A model generated the notes under the pieces. That model was not told where the DNA came from. It saw nothing but the letters and a program-made list of their open reading frames with translations, and made no database searches. A stretch of DNA of 64,000 bases, taken from the NCBI GenBank assembly GCA_964304625.1, contig OZ199838.1, positions 16,723,469 to 16,787,468 on the forward strand, read 5' to 3'. The stretch is from Kudoa neothunni (lineage: Eukaryota; Animalia; Cnidaria). Numbering within the stretch: position 1 is the stretch's first letter; each line of letters begins with the position of its first letter. The position numbers and the translations under genes are program-made. Shown here piece by piece: positions 1 through 64,000 of this stretch.

Positions 1-469
1 AATTTTTGTTTTAAATATTGCATTGGTATATATGCTACAATGTATATGTTGTACGGTGAAGGGGTGGTACTTTTACTGGGAACTATGATTAAATAGATGT
101 TCGATTAATCGAGATTTCGGATAATCGAACATGAATTATCTACACGTAATTTCAGCAAAATCCAAATAGAATTTAAAATATCTTAAAGATAGCGCGATTT
201 TCGGATAAACGAGGTCGATAGGTCAATAGAAATTGTGTATGAATTTTTTATTCTTTACTGAGATAATTGAAGAGAGTGTCACAAGAAACAACCTCAAAGT
301 AATAATCTCCACTAATTTTAATAAGTGTTAGGATACTTTTTCGTAAAGTCAATATCACAGAATCAAAATTATCCAAACGTAAAGTCGAAAAAAAATCCAC
401 CAAAATTAACAAGTCATGGAAAAAAGTAGTAAAAATGTTTTAATTAACCTTACAAGGTCACTAAAACCC

Positions 470-1674
470 CATCTTCGGAGGTTTTTTGGGGTCAATTAAA
501 CCCAGATTATTATTCGTTAAACTAGTTACAGAAATTGTTACCGATTCAATTTTATGGCACTTTTGATTTCTACCGATTAGTTTTCAGTAAAACAACGTGA
601 AATATAACAATTAATCCTGTTAAATCATTTACGAAATTATTCGTTAGCTATTAGGAAATGGTCGTAAAACGTAAACCACTGTTTAATAGCTAATTAACTG
701 TTTAAAATAATAATTCGGGTTCTTTTTTATGAAAAATATTTTAATTTTCTGTAAACAACAATTTAATACATATTTTCATTTAGACCGTAATATTTTTTCA
801 GTTTGTTTTTTTTAAACAAAAAAGCACGAAACCCCGCCTTTATCCGATTATACAAATATATTGATTCGAAGAATCCCTTTAAAATCACTTCAAAAACACA
901 CCTATAATGTGAGGTTAATCCATAGGAAGGACGAAGCCAAAATATTCTTAAAGGAAATCGCACAACCTCTCTCTCACAAATCAAAATCTGCAGAAACGGG
1001 AACGTTAAAGAAAAATCACCATATTTAGGTATTTAGGGATCCAGACTAATAATTTTCGAATAGCCGAAAAATACGTCGATACGAACATATGAATATATGA
1101 ATATTGTCCTCGAGGAATCGATAAAAAAACTCAACCCACATGCTAATATTGCAAAAAATACTATTGCTCAGTTCATTCATCGAATAAATATAAGAAATGT
1201 TCAAGTAATTCGATAATTCGGTTCAAATTTTTAAAATTATATATTTTTTCACATGAAATATATAGTATTCAATTATTTATTAGCAAAAACAAAGTAGGTA
1301 AAATGTTATTTGCCATACGATAATTTGCGAGAAGCACCCGAGATTATTAATAAGGTATTAACACAGATTAGATGATATATTAATCACTATTTTATCAAAG
1401 AATTAGGGGATAAAATTAAGAAAACATCACTTCTTTGCCATTTGAATAATTTTCATAGTATAACAGTAAAATAAAAACTTGGGGTCAATTTGACTCCAAG
1501 AGTCCTTCGAAGATAAAATTTTGTTTCATACTATTCTTGTGTTTATTTTTCCCCAAATTTTGTTATTACATACTGTACAAAAATTTAGAGAAATTATAAA
1601 TAGTACACCAAGAGTAATATTGATATTAATTATACTTTGAGGTAAATTTGACCCAAAAGTCTTCGGAGGATTAA
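470..1674. mobile_element. piggyBac-derived element (degenerate, non-autonomous) inside the large XPO1 intron
   Basis: Imperfect inverted ends (atcttcggaggttttttggggtcaa at ~471; ttgacccaaaagtcttcggaggat-taa ending in TTAA at 1671-1674). Subterminal ggggtcaatttgac(c/t)cc-type repeats at ~488, ~1481 and ~1640. Internal plus-strand remnant ETGTLKKNH resembles the piggyBac GTLRKNR motif. Confidence 0.5.
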
Positions 1675-2299
1675 TTTACAAAACTCGTTTATCGTTAATA
1701 TGAAAAATAGACCGAAATATATATCAACAAAAAATAACCAAGTTTTACAAGTTCAGATAAATTTTGGCCTATTTTCTATTTTAAGAGTTGTTGAATATCA
1801 TCGGCTTTTGAATTTTAATTGTTCAGGGAGTCAATGTTTTGAGCATTAATTGATTAAAACAATATTAATCAATTAAAAATTATTCTCAAAAAATAACTAT
1901 AGTGGATAACCGTTGGTGCGTAATCCCCTCGGGAACGATATAAAAATTGCGTACTAAACATTGCAACCAATGTGCAAAGTTAAAAACGTACACACAGTTA
2001 TTATTGTTAATTGTGTTATTTTTATTTTTCGCCATGAGTAATACAGCTTATGGTTAGATTAGAATAACTAAAAATGCATTATTACGATTATTTGACTCAA
2101 AATAATTTGTAAATTTTATTTCAACCACATTATTAGGTAAAAAAGTATATCATTTTACATGACGATCAAATTTAATAAAAAGTCTTCTCAATGAAGTCAT
2201 AAATATTATTATATTCCCTATTAATTTTTAGGGGAATGAGAAAAATGTTTTTATATTTTGACCCCAACGATTTTAAAAAGTTCACCTTACTATCAGTCA

Positions 2300-2346
2300 C
2301 TATCCTATCATTATCACTATCACTATCATTATCACTATCACTATCA
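2300..2346. repeat. (ATCACT)n hexamer microsatellite
   Basis: Direct reading; explains the spurious SLSLSL / DSDSDN ORFs. Confidence 0.9.
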
Positions 2347-2767
2347 AATTTGGATATTGCGTATACTGTAGAATGTCTAATGAAGATTATCAACGTGCTG
2401 CTGTTAGATACATACACACGCGCGGTTTGATCCAAAAACATTTAAAATTCTTGCTTTTTCGTAATCATACAAATATTTAGAATGTATCATATAAACTTTG
2501 AATAGGTCGTTTTGGTGAAAGCGCATATTATCGGTTACCACCTACTGTGATTACTTTAAAAAGTAGTAAAAATAATAATTTGTTTCCTCAATTTACACAA
2601 TTCAATTATAGTAAATAGCAATGCCAATTACTATTACTACTACTACTACTTCTTACTATTACGGTACACGCAAGCATTAGTTCTATTAGCAACTATTGTA
2701 TTAGATAATTGCACGGTTATTCTATACATTGGAAATGGCCTTTCCGTTGTGTTAAAAAGCAAATTAC

Positions 2768-4251
2768 TATTTTCAACGTTTGATTAAGCATGATAAAAAT
2801 CGTACGCTGCTGATCAGGATACTTCAAATCCACCAGTTGGGCAATTTCAGCAAAGAGCTCAATAACCGAAAAAGCGTAGTTAGGATCTGGAAGGTACTAA
2901 AACAGTCAATCGTCTTAAACAAGTCATCCACACAATAGAAAATACTCTGTTAATAATGGTTGGGAGGATTTCAGTTTCAAAAAGATAATTTTGAGGGCAC
3001 CATTGTACAAAACGACTTAAAGCCTAAACAAAATCGTATCCACAACAAAAAAATGTCGCCACCTCTAGAGTTTCTTTTATCAGCTCGGGAGATGGTGTTC
3101 GATCCTATTCAACCAAACCAAGTATAAGTAAAATAAGTAAAGTATAAGTAAAATAAGTAAAGTATAAGTAAAATAAGTAAAGTATAAGTAAAATAAGTAA
3201 AGTATAAGTAAAATAAGTAAAGTAAAGTATAAGTATATATCAATCCAATCAACGATAAAATGAAACAACCTACCAAAATGGCCACACAAAGTTGGAAAAT
3301 ATCATTGAAATTGGCTGTCAATCTACACACACGACGTTAAGATCAATTCGAGTATCGCACTGATAGGCTAGTAATAACAACAAAAACTCACTGATTTTTT
3401 AAATGACGAGCTTTAATATGCATGATCCTTCCATTGGAGTAAACAAAAATCTCCTCGCTAATAACAAGTCATTAAACATCACTCAATTAATTCCAACAAC
3501 AGGATACCTCAATGTCTTCAATATCGTCATACAAATGACACAAAGGTTTTCATTGGTGATAGAATGACCAATCAGATCGGTAACAAACGAAGACCATCTG
3601 GTTGGCCATTCAACCTTCACAATCTCAACCACTACAGATATCAATCTTTTTAGGATGAGTTTCGGACCCTTTTCAAATTTTCAAATGAGTTTTAACACAG
3701 CCACAAAATCCACATTCAATTAAAGAGTCACTTACAGCTGCCAACGAAGAGTCTCCTCCCAATTTGGTGATCAGTCCAACAACCATCGCACGTAATACTA
3801 ATGAATAGGTTGGAGAATAGAACAGCGTGTGGTAACTATTACCTTCTCGATCATCATCACTCAAAACCTGCCAACGAGATCTTATCACATGTTCCAACAG
3901 TTGAAGCGCATAGAACTATAAATTATCCATCAAACCAACCAACCTACAACACTTGTCACTTGTGATTGAGTGGACTCAGAATTGAACAATACTGGCTGTA
4001 TTGCTACTAATGAACGTTCGTGTTGTTTAAAGTTGTCGAGAACTTCTTGAGAGCCGGTCCTCTACAAGGGCACACACATATAATCTCATACTGTATGGAA
4101 AATGGGAACACGTTGCATAATATCTTACCAAATTTTTATCTCCACTCAACGCATACTGAACCAACGAATCAACCACTGAAACATCAAATTCATCCGATGC
4201 GTTGTATAGTTTTAATTTCAACTGTTCGATGATTTGGATTGTGTTACTCAT
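2768..4251 (-). CDS. XPO1: Exportin-1 (CRM1), 5' exons; continues past the window start after an intron of more than 2.7 kb
   Basis: Spliced translation gives DEFDVSVVDSLV, LEHVIRSRWQVL, VVGLITKL, LTANFNDIFQLC, ETLE/ALSRFVQWCPQNYLFET and IELFAEIA, collinear with the CRM1 N-terminal HEAT repeats. ATG at 4251; last visible donor at 2767. Confidence 0.93.
3120..3236. repeat. 20-bp tandem repeat (GTATAAGTAAAATAAGTAAA) x ~5.5 within XPO1 intron 3105-3273
   Basis: Direct reading; accounts for the YFTY/LLIL ORFs. Confidence 0.92.
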
Positions 4252-4523
4252 ATCGACGGGCAAAACAACCGTTTATGGTTTATGTAAGATGAACTGCGTG
4301 CGCAAAAGCGGTACACTGCGTGATGCGTGAACGCGCAAAATTAGGATTAGCACATCCGAGTCAAACCTCTGTGTGAGCGGTATCCGCTCAAATATGCGCG
4401 ATCCTAACCAATCCTCCGTTTAATGATTAATGCTAACAATAATCTGCAACTGAGCATGCATGCGCCCAATTAACTATGTTAACTACACAATAATAACAAC
4501 AATAATTGTATAAAGCTATAAAA

Positions 4524-5052
4524 CTATATATATCGTGTTTGGAATTTCTCTCTGATGACCGACAATTGTTGTTTGATTGCAAAGCTGTGGTGAAGTATTC
4601 GTCTGCAATCGCTTGATTGGTCATCTAATGTATTTAATGAGGATTTCGCTTCTGCTTCGCGACCATTAGTCGAGAGAGATTTTTCGCACCACTTGCTCGA
4701 ACTAACCACATGGCGATTCTTTGAAACCAATTCTTTCACGGAGCCTATGATGTGTTTTGCTTGGACGATCGCATTGGATAACTGTCGATGAATTTCAGTC
4801 ATATTGGAATTGAATAGCTCTACTGTGTCGTCGGAGGTGCGTGAATCTGGGTCACCAATACTGTCCGCAATAATCAACTCGCACGTTTCCATTTGAGTGG
4901 CAATCATCTTTACCAATTTTACACAACACCACCTGCACAAATACCTCTCCGATGGTGTCCAATGACATTAGAATATTTGTCATTTCTTCGAATGGTTCGG
5001 TTGCTGTGGTTGCACTCTCAGGATTGACAGTTGACAACTCAATTTCCACCAT
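4524..5052 (-). CDS. Small helical protein, probable Mediator subunit MED11
   Basis: Removing a 37-nt intron (gtattt...gtaaag) gives LDTIGEMIATQMETCELIIADS...ELFNSNMTEIHRQLSNAI, matching the MED11 pattern LEDIEREIGAILQNAGTVILELS...AFTASVQHVEAELSAQI. GCGC motif just upstream of ATG 5052. Confidence 0.5.
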
Positions 5053-5400
5053 CTTTAATGTGTGCGTGCGCGTGGAAATCATTCATTTTATATTTTTAGA
5101 TTCATATTTTTATATTTATTTTTATGCAGATTAAAGTTAATTTTTTAATTCGATGTAAATAGTTAAGATCAATTATGTATGAAGTTTATATGTTGTAGTT
5201 GGTGGATATTGTAAAAAATTTTGAGATTTTTTGGTTGGTAAGGAAATCAATAATGTACATTAATATCAATGTAAAGGGGGATACAAATCGAAAAGGGTTC
5301 TATCGCTCAAGTAAATATTTCGAGACTAACCGACAATATGACGATATCACAATATAGCACTATTAAACTGAAATTACATTATAACGCGAGGTTCTAATGC

Positions 5401-5466
5401 GCAAATAGACGATAGAATACTTAGAATTACGGCTCGCAAAATTCTAAGTATTCTTTCATCATTTGC
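5401..5466. other. Long hairpin (perfect 15-bp core stem, 11-nt loop)
   Basis: agaatacttagaatt / aattctaagtattct, extended by gcaaat / atttgc. Confidence 0.75.
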
Positions 5467-5799
5467 TCACGCATCGACTCCTTAACACTATTTTATGGCT
5501 CAGTCGGGACGTTTTAGACTGCTGAATTTCATGGTTACATTTTAAATTTCTGTCATCTAAAACCCTCCCATTATAGGTAGGCACTCTAATTGGATTCGCA
5601 GGGGGAGTCTATTTGAACCAATCCTACGAAGTACGACGGTTTGCAATTTTTCCAATGTCATTTTTTAGATTGTAGACATTTCCAAACTGTATGACTTGAT
5701 TTCGGAAGAAAAGGATAAAATTATCAAGAAAAAAAACTGAATTCTCTCGGATTGACGCTTCCAACCTAATTTTAATAAAGATTTGTTAATCCATAATTA

Positions 5800-7220
5800 T
5801 GCTATTAAATATTGAATTTGGAATTTCTTATTCTGCGACTGCGACTGCGACTGTGACTGTGACTATGACGTGATCAATGTCAGTATTAATCGGGACGACA
5901 CTGCGTTCAATAAAATTTTTCGTTTCTAACGTATTTTTTAAAAAATTAGCCCCGTCCCAAGCTACATAATCCATGTAGAAATATGTTTGTGTGCGCACTG
6001 CCGTTAAAAAACCTTCTTATGTTTATATTTTATTTGGTTCAACAATTATTGCAACCATTTAGAGAAACTATAATCTCTGAACAATATTAACTTCTCAAAA
6101 TCACATGACTTTAAGCGATTGCGGACCTTTCGCGATGTTAATCCAACCCGTGAGACATGCTTGTCTTTTACATTTCGCATAACTCACAGGGATAGAATAA
6201 ATTAACCTGTAAGATGTTTAAGGTTAGATTGATCACAATAAATTAGAGGATTATCGCATATTTTTGAAATAGATTCGTTTAAATAATCTCCTATTTCTTC
6301 CCTATATATGATATATGATATGTGATGTGATATATGATATGTGATGTGATATATGATGTGATATATGATGTGATATATGATGTGATATATGATATGTGAT
6401 GTGATATATGATGTGATATATGATATGATATGTGATGTGATATATGATGTGATATATGATATGTGATGTGATATGTGATGTGATATATGATATGTGATGT
6501 GATATATGATGTGATATATGATATGTGATGTGATATATGATATGTGATGTGATATATGATATGTGATGTGATATATGATATGTGATGTGATATGTGATGT
6601 GATATATGATATGTGATGTGATATATGATATGTGATGTGTGATGCGTGATGCGTGATGTGTACGGTGTACGACGATAAAAAGTGGATCAGTAATATACAT
6701 GAGTCTTCTTTCTCGACAAAGCTTAGGTTGACTTAGAGTGGAGTCAGAGAAGACATTATTAATTTGCATATTTGAATGTTTAATTTTGAAAAAATCTAAA
6801 ATTGTGAAAAAAGTGTCTATAATTACGTTTTTAACTTCATCATTATGTGTAATCCACTTGAAACAGTCAAACTTTTTCGAATTAGGAGGAAAGATAGGTG
6901 CGATAACATGTGCCGTTGTTAATTTAGAAAAGAATTCAAGCTATATACCACCCTCTAAAAATTTCAACAAAAATTCATTCATTTCGATCGGTCAAGTATG
7001 TGCAAAATAATTCATTTCAGTATACTTTGACATAGCCATTCTTCCATTCCATGCCCCATACATATCATGATTTTGATAAAGTGATCCATATTTCATATTT
7101 CACTCCCAGATAAAATATTTCTTTTAATTCAAACTGATCTGCAGTAGTCTCCTTCAACTGATCCTTATAATTAGTGATATGTTTAATTTTGGGTCTTGTA
7201 GTCTGTTTAAAATTGGACAT
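5800..7220 (-). pseudogene. Degraded spliced gene of unknown product
   Basis: ATG at 7220 and exon-like blocks bounded by GT/AG (e.g. EKEDSCILLIHFLSS|EEIGDYLNESISKICDNPLIYC across the satellite-filled intron). Interrupted by in-frame stops and a frameshift. No recognisable family. Confidence 0.35.
6303..6660. repeat. Compound microsatellite of GATAT/GATGT/GATATAT/GATATGT units
   Basis: Direct reading; produces the spurious HITYHI ORF. Confidence 0.95.
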
Positions 7221-8004
7221 TTATGAAACTTTAAATTATCTGTACCAATTGAGGGTTCTTCAGAGTTTTTAAATGCGAAAGTTTTATAATGTGTGCAAAT
7301 GTAGTGGGAGATTTGTAAATGCAATGTTACTATTTAATGAGTGAGAAGTATTTCTAAGGATGGAGATATGGAGATCTGCAAATTGACAGCATTTGTGTTC
7401 CCAATTAACCCAATATTCTTTTCTCTTTTCAGAAGGAAACTTACGTTAATTTTTTAAAATGACATTTTTGTGGATCTTTATCTAAAGAATTGGAACACTT
7501 AAGGCTGGCATTATTCCCCTGTGGCCTAACGTCCACTCGGACACATTAACAATGTTTGTCCGACTAGATTTTGTCCTATTCCAATCTAATGTTGTGCTTT
7601 CGCGGATTGATTTTGTCAGACAATGTGCCACATTGGTATTAGTTAATTATTAATATTTAGTAATTAATTATTAATGGACAATAATAGAAAGGTGTCCGAA
7701 CCTATTTGTTATCCATGCTGACAAAAAATAAATTTTTCACTGTTTTTCTTTTTTGAATTCAATTAAAATTAATGTTTTATAGTTAACAATTAACAATAAA
7801 ATGTGATTTGCGTAATTTTGCATTTACGGCTGGCTATACTTACTTTGATATGCTAAAATCAAAGTTTCATGTAAATTATAAAAGTTAAAATTGTAAATTT
7901 CAGGAATAATTAATGGATGTAATGAATGTAATGATTGCTGCGGAAATCCATTCTCTAAATACCCCCAAAAATGGGAGAGACTGGTGATGATCCTATCTTA
8001 ACAC

Positions 8005-8065
8005 TAGAGTGAGACTCCGGAGGTTGTGAGTTCAAATCCCGAGGTCGGTTGAAGACGCATCCTTG
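8005..8065 (+). mobile_element. Possible tRNA-derived SINE head or tRNA relic
   Basis: ggttgtgagttcaaatccc contains a Pol III B-box/T-loop (GTTCAAATC). No complete cloverleaf or clear A-box. Confidence 0.3.
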
Positions 8066-8194
8066 ATGTGTAGTAGTTTATACTCTGTAATGATAACTTT
8101 GTTTCAAGGACACAAATATTATTGCGAGCGATACAGGGAGGATTATTTTTTGGTCAAGTTGGAAGAGTCAGATTTAAAACATGCACTTCTAAAT

Positions 8195-9260
8195 GAACTT
8201 GGTGTCAATTAAGTCCCCAAGATGAAATTAGCAGTTTTATGAATAAATTGGTTCTTTATAAACGGCGAAAATACTAACATTTTTAGAATTATTATTATCT
8301 AATTTTAAGTTTTTGTATTTTGACATAACGTTGATAAACGAGCGTTACAATATCTATTTCAATGCAATTTTAACACTTTATTATGTTCTCTTCAACAAAT
8401 GAAACGTCTTTTTTTAATCTTATTATTTAAAAATTTGATTCTGCTTAATTACATTGTCATTGTCATTTTCATATTCACTTTGAATTTTTTCAGTTAAATT
8501 AAGAATAAATTTTAACTAGTTCTTATGTTGTTTGTTCGTGCGAATAAGCTCGGGTATTTTAAAATATATACAAATATTGGCATCGTAACAAACAATATCA
8601 AGAATATCGTAAAATATTGTAAGATATTATGCTTAACTTTCTCGCTTTTAGGTTATAATCATGAATAATTTGTTTTTATTATAAAAATCTATTATTTCTG
8701 GCTTCTGTAATCAACAATATGTTTATTAGCATGCTAACTTAATAAACTATGGTGATTTTTCATAATCATATATAAATTCTGAGGAATTATATTCACTATT
8801 TCCATAATAATTAGGAGGCAAGAATGCCACAGTTTTGATAACTCTGCCAACAATAGTTGCTATCCTTTGCAAAATAGACTTTGTAAGTCGTCTCATTGTA
8901 GTAATAAAATTGTCGCATATAAAGTTTCTAACCTTCGTCTAAGAAACTCTCATAACTATATCGTCTGGATTTAATTTTAATTCAGGATTCTTACAAAAAT
9001 TTCTTTTAGAGATTTCGCAATTAATTAAAAAAGTATTTCCCGCGTTAAACAAACCGCACATTTATTTTCAGCCTTCCATGCTTTGTAGAATGTGTATCTT
9101 GAATGGTCACCTTCCTTCAGCATTGCAGAATTGTTCATTCATTGTAAGAAATGATGATGGAAAATTATTTTTTTTCATTTCAAAATGAAAATTCTCAGTA
9201 AAAAGCTAATAAATGCATTTTTGTCTCTTCCTCTATTCTCGTGTTTGTCAAATCTAATCT
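8195..9260 (-). mobile_element. piggyBac transposase relic
   Basis: Minus-strand fragments FDKHENRGRDKNAFI, EGR*PFKIH and ICDNFITT...TIVGRV correspond to the piggyBac FDDK..DK.A, GRCPF and DNFFTS...GTV motifs. ggtgtcaattaagtcccc subterminal motif at ~8201. Confidence 0.6.
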
Positions 9261-10645
9261 ATGTACAAATTATAATAAATTTATAATAGCTAAAAAATTA
9301 ATAAATCAGATGATTTCTAGACTTTAGGGAGATTAATCATTATTTTTTGGGTTAAGAACGATCCTAAATTCATTTTAAGGGAAATTTTAACCAGCATGTG
9401 ACCAAAAATGCAATGGGTTCAAGTAGAATAAAAATAATTTATCATAAAAGGAATTGAATTTACAACAATAAATTAGATTTTTTGAATCTAATAATGAAAC
9501 TTTTAAAAAATGAGCATTTATCTGAGGTCACTTTTGATCATAATGTCAGTATGAGTGTTAAATAACTCATATGCAATAGTTTGTTTATCCTCCATGTTCT
9601 AGTTATATGTTCCTCTTATTGTCTAATTAATTTTCAGTTTTAAAAATTAATTTTAAATTAAAGATTGTTACATCATATTTTTAAAATCATAGTTATTTAC
9701 TACTCAAATTAATTATTGGAGATTAAGAACAATCACATGTTTATCTCATTTTTTAATTAAGGAGTTTTATATCACAATACAGAATAATATAAAAATTCAC
9801 CATGATAAAAAAATAGTTAAAGTTAAGTTCATTACAATAATTAAATACATAACTCATCGATAAAATTTTTATTTCTCACCTTAATTCATTTTTAATAAAT
9901 CCGAATTTATTACCTATATACAAATATTTTTAAATCTCTATTTTTTTAATAATAATTGTTTAATATATTAACACGATTTTTTCTGTCTTATTTTAACAAT
10001 ATATTAAAGTCAATTTTTTTATATTTTTATTCTAAATAATATAATTTCTCATTAATTTGATTAATAATTTTAAAAGTTGGAGAAATTCAATTACCAATCT
10101 AGTTATCACGCCAGCAAATCCATTAAGTCATATACGTACAATTAAGCAATCTTCATAAAAGTTTTAACTAATAAATCGTTAATTATTACATATAATAGAA
10201 TTCATTGATATGGAATCAATGTGAAATTATACTTTTATCATTGCAGTACAAATAAATCTTTGTATTGTTCAGTATACCAAAAAATTGGAGACAATAACAA
10301 TAAATGGAATGTGCAATAATAGTATGTTGATTTTCGTCTATTCACACTTCATTAATGAATAATTTGAACAACACTACATAAAGTCAAACAAAAACTTCCT
10401 CATAAAAAAAAGCGAAACACTATAGAGAAATTTTTATATTAAAATGCGAAAATAAATAAACGATCATGTAGAATTAATTTTAAAAATTAACACTGCATTT
10501 AAATAATTATATTATTTTTTTTAAATTATCTAAAAAAATAAATTCACCATCACTATAAAATGTACATCGTACAAAAACCTAATGATAAAAAATCAATAAG
10601 TCGCATGCGCATATCCATATCTGGCCTGCGCCAATAAGTTTTAAA

Positions 10646-10988
10646 ATGTCCTTTTACAGCGACAGCCTTAAAGCGATACCAAGCTACACCAGGCGCTTCA
10701 TAATTCATCCATTTTTGGTAAAGGATATTATTTTATCAAATATTCAACCACAATTTAACAATACTATATAGATTGGTACGTTGTTGGGTGCGGTGGCAGC
10801 TCAAGCTACATTTGTTTATTGGGCTGTAAGATCCTATACCTAAAATACGGACGCCTTATTAATTTAATAATGACTTAAAATTTTTTGTTTAGCGACCTAT
10901 ACTCTTAGAAAAGATCGACAAGATGAATTCTCGTTATACACCTAGAGAACCTCTTCGTGACTATCCAGTTATTCCAAGAAAAATCTAA
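10646..10988 (+). CDS. 73-aa single-TM microprotein, NDUFA3/NI9M-like (tentative)
   Basis: Exons 10646-10717, 10772-10825 and 10893-10988, all GT-AG phase 0: MSFYSDSLKAIPSYTRRFIIHPFLIGTLLGAVAAQATFVYWARPILLEKIDKMNSRYTPREPLRDYPVIPRKI. cgcatgcgca motif upstream. Confidence 0.7.
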
Positions 10989-11077
10989 TGTAGTTGGAAC
11001 TATTTTTAAAAATTTATCGTTGTTCAACCGTGTTTGAATAGTGCGTTGTTTGCGTGCGCAGGCGCGGATATTTAAAA

Positions 11078-11426
11078 ATGCAGTTGGTACACGCAGTCCA
11101 TTACTATGTAATAAACCCAGTTTTCGACCACACATGTTGACTTTGTGCATTAGAGTAGATTGATGTGCGTTTTTGTCTTAGGAACATTCCTTTATTTCAG
11201 ACCTAAGGTAGGAATTGGTTCGATAGAGAGAATGAGTGGATTCAAGCAAATTCATTCATTCTATCTTCCACCTGAGTGAGAGAAAGTAATTTTTAATATA
11301 TTTTAGGTTTACGAACCTTCCAAATTCTATCCAGAAATAATGTCAGGCGAATTCTACTATCAATCTTGTGAGAATGAAGGTCATTTGTTTAATCAAATAC
11401 CAGAAGAAGAATTTCGCTGGTTCTAA
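11078..11426 (+). CDS. 67-aa single-TM microprotein, NDUFB1-like (tentative)
   Basis: Exons 11078-11107, 11154-11207 and 11307-11426, GT-AG phase 0: MQLVHAVHYYSRLMCVFVLGTFLYFRPKVYEPSKFYPEIMSGEFYYQSCENEGHLFNQIPEEEFRWF. gcgcaggcgc motif upstream. Confidence 0.6.
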
Positions 11427-11709
11427 AAATACTACAAACAGTTTGGTTTCGTAGTTTTTGGGCGAATTTTTGAAATAGTTTCACCACTCTATTTCGATAT
11501 TTTATTACAGTTGTTTTTATGCGCGGCTAAGTTATTGGTGGGCTTAGTGATGAACTTTTAACATTCGATTTGCTACCGACCGACCCATTGAATGATTATT
11601 TTAAAGTTAATAGTATATGAAACAATAAATAGATACGAATTGTTAATACAGTCAAAAGTAGCTTAGAGATAGTAAAATTGTTGTGTTGATAATATTTTTT
11701 GTTTGTTCT

Positions 11710-14700
11710 ATGTATTATTTTGAAGGATTAATAGTGCAGTTAGCCCTATATTTGATACTGTGTAAATTTTGCGTGTAGATTGGTTGAAAATCGGTAATAG
11801 ATTATATTTTGTAGTTTCAAAGTTCGAGTGTGAAGAAGAGCTCCATTTTAGTATTTTAAATGATGGCACAATGGAGTTGCAAACTAAGGGCGGAGATTAC
11901 TCCATTGATGACCAACTGTGTTATTTTCGATTCGGAGTAGAAACCGACGGTGGAGGATTTGAATTTGTCGACCTGCCCAACTGCCCCAATTCCAAAGAGT
12001 CGGATAAAGGAAAGTGTATTACAGATTGTTACAACGAAAGCTATTCCATACCTCCAGCTGTATTGCCAGCCAAGCTCAAATACATAAGAATAATATCGGC
12101 AAGCGATACGGAACTGTTGTTAAATTCGAAAGGAAAAATTCTCACTTTTTCCCTCAAAAGGGTTATCGGTATATTTTTTATATTGCATTTATTTGTATCT
12201 TCTCTCTTAAATTTGAAAATTTAAGAGTCGTTTTATAAAGTCGGCAATACACATAATTTAAACACCGTTTAAAAATTTTGGTAGCCCCCAAAAGAGGACC
12301 ATAATCATAAATTTTACCAATATAATAGAATTTAAAAATATTTCAATCATCCAATTTTAAATTTATATAATTTGAATGAAACATATTTATAATTAAAGTG
12401 TTATTCTGTTTTATATTTTTCGGGCATTCTTGCACTTATCATGTTTTTTATATTAACTCTCTAATGCAGGCAGGCAGGGGTTCTCAATCGTTTTTTCAAA
12501 TTTACCTCCTTAACTTGGAAGCCGAATCCATATTTACTTTAAGATTTTTTTACACCGGTTTAGCTATAGTAGAGGCTATTTGCAAGCTAAATTCTAAAAG
12601 GCATGTACACCTGTGCAATGACAATCTCTAATCCCATCAACTCTTATTCATAAGCTGTATACAGATTGGATTTTTTAAGTTTTGCCACATTAAATTATTT
12701 CTGACCCATCCTCCACTCTTAGGAACTATAATTAATTAGAAATACTCAAAACTAATGGCACTTGAATAATATTTACCATGAAAATAGTCATTTTAAGAAT
12801 TTCCGCCTAATTCTTATTGAGTTTAGCAGCCATGAATAATATGATTCCCTGGAAATCCTAAAGTACGTCACAAACACATAATGAAGTAATTTCCCACCGG
12901 TTGAGAATCCCTACTCTAATGTACTAAAAATTGGCTGCATCCCGATGAATTTTGAGGTAAAAAATTACACCATATTTTTATTTCTCCATTCAAACCATAA
13001 AAATTATCTGATTCCAGAAAATAAAAATAGACAAAATCCCAAAGCTATATTCAACTGTAAAATAACTAACATCCCCAGTAGTAATCCTCATAATCCTACG
13101 AAACCTGTATTCGTTAAAATCCGCCATGACAACTTTTGACTGAAGCTTAATTTTTTAATAGATTTCATATTTTTATCATGTAATAAATATTTTAATTTTT
13201 ATTTGCCCAACAAAATATAACATTTAATGAGAATAAGATTTTCAAACACTCAGAATGAATTTTGCAACGGTGTTTCGTAAATCTGAAACAAATAGTAGTG
13301 GGTTTCTCATCAATTTTCCGTAAACATCATTCAAACCTTGAAGACACTGTTCATTCATTTGGTGTGCTGAGTTATAACGAAATAGATAAGGTCGAGCTCG
13401 TAGGATTTTGGACTTCACGGATGTTTCTTTCCATTAATGGAAAGATATAGTAACTTTGCAATATTTTTAAAAACTCAATCCTAAGCGTATTATGTCCTGA
13501 AATTTTTTTTATGTAAAACGTATATTTAAATAATAACTCTATCAAATAGAAAAATCCCATTATAGGCGGTCATTACTGATTGTGGATTGACCTGAATTCT
13601 CAAAGTTTGCAATTTCGTCCGATTCTTACGGCATATCAGTTGTAACGTGTTCATAATCACTTTAAAAGAATTTGATTAATCATTTTAACTACTATCGGCG
13701 AAATCCATCTCCATTATCGCAATGATAAAATTAAAAAACAAAGACACGTGATCGCCTCTATTGGTAATAACCGTATAACTTTAAATTTATCCGTCAAATA
13801 AACCTAAAATTTTATTTATGTAATAATTATTATTTTATCTATCAGCTGGATTGAAAAAAATCTGGGGTAATTTTTTACCCTAACAAATCAATTGGAGCGT
13901 AAATTTGTAATAATTTTATATTTTTAGTTATAATATTTTAAAATAATATATTTCTCACCTTTTCGGATGACTATAAAAAACCCTTATCCTACGATGAGAA
14001 AACAAATCATATACAACCAAAAACTTTTTGTTGGTGTAAAAATTTATCCCAAATTCATTAGAGGGTTAATTATTCTTTTACAAATAATTCTTGCTTATTC
14101 TTATTCCGACTAGGTATATATCGTTGATTTTAGTTTATATATATTATATCGATGATCAATTATATTTTCTTGTTTGTAATTTGTTATCTGAATAAAATGC
14201 TTAATCATAGAAATTTTATTTAAAAAATTAGTCGAGCGACAAGGTGTCTTTAAATATAATGAAAAGTATTTTTACCAGTTTAAATGTCAATAATGGCCAG
14301 AGTCCTATAGTTGTGTCTATGCCAGGGAAGTTTCATCACATTTCTTATATATTAGCGCGATGAGTAAGTTTAAGACAATACAGTAAGGTCTCGATATTGC
14401 GTAGTAAACTGGGGCCTGAGCTTTTACCACCCAATATTGAGTTTTGCGCGTACGCGGAGTATCAATTTTTTATTTTTAAACAGAGGAATTATCTTTTTTG
14501 TTTTAATTATTCAATTAAGAATGTGAACAGCGTTAGTCTAACATTATAGGAACTTTTCTTATTTATTTCGCGAACTCTTGATCAAGATTTTAACATATCA
14601 AGGAGAGTTGAAGACATCTAGCCATGTTTATAAATTATATTTAACGGAAAAATCATTAATTTCTCTAAATTAGACAGTCTATAATGTGATGACAGGTTTT

Positions 14701-17700
14701 TTTATTGATTCATCTCTTTTTATTTTACTTTACTTATCCCTCATTGCATATGTTCGTTGAGTGCAGTGTTCATAAAAAATTATACCTAATCATAAACAAT
14801 CTTATCATCAACGCTCTCCGCTTTTCCACGGAGGGTGAATTTTTAAAATAAAAGCGATTTTTGAAATTTTCTAGCAAACCTTTGGTTCAATTGAAACCGG
14901 CGATTTTAAGATCATCAGTAAAAAGTTGTCTTTTCAGTAATCAAAAACTCTATAATATTTTTCTTTTTTTGGTATCTGACATTATCCGGCCATAAAACTC
15001 AATTTCAAGTTGGTAATATTTTGCACTCTTAATCCTTTTACGGTTTGAAGCAACGCTGGAGTTCATTGTATCAGATTAATTAGATACAATTCTATTAAGA
15101 GAAGAAAAACCTATTCTAATTTTGATAAAACGCACATTAACAGAATACATGATATTCTATGGCACTCTAGAGTCGTTTGTTGACGTTTTAGATTGATTTA
15201 ATGGAACCATAATATTGAATAATTACAATTTTCAATCAAAATTTCTTCCTCCTCTCACAATGCCAAACGTTCGAGTGTGAAATTTAGTGGATTGGTCGGA
15301 TTAAAATTTGAGGCAAATACTGCCCGATAGCAAGACCCTGAATTTTAAAAAATTGCGTCGAATAATGGTATTTTATATTGTTTAATTAAAAGATTATATA
15401 CATCGAAAAGTGTACAATGTTGATTACTAAATTTTGAAAAAATGTCAACTGCCCTATATGGAACCTTGCAATATCGAGAGCTTACTTTATTTAATTTGGT
15501 TAGAACGTATATCGTAGAATGTCTTATGAGTAATATTTTTGTGTCTTAGCTCAAGATACAGCCGAAATAATTTCTCGTCATACTATATTTTTATTCTAAA
15601 ATTCAAACTCATCATTTTAAATTTCATCCCGTTATAATTTATAACTTATAAATTAACAAGAATTAAATTTAAAAAGTTCCATCGAAAAACGGCGCGTACT
15701 GTATGTATAATCACATGATCTAATTAACTTGGTAATTTCCTGATTTAATTCAAAAAAATTTAGGAAAACTTTAGGTCGTTAAATTTTCAAAAATACTATA
15801 AAATGGATAATTTAATTTACCACAATATCAATACAGTGGTATGATATCTAAAGGTGAACCCTGATAGTCGACATGATCAACAAACAATATTACGTTTGAA
15901 TAAACTCCATACATAATTCAATAAAGTATCCGTATTATTCCTAATTCTTGTTTTATGCTTTTATTTCAACACTATATTTAACTTTGAGGTAAATTATTGA
16001 AATATTAAATTGATTTAAGCATTATGTATATGGGCCAGTGAATACAAAGTTTATGGCCAATTCGTATAATTAATGCAGAGAAATATAATTATTATATTTT
16101 CTCCATTTTTAGATATATATATTAGCTAATTCTCTCCCTATAATTTTTTTAAATTCTTGAAAAAATTGTTAATATGGCGTTTTTCCATTTAAACCTGTCT
16201 TATCCTACCACCATTCGATGTTATGGTAAAAAATTATTTTAATTGAGGTTTATTTAAATTATAAATGGTGTAATTGTTTATTAATATTATCATTGTTGAA
16301 TTCATATTTATATAAATATTTAATATTTATAATATTTTAATTTAGAAAATACAGTATTACCTGAAGTAGAGATAAAAACAAACAGCAATGGAAGAATGTG
16401 TTTAAAAATAAAAACTTGTCCTCCAAAGGAGTGTACAATAAATTATAAGGATTCTGTTCTGGAAAAGTTCAAAAAGGGGGATACATGCGATAATGAGTCC
16501 CGTGAGTGTACTCAATATAACAATTTCCTGCCATACTATGAGGTACATTGCCAAAATCTGCCCATAATAGTGTATAACAAAGTGAACAAATACACCAATA
16601 ATTTTGAAGGTTCTAAATTGCAATTCTATCCACAACGAACAGAAGATGAAAATGCTGTTCATTTGAAATTTCAGAATTCAATGCGAGGAGAAATGTGCTT
16701 GTTCAAGTATAAACAGGGTGTAAAGGTTGGAGATGTGAATGATAACACTTGTGCGTACCAATCCAAGTGTGGAAACATTGAAGGATGTTGCTACAGTTTG
16801 TGTGATGATGTTTTCCTCAACTTTGATTATTCTCCCCCTAGCTACATAAAAGTTGTTGTTTACACACGTTTCACCATTGGAGGGGCTAATCCGAAGGAGA
16901 TATGCAGTCAATGCATACCTCAAGATAAAGAAACCACCCACAAGGCTGATTTGGGTGAGTATTTTTAGTTTTTAAGAAACTAGAATTAGACATAATTAAT
17001 AATGTTAATTCTTTTCGGGGTTTTAGTGATGTCCAAAAATCTTGTCACAAACATCACTAAAAGTGGATTTAAAATGCATGCCGAAGAATTCAAACAAAAT
17101 TCAGACAGTTTTGTTTCTGAATGCAAAATGATGTATATGAAAGCAGACCAACCTGAACCGAATGAATTAGAACCTCTCCTGTGTTTGCCTAAGGGGAAAT
17201 GTAAAACCGAATGTGGCACACTGGATGTCTACGATTTGATGTCTGGAACCAGTTTTCTTGTTCGGATGTATGACCATGGGGTGACCAATGTGCCCGATGT
17301 TCGATTTGAATATTTTGTGGTGACAAGTAATATTTAGTGTTTAATTTGATTTTTCATCGAAAAAATAGAGCCAGCTTCAGAAGACTCAAGCAACAACTAC
17401 GACACATCAATACCACCTACTTCTACATATACTGGTTTTGTTGTTGGTCTAAATAATGCCAACGACAAAGTCACCAATCCATTAAAATATCCATCATGTA
17501 GGTATTTTGTGAGTGAGGCAGAGAAAGGTGCGTTCACCCCAGCAATGTGTGATAACCAAAGGTCATGCATGGGGTTTTGCAATGAACAGCTCACAATTGT
17601 TGGTCTAAAACACAGCCATACCTATGATATCAAGGTCGATTCAAATAAATATCTAGGTTCTTACTTATATAAAAACGTGAAAACATGTAAATCAATAGTC

Positions 17701-19897
17701 CTTATACCACAAATTTAGTCACTACTTTATATTAATTTAGTGTCAGTTAATGCAAAAATCACTTCCAGTTTCGAAGAAACCCAGCTCATCATTGAAGCTA
17801 GTTTCACATCTGAGGGAAAATCCATTCAAACGAAATGTGAATGGATTATCTACAATGTGGGTAACAGTGAACCCGTTGAGATATCACGTTGCACTCAAAA
17901 TCAAAATTGTGATCCACTCCCAGATTGTGGTTCTATTAGAATTGAAAATATCGACCCCAATGCTAAATTTGAGGTTCATGTCATTGTCCCCAAATTTGAC
18001 GATGAATTTATTCATTTAATTGATCCCTCTAGTAGTTGTGGTGAAATTTACAAGTAAATATTTTTGTTTTAGAAAACCTCCAAATATTCAAAACTGAATA
18101 CAAATACGAGGCGAATAAAAACTCCATTTCAATTGTGGGAACGATCCAACCAGAAAATGAATCTGCTATGTGTTCTATTCAATTGTTTGTTGCAGAAGAA
18201 AACAATAATGACTATGTAAAAGCTACAGAGTGTGATAGCACTGAAGACAACAGCTGTTTTTCTCCTCAAAAATGCTCAAAGATTGTTATCAACAAAGTTC
18301 TGCCAGCTAAAAAATATAAAGTTCTAATTACGGTAGCTGAAACCAAGTTATTTGCCGAAATTGTTCTCACAACAACCTCTTCAAGTACCGTCAAATTCGA
18401 CTAAAACCTTTTTTATTGTCTATTAGTTTTCGATAAATTTTAATGTTTATATAAAAAATAGATGGAAATGTTTCTCTTAGAAATAATAAGTTTTGAATAA
18501 ATAGATTCTATATTATTTTCGTGATTTTATTAACATTTAATATTTTAAAATTTTATAATAATTATCATGTTTATAATATCAAATAGTTGATGCGACATTT
18601 ACACACGAATACAATGAAAAACAGCTGGTGATTACCGGAAAACTGAATCCTGAATACGAATCCTCTAAATGTGAATGGGTTTTAAAGATTAAACAGAATG
18701 AAACACTCGAAGATTTCAAAAGTTGTAGCTCAGAAACTAAAAACAACTGCGACGAATTACCTCTATGCTCTTCGATTACAATTGAAGATGTTGAGCCCCA
18801 ACAAGACTATCAGATAGAAATAAAAGTTGAAGGGACGGACAAAAAATTTTACTACAACATTATAAAAGGTATTATTTAACTATGGACCCATTTTAACTAA
18901 AGTCTCGTCAAATAGTGCAATTGGAAAGCATATCATTTGAAATTTATCATCTGTATTATGGTGATGGTTTGTTGGTTGGCACCAAGACCGAACCCCCAAG
19001 TACACAGACGTTCAAGTGTGGCTGGATTCTCGAAGTAAAGAACGCAGATCAAACATATACTGCCTCGCAGAAATGTGTCGAAGATGATCTTGAAGCTTGT
19101 GGTGAATTTCCCTCTTGTGACAAAATATCTATTAAAAATGTGGATAAAAGGCAAAGTTATCGTTTGACAATTACTTACACGAGTTATTTGAATTCACCCA
19201 AAATCATCGACATTACACCAGGTTTCCAGTGTACCTTCTGTTGGAATATAATCTAGATTTTTAGGTAGCGGAAAGGGTTCACTTGAACTTCCTTACACGA
19301 TACATACCAACCAACTCTCAATCAATACGCAAATGTTTCCCGTGATTGACGATGCAAAATGTTCGTGGATGGTTGAAACTCGAAATGAGGATGACTCCTT
19401 TATTGTGGAAAAACAATGTTCAACAGAATCTACGCAAGATTGTGCAGAGTTACCTTATTGTAATAATTTAGCGATTCCAGAGTTAACAGGTGAAGCCACA
19501 TATCGTGTTACTGTCACAGTTGATGGCACTTCGCTCTCAAATAGCTTCACACTTGCAGTCAGCTCAACAGATGAACCCAATGAGGAGGATGAGAGTAATT
19601 ATTCAATGTTAACTCAATTCTTAAAACAATCTTTTAGAGTCGGATTTACCCAATGAAGCATCTAACGATATAAAGTATTTTTAGAACTGTACATGTCTAC
19701 TATTTATACTTTTTAGGTTAGGTAAAAGCGCCATTTTCATTATCATGTAATTTAATCAAATTATAATTCTTGCACTAACTTAAAATTAAAGTGGGGTTTC
19801 GGCAGGACTCTTACTAATGGCCATCACCTGTGTCATAATATGCATGAGGCGTAGCTCTCGTGGCGGTGATGGCTTAGTTATGAGTGACGAATATTAA
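11710..19897 (+). CDS. 1111-aa type I membrane protein with ~10 tandem 4-Cys FnIII-like modules
   Basis: Exons 11710-11761, 11815-12168, 16346-16954, 17027-17326, 17369-17686, 17741-18040, 18073-18384, 18587-18868, 18916-19221, 19265-19594, 19638-19674, 19717-19746 and 19792-19897. They total 3336 nt, are all GT-AG and stay in frame. Signal peptide MYYFEGLIVQLALYLILFSKFEC; TM AIFIIIGVSAGLLLMAITCVIIC; tail MRRSSRGGDGLVMSDEY. Joining exons 1-2 across the 4.2-kb intron is the least certain step. Confidence 0.85.
12467..12913. mobile_element. hAT (Buster/Charlie-type) MITE in intron 2 of the surface-protein gene
   Basis: TIRs caggggttctcaatcg / cggttgagaatcccta; perfect 8-bp TSD ctctaatg (12459-12466, 12914-12921); caggcagg stutter at the left end. 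Confidence 0.85.
14381..15487 (-). mobile_element. pogo/Tigger internally deleted element (copy 1)
   Basis: TIRs cagtaaggtctcgatattgc / gcaatatcgagagcttactt flanked by TA. Minus-strand remnant TKGLLENFKNRF...LRGKAESVDD resembles the CENP-B-type HTH (GWL..FK.R...GE..SVD). Confidence 0.85.
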
Positions 19898-22697
19898 TAT
19901 CGTTGTTTGGACGAGATACTATGGAATGAATCTATTTATGATTAGAAAATAAAAATACTTTGGTTTTTTGTTGATGTGTTCATTTATGTGGATTTTATTT
20001 TTTAGTCTTTATTTTTCTTCATAATTTATTTAAAAAATTTGTTAAATCTAATTATTTTAAGTATTTAAAGGGAAGATAAATAATTGGACAATAAGTTTTT
20101 GTTAGATGTGCTCATTCAGAGGTAAAAAATCTGGATGTATACTTACATTTCCTCTGATTCTTTTCCATGCGAATCATAATAAATTAAGAACAAACATAAA
20201 CTATAATTAACTAATATGGACGCAATTTTTTATTTTAAAATTAAATTTATTCGTTGGTAACCTTCCAAGAGGAAAATAAAAAATTGCTCAAAACTTCCAC
20301 ATCTAAACTGTACATTCATAATTAGCGCTTTACGACTGATCTTAACTCATACTCCATACGTATGGCAAATTGAAGTTCACTAGTGATTGCAAATCCAAAG
20401 AAAATGACTTTAAAATTATCCTTTATTGATCAATTTCGAATTCAAAAATTTTATTATACATTTTTTTAAGTAAACCATGAAGCAAGTATGAAACGAAATT
20501 CAATTAACGCCCAAATTAAGTTTTTTGTTGAATTATTTTAAATTTTAGTGCTCCAAATTGAAATCGATTTTCATCTAAAAATTACATAAACTAGAACTTT
20601 ATATTCAGCATTTGTTCGCGTGCTTACTTTCCTCATTTAATTTCTAAACTTATAATTCAACAACAACTACAACATCGAATCATTATGCGCAAGCGCGACA
20701 ATAATCATCTGATATTTTTCACTATAATATAATCATCTAGTACATTTATAAATTATTCAAATAATTAGCCAATGAAGAGCCTCTTCGTAACTCAATTACT
20801 TTTAACCCCGGCAAGAAATAAGTCTTAATATTTAATTTAATTCATTATCAGTTATATTTATTTTACCTGTACATACGTTTTCTCGTTACGATATAATTCT
20901 TCCTTTTATGTAATTTAAGTAGAAACAATTTACTGCCTAAAAATAAATCCGTTTTATATCTTCTTGTTGATAAAAGGTGTGGAGTTGTTCTCATAGTCGT
21001 AAAAAGAGTGGGAAAGAAAATGAGTCAGGAAGCGCTATATTAAATTATTCTGTTTAAATTTATAGATACATGAATTTTTCGAAACTCTTACAAACATTTT
21101 ATTCTGTGTGATAAAATATTTGAATCGTCACAAATAAGATTAATCTCATCGTCAAATTCGTCTAATATTAATTTATGTCAAACATTTCTTTGACCTCAAC
21201 ATTATTTGCACGACCTCTCTTAAGTTATTTTCAGATATTTTTCTAAATAAAATAACTTTACTTCACTCCCTATAAAACGAAATCAAAATATTTTATATTA
21301 TAATAATATAAAAAATATTTTCAACCATAATAACACCAAAAGAAGGATAATGTGTTTTCAGTTACGGGGTGATTGAAAATTTAAACTTTAAACAAATAGG
21401 GAGTCATCTGCGGTGCAGGAGAATAACGTGTGAAAATGCGGCTAATAAAATCCCATGTCACTTATCCTATCGCATATATGAGATTACTCATTTTGATAGT
21501 GATGTCGCTAATTAGATTCAAATATTCCATTCATTTTTTTACAGACCAAATATTTAATACCGGATTAAAAATTCTCCGATACCCACGGAACAATCTAGGT
21601 CCAACTCGAAGTTGTGAATATATATTTAAGTTTTTCTCGCGTTATCAAAAATGACATACATTTCATTAATCCATATAAAATGAGACTTATAATTAATCAA
21701 GTAAAATTATTTGACTCATTGTGAATTACAGGCACATTCGGGTTATTAGTCAGTCGGCGGTGAAAAATTACCAGGTTGATGACCTTTCGAAGCTTAGTTT
21801 TTCGAATACAATCAGCCCTATTCAATATTTTCAGAATTTTTGTACTCATCAATTCAACTCAATTAAAGTTCATTCGACACAATTTTATATATAATCTAAT
21901 AGAATGGTGAGAAGTCACAATAAAGCCAGGTTGCATTTATTGGATCGCCTATTAAGTTTATTCATAAGCTTAAACTCTCAAATATGAGGCTTGGCTTGAT
22001 ACTAATCTGACAGAATGAATCAATTTTTCTCGATCTCTATGAATGAATGAATGAATGAATCAATCAATCAACGAAACAATCCTCGAAGAATTATTGGAGT
22101 TTATTCGGAGTTAAGCATAGCTCAAAAAATATTTCGGTATTAACATCGATAAGTGATCTCAATACGAGGTCATTTAAAGCAAATAAAAAACGTCCATATA
22201 TATTTATTTATACGGATTATTGATTAATTGAAAATACTGTTCGAAACGACTTCTATAATATTAATTTTTTGAATGATCTTAATACAACTAACACATGTTA
22301 ACTGTTATGTTTGAATTGGTTTGTTCAATTGAATTATCGTAAAAAACGCTCGAATATTATTTGGACGTTAGTGCACACGCGCAAGCGCGGATGCTTTAAC
22401 ATAGTGTAGCTTTCGCTGTTAACTTTTATTATCACCAAGCCAAGGTAGGCATTGCCTTCATTTTTCTAGCCACTTGCTGTTACGCCTTAATATTGCTTTG
22501 AGTGTTTGCGATTAATTTTATCTTATCGGATTATACGTGTTCCATACATACTCATTAGCAATAGTAGTAAACTGTGAATATTGCTATTGGCAACTTGTTT
22601 ATCTCACTTTGATTGTGGTGTGGAATAGTTGTTGATTGAGTAACGATTGATTGAAACTATAAATTTCTCGTAAGCTTGCACGAAAACACGTGAAAAG

Positions 22698-24449
22698 ATG
22701 GACGACGAGCCACTTACTCAAATTAAAACTTTGGATCAATTCCAGGAGATATTCTCTACATGGAATGAACAATATAATGAGAAAATAGTGAGCGCAATTA
22801 GATAATGATTTGATTGGGAGAATTTGACTCTTTCATTTTTCTAGAAACAACAACTAAGCGTATATCATGAATCTATGATACAATTTAAAGAAGCCCAAAG
22901 AAAGATTGTTTCGGAGATAGGAAGTGGAAAACAAATGCTATCAACCTTCAAACTCAAATTCTCATCGTAATGCCAATCTACGATTCTCCTACTGTTATAG
23001 CTGATTGTGCATTTTATCGATTAGTTTGATAAAACCGTATAAACAAAAAAGTTCGAAAATTACGAACAATAGTAGTGATGATGTTTTCAATGACGAAATT
23101 TCCGGGCAAATAAATAATATCAGAGATTCCATCAAAAAAACCAACGAACTTCATGAGAGTATTCAACTAGTTCTACCGAAATATCCATCGTAAATAAAGT
23201 GCTTCTAGTTGAATGATTGTGATTTGATTTTTAGTTGGTTCCTGAGACAGTGTATTGGTGATGTGAATATTTCACTTTATTGGAAAAAGTGCGTTTTTCT
23301 ATTATTGCTATTAGCAAAAATTTAATTTTCAATCCCTCCTGTAGATTCAACTACAAAGAACGATATGAATCATTCAAATTCAACAGCAGCGTTATATTCC
23401 TAATATTGTGGTTTATGAATTGGATTTTCTTTCGAAATAGGTACAAATTAATCTCTATAAACTAATGAAATTAACGTTATATTTTTTATTCCACCATGTG
23501 AATCATTAACTAATGTAAAATCCATTTTAGATTTGTGGATAGCGTAATGATTGGCTATGCGATTTGGTTCTATAGCTCCTTGACCATTCAAGAGGGTATA
23601 CTTGTGGCAAATGGTTCACAGTAATCTATTTTGATATTTTATTGTTTGATTTTTATTGATTTTTAGTATAAAAGGTTGGTGGAGAGCACATCATTTCCTC
23701 GGGGTTCTTGCTGCTGGTTTGATGCTCTTATGGTATTATTATTGTTCAAAGAAAATTCAATTATGTTGATCATTTTAGGCCGCCAAACTCTACCTATGAT
23801 TCGATACGAAATATCCATTATATTTTTGGTTGTTTTCAAGGTAGTTGTCAGTGGATTCAGTTTAAATATTGTTAATTGTGTATAGCGATTATCCAGATGA
23901 TTCAATATCGTTATCAAAAAGCACAACTTTATCGAATCAACTCTTTTGGTCATGGAGTAAATATGGAAATCACCAATGGTATTGATACAAGCTTATGTAT
24001 ACAGTGTAATGAGCTTTTGTTGTAGAGGGTATCACAAAACAACTACTCATCGGTTTGTCTCTTATGACAGTGTGTTTATTCCTTCATTATGTAATATTTT
24101 TTATTTGTTTATTTATTGGTGCCGTTGCGATTTTCATGATGGATTTGGTATATTAGTGCACACAATTCTACTTTGCCTATCAAATCTACAAGATCTATAT
24201 AGTTCATGGCGGTTGGCAGGTATTTTATATAGAGATTAGTTCGATTTCGTTGATGAACTATTTTTGTAGTTTCTGCTACTGCTTTGCCTATACAGCATAT
24301 TTGGTGTTGGAAATCTGGTCACTTTGTTATCGGTTATGGTTTCCAAGATTACACACAAGGCTCCTGTTGCCCACCACAAAGAAGATCTCCGCAAGACGCT
24401 CAATCTCAGTCTTTCCGATTACGATAAACTAACCAAAATGTCAATATAA
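22698..24449 (+). CDS. TMEM120: TMEM120 family membrane protein
   Basis: Multi-exon model with N-terminal coiled coil, FNYKERYESFK, IWFYSSLTIQEGILVANGS, IKGWWRAHHF and IIQMIQYRYQKAQLYR. Stop at 24447-24449. Confidence 0.92.
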
Positions 24450-24892
24450 AAACGACTTATTTATTTTAAAATTTTGTTTTTTATAAAATTTTTTGTTTCT
24501 CATTATATTTAATTATGAATAATTCTATATAAATATCCAAGAATTGAAATACATACACACATGATGCCAAACAGCAACTTGGATTAATCTGTGCCTATAG
24601 TATACATATCAAAGCGTATAATGTTCTTAGATTCATTTTTAGAATAAACTTATAGTGTATTTTTTAATTTTACTGAAACCTTAAAATTTTAAGTTCAATT
24701 GCAGGATACTTTTAGCCTTTTTTATATTTGCCGTAGAGTTTGATATTCATCTGTATTGCTCTTGATATAGACATACAAATTTTTATTATACATTCTTATA
24801 AAATCAAATAAAGGTTAACTACATGATTATAATAAATATACATTTAAAAAATGTAATTAAAATGTTTCCATTTGGCAACATTGGGGTTAGAC

Positions 24893-26490
24893 CAGTGTTT
24901 CCCAACTTTTTTAGCCGTTATCCACGTTAATATCTTAAATATTTAATCGAATTTAACATTAACAATTTTAATAATATTTATATCTGGTATTATATATAAT
25001 GATTGAAACATTATTAAACCGTCATGTTTGTCTCGTGTCGACTTATCACTCTTACTTTTTAATTATCTCCGCTGGTTCATTATTTTGAAATTAATGTTTT
25101 AAATACAATATTTTGTTTTTAATGATTATTTTTGGATTTTTTGTCAAATGATGTAATCTATAAAGTATGAAACTATTAGTATTTAATGATTTTTCGCTTC
25201 AATATTCAATAAATCTAAACGAATACCAAATTCATTCGAATATAGCTCGCTATTACTTAATATCAATACTTTTTAATATTTCTGTCATTGAAAACAAAAT
25301 TTATTCAGTTAAAGAATTTTTTGGCTTTTAATTAAAAAAAATAATAATGAAAGATTCAATATATTATTGTACGTCGATTAAATAGTAGGAAAATCGGTGT
25401 TTTAAATATTTTTTTGTGGTGTTCAACTTAACATTTACAAAAATCAATATAAACAAGTATAAATCATTAATGTGATATTAGTATCTATTTAATGAAGGTG
25501 TGAGTAATCACATTAATAAATAACGCACCAGTTTGGTGTAGCATTGTATGATGGAAATCTATTTTAATATAAAAACAAATATTTTTATTTACTTTTAACA
25601 ACTTGATAAAAAATTATATTTTTTAAAGTATTCAACATAAATGTGAGAAAATTAATCATTTAATTCAGGAATAAAATCAAATATAATATCCACATCAAGG
25701 TTATACATAGCAGCAGTCAGAAAATTTCCGTTTTTTTTTAATTATACAAACATTATTACTACGTGAAATTAATTTTTTTATTAATTAAATTTACTTTATA
25801 TTAATTTTGTTTTTTTAAATAAACTATTAAAAAATTTATTTCGTCGATTATAAATAACATGAATGGCATATAAAGATAGTAAAAAAATGGATAGGATATG
25901 CAGATTATATTTTCATGAAATGTCTAAAAACACATTATTTTGTAAAATAAAAATCTTTAATTTCATTTGACTCGATAATATTTAATAAAATTTTTTCTGT
26001 ATGAGAATTCGGGGTGAATAATACTTTCAATATCTAGATTTGGGTAATTGAATCAGCGAGTGAACTGAAATGTTCGAAAATACCACCTTCAAGTTTTAAT
26101 AGGTAAATTAAGTGTAAAGTGTATCTTTTTAAACACGCTCGTTCCACTTAACTATTTTGTGAATAATCTTGTTAAGTATTAAATAATTAAAAATAGAAAA
26201 AACTATGAAATTAAACGAGTCCAAGAAATACATGAGTAGTTAAGTGTCTAAAATTTAATGGATAGAAAAATTAACTCTCATCTGTATCAGATTTTTAAGG
26301 TAAAGAACTTTTCGTTGGCACCAAAAACAGACGAACAAAAGCGTGAGCATTGCTTGATGAGTCAAGTTTATATCATTTTTCAACTTTAAATGTGCGATGG
26401 TACTCACAAAACAACAATATTTAACTTAATTCTACATAATATTTACAATAAATCAATAAATTTTTCATGACCCCAGGTTAAACACATATT
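24893..26490. mobile_element. Highly degraded hAT element
   Basis: Left TIR cagtgtttcccaacttttt preceded by ggttagac; possible right-end remnant gaccccaggtt at ~26469; interior heavily decayed. Confidence 0.35.
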
Positions 26491-26739
26491 AGAAATCTCC
26501 CACATTAATACAAACAACATCCCTCAAAAATTTAGGTAGACGGCCATATTGGAGATTATTCATCTTACAACCGAATCACAGCATTACCTACTTTCAACTA
26601 CTCATTAATTTACATTACTCGATTTAGTGGGTCATATTAAGTCACATGCGCAGTTTGAAAATAAATACATTCGTTTTAGCACATTGCCAAATCAATTTAT
26701 TACTAATTGAATTAATGTCACAATCAAAACAGCTATAAT

Positions 26740-27075
26740 TTATCTATTGGATTTTGCAACACGTTCGAGCTCATCCTTCTTTTTTATTGCGTACGAGTTG
26801 CTTGACCCTTTCGAGGCGTTAATGAGCTCGTCAGCAAGACACTCAGAAATGGATTTTAGGTTTTTGAAACTGGCTTCACGTGCACCAGTGGCGATCATGT
26901 AAAGAGCTTGGTTGATTCTTCTCAATGGAGAAACATCAACGGACTGTCTACGAACAGTACCAGCTCTACCAATACGGGTGGAATCTTCACGTGGACCACC
27001 ATTTTTGATGGCAGCAACAAGAACCTCAACTGGATTCTATAACCGGTAAACAATTCACAATTCCGATACCGCAAA

Positions 27076-27106
<31 letters not shown>

Positions 27107-27549
27107 ACCTGTCCGGTGAGTAGATGAATAACTTCGAAGGCGTCTTTGACAATTTTGACAGCCTTAATTTTTTTACCTGTGTTACGTCCATGTTTCATGA
27201 GAGCATTAACCAATCGTTCAACAATTGGACACTAAACACATCACCAATAATTTCCCACTCGAAACACACACTAGAGTTACTCTTGATTTTCCGAATCGTT
27301 TGTTGGCATAACGACCAGCAGTATGAGGGACCAAAATTTGAGCAGTATCAGTTGAAATGTGATCCTATCAATAAGTCAGCAAAATCCACATGAAGCCACA
27401 TCTACCTTCAAACTTATATCACTGACTTGAACGTTAAGACTCCATTTTCTGAACAATTTTCTTTGAGGAAGAGTGCTCTCAATCTCGTCAACGTATTCAT
27501 TACCGACAACTTCGGCCGCAACAACACTTTCGTCCCATTCCTCTCCCAT
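26740..27549 (-). CDS. RPS5: 40S ribosomal protein S5 (uS7)
   Basis: Four coding exons: [72 protein letters not shown]. 5'UTR intron 27551-27600; (TCAA)n in the last intron. Confidence 0.98.
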
Positions 27550-27826
27550 TCTATGCGTATAAACAGATTAACTCAAATTGAACAATCCACACAAAACCAC
27601 CTCTCGAGCTGCACAAAAATCAGAACACGCGATGCCGAGGTGCGCAATATGAACACGAACTTAACCGAACAATAATAATGATGAAATATCTAGGATTCTC
27701 TTTTTTCTATTACATCAACCATTGCAGATACTCTATAATGGAATAGTTAATGTGATTTTCGATTTGGATTTAAAAACACAAAATTAATATGGCATCAAAA
27801 ACACCATAATATTGACACTGGGTGAG

Positions 27827-29060
27827 TCATGTGAACGAGTTAAGTTTGAACTGATCAATTACTTTGACCATTTCACGACCTATAAAAGCAGGTGATTGTA
27901 CCACCTGTACCCCAGCTTCGGTGAGAGCCTGGATTTTTTCTTTGGCACCTCCTTTACCACCTGAAATTATTGCTCCGGCGTGACCCATTCTTCTTCCTGG
28001 TGGTGCAGTCACTCCAGCAATGAATGAAACCACTGGTTTTCCACCTTTGTGGTTATTTCTCTCTATGAGGTATTCGGCTGCGCGTTCTTCAGCTTGACCA
28101 CCAATCTCACCGATTAAAACTATTCCTAAATAAGTGTGTAGTCAAATTGAACACCCACAACAAAAACTACCTTTTGTGTTGGGATCTTCTAGAAATATTT
28201 CCAAACAATCAATAAAATTTGTCCCATTGAATGCATCGCCACCAATTCCTAACGCGCACACATTAAAAACCTCACCTAAAACACCTTTGGATACCGATAC
28301 AATAAGTTTGCCCCAAACCAGTGGAGGTGGTTTGATGAACAGCTTCGTAAGTGAGAGTGCCTGATCGAGAGACAATTCCTAAACATAAAATCATTAGGAT
28401 TGAACAGTTAAAGCTGAATTAATGATTGTGCGCCAAAACCTACCAATACAACCTGGTTTATGAATAAATCCAGGCATTATACCAATCTTGCATTCACCAG
28501 GCTAAACATAGATTCAAATTTTACATTAACAACAAAAATGATAGGTCACTTTAATGATGCCAGGACAATTTGGCCCCAATAAACGTGTTTTATCTTGTTG
28601 AAGGAGTCGATTTTTCACCCTAACCATATCGTGCTCTGGAATACCTTCAGTTATACAAACAACCAAAGGTATTTCTGCTTCCATTGCTTCGATTATGGCT
28701 TCGGCTGCAAACCTGGGAGGAACGAATATCATAGTGGCATCACATCCGGTGTGTTCCCGTGCTTCTTTAACTGTGGCGAAAACTGGCTTTCCAAGATGAG
28801 TGGTTCCAGCTTTTGATGGTGACACACCTCCGACAATGTTTGTGCCATACTCGATCGCCTGCTCACTGTGGAAAGTTCCTTGTTTTCCAGTGAACCCTTG
28901 GCATATGACTTTGGTGTGTTTTCCAATCTTAAGCGCTGATCGAGTAGCGTTGTACATCTGCGTGGATGATACACACCTCACTAGATACAATTGTGTGGTA
29001 TAGAAAATCTCTTCATAGAAATTTATTACTCCCTTGCAGCAACCGAACCGGTCTCAACAT
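27827..29060 (-). CDS. SUCLG1: Succinyl-CoA ligase alpha subunit, mitochondrial
   Basis: [44 protein letters not shown] and [12 protein letters not shown] (phospho-His); Arg-rich presequence exon from ATG 29060. The extreme C-terminus could be spliced differently. Confidence 0.97.
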
Positions 29061-29789
29061 ATTTAAAAATGCGCAGCAACAACAAACTAATCCTTTTTGT
29101 TAATAACTGTGAACTTTAGTTTAGATAATAGTTTGTGTTTTAATTTCTCCCTTGAGTTTCCAAAAAATATTTTGATATATATTAATAAAATAGTTTAATT
29201 AATGAACTATTGTATTAATTGAACAGGTTGTAATCTGAAAATGTTTTGTTCGGTGGGCGAACATCAGCGATCATAAATCCTATAACATAAATCACAATAC
29301 CACATGATATTTTTGTTTAATTCCATCCATCACGTGTTTCCAGTCCACATAGAGATCAATAATATTGGCGATAAAAATTGGTTAAATCTGATCTGGCTTG
29401 ACATTTTATATTATCTTGAAGTCGAATCAATCACTCGCAGATACATTCCATTATGTTTAGTATCATTTTATTATTTGTTTGAATTAAAAATGAGTTTTTT
29501 CTATTATATCCACATTAGAAATATAAAAATTAATTAAGTTTCATTCGATTGACTGTCGTTTATTTATTAATATTTTTAATTTATATTTAGGATTAAAAAA
29601 GCGATAATCAGGCTATGTTATTGAATTATAAATGAAATATATTATTAACTCAAAACGATTTTCACATCGCAATATCTCATTGTTTTCAACAGACTACTTC
29701 TAGCAATTTTGTGTGTTCTTAAAAAAAATAATTTGAGTTAATTTTAAATTGAACATTTTTTAATTGATTAAATAGTAAACTCTCCAGGT

Positions 29790-30612
29790 TCTTATTTGTA
29801 GCGTTTCTATATTTCCTTTTAAAAGCACCCCAAGTCGCCTATGTTCTGTTTGTGTATAACAGTTCCATGAGAAAAACACAGATTCTCTAAATTATTGTAT
29901 CTGTCCACATTGTTGAACCGTCTTCCACGTTATCGATTATTATTCTCTCAAAAACGTCCCTGTTTCTGTATTGAGAAATCTTTAGGAAGCAGTTCCCATC
30001 TTTGTCAATCCCACTTACCATCCAGTGTTGCTGATTTTTCAGAACATGGCCAACATTGTATTTCCTAAAAGAGATGGTCAATCTGAACAATTATTCCATC
30101 ACCTCCAATTTTCGTGAATTCATCATTCAATTTGGAAGCCATGAAATCTCTTATAATGTTATAATGATCTTCCAATCCATTATTGTTGAATTCGACGCGA
30201 TATCAAGGTGTTGTCGAAGCTGATCCAATGTCATGGTTGGATGCTGAATAAAACAGACCATAAGGATGAATGATCTCCACAAAGGGAGCTTCGACATTTC
30301 AAAAATCAATAATGGTCCCAGATCTCAATGAGCGCCTTTTGTGACATTTACTACATCTAAACACTAGTAACCATCATCCGTATCTTTACGCGGAACCACA
30401 CTCATATTATCCCGACATATTATACATTTGCAAAAGCTATGTAACAGGCCGAGATTTTGTAAATTTTTAATTGTGAAGTCGACATAATCACGAAAACGAC
30501 CATAATCGAGAATGGTTATTTCATTAATGGTCTCGAATGTGAATAATCTCTTGTGACACACAATTTGCGCTAGAATTTCGCGGGAGTTTCTGATCGAAGC
30601 CGAAGTTTGCAC
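29790..30612 (-). mobile_element. Merlin (IS1595/ISXO2-like) transposase pseudogene
   Basis: N-terminal Zn ribbon CIIC...DGY*..RCSKC...SLRSGT, FEMSKLPL, KIGGDGIIVQID, KYNVG, W.VSGID, IIDNVEDGSTMWTD and HKQNI; several frameshifts and stops. Confidence 0.85.
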
Positions 30613-32629
30613 AGATATTGTAATTTAGCCGAAATTTTTACCAGTCAATTAAAAGTTTTCTAGTCTGTTGACACTGTCTATGATATGTGGTGATTTTCAA
30701 ATAAAATTGTTATATGGCATAGAATTACATTCATGTACGTATACCTATCTATTTTACACAACATAAATCAGAATTATCCATTTGTGAAGTTTAATTAAAA
30801 ATGTTGGCTATAAACAATCTTTAATCAGTCGTCTTAAGTGTAAGGGGATATCAAGGATTAACCATATATTCGGCGACCGTATGCATGATTAGATCATTTT
30901 GGTTAATTTAATGTAACAAAAACTCGTCTCCTCTAAAATATCAATTTTCTCATTCATTATTGGTAACTAATAAAACTAAGAAATGACGATTCTCTACGTT
31001 AAAATCTAATTTATCGAAATAATTATACTGATGATAGGCCTTGATATAGTTCTGACTTTTCTCTTTAATTCCAGAATTTTTTTTTTTAATTAAATTTGTA
31101 TTCTAAAGTATGGAAATCAGATGAATTACGAATAGTGGAAGATATCGCAGAATAGAATTAAATCATTTATTGATTTTTTGTAATCTTCGTTAATTTTCGC
31201 GTATATAAACACATGTTTCGGCCACCATTTTGCATTTTTACCACAAATAATGAACTTATTACACATTGTGATTTCTATTTAAAAAGAATAATTTTCAAAA
31301 TTTGGAATTTTGTGACATTCAATCTTGAATGCAGCCAAAGATAGACTTAACTTAGTAATCATAAAGCTGTGTCAGATAAAAAACACCTTTTGTCAATCTT
31401 TTTCCGCTCATTATTTCACTACTCTTTGTAATAAAGCAAATAAAAATCAGCTTGAACAAATAACTTGCAAATTTCATTATTCTTCACGTATTTTCATATC
31501 TTAAGATTTTATTTATGAATAAAAATCATTTACATAATTTTTTGATCGAAAATTGAACTTAGATGCTTTATTTAATGATGTTATATTGCGCAAACTGGAC
31601 AAATTACTCTATTCCTGCCCCGATTAGTAAAATATAAGTTCGATCATTATTAATTATGTAAAAATGTGATTTTTAGTTTATATATATTTTTGGTATATTT
31701 ATATTGAGTAAATAACGTTTTTATGAAAGAATTTGTGGAAATAATCGAAAAATGAAAATTTAAAATATTGTTTAATTTTTCAATATGTCTGTTACTTGAT
31801 AGAAAAAATCATGAACTATTTTAACGATAAATTAATATAGATAATTAACGTTTTCATAATAATTTTGGATATATTACTCTAATTGAGTAAATGCAATTAA
31901 TCTATTATGTTAAAATAGACATTTCAAGAATATTTATTTTATAAGTTAACCCATAAAAATATAATTTTTCATCGAAAACGTGACTATAGAGTGTCACAAA
32001 TGGACTTTATGATTTTTTAAAATCTCAGTGTTAATAAATTTAAAAGGAAAAATTCTGAAAACGTTAATATATCGGTTAAATTCTTGAATATCTAACATGG
32101 TTGTTGGAATAATTTGTTGACTATTTATTTTAACATTGATTTTTGAAGGAATAATGTTAAAAAATAAGGTAGCCGATTTTAAATCACAAATATGAAAAAT
32201 ATGCGAAGAAATTAGGGAATTCGCTACATAATGTAAACACAAAGGAGATTACACGTGGGGACGATGTCGTTCTAAGTCGGATCTGGTCAAAATTTAGAAT
32301 TTGTTTCTTGAGGCTAAATTTTTGTATTTCACGTTTAATTCATATATTCAAATGAATATTAAAAAATTGGACCAAAAAATATCCTTAAAATGGGCGTTTT
32401 CAGATGTCACAGACTATAACTTCTAAATTAGACTAACCTGAATATTATTATTGACAAGAAAGGCCACTATCTACGATTATTCCGGATTAGCGAATATTAC
32501 CCCAAAATTAACATGATGGAGACAAATTCAATTGTGTTGATTATTTTCGAAATAATACGGTAAAAATCGAGTCCTTATTCATCCACATGGCTCGTTTCGC
32601 TGCGCAACGGCGTTCCATCATAAATCACC

Positions 32630-35260
32630 ATGGCAAAGGTTCCCCATACAAAGTTACCCTTGTGGTCGCCGAGCGAGAACCATCATAAGAATAGCCTTTT
32701 AGGCGAGTTTTCGATTACTAATAAATGAGAAATTCAATCTTCAGTTGGGTATGTTTGACATCCCATCATACTACTGAATTAATAATTCATGATCATTTGT
32801 GCTGTAGAAAGCTACGATCAGTTGTACAATTGGAGCGTGAACCATGTGGAACAATTTTGGGAGCAATTTTTGATTTTCTCCGAAATTAAACTGCAAGACC
32901 AATATTTGGTTGTGCTTGAAAAGCATAAATCGATGAGTGATATTCCTAGATGGTTTTTAGGTTCGACATTAAATTTCACTGAGAATATTCTTCGCTATAG
33001 AGACGATAAAAATTGCGTTGATTCAGTTAAGTAAGATAGTTCTAGATCTTTTGGGTAGTGATATATTGGTGAGGGTGGAATATAGAATAAGTTGATTTCA
33101 GTAAATAATAGCATCCAATTAAGCGATGGTTTCTGTAGGTGAAAATTATTTCGCGCAAGAAGACCAATGCGACACTGGTGATTTGTTCTCCCGTGCGATA
33201 TCCATCACATACCGCCAACTCTATACTGAAACTGTACAGTTGGCGTTGAGTTTGAAAGAGTTGGGCATCAAAAACGGGGACGTTGTTGTAGGACTCGTGT
33301 CCAACCAGCATATTTGCGGTTAAGTCAGCGTTAGCATGTGCATTTATTGCGCCGTCTGGACATGTGTGTCTCCTGACAGTCAAGCTACGGTGATTTGTCT
33401 TTTAAGTGGGAATATACTAATAAATTATGACGATATAGGCCATAATTATGCGCATCAAGCAAACCATACCCAAAGCTCTAATGATTACTCCCTATGTGAC
33501 TTACAACAACAAACTTTTCTTTCAGTACGATAAACTTCAAGCTATCTTAGCTGGTTAGCATGATTACATTTGACATGTTGCCAACGACTATTTTAGAAAT
33601 TCCATCTATCAAAACAATCGTCTCAGATTTGCCACTTAAAAATGCTCCTATTCCAAAAATTCCTTCAGACATCGCAGCCGAGATGTAAACTTTAACGTTT
33701 AGGAAGCATTATTAATGTGTGAAATAGATTTTTTGTTGATCAATTTGTCAAAAGTTCTGTCGGGGCGAAGACGATGTCAGCTTAATAGATATTGAATATT
33801 TTCCATTTGATCACCCTCTCTATGTGATGTATTCGTCTGGTACAACCGGTGCTCCCAAAGGAATTGTTCATTCTGCCGGAGTAAATGGTTCTTCTTCTTC
33901 TAATAACCAAAAAGTCTAAAAATTCCATCTAGGGTACGCTTATTCAACATGTCAAAGAACACCTCCTACATAACAATCTAAACCGAGATTCCGTTTTATT
34001 TTTTTATACTATCGTATTTTACATCAGCTGCTATTAGCGACACAATCCATTTAACGATTTTATTGAAATAGTCCTCTTGGATGATGTGGAATTGGATTGT
34101 ATCGGCTTTGTTTACTGGATGCACTTTGATTCTCTACGATGGATCTCCATTCTACCCCACCCCAAATATATTCCCAGAGATAGTGGATAGATTGAAGTGA
34201 GACCACTCTCAGTTGGTTGTACTGTGATATTCTGTTGGTAGTGTTACTGTTTGGGGATGTGGTGCTGCGTATTTTCAAATGATTGAATCAAAAATTTTAA
34301 ATCCATCCGAAAAATATTCATTTAAAAATTTGGAGTGTATTTTGTCGACCGGCTCAGTTCTACCAGAACACACCTTTGAATATATTACAAAGTGTATCAA
34401 AAATGTTCAGATAGGATCTATTTCTGGAGGAACCGACATTATCTCATGTTTCATGGGAAATATCCATTGGTGGATGTCTACAGTGGTGAGCTCCAACGTC
34501 GAAATCTTGGAATGGCGGTCAATGTGTTCTGCGAAGATACCAATTGTAGAAAGAATCACCTGGATACTCCCGGAGAATTGGTCTGTGTGAAACCATTCCC
34601 TTCTATGCCAATTTACTTTATCGGTGATACTTCTCAGCGCTCCAAATACTTGGAAACCTACTTCTCAAAATATTCCGGAGTTTGGTGTCAAGGAGACTTT
34701 TGTGAGTTAAATTCTTCCACTAATGGAATCACCATCCATGGACGAAGTGATGCTACATTGAATCCTAATGGTATTCGATTTGGTAGCAGTGAGATTTACA
34801 ATATATGTAACGAGCGATATTTTTGTTGGGATTGTGGAGTTGAGGTGATTTGTTTAGTGCATTATGTGGATGAAATTTTGGATTCCTTGGTTGTTGGTCA
34901 AGAGATTTTCCCTTCAACTGAGAAATGCATCCTCTTTGTGAAATGTTCACCGTAACAATTTCATTTTATCGATTTTTGTTATTCGTTTTTGCAGAACCAC
35001 AAAGTTTGACGATAAGTTGGTCGAAAAGATAAGAACAACAATCCGAAGTCATCTTTTCTCCTCGACATTCGCCTTACAAGATATTTCGAGTATCCGACAT
35101 TCCGTATACTCTTGGTGGGAAAAAAGTGGAACTACTCATAAAAAAATATATCTCCAGAAAAATTACTTTCGATGAGGCCATGAAAAGTGGGTTCAACACT
35201 CTAAGAAACCCCACTTGCATCAAAGAATATGCTAGTTTTTTAGATAGGGGTGTTCTTTAA
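32630..35260 (+). pseudogene. AACS: Acetoacetyl-CoA synthetase, full length but with ~7 frameshifts (pseudogene or consensus errors)
   Basis: [80 protein letters not shown] and IPYTLGGKKVE; all splice sites intact. Confidence 0.9.
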
Positions 35261-36258
35261 AATGCTACCTCGTACTCTCAAACTCTCTATCGCATATGTA
35301 CAAACTATAATCTCCACATCGAATATTTTATTTTTTATTTAATATTCCCAAAGAAATTGAGCATATTTTTCTTGTAACCAATCAAAATATTCATTTGTTG
35401 CTTTGAGCAGGAAAGTAGCCGTCTACTCGATAATTGTATCTTCATTTGAGTCAAAAACTAATGAGTTCGATATTTCTTTATATTCTCCTACAGTTAGACA
35501 TATCAATTTTCTATATATTACTTGATATTTTGTTTTTAATGTTGTTCGTACTCAAAAGTGTAATCAGTTCCTGTCAAATGTTTAGAGATGTCATTTGGCC
35601 CCAATTTACTATATATTGTTATCAGTATAACTTCCTTAGAAATAATCAGCCACTATTTCGATTCCATTGTCTCTACTTTATTATCAAGGGTTTTATTGAG
35701 TTTTCGTTAGTTTCACGTCAAGGGAGATAAACATTAAAATATTAGATGATTTGGCTAACTTATAAAGATATTGAAGTCATAACCAACGCTAAAATGTGAC
35801 AAACAATTCGCCGGCCTGAAATATTTATAAAATGAACTTATAATAAATATAAATTTATATTTTTTAAACTGTGATAAAAGTGAATAATATTTCTTTTTAT
35901 TATTAAAAGGAAATTGATCGGAGCAAAATGTTAGTTAAGGGAATCGTTAAAATTTTTGCCACTTTACAATATTCGTGATGTCCCAATTTTAACTTAAGAT
36001 CAAAACATCGCAGTTGTGAACTGTGAGTGCGAGAATTCCCATGATTTAATACATGAGAAATTTTCGTAATTAATTTGACGCTTTTTCGTTAATTAACTCT
36101 GATACTAAATACCAAGATCACTTCATGTATAAAGGGTGCGACAAACGTTTATTGCATGTTTTCAAGCACAGGAGATGCGAAACTAATTGAGTTTAGAACC
36201 ACCGCTTTAAATGTTTTAGATCAGCGTTTGCCAACTAAAATTGGACTCGATCCCCCTA

Positions 36259-36307
36259 TAATAATAATAAATAATAATAATAATAATAATAATAAATAAT
36301 AATAATA

Positions 36308-36339
<32 letters not shown>

Positions 36340-36347
36340 TAATAATA

Positions 36348-36395
<48 letters not shown>

Positions 36396-36480
36396 TAATA
36401 ATAATAATAAATAATAATAATAATAATAAATAATAATAATAAATAATAATAATAAATAATAATAATAAATAATAATAATA

Positions 36481-36513
<33 letters not shown>

Positions 36514-36521
36514 TAATAATA

Positions 36522-36597
<76 letters not shown>

Positions 36598-36617
36598 TAA
36601 TAATAATAATAATAATA

Positions 36618-36650
<33 letters not shown>

Positions 36651-36847
36651 TAATAATAAATAATAATAAATAATAATAATAATAATAATAATAAATAATA
36701 ATAATAATAATAAATAATAATAATAATAATAATAAATAATAATAATAAATAATAATAAATAATAATAATAATAATAATAAATAATAATAATAAATAATAA
36801 TAAATAATAATAATAAATAATAATAATAATAATAAATAATAATAATA

Positions 36848-36883
<36 letters not shown>

Positions 36884-37088
36884 TAATAATAATAATAATA
36901 AATAATAATAATAATAATAATAAATAATAATAATAAATAATAATAATAAATAATAATAATAATAATAATAATAAATAATAATAATAATAATAATAAATAA
37001 TAATAATAATAATAATAATAAATAATAATAATAATAATAAATAATAATAATAAATAATAATAAATAATAATAATAATAAATAATAATA
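36259..37088. repeat. ~830-bp (AAT)n microsatellite with AAAT interruptions
   Basis: Direct reading. Confidence 0.98.
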
Positions 37089-37858
37089 CGATAAGGCGTC
37101 GATGACTAAAAATTTCTCAAAAATTACTCTCTATTGTGGTCTAAACTCGCACCCCTTGCAGAGAAGCACTGCCTTAGATCAAGGATTTTCAACCGTGGGT
37201 AAATTTTAAATGATAGGAAGTAGATTAAGTTGTTCGTAGAAATGCTTAAAATATTTTTAGGAATAATTATTTAACAAATATTTGTAAAAATATTAGTCTA
37301 TTTCTGTTATGCCTCGGTTAACTTTAGAGATGTAATCGAATAATACATAAATAAGTATACAACCTTGATGCAGATATGAATTCAGCTGTCGAGTTAGGGG
37401 CGGAAATATGGATTTTTCGTCAGGACAACGGAATAAATTAAAAACGGTTGGGGACCCGCCGATTCAGATGAAAGAAGAGTTTTCTTTAGAATGTCACGAA
37501 TCCAGGCTCTCTTTAACACGCTCAAAAAAGTTCTATTATAATTTACGTCGAGGTTGTTTCAAACCAACGCGAAGGTTCGAGAGTAACAAAAATTGCCACC
37601 ATAACCAATTACTTAATCTCATAATTGCGCCTCACATATTTTCGTTAATTTTTTTATTCTTACCGACAAATTAATAAAAATCGGTTATAAGTATTAGTAT
37701 TCAGAATATTAACACACCAAGCGCCACAATGATTTATTCAAGTATATATAAAGCTAAATCTCATGATAATGAAATCTTCTACATTAGGTCAGGATCAAAA
37801 ATAAAATAACTACTTTAAATGGCAACAGATAAGTGCTACCCAAATCAAAAACACTAAA

Positions 37859-40283
37859 TTATAAAATTTCTTTTTCAGCTAAAATTTTATTGATATTTTT
37901 ACAGTTGAAAACAGTTTTATCATTATCGGATGTGGGTGGATCGGGTGAAATTCCAAAATTGTCGGCTAGCCATTTGGTTGCTTCTTCTTCGTCAGTGAAC
38001 CCCATATTTTGGATAATTTTTTCCACAGAAACAGTAGGAAAATATCTACAACAGATTAAAAAAACTTATAACAACCACAAACAAAAAATAAGATTATGAA
38101 ATACGATTTGGTCATCACTTTGAGGGCAACCGATCTTTCTCTATCCAAGAAGAACGAAACCATTCTTGGAAATCTTTTAAACTGAAGATATTTTCGATAA
38201 ACACTGAAAAACGTCTTAAAATCCTTCAACTGCCATGCCTCATAAAATTTGACTAAATGAGCAACGTTAGCATCAATTTTGTCTTGGAAAACTATCTCTT
38301 TCAATGTATTCGAGATATCTAAAGTAAATTTGTCCACATAATGGCGGACTGATTAGACAAAGTTGCTGTACATTGAATCAGCATACCTAATGTGCTCTTT
38401 GTATAGATGTAATAAAGGAATCTGTACCCGAGAAATTCGAATTGTGAGCCATTGAATCCGTCATTATACAAATCTCTCAGCACATTTTGGCACTGATTAA
38501 ATTCACTCAAATCATTCTAAGATCAAATTAGTACAACGATAACTTGGCTAAAGGCAACCTCCTCTAACGCTATTCTAGCATGCTTTTCGTACACTTTGAC
38601 AACAAATTCGTTACGAATTCCTTGAATCTATTGCGCCAAAATTAATAAATGTCGGATAATTATTAAAATTAACAAATATTTAATTATTTATCGGACAAAT
38701 GCAATTCAAATTACCGTTAAATCTTGTCGTATCGACTTGAACTGTTCACATACATAATGATAATCATGATCAACGTCGTATTTTTTCATTACAAAAGCAA
38801 GCGACTTTTCGAGAACGGGCTGCGGCCTTACAGTAGAAGGATCAGGAGCCTACACACACACAATCATCACATGATATATAAATCTAATATTTTAAAATCA
38901 ATTATTTTACCGAGGTCAAACGTAAATATGGCTTTTCTATAGCATCTGAGCAACCAACAACCGGTTTCGAATCCAACACAAAAGACGATGGAGATGCCCT
39001 TGAAACTGTAGTGGTTAAGTTTTCCAAGTTGTTTTTAAAGCGATTTTGGCGCCGATGAATTCTATTTCTGAGATCTTTGTCATCCATTTCAACCACAAAC
39101 TTCTCCTTGACTTTAGCCAATTTTGCTTTATCTTTCGAACTGGAAGCACGATTGTTGGCATCTTTGCTTTTGTTTTTCTTTCGAGACTTCTTTGATTTGG
39201 ATTTGGAAATTGAAGGTTCATTGTTTGTTGCAGATGACGAATCGCTGCTATAATCAATTTCTTCCATATTGCATAGAATTTCTTGACCGAATCTAAAAAA
39301 AGTAAATCCATATTGTCTTATCAACTGCTACTTTGGTTGCGGTCTTTTATCCCAATTCACCAAATGAAGACGTTTGGTGCTAATTGCATTCTTAATAACT
39401 TCTCTAAGATGAAGTTCCATTAGGTCCTTTTGTTTGGAATTTCTGCACGAAGAAAAACAACGACTCACATAACGTCTATGATTTTTAATTCGCTAACTAT
39501 AGAAGGTGAATTGAAGAAAAAATATACTTCATTTCTGGTGGGAGTGAAGTGTATTTGTCTTCACTTTCCAAGGGCTTTACGGAATCATTAGTTCTCTTGT
39601 TGGCGACTGGTGTTTGATTGGCAGAAGAATCCGACGGTTTTATTGGTATATCCAAAACTATTAGAATACAGCGTTACAACAGAGAATTTCAAACGCGATT
39701 ATAAGTTTTTACTGCTTTTCGGAGATGGATTGGTTGGCTCTGTAAGAAAAAGAATTGGTTATTTTCAAATGATAAACAAAAAACTACTCGAACTCTTAAA
39801 AACATTGTATTTGACTGGTGTTTTTATAATTGAACTATTTTGTCTTAGCATTGCTTGATCATTTAATGTATCCATCGCAGAATTAACAGGAACAGATTGC
39901 GGGATGGGGTTTACACGAGGCTGATTACTAGCTAGCGTCGAATAATTTGTTAATGGTGGCACGCCGGCGCCCATATTGTTGTAATAGTTATAGTATTGAT
40001 AGTTCGGAGGCCATGCGTATTGATTTGTTAGCGGTTGACCATATGTATAATAGTTCCCAGTATATCCATAATAAGGGTAAGGATTATGGCCTCCATATAC
40101 GTAGGGATTTGGGATAGTGGTGCTTGGATGGACATTTTGTGAATTAATCGTGGTATTTTGAGGTGGATTCGTTGAAGACGGCCGATTGTTGTTAATATTA
40201 GACCTACTCGCAAAAGTAACTTATTTGGTCATTATTGAAACCTACGTGTTGTCAGATTGAGTGCCCTTACCGGGTGTCGCCAT
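37859..40283 (-). CDS. LENG8: LENG8 (SAC3/GANP/THP3 family PCI protein)
   Basis: [17 protein letters not shown]|[23 protein letters not shown]|[28 protein letters not shown] and [12 protein letters not shown]; Tyr/Pro-rich N-terminus. Confidence 0.93.
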
Positions 40284-42849
40284 CTACAGTCGAACAGCAA
40301 CGGTAGCTTCCGGAACATCTACTCATCTAACTCATGAAAAAATAGATGCTGTTATTGAACCCACGAGCCCCTTATTGGTTTCTTAGGACTTTTTTATTAT
40401 CTCAATCAACTAGATTAAGGTGGCACACTCTAATTGAACGAACTTGTCATCGAAGGGAATGGATTAATCCTATCTGTTTCAAAAATATTATGTTTAATTA
40501 CGATTAGCATACTCGATATAATCTTGATACTTTTATGAATACTTATTGTACATTTTTTAAATAAACTTTTGAGATGCATCCTTATTAAAAATTCGAATGC
40601 ATAACATGCAACTAATTTTTTAAATAGTAAATCATTCAGTCTCAATATTTTTAATTTTTAAACTTGTTAATTTTCGAGAGACGTTACAATATTCTATTTT
40701 TGTGAGACGGCGGTTGTTCGATTGTCACGTCATTACAAATAGTGTGCTAGATAAAATAAGCAGAGTCTAGGTCACGTGATGCACACGTGAGGGGGTTGAA
40801 ATTTTTGATTATCACTTCAGGAAATGTGTGCATTTAAATCAACTTCTACTCTACTTATAAAGGTGAATGGCAGATATTGCATCTGCAAAATGGAAAGTTC
40901 ATTAATAGAAGCAATGCATGAAAGAAATATATTCTAGATATAAAAATAAAATTGTTTGTTTAACGGAAATTATTAGTTCTTAATTTATTGTTGGGCAAAT
41001 TATATAGAAATAGACACATGTCGCGTTCCAAGTGACCGCGTGGTTATAAATTTAGATCAGGTGGTTCTGTCTATTGAATTGTTCCGACTGATTGAATATG
41101 CGTATGAATTTTAAAGCAGCATCCACCTGAATTTAGCCTTCATTATTTAATATTTGCCGCTAATGTGGAGTTCATGAAACTTAATTAATTCTCTGTAATT
41201 ACGCTAATTTTCGGCGCGCAAAAGAAACGACGTTAAACCCAAATTTGTGTACATAATTTTGCATTGATTTTCTTTTTTTTAAATATGAATAACCGAAACA
41301 TACGAAGAAAACTAGCAGAATTCAAAATACTATGGAGGTAATATTCCGTTAATATTAACAGTATTCAATAAAAACGCATCACAAATTTATTAATTTCGTT
41401 CATTGATGTAAACTGAATATAAAGATAGTTATGACCTATTTTGTAATTTATCCGCAAGATGTATGTAACAATACTATGCGTACATTAAACAGAGAGCGGC
41501 GGCTCTGTTGAACCACTAATAACCTATATAGTATTGAGTCATATTGGTGCATTTATTCAGTGAGTATCTATTCGCTATAATGTATTTAGTTTTTGAGGTT
41601 CCTGAGGATTTTTAGGTGAAAGTTGATAGAGACTATTCTGTTGTTATGACCGTGAAGAAATTTTAATTCCAAAAATAAACTTTCCTTTCAAAGTCTTAAT
41701 TAATGAGTTTGAAAAATAATTATGTCATTTAATATCTCTCTATACATTGAAGAGCCATTTATCAACGAAATATCGACCATATTAAAGAATGCGATTAAGG
41801 AACTACGTCGAGTAAATCTTCTTACACTTACGGATGCAAGCAACCCAGAAATAATAATCAAATCCTCTCTTTATTGAGTTATAGGGTTTCTCAGTTGAAC
41901 GCGGCACTTTTTTGGTTCTGACCACAATTCATACTGAAACATTAAAATCTCTATAAATAAATGTTTTTTATTTTATAAGACATAATCCAGTGGGAAACAT
42001 ATATACTTACACCTCATGATTAAATTCATTTCGAGTACCTAGAAAAGTTTTACTTACAGTCTATGATACTATGATAGGGTCCGCTTTAAGTATTCTTATT
42101 TAAATTTTATTCTTGGAGATTATATAACATAAAATGAGCCGCTTTTACATTAATACAAAATGTAGGCACAAAAGATCTTTTTAACAAAATACAAAAATAA
42201 ATGCAGAGCGAAAACATATAAAAAAATAAAAAACTGAATGGGATTAGAAACAGAATTCTCTCATTCTATTAACAACACTTATTTTCAATCTAGGTGCTAG
42301 ATGGATGATAATATTTAATTTATACAAAAATTGAATGAAAAAGAGTAATTTGTAAGTTTAAACATAATTTTCGAAGAAAACAATATCCGGCATGTAAAGT
42401 AGTTTCATAATAAATTATGATAAATCAAATAGATACATAAATTTTATAACTAGTATTGGTTAAAAATTAATATTATGATGGATTATAACTTCAAATTTGT
42501 AAAGTTCTACATAAACGTTGGTATTAATAGCAGAATCGTAAACATATTAAAAGACTTTTTCCGGTTAAAATGTAGAATAGTGGCCCCCTTTTTTCGATTA
42601 AGGATTATAATTAGTTAGTACGTTAATCCTACATTTTTTAATTAAATTAGTGTGAGATTTGTTGAACATTTAATGATAGGAATGAGTGGATATTATTCAA
42701 CAAATTATTTTTTACATTAAGTTTATAGAATCCCTACAACTAGTCAGCTAACGTTGGTATAAATTACGGAAACCCTATTCTTACTGGTATGGAATTAATA
42801 ATAGACAACTGCTAAGGATGAAATACGACAATCAATAAAAAATCATAGT

Positions 42850-43837
42850 TGTCAAACTCAAATTTTAGGATGAATAAAGCATGCTTTACTCGATCGATTA
42901 AACGATATGACCCGTGGAAATAACTGCAAGGGCCAGCAGTTATTTATATGATAGATTTCAGCAACTATTATTGATAACAAATACAATGCCAAAAATAGCC
43001 TAAGGATGATGAGACAATGATGAATGCAAAAAATTAAAATAATAAACAAGTTCGATTTTTATTGTCGTTGCTGATTTGGATTACGACCCCTATTCTACAT
43101 TTTAATCCTTTTTCCTTTTGGGCAGATACCTCAAGACTCTATTTTTGCCATCCAAATTCAACAAGAGAAGAATTGACGTGGGTGTATTTTAATTATCTTA
43201 AATATGATGGAATTTCTCTTTTATTAAATCTAAATGTCTTAAGTAAGGTTAGCTTTTTTCTCAGAAGTTTGCCAGCCGGTTTGGTAGAAGCGGAAAAGTT
43301 ATAACACACTGAATTCCAACCAAAACCAAGCAGACTTTACGAAGAAATATAACTTCAATACATTATTTTTTCAACATTCTCGGTCTTATTGTCTAATCAG
43401 TTCCGCTTTACCAACTAGGTATCATTATTATATACATACGTTGATCTAGAATCAGCTACAAGAAAAAACTTAATATAATATTTGGCCGGTTTCCTAGTTA
43501 AGTATGGCTTGAAGGGACAACCGCATCTAAAAAACTAGTTGTTTATCAATACGCACATCCTCCAATGAGGGAAACTACGTGTAAACAAATCACTCCAAAT
43601 AATCCGGAAATCTCGAATTTAGCAATAACTGTCAGACTCTTTCTGCAACTCTCGATTTCGAGTTATTAGGCCACCAAAATATTCTTTGTAATTTTTCTGA
43701 ACCTATAAAAAAGGACCTGATAAATTTGTTGGTCGTCATCAACTTCAAATCACTCTAAAATAAGTTCTTGTAGATGTTTATGCGGTCATTGGCAGTACAA
43801 ATCCAACATAACATTCTATTTCAGTTGCGTTAAAGCT
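42850..43837 (-). mobile_element. piggyBac transposase relic
   Basis: CPFKPYLTRKPAKYIIKFFLVADSRSTYVYN and YNFSAS...LLRKKLTLLKTFRFNKREIP match the PGBD4-type CPF.QY...KPAKYGIK and DNFFTS...GT.R.NKREIP motifs. Confidence 0.8.
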
Positions 43838-43845
43838 ATCCAAAC

Positions 43846-44711
43846 CAGGGGTTTTCAATCTTTTTGGAATTGGGGATCCCCCCACAAACTCAAATTATCT
43901 TGTAGATTCCTATGTATATTTTGAGTAAATTGTAAACAAGTCAAATACAAATTTGTATGAAAAAATTTTCATGCATACATTTACAAAAACTAAAATATAA
44001 TATCCTTAAGGTTAATTCGACATCGCCATGAACTTAGACAACATGCATTCGTAAATGGAAAGCTATAATGAGTGTCTATATCTTTTCGGTGTTGTGGATC
44101 CCCTAGGCTAGAGGCAGGGGTCGGGAATCTTTTTGCCGAGAGAGCCAGCCACAAAGGTCACGTATTATTTAAACACTAACTCTATGAGAGCCAAACAAAA
44201 TGTTTTAAAACTAAAAATAGAAGTAAATGTGCGGTTTTATACAATTCCAACACTTTAAAATATAAAAAGTCATCAAATGCTGTTTAATAGAATTGTTACA
44301 CTATTACTAATCAATGAAGAACTTTTCTCATCATCAATGCGACTTCCGGTTTTGCATATGACTTTGTAATGTGGTTGATACGCGGTAAGATTAAACTTCA
44401 TGCAGGCGTTGAGACTTGAATCCGTTAAACGTGATTGTACTTTGGTCTTCATGGCTTTTAGATGAGGAAAGACTGCTCACATGCATACGTAGAGTCAAAC
44501 ATTGCCAATTATGGCGATACTCACGAGCTGCAGTGTGTGAAACAGTAGGTAACCTATTTTCCGTAGTGAAGATTTCGCATATTCGCAAAGAAGTTTAACG
44601 AAACATTATTTTAAATTGGAAATCTGTCTGCGAGCCATAGGTTCTCGGCCCCTGCCCTGGGCAAATTTCTCGCACCCTGGGTAGTCGCGGATTACCGATT
44701 GAAAACCTTTA
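43846..44711. mobile_element. hAT MITE (outer element of a nest)
   Basis: TIRs caggggttttcaatc / gattgaaaaccttta; TSD atccaaac / atctaaac. Confidence 0.8.
44115..44654 (-). mobile_element. Buster/SPIN-type hAT deletion derivative nested in the outer MITE
   Basis: TIRs caggggtcgggaa / ttctcggcccctg; minus-strand C-terminal transposase remnant MFDSTYACEQSF/HLKAMKTKVQSRLTDSSLNACMK; TSD-like ccctaggc / ccctgggc. Confidence 0.85.
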
Positions 44712-45161
44712 ATCTAAACTATCGCCAAAATGACTTTCACCAAATAAATTTTCAAATTTTAGGATTAGATCATCAACTTTCGAATTATTAAATAGCCGAT
44801 AAGTGTTATCTAGATCAACCACCCCAAATAAAACAAAGAGGTGACATCAAGGAGATGGTTCAGTATATTTTTGAATCCAGATCATCAAAACCGTAGCGAA
44901 TATCACAATAGTGGCACGATAAACTTATAATTTGAACAATTATGAATGCGTTATTTCCGCATTATCACTAATATAATATTATTTATTCAATGTGATATCG
45001 ATAAAATTTTCTTTAATTTTAATTATGTATATTATTTTATATTTTCAAAATCTCAATAAAAAATCCATATTCATCCCATAATCCATTTGTATTTAAAAAG
45101 TTTTTTGTTTTAATTATATCTATTTATTTTTCAAATAAGGATATGTTTGCTTTATCTAAAG

Positions 45162-45669
45162 CAAGGATCGGCAACCTACGTCCCGTCAGTCATATCTATC
45201 CGACCCTCCATGCATTGATTGGCATGCAAATTTTCCTTAATATCTAGAATTCCTAAATGATTTTTAAATTTTTTCTAGATCGTTTTTCCAAATGTTAATA
45301 TGTCGTCGATACAAACATTTTAGCAGACTAAAATTCATTTTCATTAAATCGGAATACCGGAATAAATATGACCGTTAAAATTATTTCTATAAAAGTAAAA
45401 AATATTTTTAAAAAGACATATAGGTATATCTCATGTTATTTGACATCGCCCAATAAATCGTTCCTTCACAAGTTAAGCACGAGTTGATTACATTGGAAGT
45501 GAAAATTATTAAAATATACTATTTTTGATTTGACTTACTTTTCTAAATTCTTATTTACAAATTTTAATTATGAATAATTTCAAACTTGTATAAATTAATT
45601 TTAATACGACCCGCATTAGAATTAGGGTATGTCTGTTCGGTCGTCATTCAACAAGGTTGCCTACCCCTG
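45162..45669. mobile_element. hAT MITE
   Basis: TIRs caaggatcggcaacct / aggttgcctacccctg; perfect TSD atctaaag. Confidence 0.9.
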
Positions 45670-45725
45670 ATCTAAAGATTTCTACAATACAGAAGATTAC
45701 CTGAAGCTATACTAAAATAAAAATA

Positions 45726-46849
45726 CATTAGGGTATCGATATAGGGTAGTCGAGATTTTTTTTAAATTTTTGTAATTAACACTGTAACCTCTTCGATGTA
45801 AATAGTCTTCTACTTAGCGTCATACCCAAAAATACGAAATAACATTTAAAAACAAATTTTTTGTAAAATTCGGTGTCTTGCTATTGGGCAGTGGTTTCTT
45901 CAAATCTTAATTCGATTAATCTGCTAAATTACACATTCGAACATTCGGTACAGTGGAAGATGAAAGAAATTTTGATAAAAAAATGTAACTATTCAATATT
46001 CCGATTCGATTACCACAATATCATATGCCAAAAAATTATTCTATAGCGCGAGAGGATATCATGAATTCCAATGTTGTTTCTCACAGTAAAGGAATTATAA
46101 ATAAAAAATGCATCCAACTTCAAATTGCGTTATATGACCGGATTGTATCAGAACACCAAAAAAGACAAATATTCTAGAGTTTTTGTCACTGAGAGAGCCA
46201 AACTTTTTGCTGATGAGCTTAAATCACTGGTTTAAATGGAACAGGAGGTTCCCACGAAAATTTTAAGATACGCTGTTGTTTAAAAATTCACTCTTCGCGG
46301 AGAAGGGGGGGGGGTAGTTGATGATAATATTGTTAATGATTATGTGATCAAATTTTATTAGGTAAAACGTAGATATGAAAAAGAAAACATATTAAATCTC
46401 GGTGGGGCCGCTCTTTCCTAAAATCAATGCGCTCAACGAACATATGATATAAAGAAGGAGTTGAATTAAAAGGAAATGGAATAATCAAAAAACCTGTAAA
46501 ATAATTATAGAGTGCTTAATTTATAAATATACAATTTCCACATGGTATCATTGGTAAATTTAAAGAGAGCCCTTGTTTTAAAGGAATTTATAAATTTTCT
46601 GTTGAATATTAACGATCAAAAAAATGGTTCGATGTCTTCAACTCTTCTTGATATTTTGAAAACTCTTGATCTAAAGTTCGCATATTATTAAATCGATAAT
46701 GTGACATCATTAATTTAATAATACAAACAAGAGAGATCATTTTTTCGTTCAAAAATAAAAAATTTATTCGAATGGCGCAATCGCGAACTATCGACATTAG
46801 GCAGTAAAAGCTCAATCCCGATTTAATGCGCAATATCGAGACCGTACTG
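45726..46849 (+). mobile_element. pogo/Tigger internally deleted element (copy 2, inverted relative to 14381-15487)
   Basis: Right TIR gcaatatcgagaccgtactg. Interior aligns by eye with the reverse complement of copy 1 (e.g. gtcttgctat.gggcagt and tttaaaaattcac.ct.cg.gga). Confidence 0.8.
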
Positions 46850-48075
46850 AAATCGTTTATGTTTATGTAATGGCCTTATAAGTCGCGCAAAGTCGAAATA
46901 CTGCCCATCTTGTTCAGAAGGTTAGTTAGGATGATCCTTAATTCTGAGCCCAAATCGAATACAAATACACCTTCTTAAAACTCATGTTGTAGATAACAGT
47001 TGTTTCGTGGTCATTTCCTGCTAGTAGCAGACATAAATTGTGTGATTTTTGCGAAATAAAAAACCTCCATAAGTTGTTTGATGAATATTATAAAAAATAA
47101 ATGGCGCGCACAACATAAAGCACACCGACCTAGTCGGTAGTTTAGTTATGAATCCTGTCCTGTCTCAAAGTACCACCTCGTTGTCGCCGACCCCTAATAC
47201 ACTTGCTATTATTTAGAAATATCATTACTGAAAAGAATTAGAGCTTTTATGTGAAAATTAATTCCTACAATATACCATAAACCATAATAGCCCTAAAAAA
47301 TAAATGCCGAATAAAAATTGGCGAAATCTACCACGTAAATTCAGAAAAACTATCTCAAATGTAAAAAACTGATAAGATCATCGAGAATATTCGCAAAGAT
47401 AGCAATTATTTAACCTGTCAATCTAGATTAGTCTATCTTAAGGCAGGTTGTAGTGATTAAATTCGGCTATGAAATAAGATGGGATCATCACCATTCCGCA
47501 GCTGCATCATAAGTAATGGCAAACATAATTTCATTATAGAGCATCAAATATTAATAGTTATGTGATATCCACGTATGAGCATAAACCGATGAACACATTT
47601 GAGGATATTTCTGTTAGTAGGATGGATAATCCTTATTTGATTTAGGTTGATAGTTAGATGGACTAACGACTAATTGATAATGGATCAATCTGTTATATAA
47701 CTATGTATATTATGTGATCGGCGTTGTCAGGAAGAAGCAGCACATCCCACAGGGGAAGCTTCAATGTTCAAAGAAATATGCGCAACTCTTAAATGCACAT
47801 ACTGAAATCTCTTTGTATTCTTCCTTCAGCCGTTTACAAACTGGTTAATGGAGATATGAAATCAATTTTTACGATTCGAAATAATTCACTAATAGAATAG
47901 CCCAAAATTGTTTATACATTCGAACGAAATCTAGGAATAGCTATTGGTGAGGATTAGTACGGATTAAGATAATTCGTATTGCAAATTGGCCGAACATTAT
48001 TAAAACTGTGAAGGATTTTTGTTCTTGTAGGGCAAAGATTGTTAAAAGTGTCAATTTTTAATCGACCGAAATATA

Positions 48076-49774
48076 ATGAATAAAGATAAATTGAAAGCAA
48101 AGTTTAGAAAAGTAAAGCAGATTTTAGGCGAGAAAACTGGCCACATCAAACAGTAATCATTCGTTTGAATATGGTTTATATGTGAAATATTAATATGAAT
48201 GCGTTGTTGATGTAGATCGGAAAAAACCACTATTTTGGGTGGTGATTATTCGAAAATTAATGTCAATTATCAAGCTTTCAAAAGTGCAATAAAAACCACA
48301 GTGAAACATTTGATCTTTTTGCTTAGTGTTGATTGTTATAGAGAAGAAAAAAAAGTAATAATCCCAACCTAAGAAACTAAATATATTATTGATTGTATAG
48401 ATCAGTCATCGAAAACAACTGGCTTACACTATCGAAAATGAATTACGTGAAATGGACAATCCCTATCTAAGGTATTTTTTGTTCATGGGATGTAGGAGAG
48501 GATTGTTCACCTAATAACTCGTAGCGCTATTCTATCAAATACAGCATCATGCTTGAAGGATATCGACGCCCAAACTCTAGAACTTGATAGCGGTATCGAA
48601 GATGAAGCTGTGATACCATTGAAACAATTTTTGGAGTTGTTTGATGCGTTGGACAAATGCAAACGAGAATTAGAAGATGAAAGAATCAATATTGATGAGT
48701 GCAAAATGAGGCTGATTTCTATAAAGAAAACTGCTGCTACTTCGGGAAGTGTTGGACCACAGACAATCGATAAAATAAAAAATGTCGAGAATGAATTTAT
48801 GGATTCAAGCGAGCGCTTCGACAACAAACAAGAAATGATGGCTATCGAATTGTTGAATTTCCTAGCCAAATGCCCCTCTATTGCAGATGTGTACATTAAG
48901 TTGATGATTCTGGAAAGTTGTAAACACAAAAATAACATCAACTCACTTCAAGGCTTTATCACCGAAATCAATGAGATTCTTAGCACATTCTCATTTGAGC
49001 CGGTTTTCGGTATGACTCTTACCGATCTCAGCAGCAAATATGGTCAAGAGATATCTGTGGTTATTGAGTGTTTTTTGAAATTCCTGATTAGAAATGATTG
49101 TTTCGAAACTACAGTAATAGATTGATTTTTGTTAATTGACTTAAAAATTAATGTATATTTTCGAATTGTTTAGGGACTTTTTCGTATAGGAAGTGAAGGT
49201 CAAAAAATTAAACAACTCAAAAACGAACTTAACAATGGAACCTTTGATTTGTCTGCGTACAGCGAGGATCTACACACAATTTGTGGTAGGTTTTGAAATG
49301 ATTTCTGATGTGGGTTATATGTTGAATATTGATGCTTTGTAGGAACACTTAAGCTGTATTTGTACGAACTTCCCGAACCTTTATTTCCAGTCGAATTTGG
49401 AGATGAAATGGTTGAAATTGCGGCGTAATTCAATTTACCCCAACCACATTTAATACAATAATTTCACATTTAGTATGGAAAAACTCGATCGTGTATTGGC
49501 TATTAACAGACTTCTTAAAGATATCCCCTCCATCAACACAACCAATCTACTCTACCTGGTTTCTTTTTTCGCTGTTATGGCTGAACACGAAGAAACCACG
49601 AGAATGTCACCCAACAGTATTGCAATCGTTGTCGCTCCAAATCTTTTACACACTTTTGACATCAGCAAAGCTATGGCTTACACCCAAGCTGCCACTGTCA
49701 TTTTTACCGATCTTATCAACAATTTTGAACTTTTATATCCTGAACTCGCTTCAAACAACGAATTTAAAACCTAA
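48076..49774 (+). CDS. N-BAR + RhoGAP protein (ARHGAP17/ARHGAP44/SH3BP1 family)
   Basis: Amphipathic N-terminus LKAKFRKVKQILGEKTG..SEKT, helical BAR region, PVFGMTL, GLFRIGSEG (arginine finger), GTLKLYLYELPEPL and TRMSPNSIAIVVAPNLL. Confidence 0.88.
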
Positions 49775-52700
49775 TAACATAATTTATCTAAGATTAACCA
49801 CGTTTATATGGTTGTACCCATTTTTTCCAGTTACTCTGGATTGGTTGGTTTTCCCCCTGATTTTATCAAATGGTGTTTCCCCATTTGTTGGGTTTTTCAT
49901 TTCATCACATTATGCTTTATAATATTGTATTCACGGTTTTTTATTTTTGCCTGCGAAATGACAATAAAATTAATATTATTCAATAAATAAATAAATTAAT
50001 TAATTTAGCTAACCAAGAGTTAAATAATCGAAATACAGTGGGGATGGGTGGTAGTTTGTAATCCCATTAGGACCAAGAAAAAATGCTGTAAATCAACTAT
50101 AATCATAAATTATTTCGAAGGAAATTACTCAGTTGTAGTAATATTTTTAAGTTTTCTGGCAATTATATTGTATACTTCTCGTTTAATATCCGTTTGATGG
50201 TTATAACTATTTCAACCGTGATATTTAAAATAATTTCTTAATCAGACAAATGATAGAGGTAATTTTGAATGGAATAATTCGTTGTTTTCTATCGTCAAAT
50301 TTACGAAACTTTTCATCTCTGTGACAGTTACCATCACTTATAAAATCACTAGTATTGGCGTCGTTTTCGATATTGTTTCTGCCCCATACCTTCGCTGTTT
50401 TTTAAAAACTTTATTATTTCATATTTCTATTTTAATGTCCTAACTCAATTTTTATTTCTGTCCCCCATTTCGCCACCAATCGAATACAAAAATATCAACT
50501 CACCTGAAAAGTTACGGACCACACGTCACTACGAAATAATCCATAAAAAACATAATTAATTTAAAATATTTTATATTCATAATGGTCAAATAAATGATTT
50601 TAAATAGTTTGGGAGATAAATGACTCATCGTAATCTTATATGTAAGTTAATTTTGTAACATTTTCTCAAATTACGAACTACACGTCACCCATTGTATAAT
50701 GGCAGATAAAATATGGTACTGTCTTTATGTAACGTTTTCGTTCAGATAGCCAAACATTAACTCCTCAGTGAGTTCTTTTGATCTTAGGAAGTTACTTATT
50801 TCTCAATAATAATAGTAGATAATGGTTTTAAATAATACTAAAGGCATAAAATGTAGATTCAAATATAATGAGGAAATATGCTTATTATAGGTCTTGAAGA
50901 ATAAAAGGTATATTTGTGTTGAGCAAAAAAAAATCTTTCTTAAATTACTCACTGACTCTATTTAAAATGATATTTATGGTTATATCACTGTATTTCTCAC
51001 CATGGAAACGGCGAGGATGATGTTAAGCCGAAATGCTCAAAAAATCAACCCTTTAAGCTTTTGGGGTAATATCATTTGACGCTGATTATTTATTTATAAT
51101 TTATTAACCTAAATATGCAAGCGAAAGTTGATTTTTGCTTATGATAAAAGGGAATATTTAAGTCGAGCTCAATTTCGTACGTTATATGTGACTTGATGGT
51201 AAATTTTAAATTATTCTTTTAATTACTTCAATGACTGAGAAAATTAAGTTATTTTAATATCATGATAAATTATCTTGAAAGAACTAAATTATATTAAACT
51301 TTCCGTCTGTTTCGATAAAATTATTTGCATAAGAAAATGTATTAACGACAAAAAGACCATCTTTTAGAATTTTTAAAACAATTAGAGAGACTTGAGTTTT
51401 AAATCTTGCATATATTTAATTTTTAATGTATCAAAATTTAGAACAAATGAAAGCGATTATTCGCTTTCGAGAGGGAGAAATTTAATTTATTAATAAAAGA
51501 AATCACGTTAAATAGACCCTGTTATGCTAATAATTAATCATTTGAATATGCATCATAGAACACCATATTACACTACAAAATTTTAATAAGAACACATGAT
51601 CATTAAGGTATAAAATGTTATATTAAAAATCTTAGCTTGAATAATGGAATATATTATATAATTTGTAATAAAAATAGAAACTTAAATAATATAATTTTAA
51701 ATACATTATAAAAATTATATGTTATTACATTTAACATGATTAAATTAAACATGTTAAATGTGACGTTTATGGCGTGTGACGGCGAAGGTGGGCGAGCTTG
51801 AGTTATAGTTTGAGATTCATAGGTCTTGGCGCAAGGCGAGGGAGGTTTGCGTTAACGTAGCATATTTGAGTGTCAGGTGCTGGGATCGATTGCAGTACTT
51901 TGAGGTGCGATTTTTTATTTACATCAGAGATCTCATATTATGTGGATTGTTGGGTCGGAGAATAAACATGCAACGACGAGACAATATTTATAATTAAGAT
52001 ATGAATTTGTTTATCGTCAAGTATTAAATATTGTTACTAATCCACCCCAAGATTAGCATTGGTGACATTAACAAATAATCCATTGTATACGGCGGCGATA
52101 TCTTTCGATATTGGTCGGTTATTTAATAAATTATTTTTGTCTCGGCTTCAGCTACTAATGTAACAAATATATTTACATAATCATAAAATGATCGAAATAT
52201 CACAAAATTAGATTTCTCTCTAAAAACAAGATAATGTTGAACATTAGGAATTATGCGATACCAAATCTCTATTGCATTTCCTCAAGCTCGTTTCTCCTTC
52301 GCACAAACTATCATTAATTCTTAAATCATTCTATAATTTAAAATTTTGTTAAAAATAAAAAATTATCAGATCGCGTAATTTATTAAAATAATTTTCATAA
52401 AAATTATTTATTGCTGCTGAATATTATTTTAAATACCAATAACAATAAATGTTTGTTGTAGATGATTATCTTCTAATATAAAATTAATAAATGATAATTC
52501 TTTAATTTAATCATTAAAGTGAACTAATTAAGTTGAATAATTTTTCGATCTATTTATACATTAGGCCGGTAATCCGAAAACATCACGGTCAAAAAAGCCA
52601 CTACTGAATGTTAAATAGAAAGAACAATTTATTAGATAATTCAAGTTTAAACCCCCAAGTGTAGTTGTGACCGTAATTAACTATTTATTAATCTAAAGAA

Positions 52701-53415
52701 TGTAGCCATAGTTCGGAAATAATTCTATTTTACCAATAAAAAATATAAAACGTATTTATAATTACAAAAATAACTCAAAAGGATTAAAAATGGAGGTCTC
52801 ACAAGCTTACATGGTTACATGGGATTTTAAATTGAATTCATTGTTGACAATGAATTTATATAATCTTAATCAATTGACACTATTGGTATTTTAGAAAAAT
52901 AGAAATTATATTATCAAAATCTTAAATGTTCGTCATAAATTCCATCTTTTTGTAGAAATTTTGGACCACCCGAATTGAAGCCTTAAAAGTCACTAACCAG
53001 ACAACAAGACGTCACACAACTTACAAGCGAAAGGTTGCCAACCCCTTGGTTTATGTTATTATTATCTAATCTTAAAATCTAATCTCATACACCATTAAAA
53101 TCATTATTGATCCTCATAACTCCCATTTATTTATAGCTCACATATACCTTGAATTTTTTAATAATTGTTTTCAAACGACAGCTATTTACTTAGTGGTTTA
53201 AATACTGAACTACTGTCAAATCCACATATAAAGTTTTAAAATTAAGTCTGAATATTAGATCATTCTTTTTAAATTATTTGTAAACACTTAAAACATAGCT
53301 GAAAGTTTCATTATTCGATTAGAAAAATAAAATCACTCCAAAAAACAGTGAATATAACAACATAATAGATAATTATAATAATAGTGCGGCTATTTAGACT
53401 GGTTGTCATCAACGT

Positions 53416-54205
53416 TTAGTTAGGATTTTCCTAAAACACAATCAAAATTAGGTTGAAATAAGATCAATACGTTTTGTGGGTTTGGAGTTATAATTTTTTT
53501 CTTCCTATAACTTCTTTTGGGCGTACATTTTTTTACTTTTCCACAGTTTGAAGTCAAATGACAAGTTAGGTTGTTTAAAAGACCACTGATATTGGTGAGA
53601 TTAGAGGAAATATTCATTAACTCAACGTAAGTCGAAGCGGTGGAAAAGTCAAAAGTTTGGTTTTGCCAGTTTCCCCCAAACTTAACGTTATTCTTTAAAT
53701 GCGCTTTAATTGATTGTTGCAAATGATTCGATAATATTTCCATTTTTTGTTCAACAATTTTATTCATTTTGTAAAGTAGACGACATTCGTCAAAAGAATG
53801 TGTGATAGGAATTGCGGCTCTAGTTGGTGGTGGATCAGGGTAGATATCTTGTAAAGGGGGTGTAGATTTTTCGCAGGGCTCTGTTTTTGTTTGAGTAGAA
53901 TAATCATTTTTGCCCAAAGAAGTGGTATTAGAAAGCACTGGTAAATAGTTGTTATTTGTAGCCGAATGTTTATCACTGGTTTTTCCATCGATAACAATAG
54001 TGGATATTTGTCTATTGAGTTCATTCTTTGGCATATTGTTTGGTGCATTATTACCAGTAACTTCATGATTACAATTGGAACCATAAGGTTCCACTACAAG
54101 GGGTTGTGAATTGCAGTTAAAATTGTTCTCTATTGAAGAAAACCTTCGTTTCTGCAAAAGATACTGACTCATATTTGAAGAGGTAGACGTTTTAGGTGGT
54201 AACAT
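53416..54205 (-). CDS. Orphan protein (~250 aa), Asn/Ser/Thr-rich with a basic C-terminal cluster
   Basis: Long open frame in AT-rich DNA; probable ATG 54205; probable 40-nt terminal intron 53431-53470; KVKKCTPKRSYRKKK is NLS-like. Confidence 0.65.
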
Positions 54206-54348
54206 AGACTTATTGTTACAGCTCACTGTTTTCGGTTCGAAACAAAATAACAAGTTAATTGGAAGCGCGTGAAATAAAAAGCACATATAACCATTATAAA
54301 AACAACATAATGACCAGAAAACAATTAATGAGTAATTGATGTAATCGA

Positions 54349-57300
54349 TTACATAAGATAACGCTTACAAATGAGTGTAAGCATGCGTACAATTTGACTG
54401 GAAGATTTGTCAAAGTAGTTCTCATGTTCATCGAAATTATCCATCAACTGTTCTATGCATTCAATAAACCCAACATCATGACGATGTTCAGCCACATCAA
54501 ACATAAGAAGGATTTCCTGAAGGTACCTATAACAATAGTAGTAATTGTGTTAATTGCCACACACAATCAATATTATTAATTCATTATTCCAAAATCCATA
54601 TTAAACAATCGGTATTCAAAAATAAATAAAAAAAGTAATTAAAGTAAAATTTGTAAATTTATGAGAACGTGTTAAACAATTAGCGCACAATGATACTTTT
54701 TACAATAGAAATAAAAAATGGATAAATAATTACGAGATTTTGACACTTTGGTTGGTCGTAAGATCATCTGAACAAATTTTCACAAGATAATACAATTCCT
54801 TCATTGAAAGGGAAGTAACAGGATCTTTGAGGAGTTTGGAGGGATCGAAAGAAACGCATAATCTCAAGCAGAATTCTTTGAGGCTGTTGTTCAAGCCGAC
54901 CTTGAGTGCTTTCACCAATTCGCCGCGATTTAATAAACTATGAGCAAGATCCTACACATTACGATCAACTCGTATACAGTCCAACAATGGAAACTAACCA
55001 AAGGATCTAAAGCAACAGTTGGACTGTCGTTGGATTGTGGTGGATGGTTATCGCTTGTATTAAAGCTTGAGGCTTGACTTCCAATCAAACCAGCAATAGC
55101 GGTGGTTTGATGTCGTTGAAGAGTTGCAATATTGGAGAGGATTTTGTTAGTGATATCATCTTTTAGTTGTTCCATATTGCGTCGAATCGACTCATTTGTG
55201 TTTTTCTCAATGTCACAAACATAAGTGGATAAATTTTCAACCATCCCCTCCAGTCGTCTAATGGCATCAACAGATGCATCGTTAGATTTGCCATTTATGA
55301 AATTTTTCTCAAACGAATTTAAATAGGTTTGTAAACATGCGAGATCTAAAAAAATTACATTAAAAACATTAAAAAGCATAGTATACATTCTTGGGTGCCA
55401 GTTCTGAAAGCTTTGTCAATATCAGTAAACATCTTTTGGGTTAGACGATCCATTTTTTTGACCGCACCGATTCCTGCAAGCTCTCCTGCCAATTTGCTCG
55501 TTAGATTCTTTAACAGCCTTTCAGTACGGTCCATTACAAGGCTAGCCACATTCTAGTAGCCACCATAAAGAATAATCATTACAATTAATCTCCATTTATT
55601 AATTAACAATACCTCGGCCATTTTGTTTTGATTAGCCTTTAATGATTTCAAATGGACATCCACGGCATCCAATCTCTAAATAAATACTTAAAATAATAAT
55701 TTTTTAAAACTACGTATACCTTTAATATCTTTAATGAAAGATTGGTCTCGTAATCGGAGGAGTCTCTAGAAGCTAAGCAAATATATTTTTAAAAAATTTA
55801 GTTAGGTTAACAATATACCTTTGTTTGTAGAGCAGTCGCAACGAGGTTGAGTTTTAAGTTGGTCGATTTTTTGTTTGAATTGATTTAAACTTTGATCTGA
55901 GAAAAAATACAGAATCAACACTAAAATTTATTTAGAATTACTCCACGAACGTTCAAACTTATTGAATCGTTCCTCCATTAAAGACTCTACACATTGGAGG
56001 GTGGTACAGTTGGAAGGGGCCACATTGGATGTCATATTTTCGGTGTCCTCAGTTGTTTTTTCAGTATCTTCGGTGGTTTTTTCTGAACCTGATGCTGCTG
56101 CAGGAGGAACTTCGGCCTTGTATTCGGCTGTTGTTGAGGAGTCATCAGCAAAAAGATGGTGTGGTTTGGTCATAGAATCATCAGGAGGCGATATAAAACT
56201 CTCGTGATTTCCTCCCTGTGTACATATAACGCATATAAATAACCTACTCGAAACACTATTTTACTTTTAAACCATAGGGGTCGCCTTTGAGTAATTGTGA
56301 TAAGTCGTTGTTCGTAAGAATAGGGGGGAATGACTTCATCCAAAAAACGTTTTTAATGAATAATCAAAGGTCAAAATCTAATTACCAAACCACCATCATC
56401 AGTCGTTTGATTGAATGCTTCGCTTAGAGCAGTGCAAAAGGCTGACCTGTTGCATTAAATCTCAAATAGTATGAAACAAACGAGCAAAAATTACGAATTG
56501 CACAAAGTGGAGTCAGTCTTGTCAACACCAACATCTTGATGGAATATTTTGTTAAATTCGGCTATCTCGTTGATTAACTCTTCATGATTGCCACTTGAGT
56601 TTAATACGGGAATCAAGGATTGGATCTCTCTGATCTGAGGAGAAATAAAATTTATCGCCGATGGCTTATTCTTTAGATAAAAGATGAGAATGGAAGAATT
56701 AAATATGAATAATATGCCTCAGAATGATACGAATTAGATCGACCAGATGTGTTGGAGTTGGTCAACTTGTGAACGTCTTGGAACGAGCCACCATGAAGCC
56801 CTTCATTTCCATCGTAGGGTAATCCACGACGGTTTTTCATACCAGAACTTGCACCCGTTAGATATTGATAGAAGCTATCTAGAATGGAATGGAATGTGAT
56901 TATTGTGAAAGCTCTACCGGAAAAACAACTTTCACTGTTACGTTCCTTCTCTTCGCAGCTCTCCAAGTAGAATTCAAACGAATAAAGGTTTCTAATTGAT
57001 GGTGTTAAGCAGCCGTGAAAATAAACGTTACTTTTCACACAATGCAAACATATTAACCAATTTACGACGATAACATTTAAAACCTCCGTCTCCAACCAAA
57101 CTCTTGGTGATATAAAACTCGGGATAGACAGTATAGTCGAGAATGTCAGTTTGAATTGGCATTGCACACACCTCTGAGATAAACGGAGAAATAAACTTCC
57201 ATTTGTTGCAAGTGGAATCCGATGTACTGGACATATCAGGGGATACTTTCATCGTAATATCAAACATTACGATCTATTGTTATAGAGTGAAAAAATGCAT

Positions 57301-60300
57301 ATTAATAATTGTGTTGTGAAATAACTTACGTAATGCATGTTGGTAGCCAGCATGAGTGTAGTACCGAAACTTGGTGATAATGGTCTCAATCTTAATCCAT
57401 TATCATCACTTAATTGGTCAGATCCATTCATCGACAAACTGTACAAAAATGAATGTTACATACATAATAATGAGCAGCATGAAAAACCTGATAGTTTGCA
57501 CTAATACAAAATCCATCGTGTTATACAGTTTGATAACGTTATTCGAGCTAACGAACACAACAATAGGCCAATACGATATTATGTCCTCAGTAGAAAACAT
57601 GCGAGTATCACACCAATGATGCATTATAATTGGATCACTGTTGTCGAATGGAATCATCTCACACTGAGGTTTCAAATCATCAATGATGCAAACGTTTGAC
57701 TTGGCCTCAAAATCGATCGCCCATATTTTAAATTTCCCATCCGCACCAGATGTACTCATGTATGCGGCATCGGGAGAAAGGTAACAGCTCGTAATACTAG
57801 ATTCATGCATTTTACTGATAAACGAGCGCACCAATAAACGTTCCAATGCTTTATAATCGCAGGTATCATTAATTTTTTCCAATGAAAGGTTAAACTTGCA
57901 CACAATACAACTACCATTTGTTCCATACAGAACAAATACGGAAGATTCATTCGGGGATGGAATAAGTTTGTTTTCAAAGTTCATCTTGTATTTCCACGGT
58001 TGCCAAGAAATTTGGTACACCGAATCACGAAAGGAATCATATGATTCATCTTCCGGTATCTGTATCTTGCACAATGTCACCAATCTAAATCACAATATAA
58101 TAAAATAGGTGGTGGCCAATATTAGTGATATAAATAAATTTAATAGGTGATTTTTTGTTGAGTACAGAAGAGAGAGTTTTTATGTAGAATTTATTAAAGG
58201 ATGAATAAAAAGGCAATCAGATCATAAAATTTGGGAATCAAAGAGTATTTTTTGTATTTCGCCCCATCTCAAGCTATAACTAATTTCTATGGTTAGTATA
58301 GTGACGAACAGAAAACTAATTATAAAAATTATATCGGCATAATTTCGATAGAGTAGCATTTGAATCATCAGTTAATAAAAAAATAAGATTCGTAATGCTC
58401 GTCAATAAAAAAAGAAATTAATCATACTGCAATGAAACTTCTCGACGTTAACTGACGAGTCACCCTTTTTTATTACATTTATTAAATATATAATTATTAA
58501 AAGGAAACGACTTAAGCCTAGAATAAATTATTTACGAACAAAAATCCATAAGATAATAATTATTATCATATTTTTTGTTATTTTATAACGAATTACAATT
58601 TTTTTAACTTCCATAGTGATGATTCATATAGCTCTGGCTTCGACTGTGACACTTAATTTGATGATAAATGTGAGAATCTTAGTTCTGAACTATAACAGGG
58701 TCATACTTAAGAGAATACGGACTAAACTCCATGCATTTCAAATCCGAATATAAACTAAAAATGGCTTACTACAAAGTTTGATTTTTTTCAACCAAAAGAA
58801 AACAATGCAATCGTCACGGACGACAACAAATAAAAATTACAGAAAATATTTACACAGAGTGCCAAATTTGGGCTATTTTGTTCCCTGAAAAAATAACACA
58901 TCGAGTATAGCTCTTTACATCTAATCACTTTAAAAAGATCTGGCCAAATTTCGAATGATTACAGAATTGCACTGTTTTTCAATATAATAAGGAAAATTTA
59001 ACTGATATGAAAAAACTTTGGGCAGCCGATGATTTTAGTTTTTCTGTTTGTAGGAAACCATTTAGCATTAATAGATTTAAAATGTTAAACGTATGCTCAC
59101 ATTATAACGATGATGCTAATCACTCAGTAAACTCGACTCAAGATTGATAGATCTTTAGCTATAAAACTGCTACATCTACAAATAGATAAGAAACTTAATA
59201 AATATGGTGTTCCATATATATTTTTTATAAACAAAACAAATAATGATATATTAGAACATGGGTTGGCAACCTTTTTGGATGAAGGCCCCAGCAGACATAC
59301 TATACCCAACGTCAATTAGGGCTATATTAAAATTAATTGGCCAAATAGTAAATAATCTTAATTTAAATATATAAATTAGAACTAATAAAATTCATTTAAA
59401 CTATAAAAATATCGCAATTCGAACGAATTATATAACAAGAATTTTCACTTGCAATGTAACCAATCTGTGCTTAACTTGTGAAATAACAATTTATCGGATG
59501 ATATCAATTAACATAAGTTGTATCTTTATGCCTTTTAATAAAATATTAAAATATTATACCATATAGAAACAATTTTAACAGTCATTTATTCCAGTTTTCT
59601 GCTTTAATCAAAATGAATTGGAGTCGGTTAAAATATCTAATCTATAACATTAATATTTAGAAAAACAATCTAGGTAAAAACTAAAAACTATTTACGTATT
59701 TTAGATAATAAGAAAAATTAGAGTCGGTCAATGCATCGCGGGTCGACCCATGTATTAGAAGAACGATTAATTCCAACAACAAAATAAACATGTTATATAT
59801 TCACCCACCAAATATAATAAAAAGACTAAATAACTTGCAATTCATGTTCAAATAATACTTACTGGCAAAACTCAAACATTTTATGTCATAACTTGCTTAT
59901 AAGAAGATAATACATACATGTTTGTGCATTCATTATAACGATTTTCTTTGTGGGGTCCATTGGATCCCATACACGAGATTACGTAAAGTTTTTGGTGCAT
60001 GCCACAAAGGGTTAATTAAAAAAAGAAAAAGTCATGATGACAACACCAATCATCAGAATAAAGTATTTATTCCCATTGCATATAAAGGATCTTTTGATTA
60101 TCAATTTAACGCAAACAAAGTGTTAACGATCAAAATAGCAATAAAATAAATATATTTAATAAACCTTTAGTTATTGGTCCTTCCAAATTTAATTTAAATG
60201 CCACGGAAGCATGTTTAAATTGCGCTTTCAATCACCATAGCTGTATAGCTATTATTTATAGCCATTATTTATTTATAGCTATTATATTATTATATTATTT

Positions 60301-61906
60301 ATAGGTTTTACATGTATTTTAATTTTTAAAGTCACCGAAAATAAAAACTTGTACACTCTAAGAACAAATATACTGGCCAGGAATAATTACTTACATCAGA
60401 AATGACAACGAGAGTTAAATTATTAATTATTTGTGTATTCTAAAAACATAATGGCTAGGAATAATTACTATCCTGCTTCCTCGGGCATAAGATCTGTTGA
60501 GATTTTATGTGGGAATTTTAAATAAGACCTGGCATTGTCTCGGGGTATCTTGGTGGTTATTATTCGACAGGACTTTGATTAATAGGTTTTAGTTACAACA
60601 ATATTGAATAATTACGTTTTCTACGAGAACAATAAGAATTTGTTGCCACACAAGACTTAATCTACATTAATTTTATAGACAGTCACATAGGGGAATAATA
60701 TTTCTGATTTTATGTCAGAAATATGAGGCCTACCCCACAAATAACACCTAGTAGCTATTTATTGTGTAAAATTAATGCAACGATGGATCCTATATTCGAC
60801 GAAACGCGATACATCGAATATGACAACGAGATTTAAATTATTAAAAAACTATAATTCCTTGGTAACTTTTGTGTTTACAAGGTATCAAAAATGTTGACGA
60901 ATACACGAAAAATAAACTTCTGAGGATTAATTTTGTATTAATTGTTGATATTCTAATAATTTCTTCGGCTAATCAACTAACTTTTAGTTATCAGGTGCTT
61001 ATAATTTTCTGCTTTAAACAATTAAATTTTTGTGACCTAAGTACAACATATTGAAATAACTCCAAGTTTATATTAAGTGAAAGAGTACAAGATTCAACCG
61101 TAGATTAAAAATGAAATAAGCATTGAATGAGTTCAGCGAGGAATTTAGATTTAGTTCAGATTAAACTTAACGTGAAAGAATTTGTAATAGGATGTAATAA
61201 TATATCGCTACGAGAAAAAAATCATACATCAGGTTGGTTTTGTCTTCCAAGCATTTCTCAATCTTTACAATATACACATTTCCTTTCTTATCAACCAAAG
61301 ACAAGATGTCTTCACTTGGAGATACGAACTGTGTGGAAACCACATCCGAATCAACATCCTTAAAAATCGCACTGGAGTTGTTTAGTGTATTTCGTGCTCG
61401 AATTTTAGCCACAAGCAGGCCAGTATTTCTGTCTAATATTATTTATGATAACATACAACGCTCCATTCTATTACGCTGAACCAAGTAGACCAAGTATTTT
61501 TTGTTACAAGTGAGCAAATTTCCATTGTTTTTTTATGTTATCCCATCCGACTTGAGATATCAGCTGATACACATTCTACATGAGTTTGTTAAATGTTGAT
61601 GAGAGATGGAATTAATGCAGAATTTAATACAGTGCGGCAGCCCTTTTTCAAATTTGGAGGCAAAAGCAGACGGCAATTAGTTGAATTGATTTTTTGTGTA
61701 ATGAAATTATTAAAACTTGGCTCGATATCTCTAATTCAACGTTAGTAAACAAAAATTCATATCTCGTGGGGTCAGCAACGAGTCTAATAAACAAATACAT
61801 CTCTTGAATAGTGTCGTTTTTGAACGATTCCACCTAAAATTTCCGTAGAATATTGAGTAGGATTTGTGGTGAAATTTACTTGTATTTCAATTTCGTCTGA
61901 CGACAT
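54349..61906 (-). CDS. EDC4: Enhancer of mRNA decapping 4 (Ge-1)
   Basis: N-terminal WD40 (GNLLTCNKKYLVY, LSLVDKKGNVYI, LSPDAAYMSTSGADGKFKIW), Ser-rich linker, coiled coil and C-terminal helical domain (FDPSKLL...LSMKEL..LV...DL...KISYLQE). 3.1-kb intron 58085-61227. Confidence 0.85.
59257..59752. mobile_element. hAT MITE in the large EDC4 intron
   Basis: Ends catgggttgg / tcgacccatg; perfect TSD tattagaa. Confidence 0.88.
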
Positions 61907-61974
61907 TATGTTTAATAAATTTCGGATCGATCTCAGTCTCCAATCAAACTCTATCACAGGAAATATGTAACGAG

Positions 61975-61987
61975 TGCGCCTGCGCCA
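61975..61987. promoter_or_regulatory. NRF1-like GCGC-core element upstream of EDC4 (representative of a recurrent promoter motif)
   Basis: tgcgcctgcgcca ~70 bp upstream of the ATG. Similar words precede most genes in the window (4295, 5063, 10602, 11051, 22378, 27641, 29070, 32601). Confidence 0.55.
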
Positions 61988-62250
61988 TGATATGAAGACT
62001 AGAATTGTTTGTTGGGTAAAATTAGTCGATTTGTAATAATCTTCTCTTTTGAAAGGTAAATGAAATTTAGGTGTAGTTGGTGCCAAAAATATGAGCTCCT
62101 TGTGTTAAATCGGCGGAATCACCGTGACACCGCCTTATTGATTACAAATTAAGCTAGTCAGTGTAATCATTTCCATAGTTTAAATGTTTCTAACACTAAA
62201 GTCGACATACTCAATAAATTGACAATAACGATACTTTTATTAATTGACGC

Positions 62251-62300
62251 TAATATTTGTAATATGTGTAATATGTGTAATATGCGTAATATGCGTAATG
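62251..62300. repeat. 9-bp tandem repeat TAATATG(T/C)G x ~5.5
   Basis: Direct reading. Confidence 0.85.
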
Positions 62301-62781
62301 TGTTGGTTTCTAGTTGCGCCAAGTCAACTTTACGATGGTTTTTCACGCGTAGCCTCCTAATTTTGGTTATATTAATTTATAACTCGATTGACGAATATTC
62401 GTTGTTTTAATAAAAGGTTACGTAACCCATTTTATAAATAGACAAATTTACATTGTGTCCCATTCACGATGTATCCTTCATTTAAAAAATGTTCGAGATA
62501 AAACTCTCATCCTGACATTGAATTGATGGCGATTTTATTATACAAAAATGAGATTGAAAGAAAAGATTCACACTTAGGGAGGATTTGAATTCTTTTATAG
62601 TTGCTTCGATCATTTAATGAATTATTTTAATTTAACACTAGTAGAATGCATACAATAAATTGTTTACAAGTTTGTGTAAAAATAACTGCGATTGTGCGAA
62701 TATGGGGAGGGTTTAAAACAGAATTCTTACCGATTTAAATTATTTAGGATACAAATTTTTGTTGTTTAATTGGATTATAAG

Positions 62782-64000
62782 TAGGGTTGGAAATTTTCGA
62801 CGTTTATTTCTCTGTAAATCGATGGTATTTATCGACATTTATTCAAAGAAAGAAAAACTCTGAATAAAAAGAAAACAAAATAGATTCGATAATCGTGAAT
62901 TAAAATAATTATAATGGACCATGGAAATTTAGCATCGCCAACATTGTAGGGCGATCATCACCTAAATTTATTCTTTCTTTTCCAAAAACGTATCGGAGTT
63001 TTGAGAAATTCCTTTCAATATTGATTGATGACACTGGCAGGGTCAATATATCTTGACAAAGTGTTCAAAGTATAAGTAAAACATTTGATCCCGTTTTCCA
63101 AATGTTGGGATCGACTGATCTTGTTAAATATCTCGCCTCTTTACATAACAAATCGAATTCATTCTTAAGTTGTTGCCTGTCTTCAATCTGTAAAAAGTAA
63201 CAAAGATCATCAACATTCAAATGTTCAATTGAAATTATATCGTTTGAATCGAGATTTTTCACAGTTGCAAAAAATGTATTTGAGGGTAAACACCCATTTA
63301 GATATTGAACATTTTAGTTCATTAATAATTTCGTCGCATAAATGTTCACATTTAAGTAGAAGATTACTTCTACATTGAAATGGAATGAGACCGATAATGT
63401 CCTTGTGATTTTTTAGCAAATAGTTCTTGTCGATTCCAAAGTCATTCTTTATCCAGTCACAAATTTTCGAGATACAATTCTCTTCGGTTTCAATTATTTT
63501 TGAAAAATCAAATAATGGAGTAGGTGCATCGATTAAAATATTTAAGGAAAAGTAAAAATTCATTAAGTTTTGCTCCAAATTTATCTCCTTTTATATCTTT
63601 TAAAAAGTGGACAACTGCTGGGTAATACTCCTTTATTTGCCTCATACAATTAAAGAAACTACACCACCGTACATCTAATACTCTCGGAATTTCTTTGAAA
63701 ATATCAAAATTATTATTTTTAAGGTGTATCAAAAAAGAGTATTTCGCTTTCCTATTTTTTAACAGTAGGGATGAAAATTTCTAACATCCTTAAAGTAAAG
63801 GTCAACAGCTTTTTGAACAGCTCCATGAATAGTATGTGAAAAACAAGAGATTCTGACGATATGAGGATACATAACTTTCAATTCGATATAATATTTTTTC
63901 ATGTAAGATGCCGAGTCAGAAATAATAGCGATACAATTTTTCCAATCCAAATCATATCGTTTTAGAATTTCAGACAAATGGCTAGAAACAATAACAGAAT
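62782..64000 (-). mobile_element. hAT transposon, 3' half of the transposase plus terminal TIR; frameshifted
   Basis: IISDSASYM, CFSH (CxxH), VRWCS and LTLPVSSINIERNFS (catalytic E region). Stop at 62909; TIR-like tagggttggaaattt at 62782. Confidence 0.9.

Follow-up and report, generated by a model that had tools for sequence, protein, structure and literature searches.

A 64-kb window of the Kudoa neothunni genome (the whole stretch of DNA analyzed) carries a gene that looks, from its sequence, like an ancient and conserved member of a large surface-protein family, present in one copy and set apart from the rest. The sequence supports a single predicted gene product, a non-catalytic type I membrane protein. 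Our preferred reading, to which we assign a probability of about 0.55, is that this is a functional single-copy gene for a type I surface protein without catalytic activity, which would act as a conserved adhesion or spacer molecule with a ten-module ectodomain and a tail-bound partner. Kudoa neothunni is a muscle-spoiling parasite of tuna and belongs to the myxozoans, a group reported to have shed the majority of its genes.

Gene model and predicted protein

Thirteen exons joined by 12 GT-AG introns gave a single stop-free frame of 1,108 aa in the reconstructed Kudoa neothunni sequence (Table 1). Splicing was deduced from sequence and homology; of six alternative 3' splice paths tried, only one was open. 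The first ten splice junctions are in phase 1 and the last two in phase 2. Database searches of the spliced model were run exon by exon. The preliminary description had joined the fragmentary open reading frames into one spliced protein of 1,111 aa; the open frame and the 12 introns bear this out, but the length differs because of a different splice-site choice. Its predicted signal peptide, ten modules of about 100 aa, acidic stalk, single transmembrane (TM) helix and short tail (here 16–17 aa) were all recovered. Its view of the modules as exon-encoded needs one correction: there is mostly one module per exon, but modules 2 and 3 occupy a single exon.

Table 1. Exons and the expanded intron of the reconstructed gene (window coordinates)
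Feature	Position	Strand	Content
Exon 1	11710..11761	+	Start codon and putative signal peptide of 17 aa; next intron in phase 1
Exon 2	11815..12168	+	Module 1, four-Cys quartet with looser spacing 20/10/3
Intron 2	12169..16345	+	4,177 nt, expanded by dispersed repeats
Exon 3	16346..16954	+	Module 2 (predicted distinct Ig-like beta-sandwich) and module 3 (four-Cys quartet); supported by an alignment
Exon 4	17027..17326	+	Module 4
Exon 5	17369..17686	+	Module 5, closest to FnIII by sequence
Exon 6	17741..18031	+	Module 6
Exon 7	18073..18384	+	Module 7, diagnostic of the ten-module long form
Exon 8	18587..18868	+	Module 8, predicted seven-strand FnIII fold
Exon 9	18916..19221	+	Module 9
Exon 10	19265..19594	+	Module 10, then beginning of acidic stalk
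Micro-exon 11	19638..19674	+	37 nt, stalk
Micro-exon 12	19717..19746	+	30 nt, beginning of TM helix
Exon 13	19792..19897	+	Remaining TM helix, basic stop-transfer residues, tail with L-V-M-S-D-E-Y end, stop

The N-terminal hydrophobic stretch has a hydropathy of 1.55, and comparable first exons (about 15 aa, hydrophobic, phase 1) were predicted in paralogues L040–L042 and L045. The single TM helix (about aa 1063–1095; maximum hydropathy 2.76) contains a GxxxG motif and two cysteines, and the stop codon follows 16–17 residues past it, whereas most paralogue tails end 3–5 residues past the TM helix. In the apparent orthologue L023, the equivalent of micro-exon 11 is predicted to be 31 nt long (12–28 nt in paralogues) and that of micro-exon 12 has the identical 30-nt size. 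The final exon of L023 (109 nt) ends in L-L-Y-S-D-E-F, and a C-terminal L-x-S-D-E-[YF] is common to these two sequences.

Intron 2, at 4.2 kb, contrasts with the typical intron length of 49 nt in this genome (PMC12239612, Table 2), as would be the case if the model were partly wrong, with exons 1–2 belonging to another gene or being unused, or with the locus not expressed as one protein. We consider this highly improbable. Dispersed repeats lie inside the intron: the region at about 12914–14070 has at least 40 other genomic matches at 74–83% identity, and a 24-nt inverted repeat pair lies at 14377–14400 and 15468–15491. Module 1 sits immediately 5' of module 2 in every paralogue examined, where exon 2 has weak matches, and P0032 carries modules 1–3 within one uninterrupted open reading frame, its module 1 matching exon 2 (BLASTP E 1e-9). 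Furthermore, the 1,108 codons contain neither stop nor frameshift, and the gene is under purifying selection.

The four-cysteine module and its relation to known domains

Modules 4–10 had been described as sharing a cysteine quartet followed by the E-F strand and tyrosine-corner motif of fibronectin type III (FnIII) domains. We found the E-F motif in all seven and the quartet, as originally defined, in six; module 5 departs from it with 16 residues between Cys1 and Cys2 instead of 17–19. When this spacing was relaxed, the full motif occurred seven times in the protein, and of 20,000 shuffled controls one contained a single match and none contained two. The E-F loop position is aliphatic (L, I or V) in 7/7 of these modules, with L in three, and the tyrosine-corner position is Y in five and F in two. 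A leucine in the E-F loop and a tyrosine corner on strand F are among the conserved FnIII residues (PMC9546547). Modules 1 and 3 also carry the quartet with looser spacing, while the cysteines of module 2 are arranged differently; the E-F/tyrosine-corner expression was unmatched in modules 1–3.

The exon of module 8 was modeled by AlphaFold2 as a seven-strand FnIII-type sandwich (pLDDT 92.5). Foldseek and VIA matched the model to FnIII domains (Z about 8), its top PDB matches were mostly FnIII domains, and superposition on solved FnIII domains gave an rmsd of 2.5–2.8 over about 80 residues at 6–15% identity. The module 2 region was modeled with seven strands (pLDDT about 70–80) and Ig-like matches (Z 6–8), and the module 3 model was of low confidence. 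The earlier reading as an FnIII variant is upheld by the predicted sandwich of module 8 and the E-F motif of modules 4–10, but a confident fold is limited to module 8 alone among the ten modules. No window exon matched Pfam fn3 (PF00041) at E up to 5, and no exon matched a Pfam family. Among homologues of module 5, 7 of 13 matched fn3 weakly (best E 2.2e-4), and the module 5 profile matched the E-F strands of titin, Dscam and fibronectin. A viral fold library returned generic FnIII-like matches only, and Atlas feature searches returned nothing at 0.9 or above. The modeling supports the repeat as a probable member of the FnIII fold or superfamily that lies below the Pfam fn3 cut-off. It resembles the FnIII domains of fibronectin, tenascin, titin and Dscam in its predicted seven-strand sandwich, aliphatic E-F position, tyrosine corner and symmetric phase-1 module exons. 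Unlike them, it fails to match PF00041, lacks the strand-B tryptophan and has four invariant cysteines; the protein has only four tryptophans, all on strand C and each separated from Cys1 by the same short distance, at the second residue past it.

By the strand positions of the module 8 model, two of the four invariant cysteines fall on strands C and C', one in the C'-E loop and one where strand E begins. From this clustering, deduced from predicted strand positions, we infer that they would form two disulfides bracing each module. Cysteine-braced FnIII domains have precedents in CD45, whose domains are rigidified by disulfides (PMC10815196), and in the ECS of Hydractinia Alr, a cysteine-braced Fn3-like fold with non-canonical disulfides (PMC9546547).

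We compared the protein with known receptor families. CD45 and the R3 receptor tyrosine phosphatases (RPTPs; CD148, DEP-1) are likewise type I proteins with tandem FnIII domains, and CD45 d3-d4 was among the tied top structural matches (Z 8.2), but the window protein has no phosphatase domain, mucin region or significant sequence match. Membership was rejected on the missing cytoplasmic phosphatase domain, the stop falling 16–17 residues after the TM helix in L023 too. A derived role is conceivable, namely a ligand-binding co-receptor or signaling subunit working with a separate signaling chain (e.g., a module-bearing adhesion GPCR or a kinase or phosphatase receptor), possibly from an ancestral RPTP-like ectodomain minus its catalytic domain. 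The top structural neighbors include FnIII domains of CD45, CD148/PTPRJ, LAR and gp130, there are weak matches to Pfam Fn3_Dep-1_4th, the conserved tail is longer than those of paralogues, and the TM helix has the GxxxG motif and two cysteines. However, the structural Z-scores are tied across all FnIII domains and indicate no specific kinship, the 17-aa tail holds no catalytic domain and no ITAM or ITIM, and GxxxG is missing from L023; we judge this role quite improbable.

Class I cytokine receptors carry a WSxWS motif and N-terminal cysteine pairs; none of the four isolated tryptophans lies in WSxWS, and this membership was rejected. Hydractinia Alr proteins are similar in forming a cnidarian multigene family of single-pass proteins with one domain per exon and an unusual braced Fn3-like fold (PMC9546547). 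The window protein differs in its tandem array of modules, which retain the tyrosine corner, its four cysteines per module at other positions and its minimal tail with a single terminal tyrosine, and Alr membership was rejected, as judged from the description of Alr (PMC9546547). Variant-specific surface proteins (VSPs) of Giardia and the VSP-like proteins of Sphaerospora molnari share the signal peptide, Cys-bearing ectodomain, single TM helix, short tail and parasite multigene family. VSPs are defined by >10% Cys and >5 CXC/CXXC (10.64898/2026.02.11.705288), whereas our protein has 4.4% Cys (49/1,108), one CXXC among ten modules and a predicted FnIII fold, and was not assigned to them.

A likeness outside the family was P0003, an unnamed, intron-free protein from JGI sample 3300018971. 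Each of its tandem FnIII-like repeats bears C-x15-C-x5-C-x2-C ahead of the E-F motif, and it has a single TM helix and a basic tail of four residues. Its match reached E 3.6e-9 summed over seven stretches with an hhalign probability of 14%, making it a possible homologue at most; the module 2/3 head was not seen in P0003, and no relatives of it were found. Long bacterial or generic repeat proteins among the database matches were dismissed as repeat-summing artefacts, and P0001, P0002, P0010 and P0019 as ordinary fn3 or bacterial Ig/cadherin-like repeats.

A large family and the place of the window gene in it

A lineage-specific family had been suspected and is supported: a search for paralogues located at least ~210 related genes in the Kudoa neothunni genome, often in tandem clusters. 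That more than 200 genes carry the family, as judged by sequence matches, is a scale the preliminary description missed. A codon pattern for CYAPC gave 222 matches versus 12 in the reversed control; the number carrying the head motif equals about 4% of the ~5,300 predicted proteins. A head-exon profile gave at least 150 matches among 491 candidates, with the window copy the lowest-scoring among the matches listed. The family layout comprises a signal exon, module 1, the module 2+3 double exon, modules 4–5, distal modules, two micro-exons and a TM exon, and the window gene has the order and exon layout of its paralogues. Sampled members mostly have seven modules and basic tails of 3–5 residues, and paralogue module 6 has a variable loop of 30–80 aa between Cys2 and Cys3. 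The window gene lacks these common-form traits; with ten modules, no module-6 insertion and a tail of 16–17 aa, it is a distinct long form.

As the preliminary description had it, no named gene or family was recognized: besides the Pfam result, the module 2+3 head was found in none of the 8,000 candidates scored among full-length (370–1,170 aa) database proteins, and scans of JGI metagenomes found no relatives. The literature searched held no description of myxozoan fibronectin or Fn3 families, and families of fibronectin, transmembrane or immune genes go unmentioned in the genome paper (PMC12239612). Neither the cysteine quartet nor the family is described in the literature searched; the tandem-FnIII type I architecture itself is ordinary.

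What appears new here is that the window copy, despite the lack of any close paralogue, has apparent orthologues of identical module order. These (L023, L046 and L025) come from three unrelated datasets, and the order is kept across datasets of 17–42% GC. Module 4 is 62% identical to that of L025 (dN/dS 0.13), versus 30% to its best paralogue in its own genome (E 1.5e-8). Module 6 has L023 module 6 as its best match among L023 modules, and module 7 is a reciprocal best match and forms a clade with module 7 of L023 and L046 (support 100/99). No close paralogue was found in its own genome, and the gene is solitary within the window. In a tree of modules 4 and 5 (alignments concatenated for the tree only), the window gene grouped with L025 (99.6/99) and then with L023, L046 and L048 (96.7/96), apart from nine own-genome paralogues. 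L048 is a shorter-form gene from another dataset; with this member in the clade, long branches and few paralogues compared (9–12 of more than 210 compared directly, with local BLAST databases covering loci other than L001–L007), long-branch attraction may contribute. Codon comparison with L025 gave dN/dS of 0.10 and 0.13, and purifying selection on the window gene is shown at this level.

Proposed function

The size of the family and its often tandem clusters invite another explanation, in which the gene product is just one of many exchangeable components of a variable coat (for antigenic variation or as a decoy repertoire) where the parasite meets the fish or annelid, acting via diversity instead of engaging a fixed partner. 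In close paralogue pairs, distal modules are more diverged than membrane-proximal ones, at synonymous and non-synonymous sites alike, as in recombining antigen families; the module-6 loop of paralogues is variable; and another myxozoan, Sphaerospora molnari, has been suggested to possess variable surface proteins (10.64898/2026.02.11.705288). Conversely, dN/dS was <1 in all paralogue module pairs tested, and the window gene itself is solitary, has no close paralogue or module-6 insertion, and keeps its module order in all the datasets at a dN/dS of about 0.1. Its conserved single-copy status argues against a variable host-antigen role, and we regard this explanation as unlikely for the window gene.

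In the adhesion or spacer reading that we prefer, the signal peptide would direct the ectodomain into the endoplasmic reticulum, the site where the disulfides would form. An FnIII domain is about 3.5 nm long, and the ten modules would line up into an extended stalk about 35 nm long, holding the family's conserved N-terminal head (modules 1–3) away from the membrane. There, the protein may bind an invariant partner, which could be located on a second parasite cell or within host tissue, and the C-terminal L-x-S-D-E-[YF] may bind a cytoplasmic trafficking or scaffold protein. The window gene would be the old, constrained branch, and the shorter, nearly tail-less members would have grown to more than 200 copies.

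A bolder extension, which we put forward tentatively and think improbable, is that the gene is the conserved, ancestral-type member of the largest surface family of Kudoa and related myxozoans, its new four-Cys FnIII subtype perhaps pre-dating myxozoans (P0003), and encodes a receptor, both invariant and essential, that serves host-tissue binding or cell-in-cell contacts and around which more than 200 short-tailed derivatives diversify. A slowly changing single member with orthologues in other species would provide a reference point from which to date the expansion and trace the original function of the family. It would also be more promising than its variable sisters as a target for antibodies, diagnostics or a vaccine against this parasite.

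Gene model and protein layout

We built the gene model from the sequence of window positions 11,000-21,000, with splice choices tested by coordinates. The 13 predicted exons (see table) form an open frame of 1,108 aa, all 12 predicted introns are GT-AG (10 of them 41-72 nt long), junctions 1-10 are in phase 1, and of six alternative 3' splice paths just one keeps the frame open. The preliminary description had read this region as one spliced protein of 1,111 aa. The single-protein reading stands, since the frame is free of stops and encodes, in the proposed order, an N-terminal hydrophobic stretch, ten modules of ~100 aa (exon 3 encoding both modules 2 and 3), an acidic stalk, one transmembrane (TM) helix and a tail of 16-17 aa; the exact length did not hold, by a trivial difference. 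Two features of the TM helix (window 19792-19850), a GxxxG motif and a pair of cysteines close to the cytosolic end, could serve in dimerisation and palmitoylation; L023, an apparent orthologue from another dataset, conserves neither.

Exon 2 is joined across a 4.2-kb intron. This joining is supported by P0032, an ORF of L049 (SRR33849685) that encodes modules 1-3 without an intron between modules 1 and 2 and in which module 1 aligns with exon 2 at E 1e-9. Dispersed repeats account at least partly for the length of intron 2: a ~1.16-kb repeat at window 12914-14070, probably a non-autonomous transposon, recurs on each of the three chromosomes, in at least 40 copies of 74-83% identity. It seems to adjoin or lie inside another repeat (about 12498-12884), and 24-nt inverted repeats at 14377-15491 (92% complementary, 1,067 nt apart) are a possible second old TIR element. 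We regard a partly wrong gene model as very improbable; the gene is real and intact, and it is under selection. Elsewhere in the window, a TGATA-type minisatellite (6306-6661) produces a spurious 155-aa ORF, and an (ATA)n microsatellite of 830 nt lies at 36258-37088.

Predicted exons, neighbouring genes and tandem family clusters
Feature	Position	Strand	Basis
Exons 1-5	window 11710-11761, 11815-12168, 16346-16954, 17027-17326, 17369-17686	+	predicted
Exons 6-10	window 17741-18031, 18073-18384, 18587-18868, 18916-19221, 19265-19594	+	predicted
Exons 11-13	window 19638-19674, 19717-19746, 19792-19897	+	predicted
CoA-binding domain, succinyl-CoA synthetase alpha-like	window 28526-28990	-	domain search
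Acetoacetyl-CoA synthetase-like gene	window 34279-34955	+	by eye only
BAR + RhoGAP gene	window 48553-49774	+	domain search
Ge-1/EDC4-like WD40 gene	window 54930-58083	-	domain search
Clusters on chromosome C1, both within 300 kb of the window	16.44-16.56 and 16.85-16.92 Mb		profile searches
Clusters on chromosome C2	7.96-8.20 Mb; 9.79-9.87 Mb		profile searches
Clusters on chromosome C3	37000-380000 (near chromosome start); 9.75-9.86 Mb		profile searches

The four-cysteine module

Modules 4-10 had been described as sharing a cysteine quartet followed by the E-F (tyrosine-corner) motif. We found this in all seven only when a spacing of 16 was admitted for module 5; among 20,000 shuffled controls, a single shuffle gave one match and none gave two. 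Modules 1 and 3 contain the quartet with looser spacing, and the cysteine pattern of module 2 differs.

The model of module 8 (pLDDT 92.5) has seven strands. FnIII domains and monobodies predominated among its best Foldseek matches (E about 1e-3), and a wide structural search returned mostly the FnIII domains of fibronectin, tenascin, CD45, gp130 and CD148, effectively tied at Z 7.5-8.8. The expected seven-strand sandwich with FnIII neighbours was recovered in this model, and the interpretation as a cysteine-bearing FnIII variant was borne out. No exon of the gene matches Pfam fn3; module 5 of paralogues matches that family only weakly. Of the conserved Fn3 residues checked (list from PMC9546547), the modules keep the E-F aliphatic residue and the tyrosine corner and have no tryptophan on strand B. 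The cysteines of module 8 lie at the start of strand C, at the end of C', within the C'-E loop and immediately ahead of E; we infer two disulfides per module because of the extracellular location and the invariance of the cysteines. Module 2 is modelled with moderate confidence as a separate small Ig-like sandwich, and the module 3 part of the module 2+3 model is unreliable.

In working and fold, the protein resembles tandem-FnIII surface molecules; CD45, a disulfide-rigidified FnIII rod, may serve as an analogy only (PMC10815196). Membership in Pfam fn3 and in the class I cytokine receptors failed, and the PTP domain of receptor phosphatases is absent. Hydractinia Alr differs in domain set and cysteine positions, with the tyrosine corner kept in our modules (PMC9546547), and a cysteine content of 4.4% fails the VSP definition (10.64898/2026.02.11.705288). 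P0003, on an intron-free contig (L024, JGI sample 3300018971), has at least eight tandem FnIII-like repeats with C-x15-C-x5-C-x2-C, a TM helix and a KKKD tail. It shares the overall design and a similar quartet, homology being unproven; no relatives of P0003 were found, and it may represent either a four-cysteine module outside Kudoa or convergence.

The family in the K. neothunni genome

The published K. neothunni genome, from yellowfin tuna, comprises 40.2 Mb in three chromosomes (scaffold N50 12.0 Mb) and a circular mitochondrion, with 30.4% GC, a typical intron of 49 nt and 5,316 predicted proteins; the words 'fibronectin', 'transmembrane' and 'immune' are absent from that paper (PMC12239612). 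We searched 40,260,978 bases, made up of three large contigs (17.15, 12.04 and 11.05 Mb) and a small one of 18.2 kb. The proposed search for paralogues with a profile of modules 4-10 matched at least 150 places on all three chromosomes (518 candidates). With a profile built on the module 2+3 exon, at least 150 matches had E values of 6e-61 or lower (491 candidates), and the gene's own exon scored lowest among the matches listed, despite its membership in the profile. The codon pattern of the CYAPC head motif occurred 222 times versus 12 for the reversed control. On these sequence counts, the family would number at least about 210 genes, and this is a minimum because our copy lacks the exact motif. 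Our literature search, conducted largely outside subscription journals, found no description of a four-cysteine FnIII family, in keeping with the earlier failure to recognise a named gene; this large Kudoa family is apparently undescribed.

The paralogues examined commonly comprise a signal exon, module 1, a double exon 2+3, modules 4-7, two micro-exons and a TM exon, and in most of them the protein ends 3-5 mostly basic residues past the TM helix. In eight loci (L033, L035, L038, L040, L042-L045), a variable loop of 30-80 aa, often Ser/Thr/Pro-rich, separates Cys2 and Cys3 of module 6. A frame break splits the module 2+3 exon of L031 and L034 (C3, about 48 kb and 85 kb), marking either pseudogenes or low-coverage assembly errors. 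Elsewhere in the assembly, the sole SSU match in a strict search was a truncated 18S rRNA gene (L021, G000:C2:5424779-5428248), reduced to its 3' part plus ITS1 and 5.8S and directly flanked by AT-rich, unrelated sequence.

Conservation and proposed function

Compared with the common paralogue form, the gene has five distal modules (beyond module 5) rather than two, its module 6 lacks the insertion loop, and its tail is longer. Within the K. neothunni genome, even its nearest relatives are remote (module 4, 30% identity, E 1.5e-8; module 7, E 2e-4). Exon-sized ORFs from an exhaustive protein search led to three contigs, presumably from other myxozoans; because searches were run exon by exon rather than on the joined protein, a complete homologue in an annotated myxozoan proteome may have escaped detection. 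L025 (ENA metagenome) is 78% identical in module 3 and 62% in module 4, and its introns fall at matching positions. L023 (SRR31175926, 17% GC) carries modules 5-10 in conserved order, with micro-exons of 31 and 30 nt and a final exon of 109 nt (37, 30 and 106 nt in our gene) and a tail ending L-L-Y-S-D-E-F versus L-V-M-S-D-E-Y. L046 (SRR33849685) carries modules 4-8; this dataset includes several distinct family members (L046, L048-L051).

When modules from these contigs were searched against the K. neothunni genome, our gene was found first. In trees based on short alignments, long branches and few paralogues, it grouped with L023 and L046 for module 7 (100/99), and for modules 4+5 with L025 (99.6/99), then with L023, L046 and the shorter-form L048 (96.7/96). 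The nine own-genome paralogues fell apart from this clade, eight of them forming a 100/100 clade. Against L025, dN/dS was 0.10 (module 3) and 0.13 (module 4); in none of the module pairs tested, those of paralogues included, did it exceed 1. A role as one exchangeable component of a variable coat seems unlikely; that explanation suits the family better than this gene.

Hydropathy indicates type I topology, and no catalytic or known signalling domain was found in the protein. A co-receptor partnering a separate signalling chain is one reading of such a protein, and we consider it quite unlikely. We favor, at a probability of roughly 0.55, an adhesion or spacer receptor. The protein would be secreted and two disulfides would form in each module; the modules would make an extended stalk, roughly 35 nm long, that presents a conserved head (modules 1-3). 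The protein would bind an invariant partner of host or parasite, and the terminal S-D-E-[YF] would engage a trafficking or scaffold protein. To this family the gene adds a conserved, single-copy, ten-module member.
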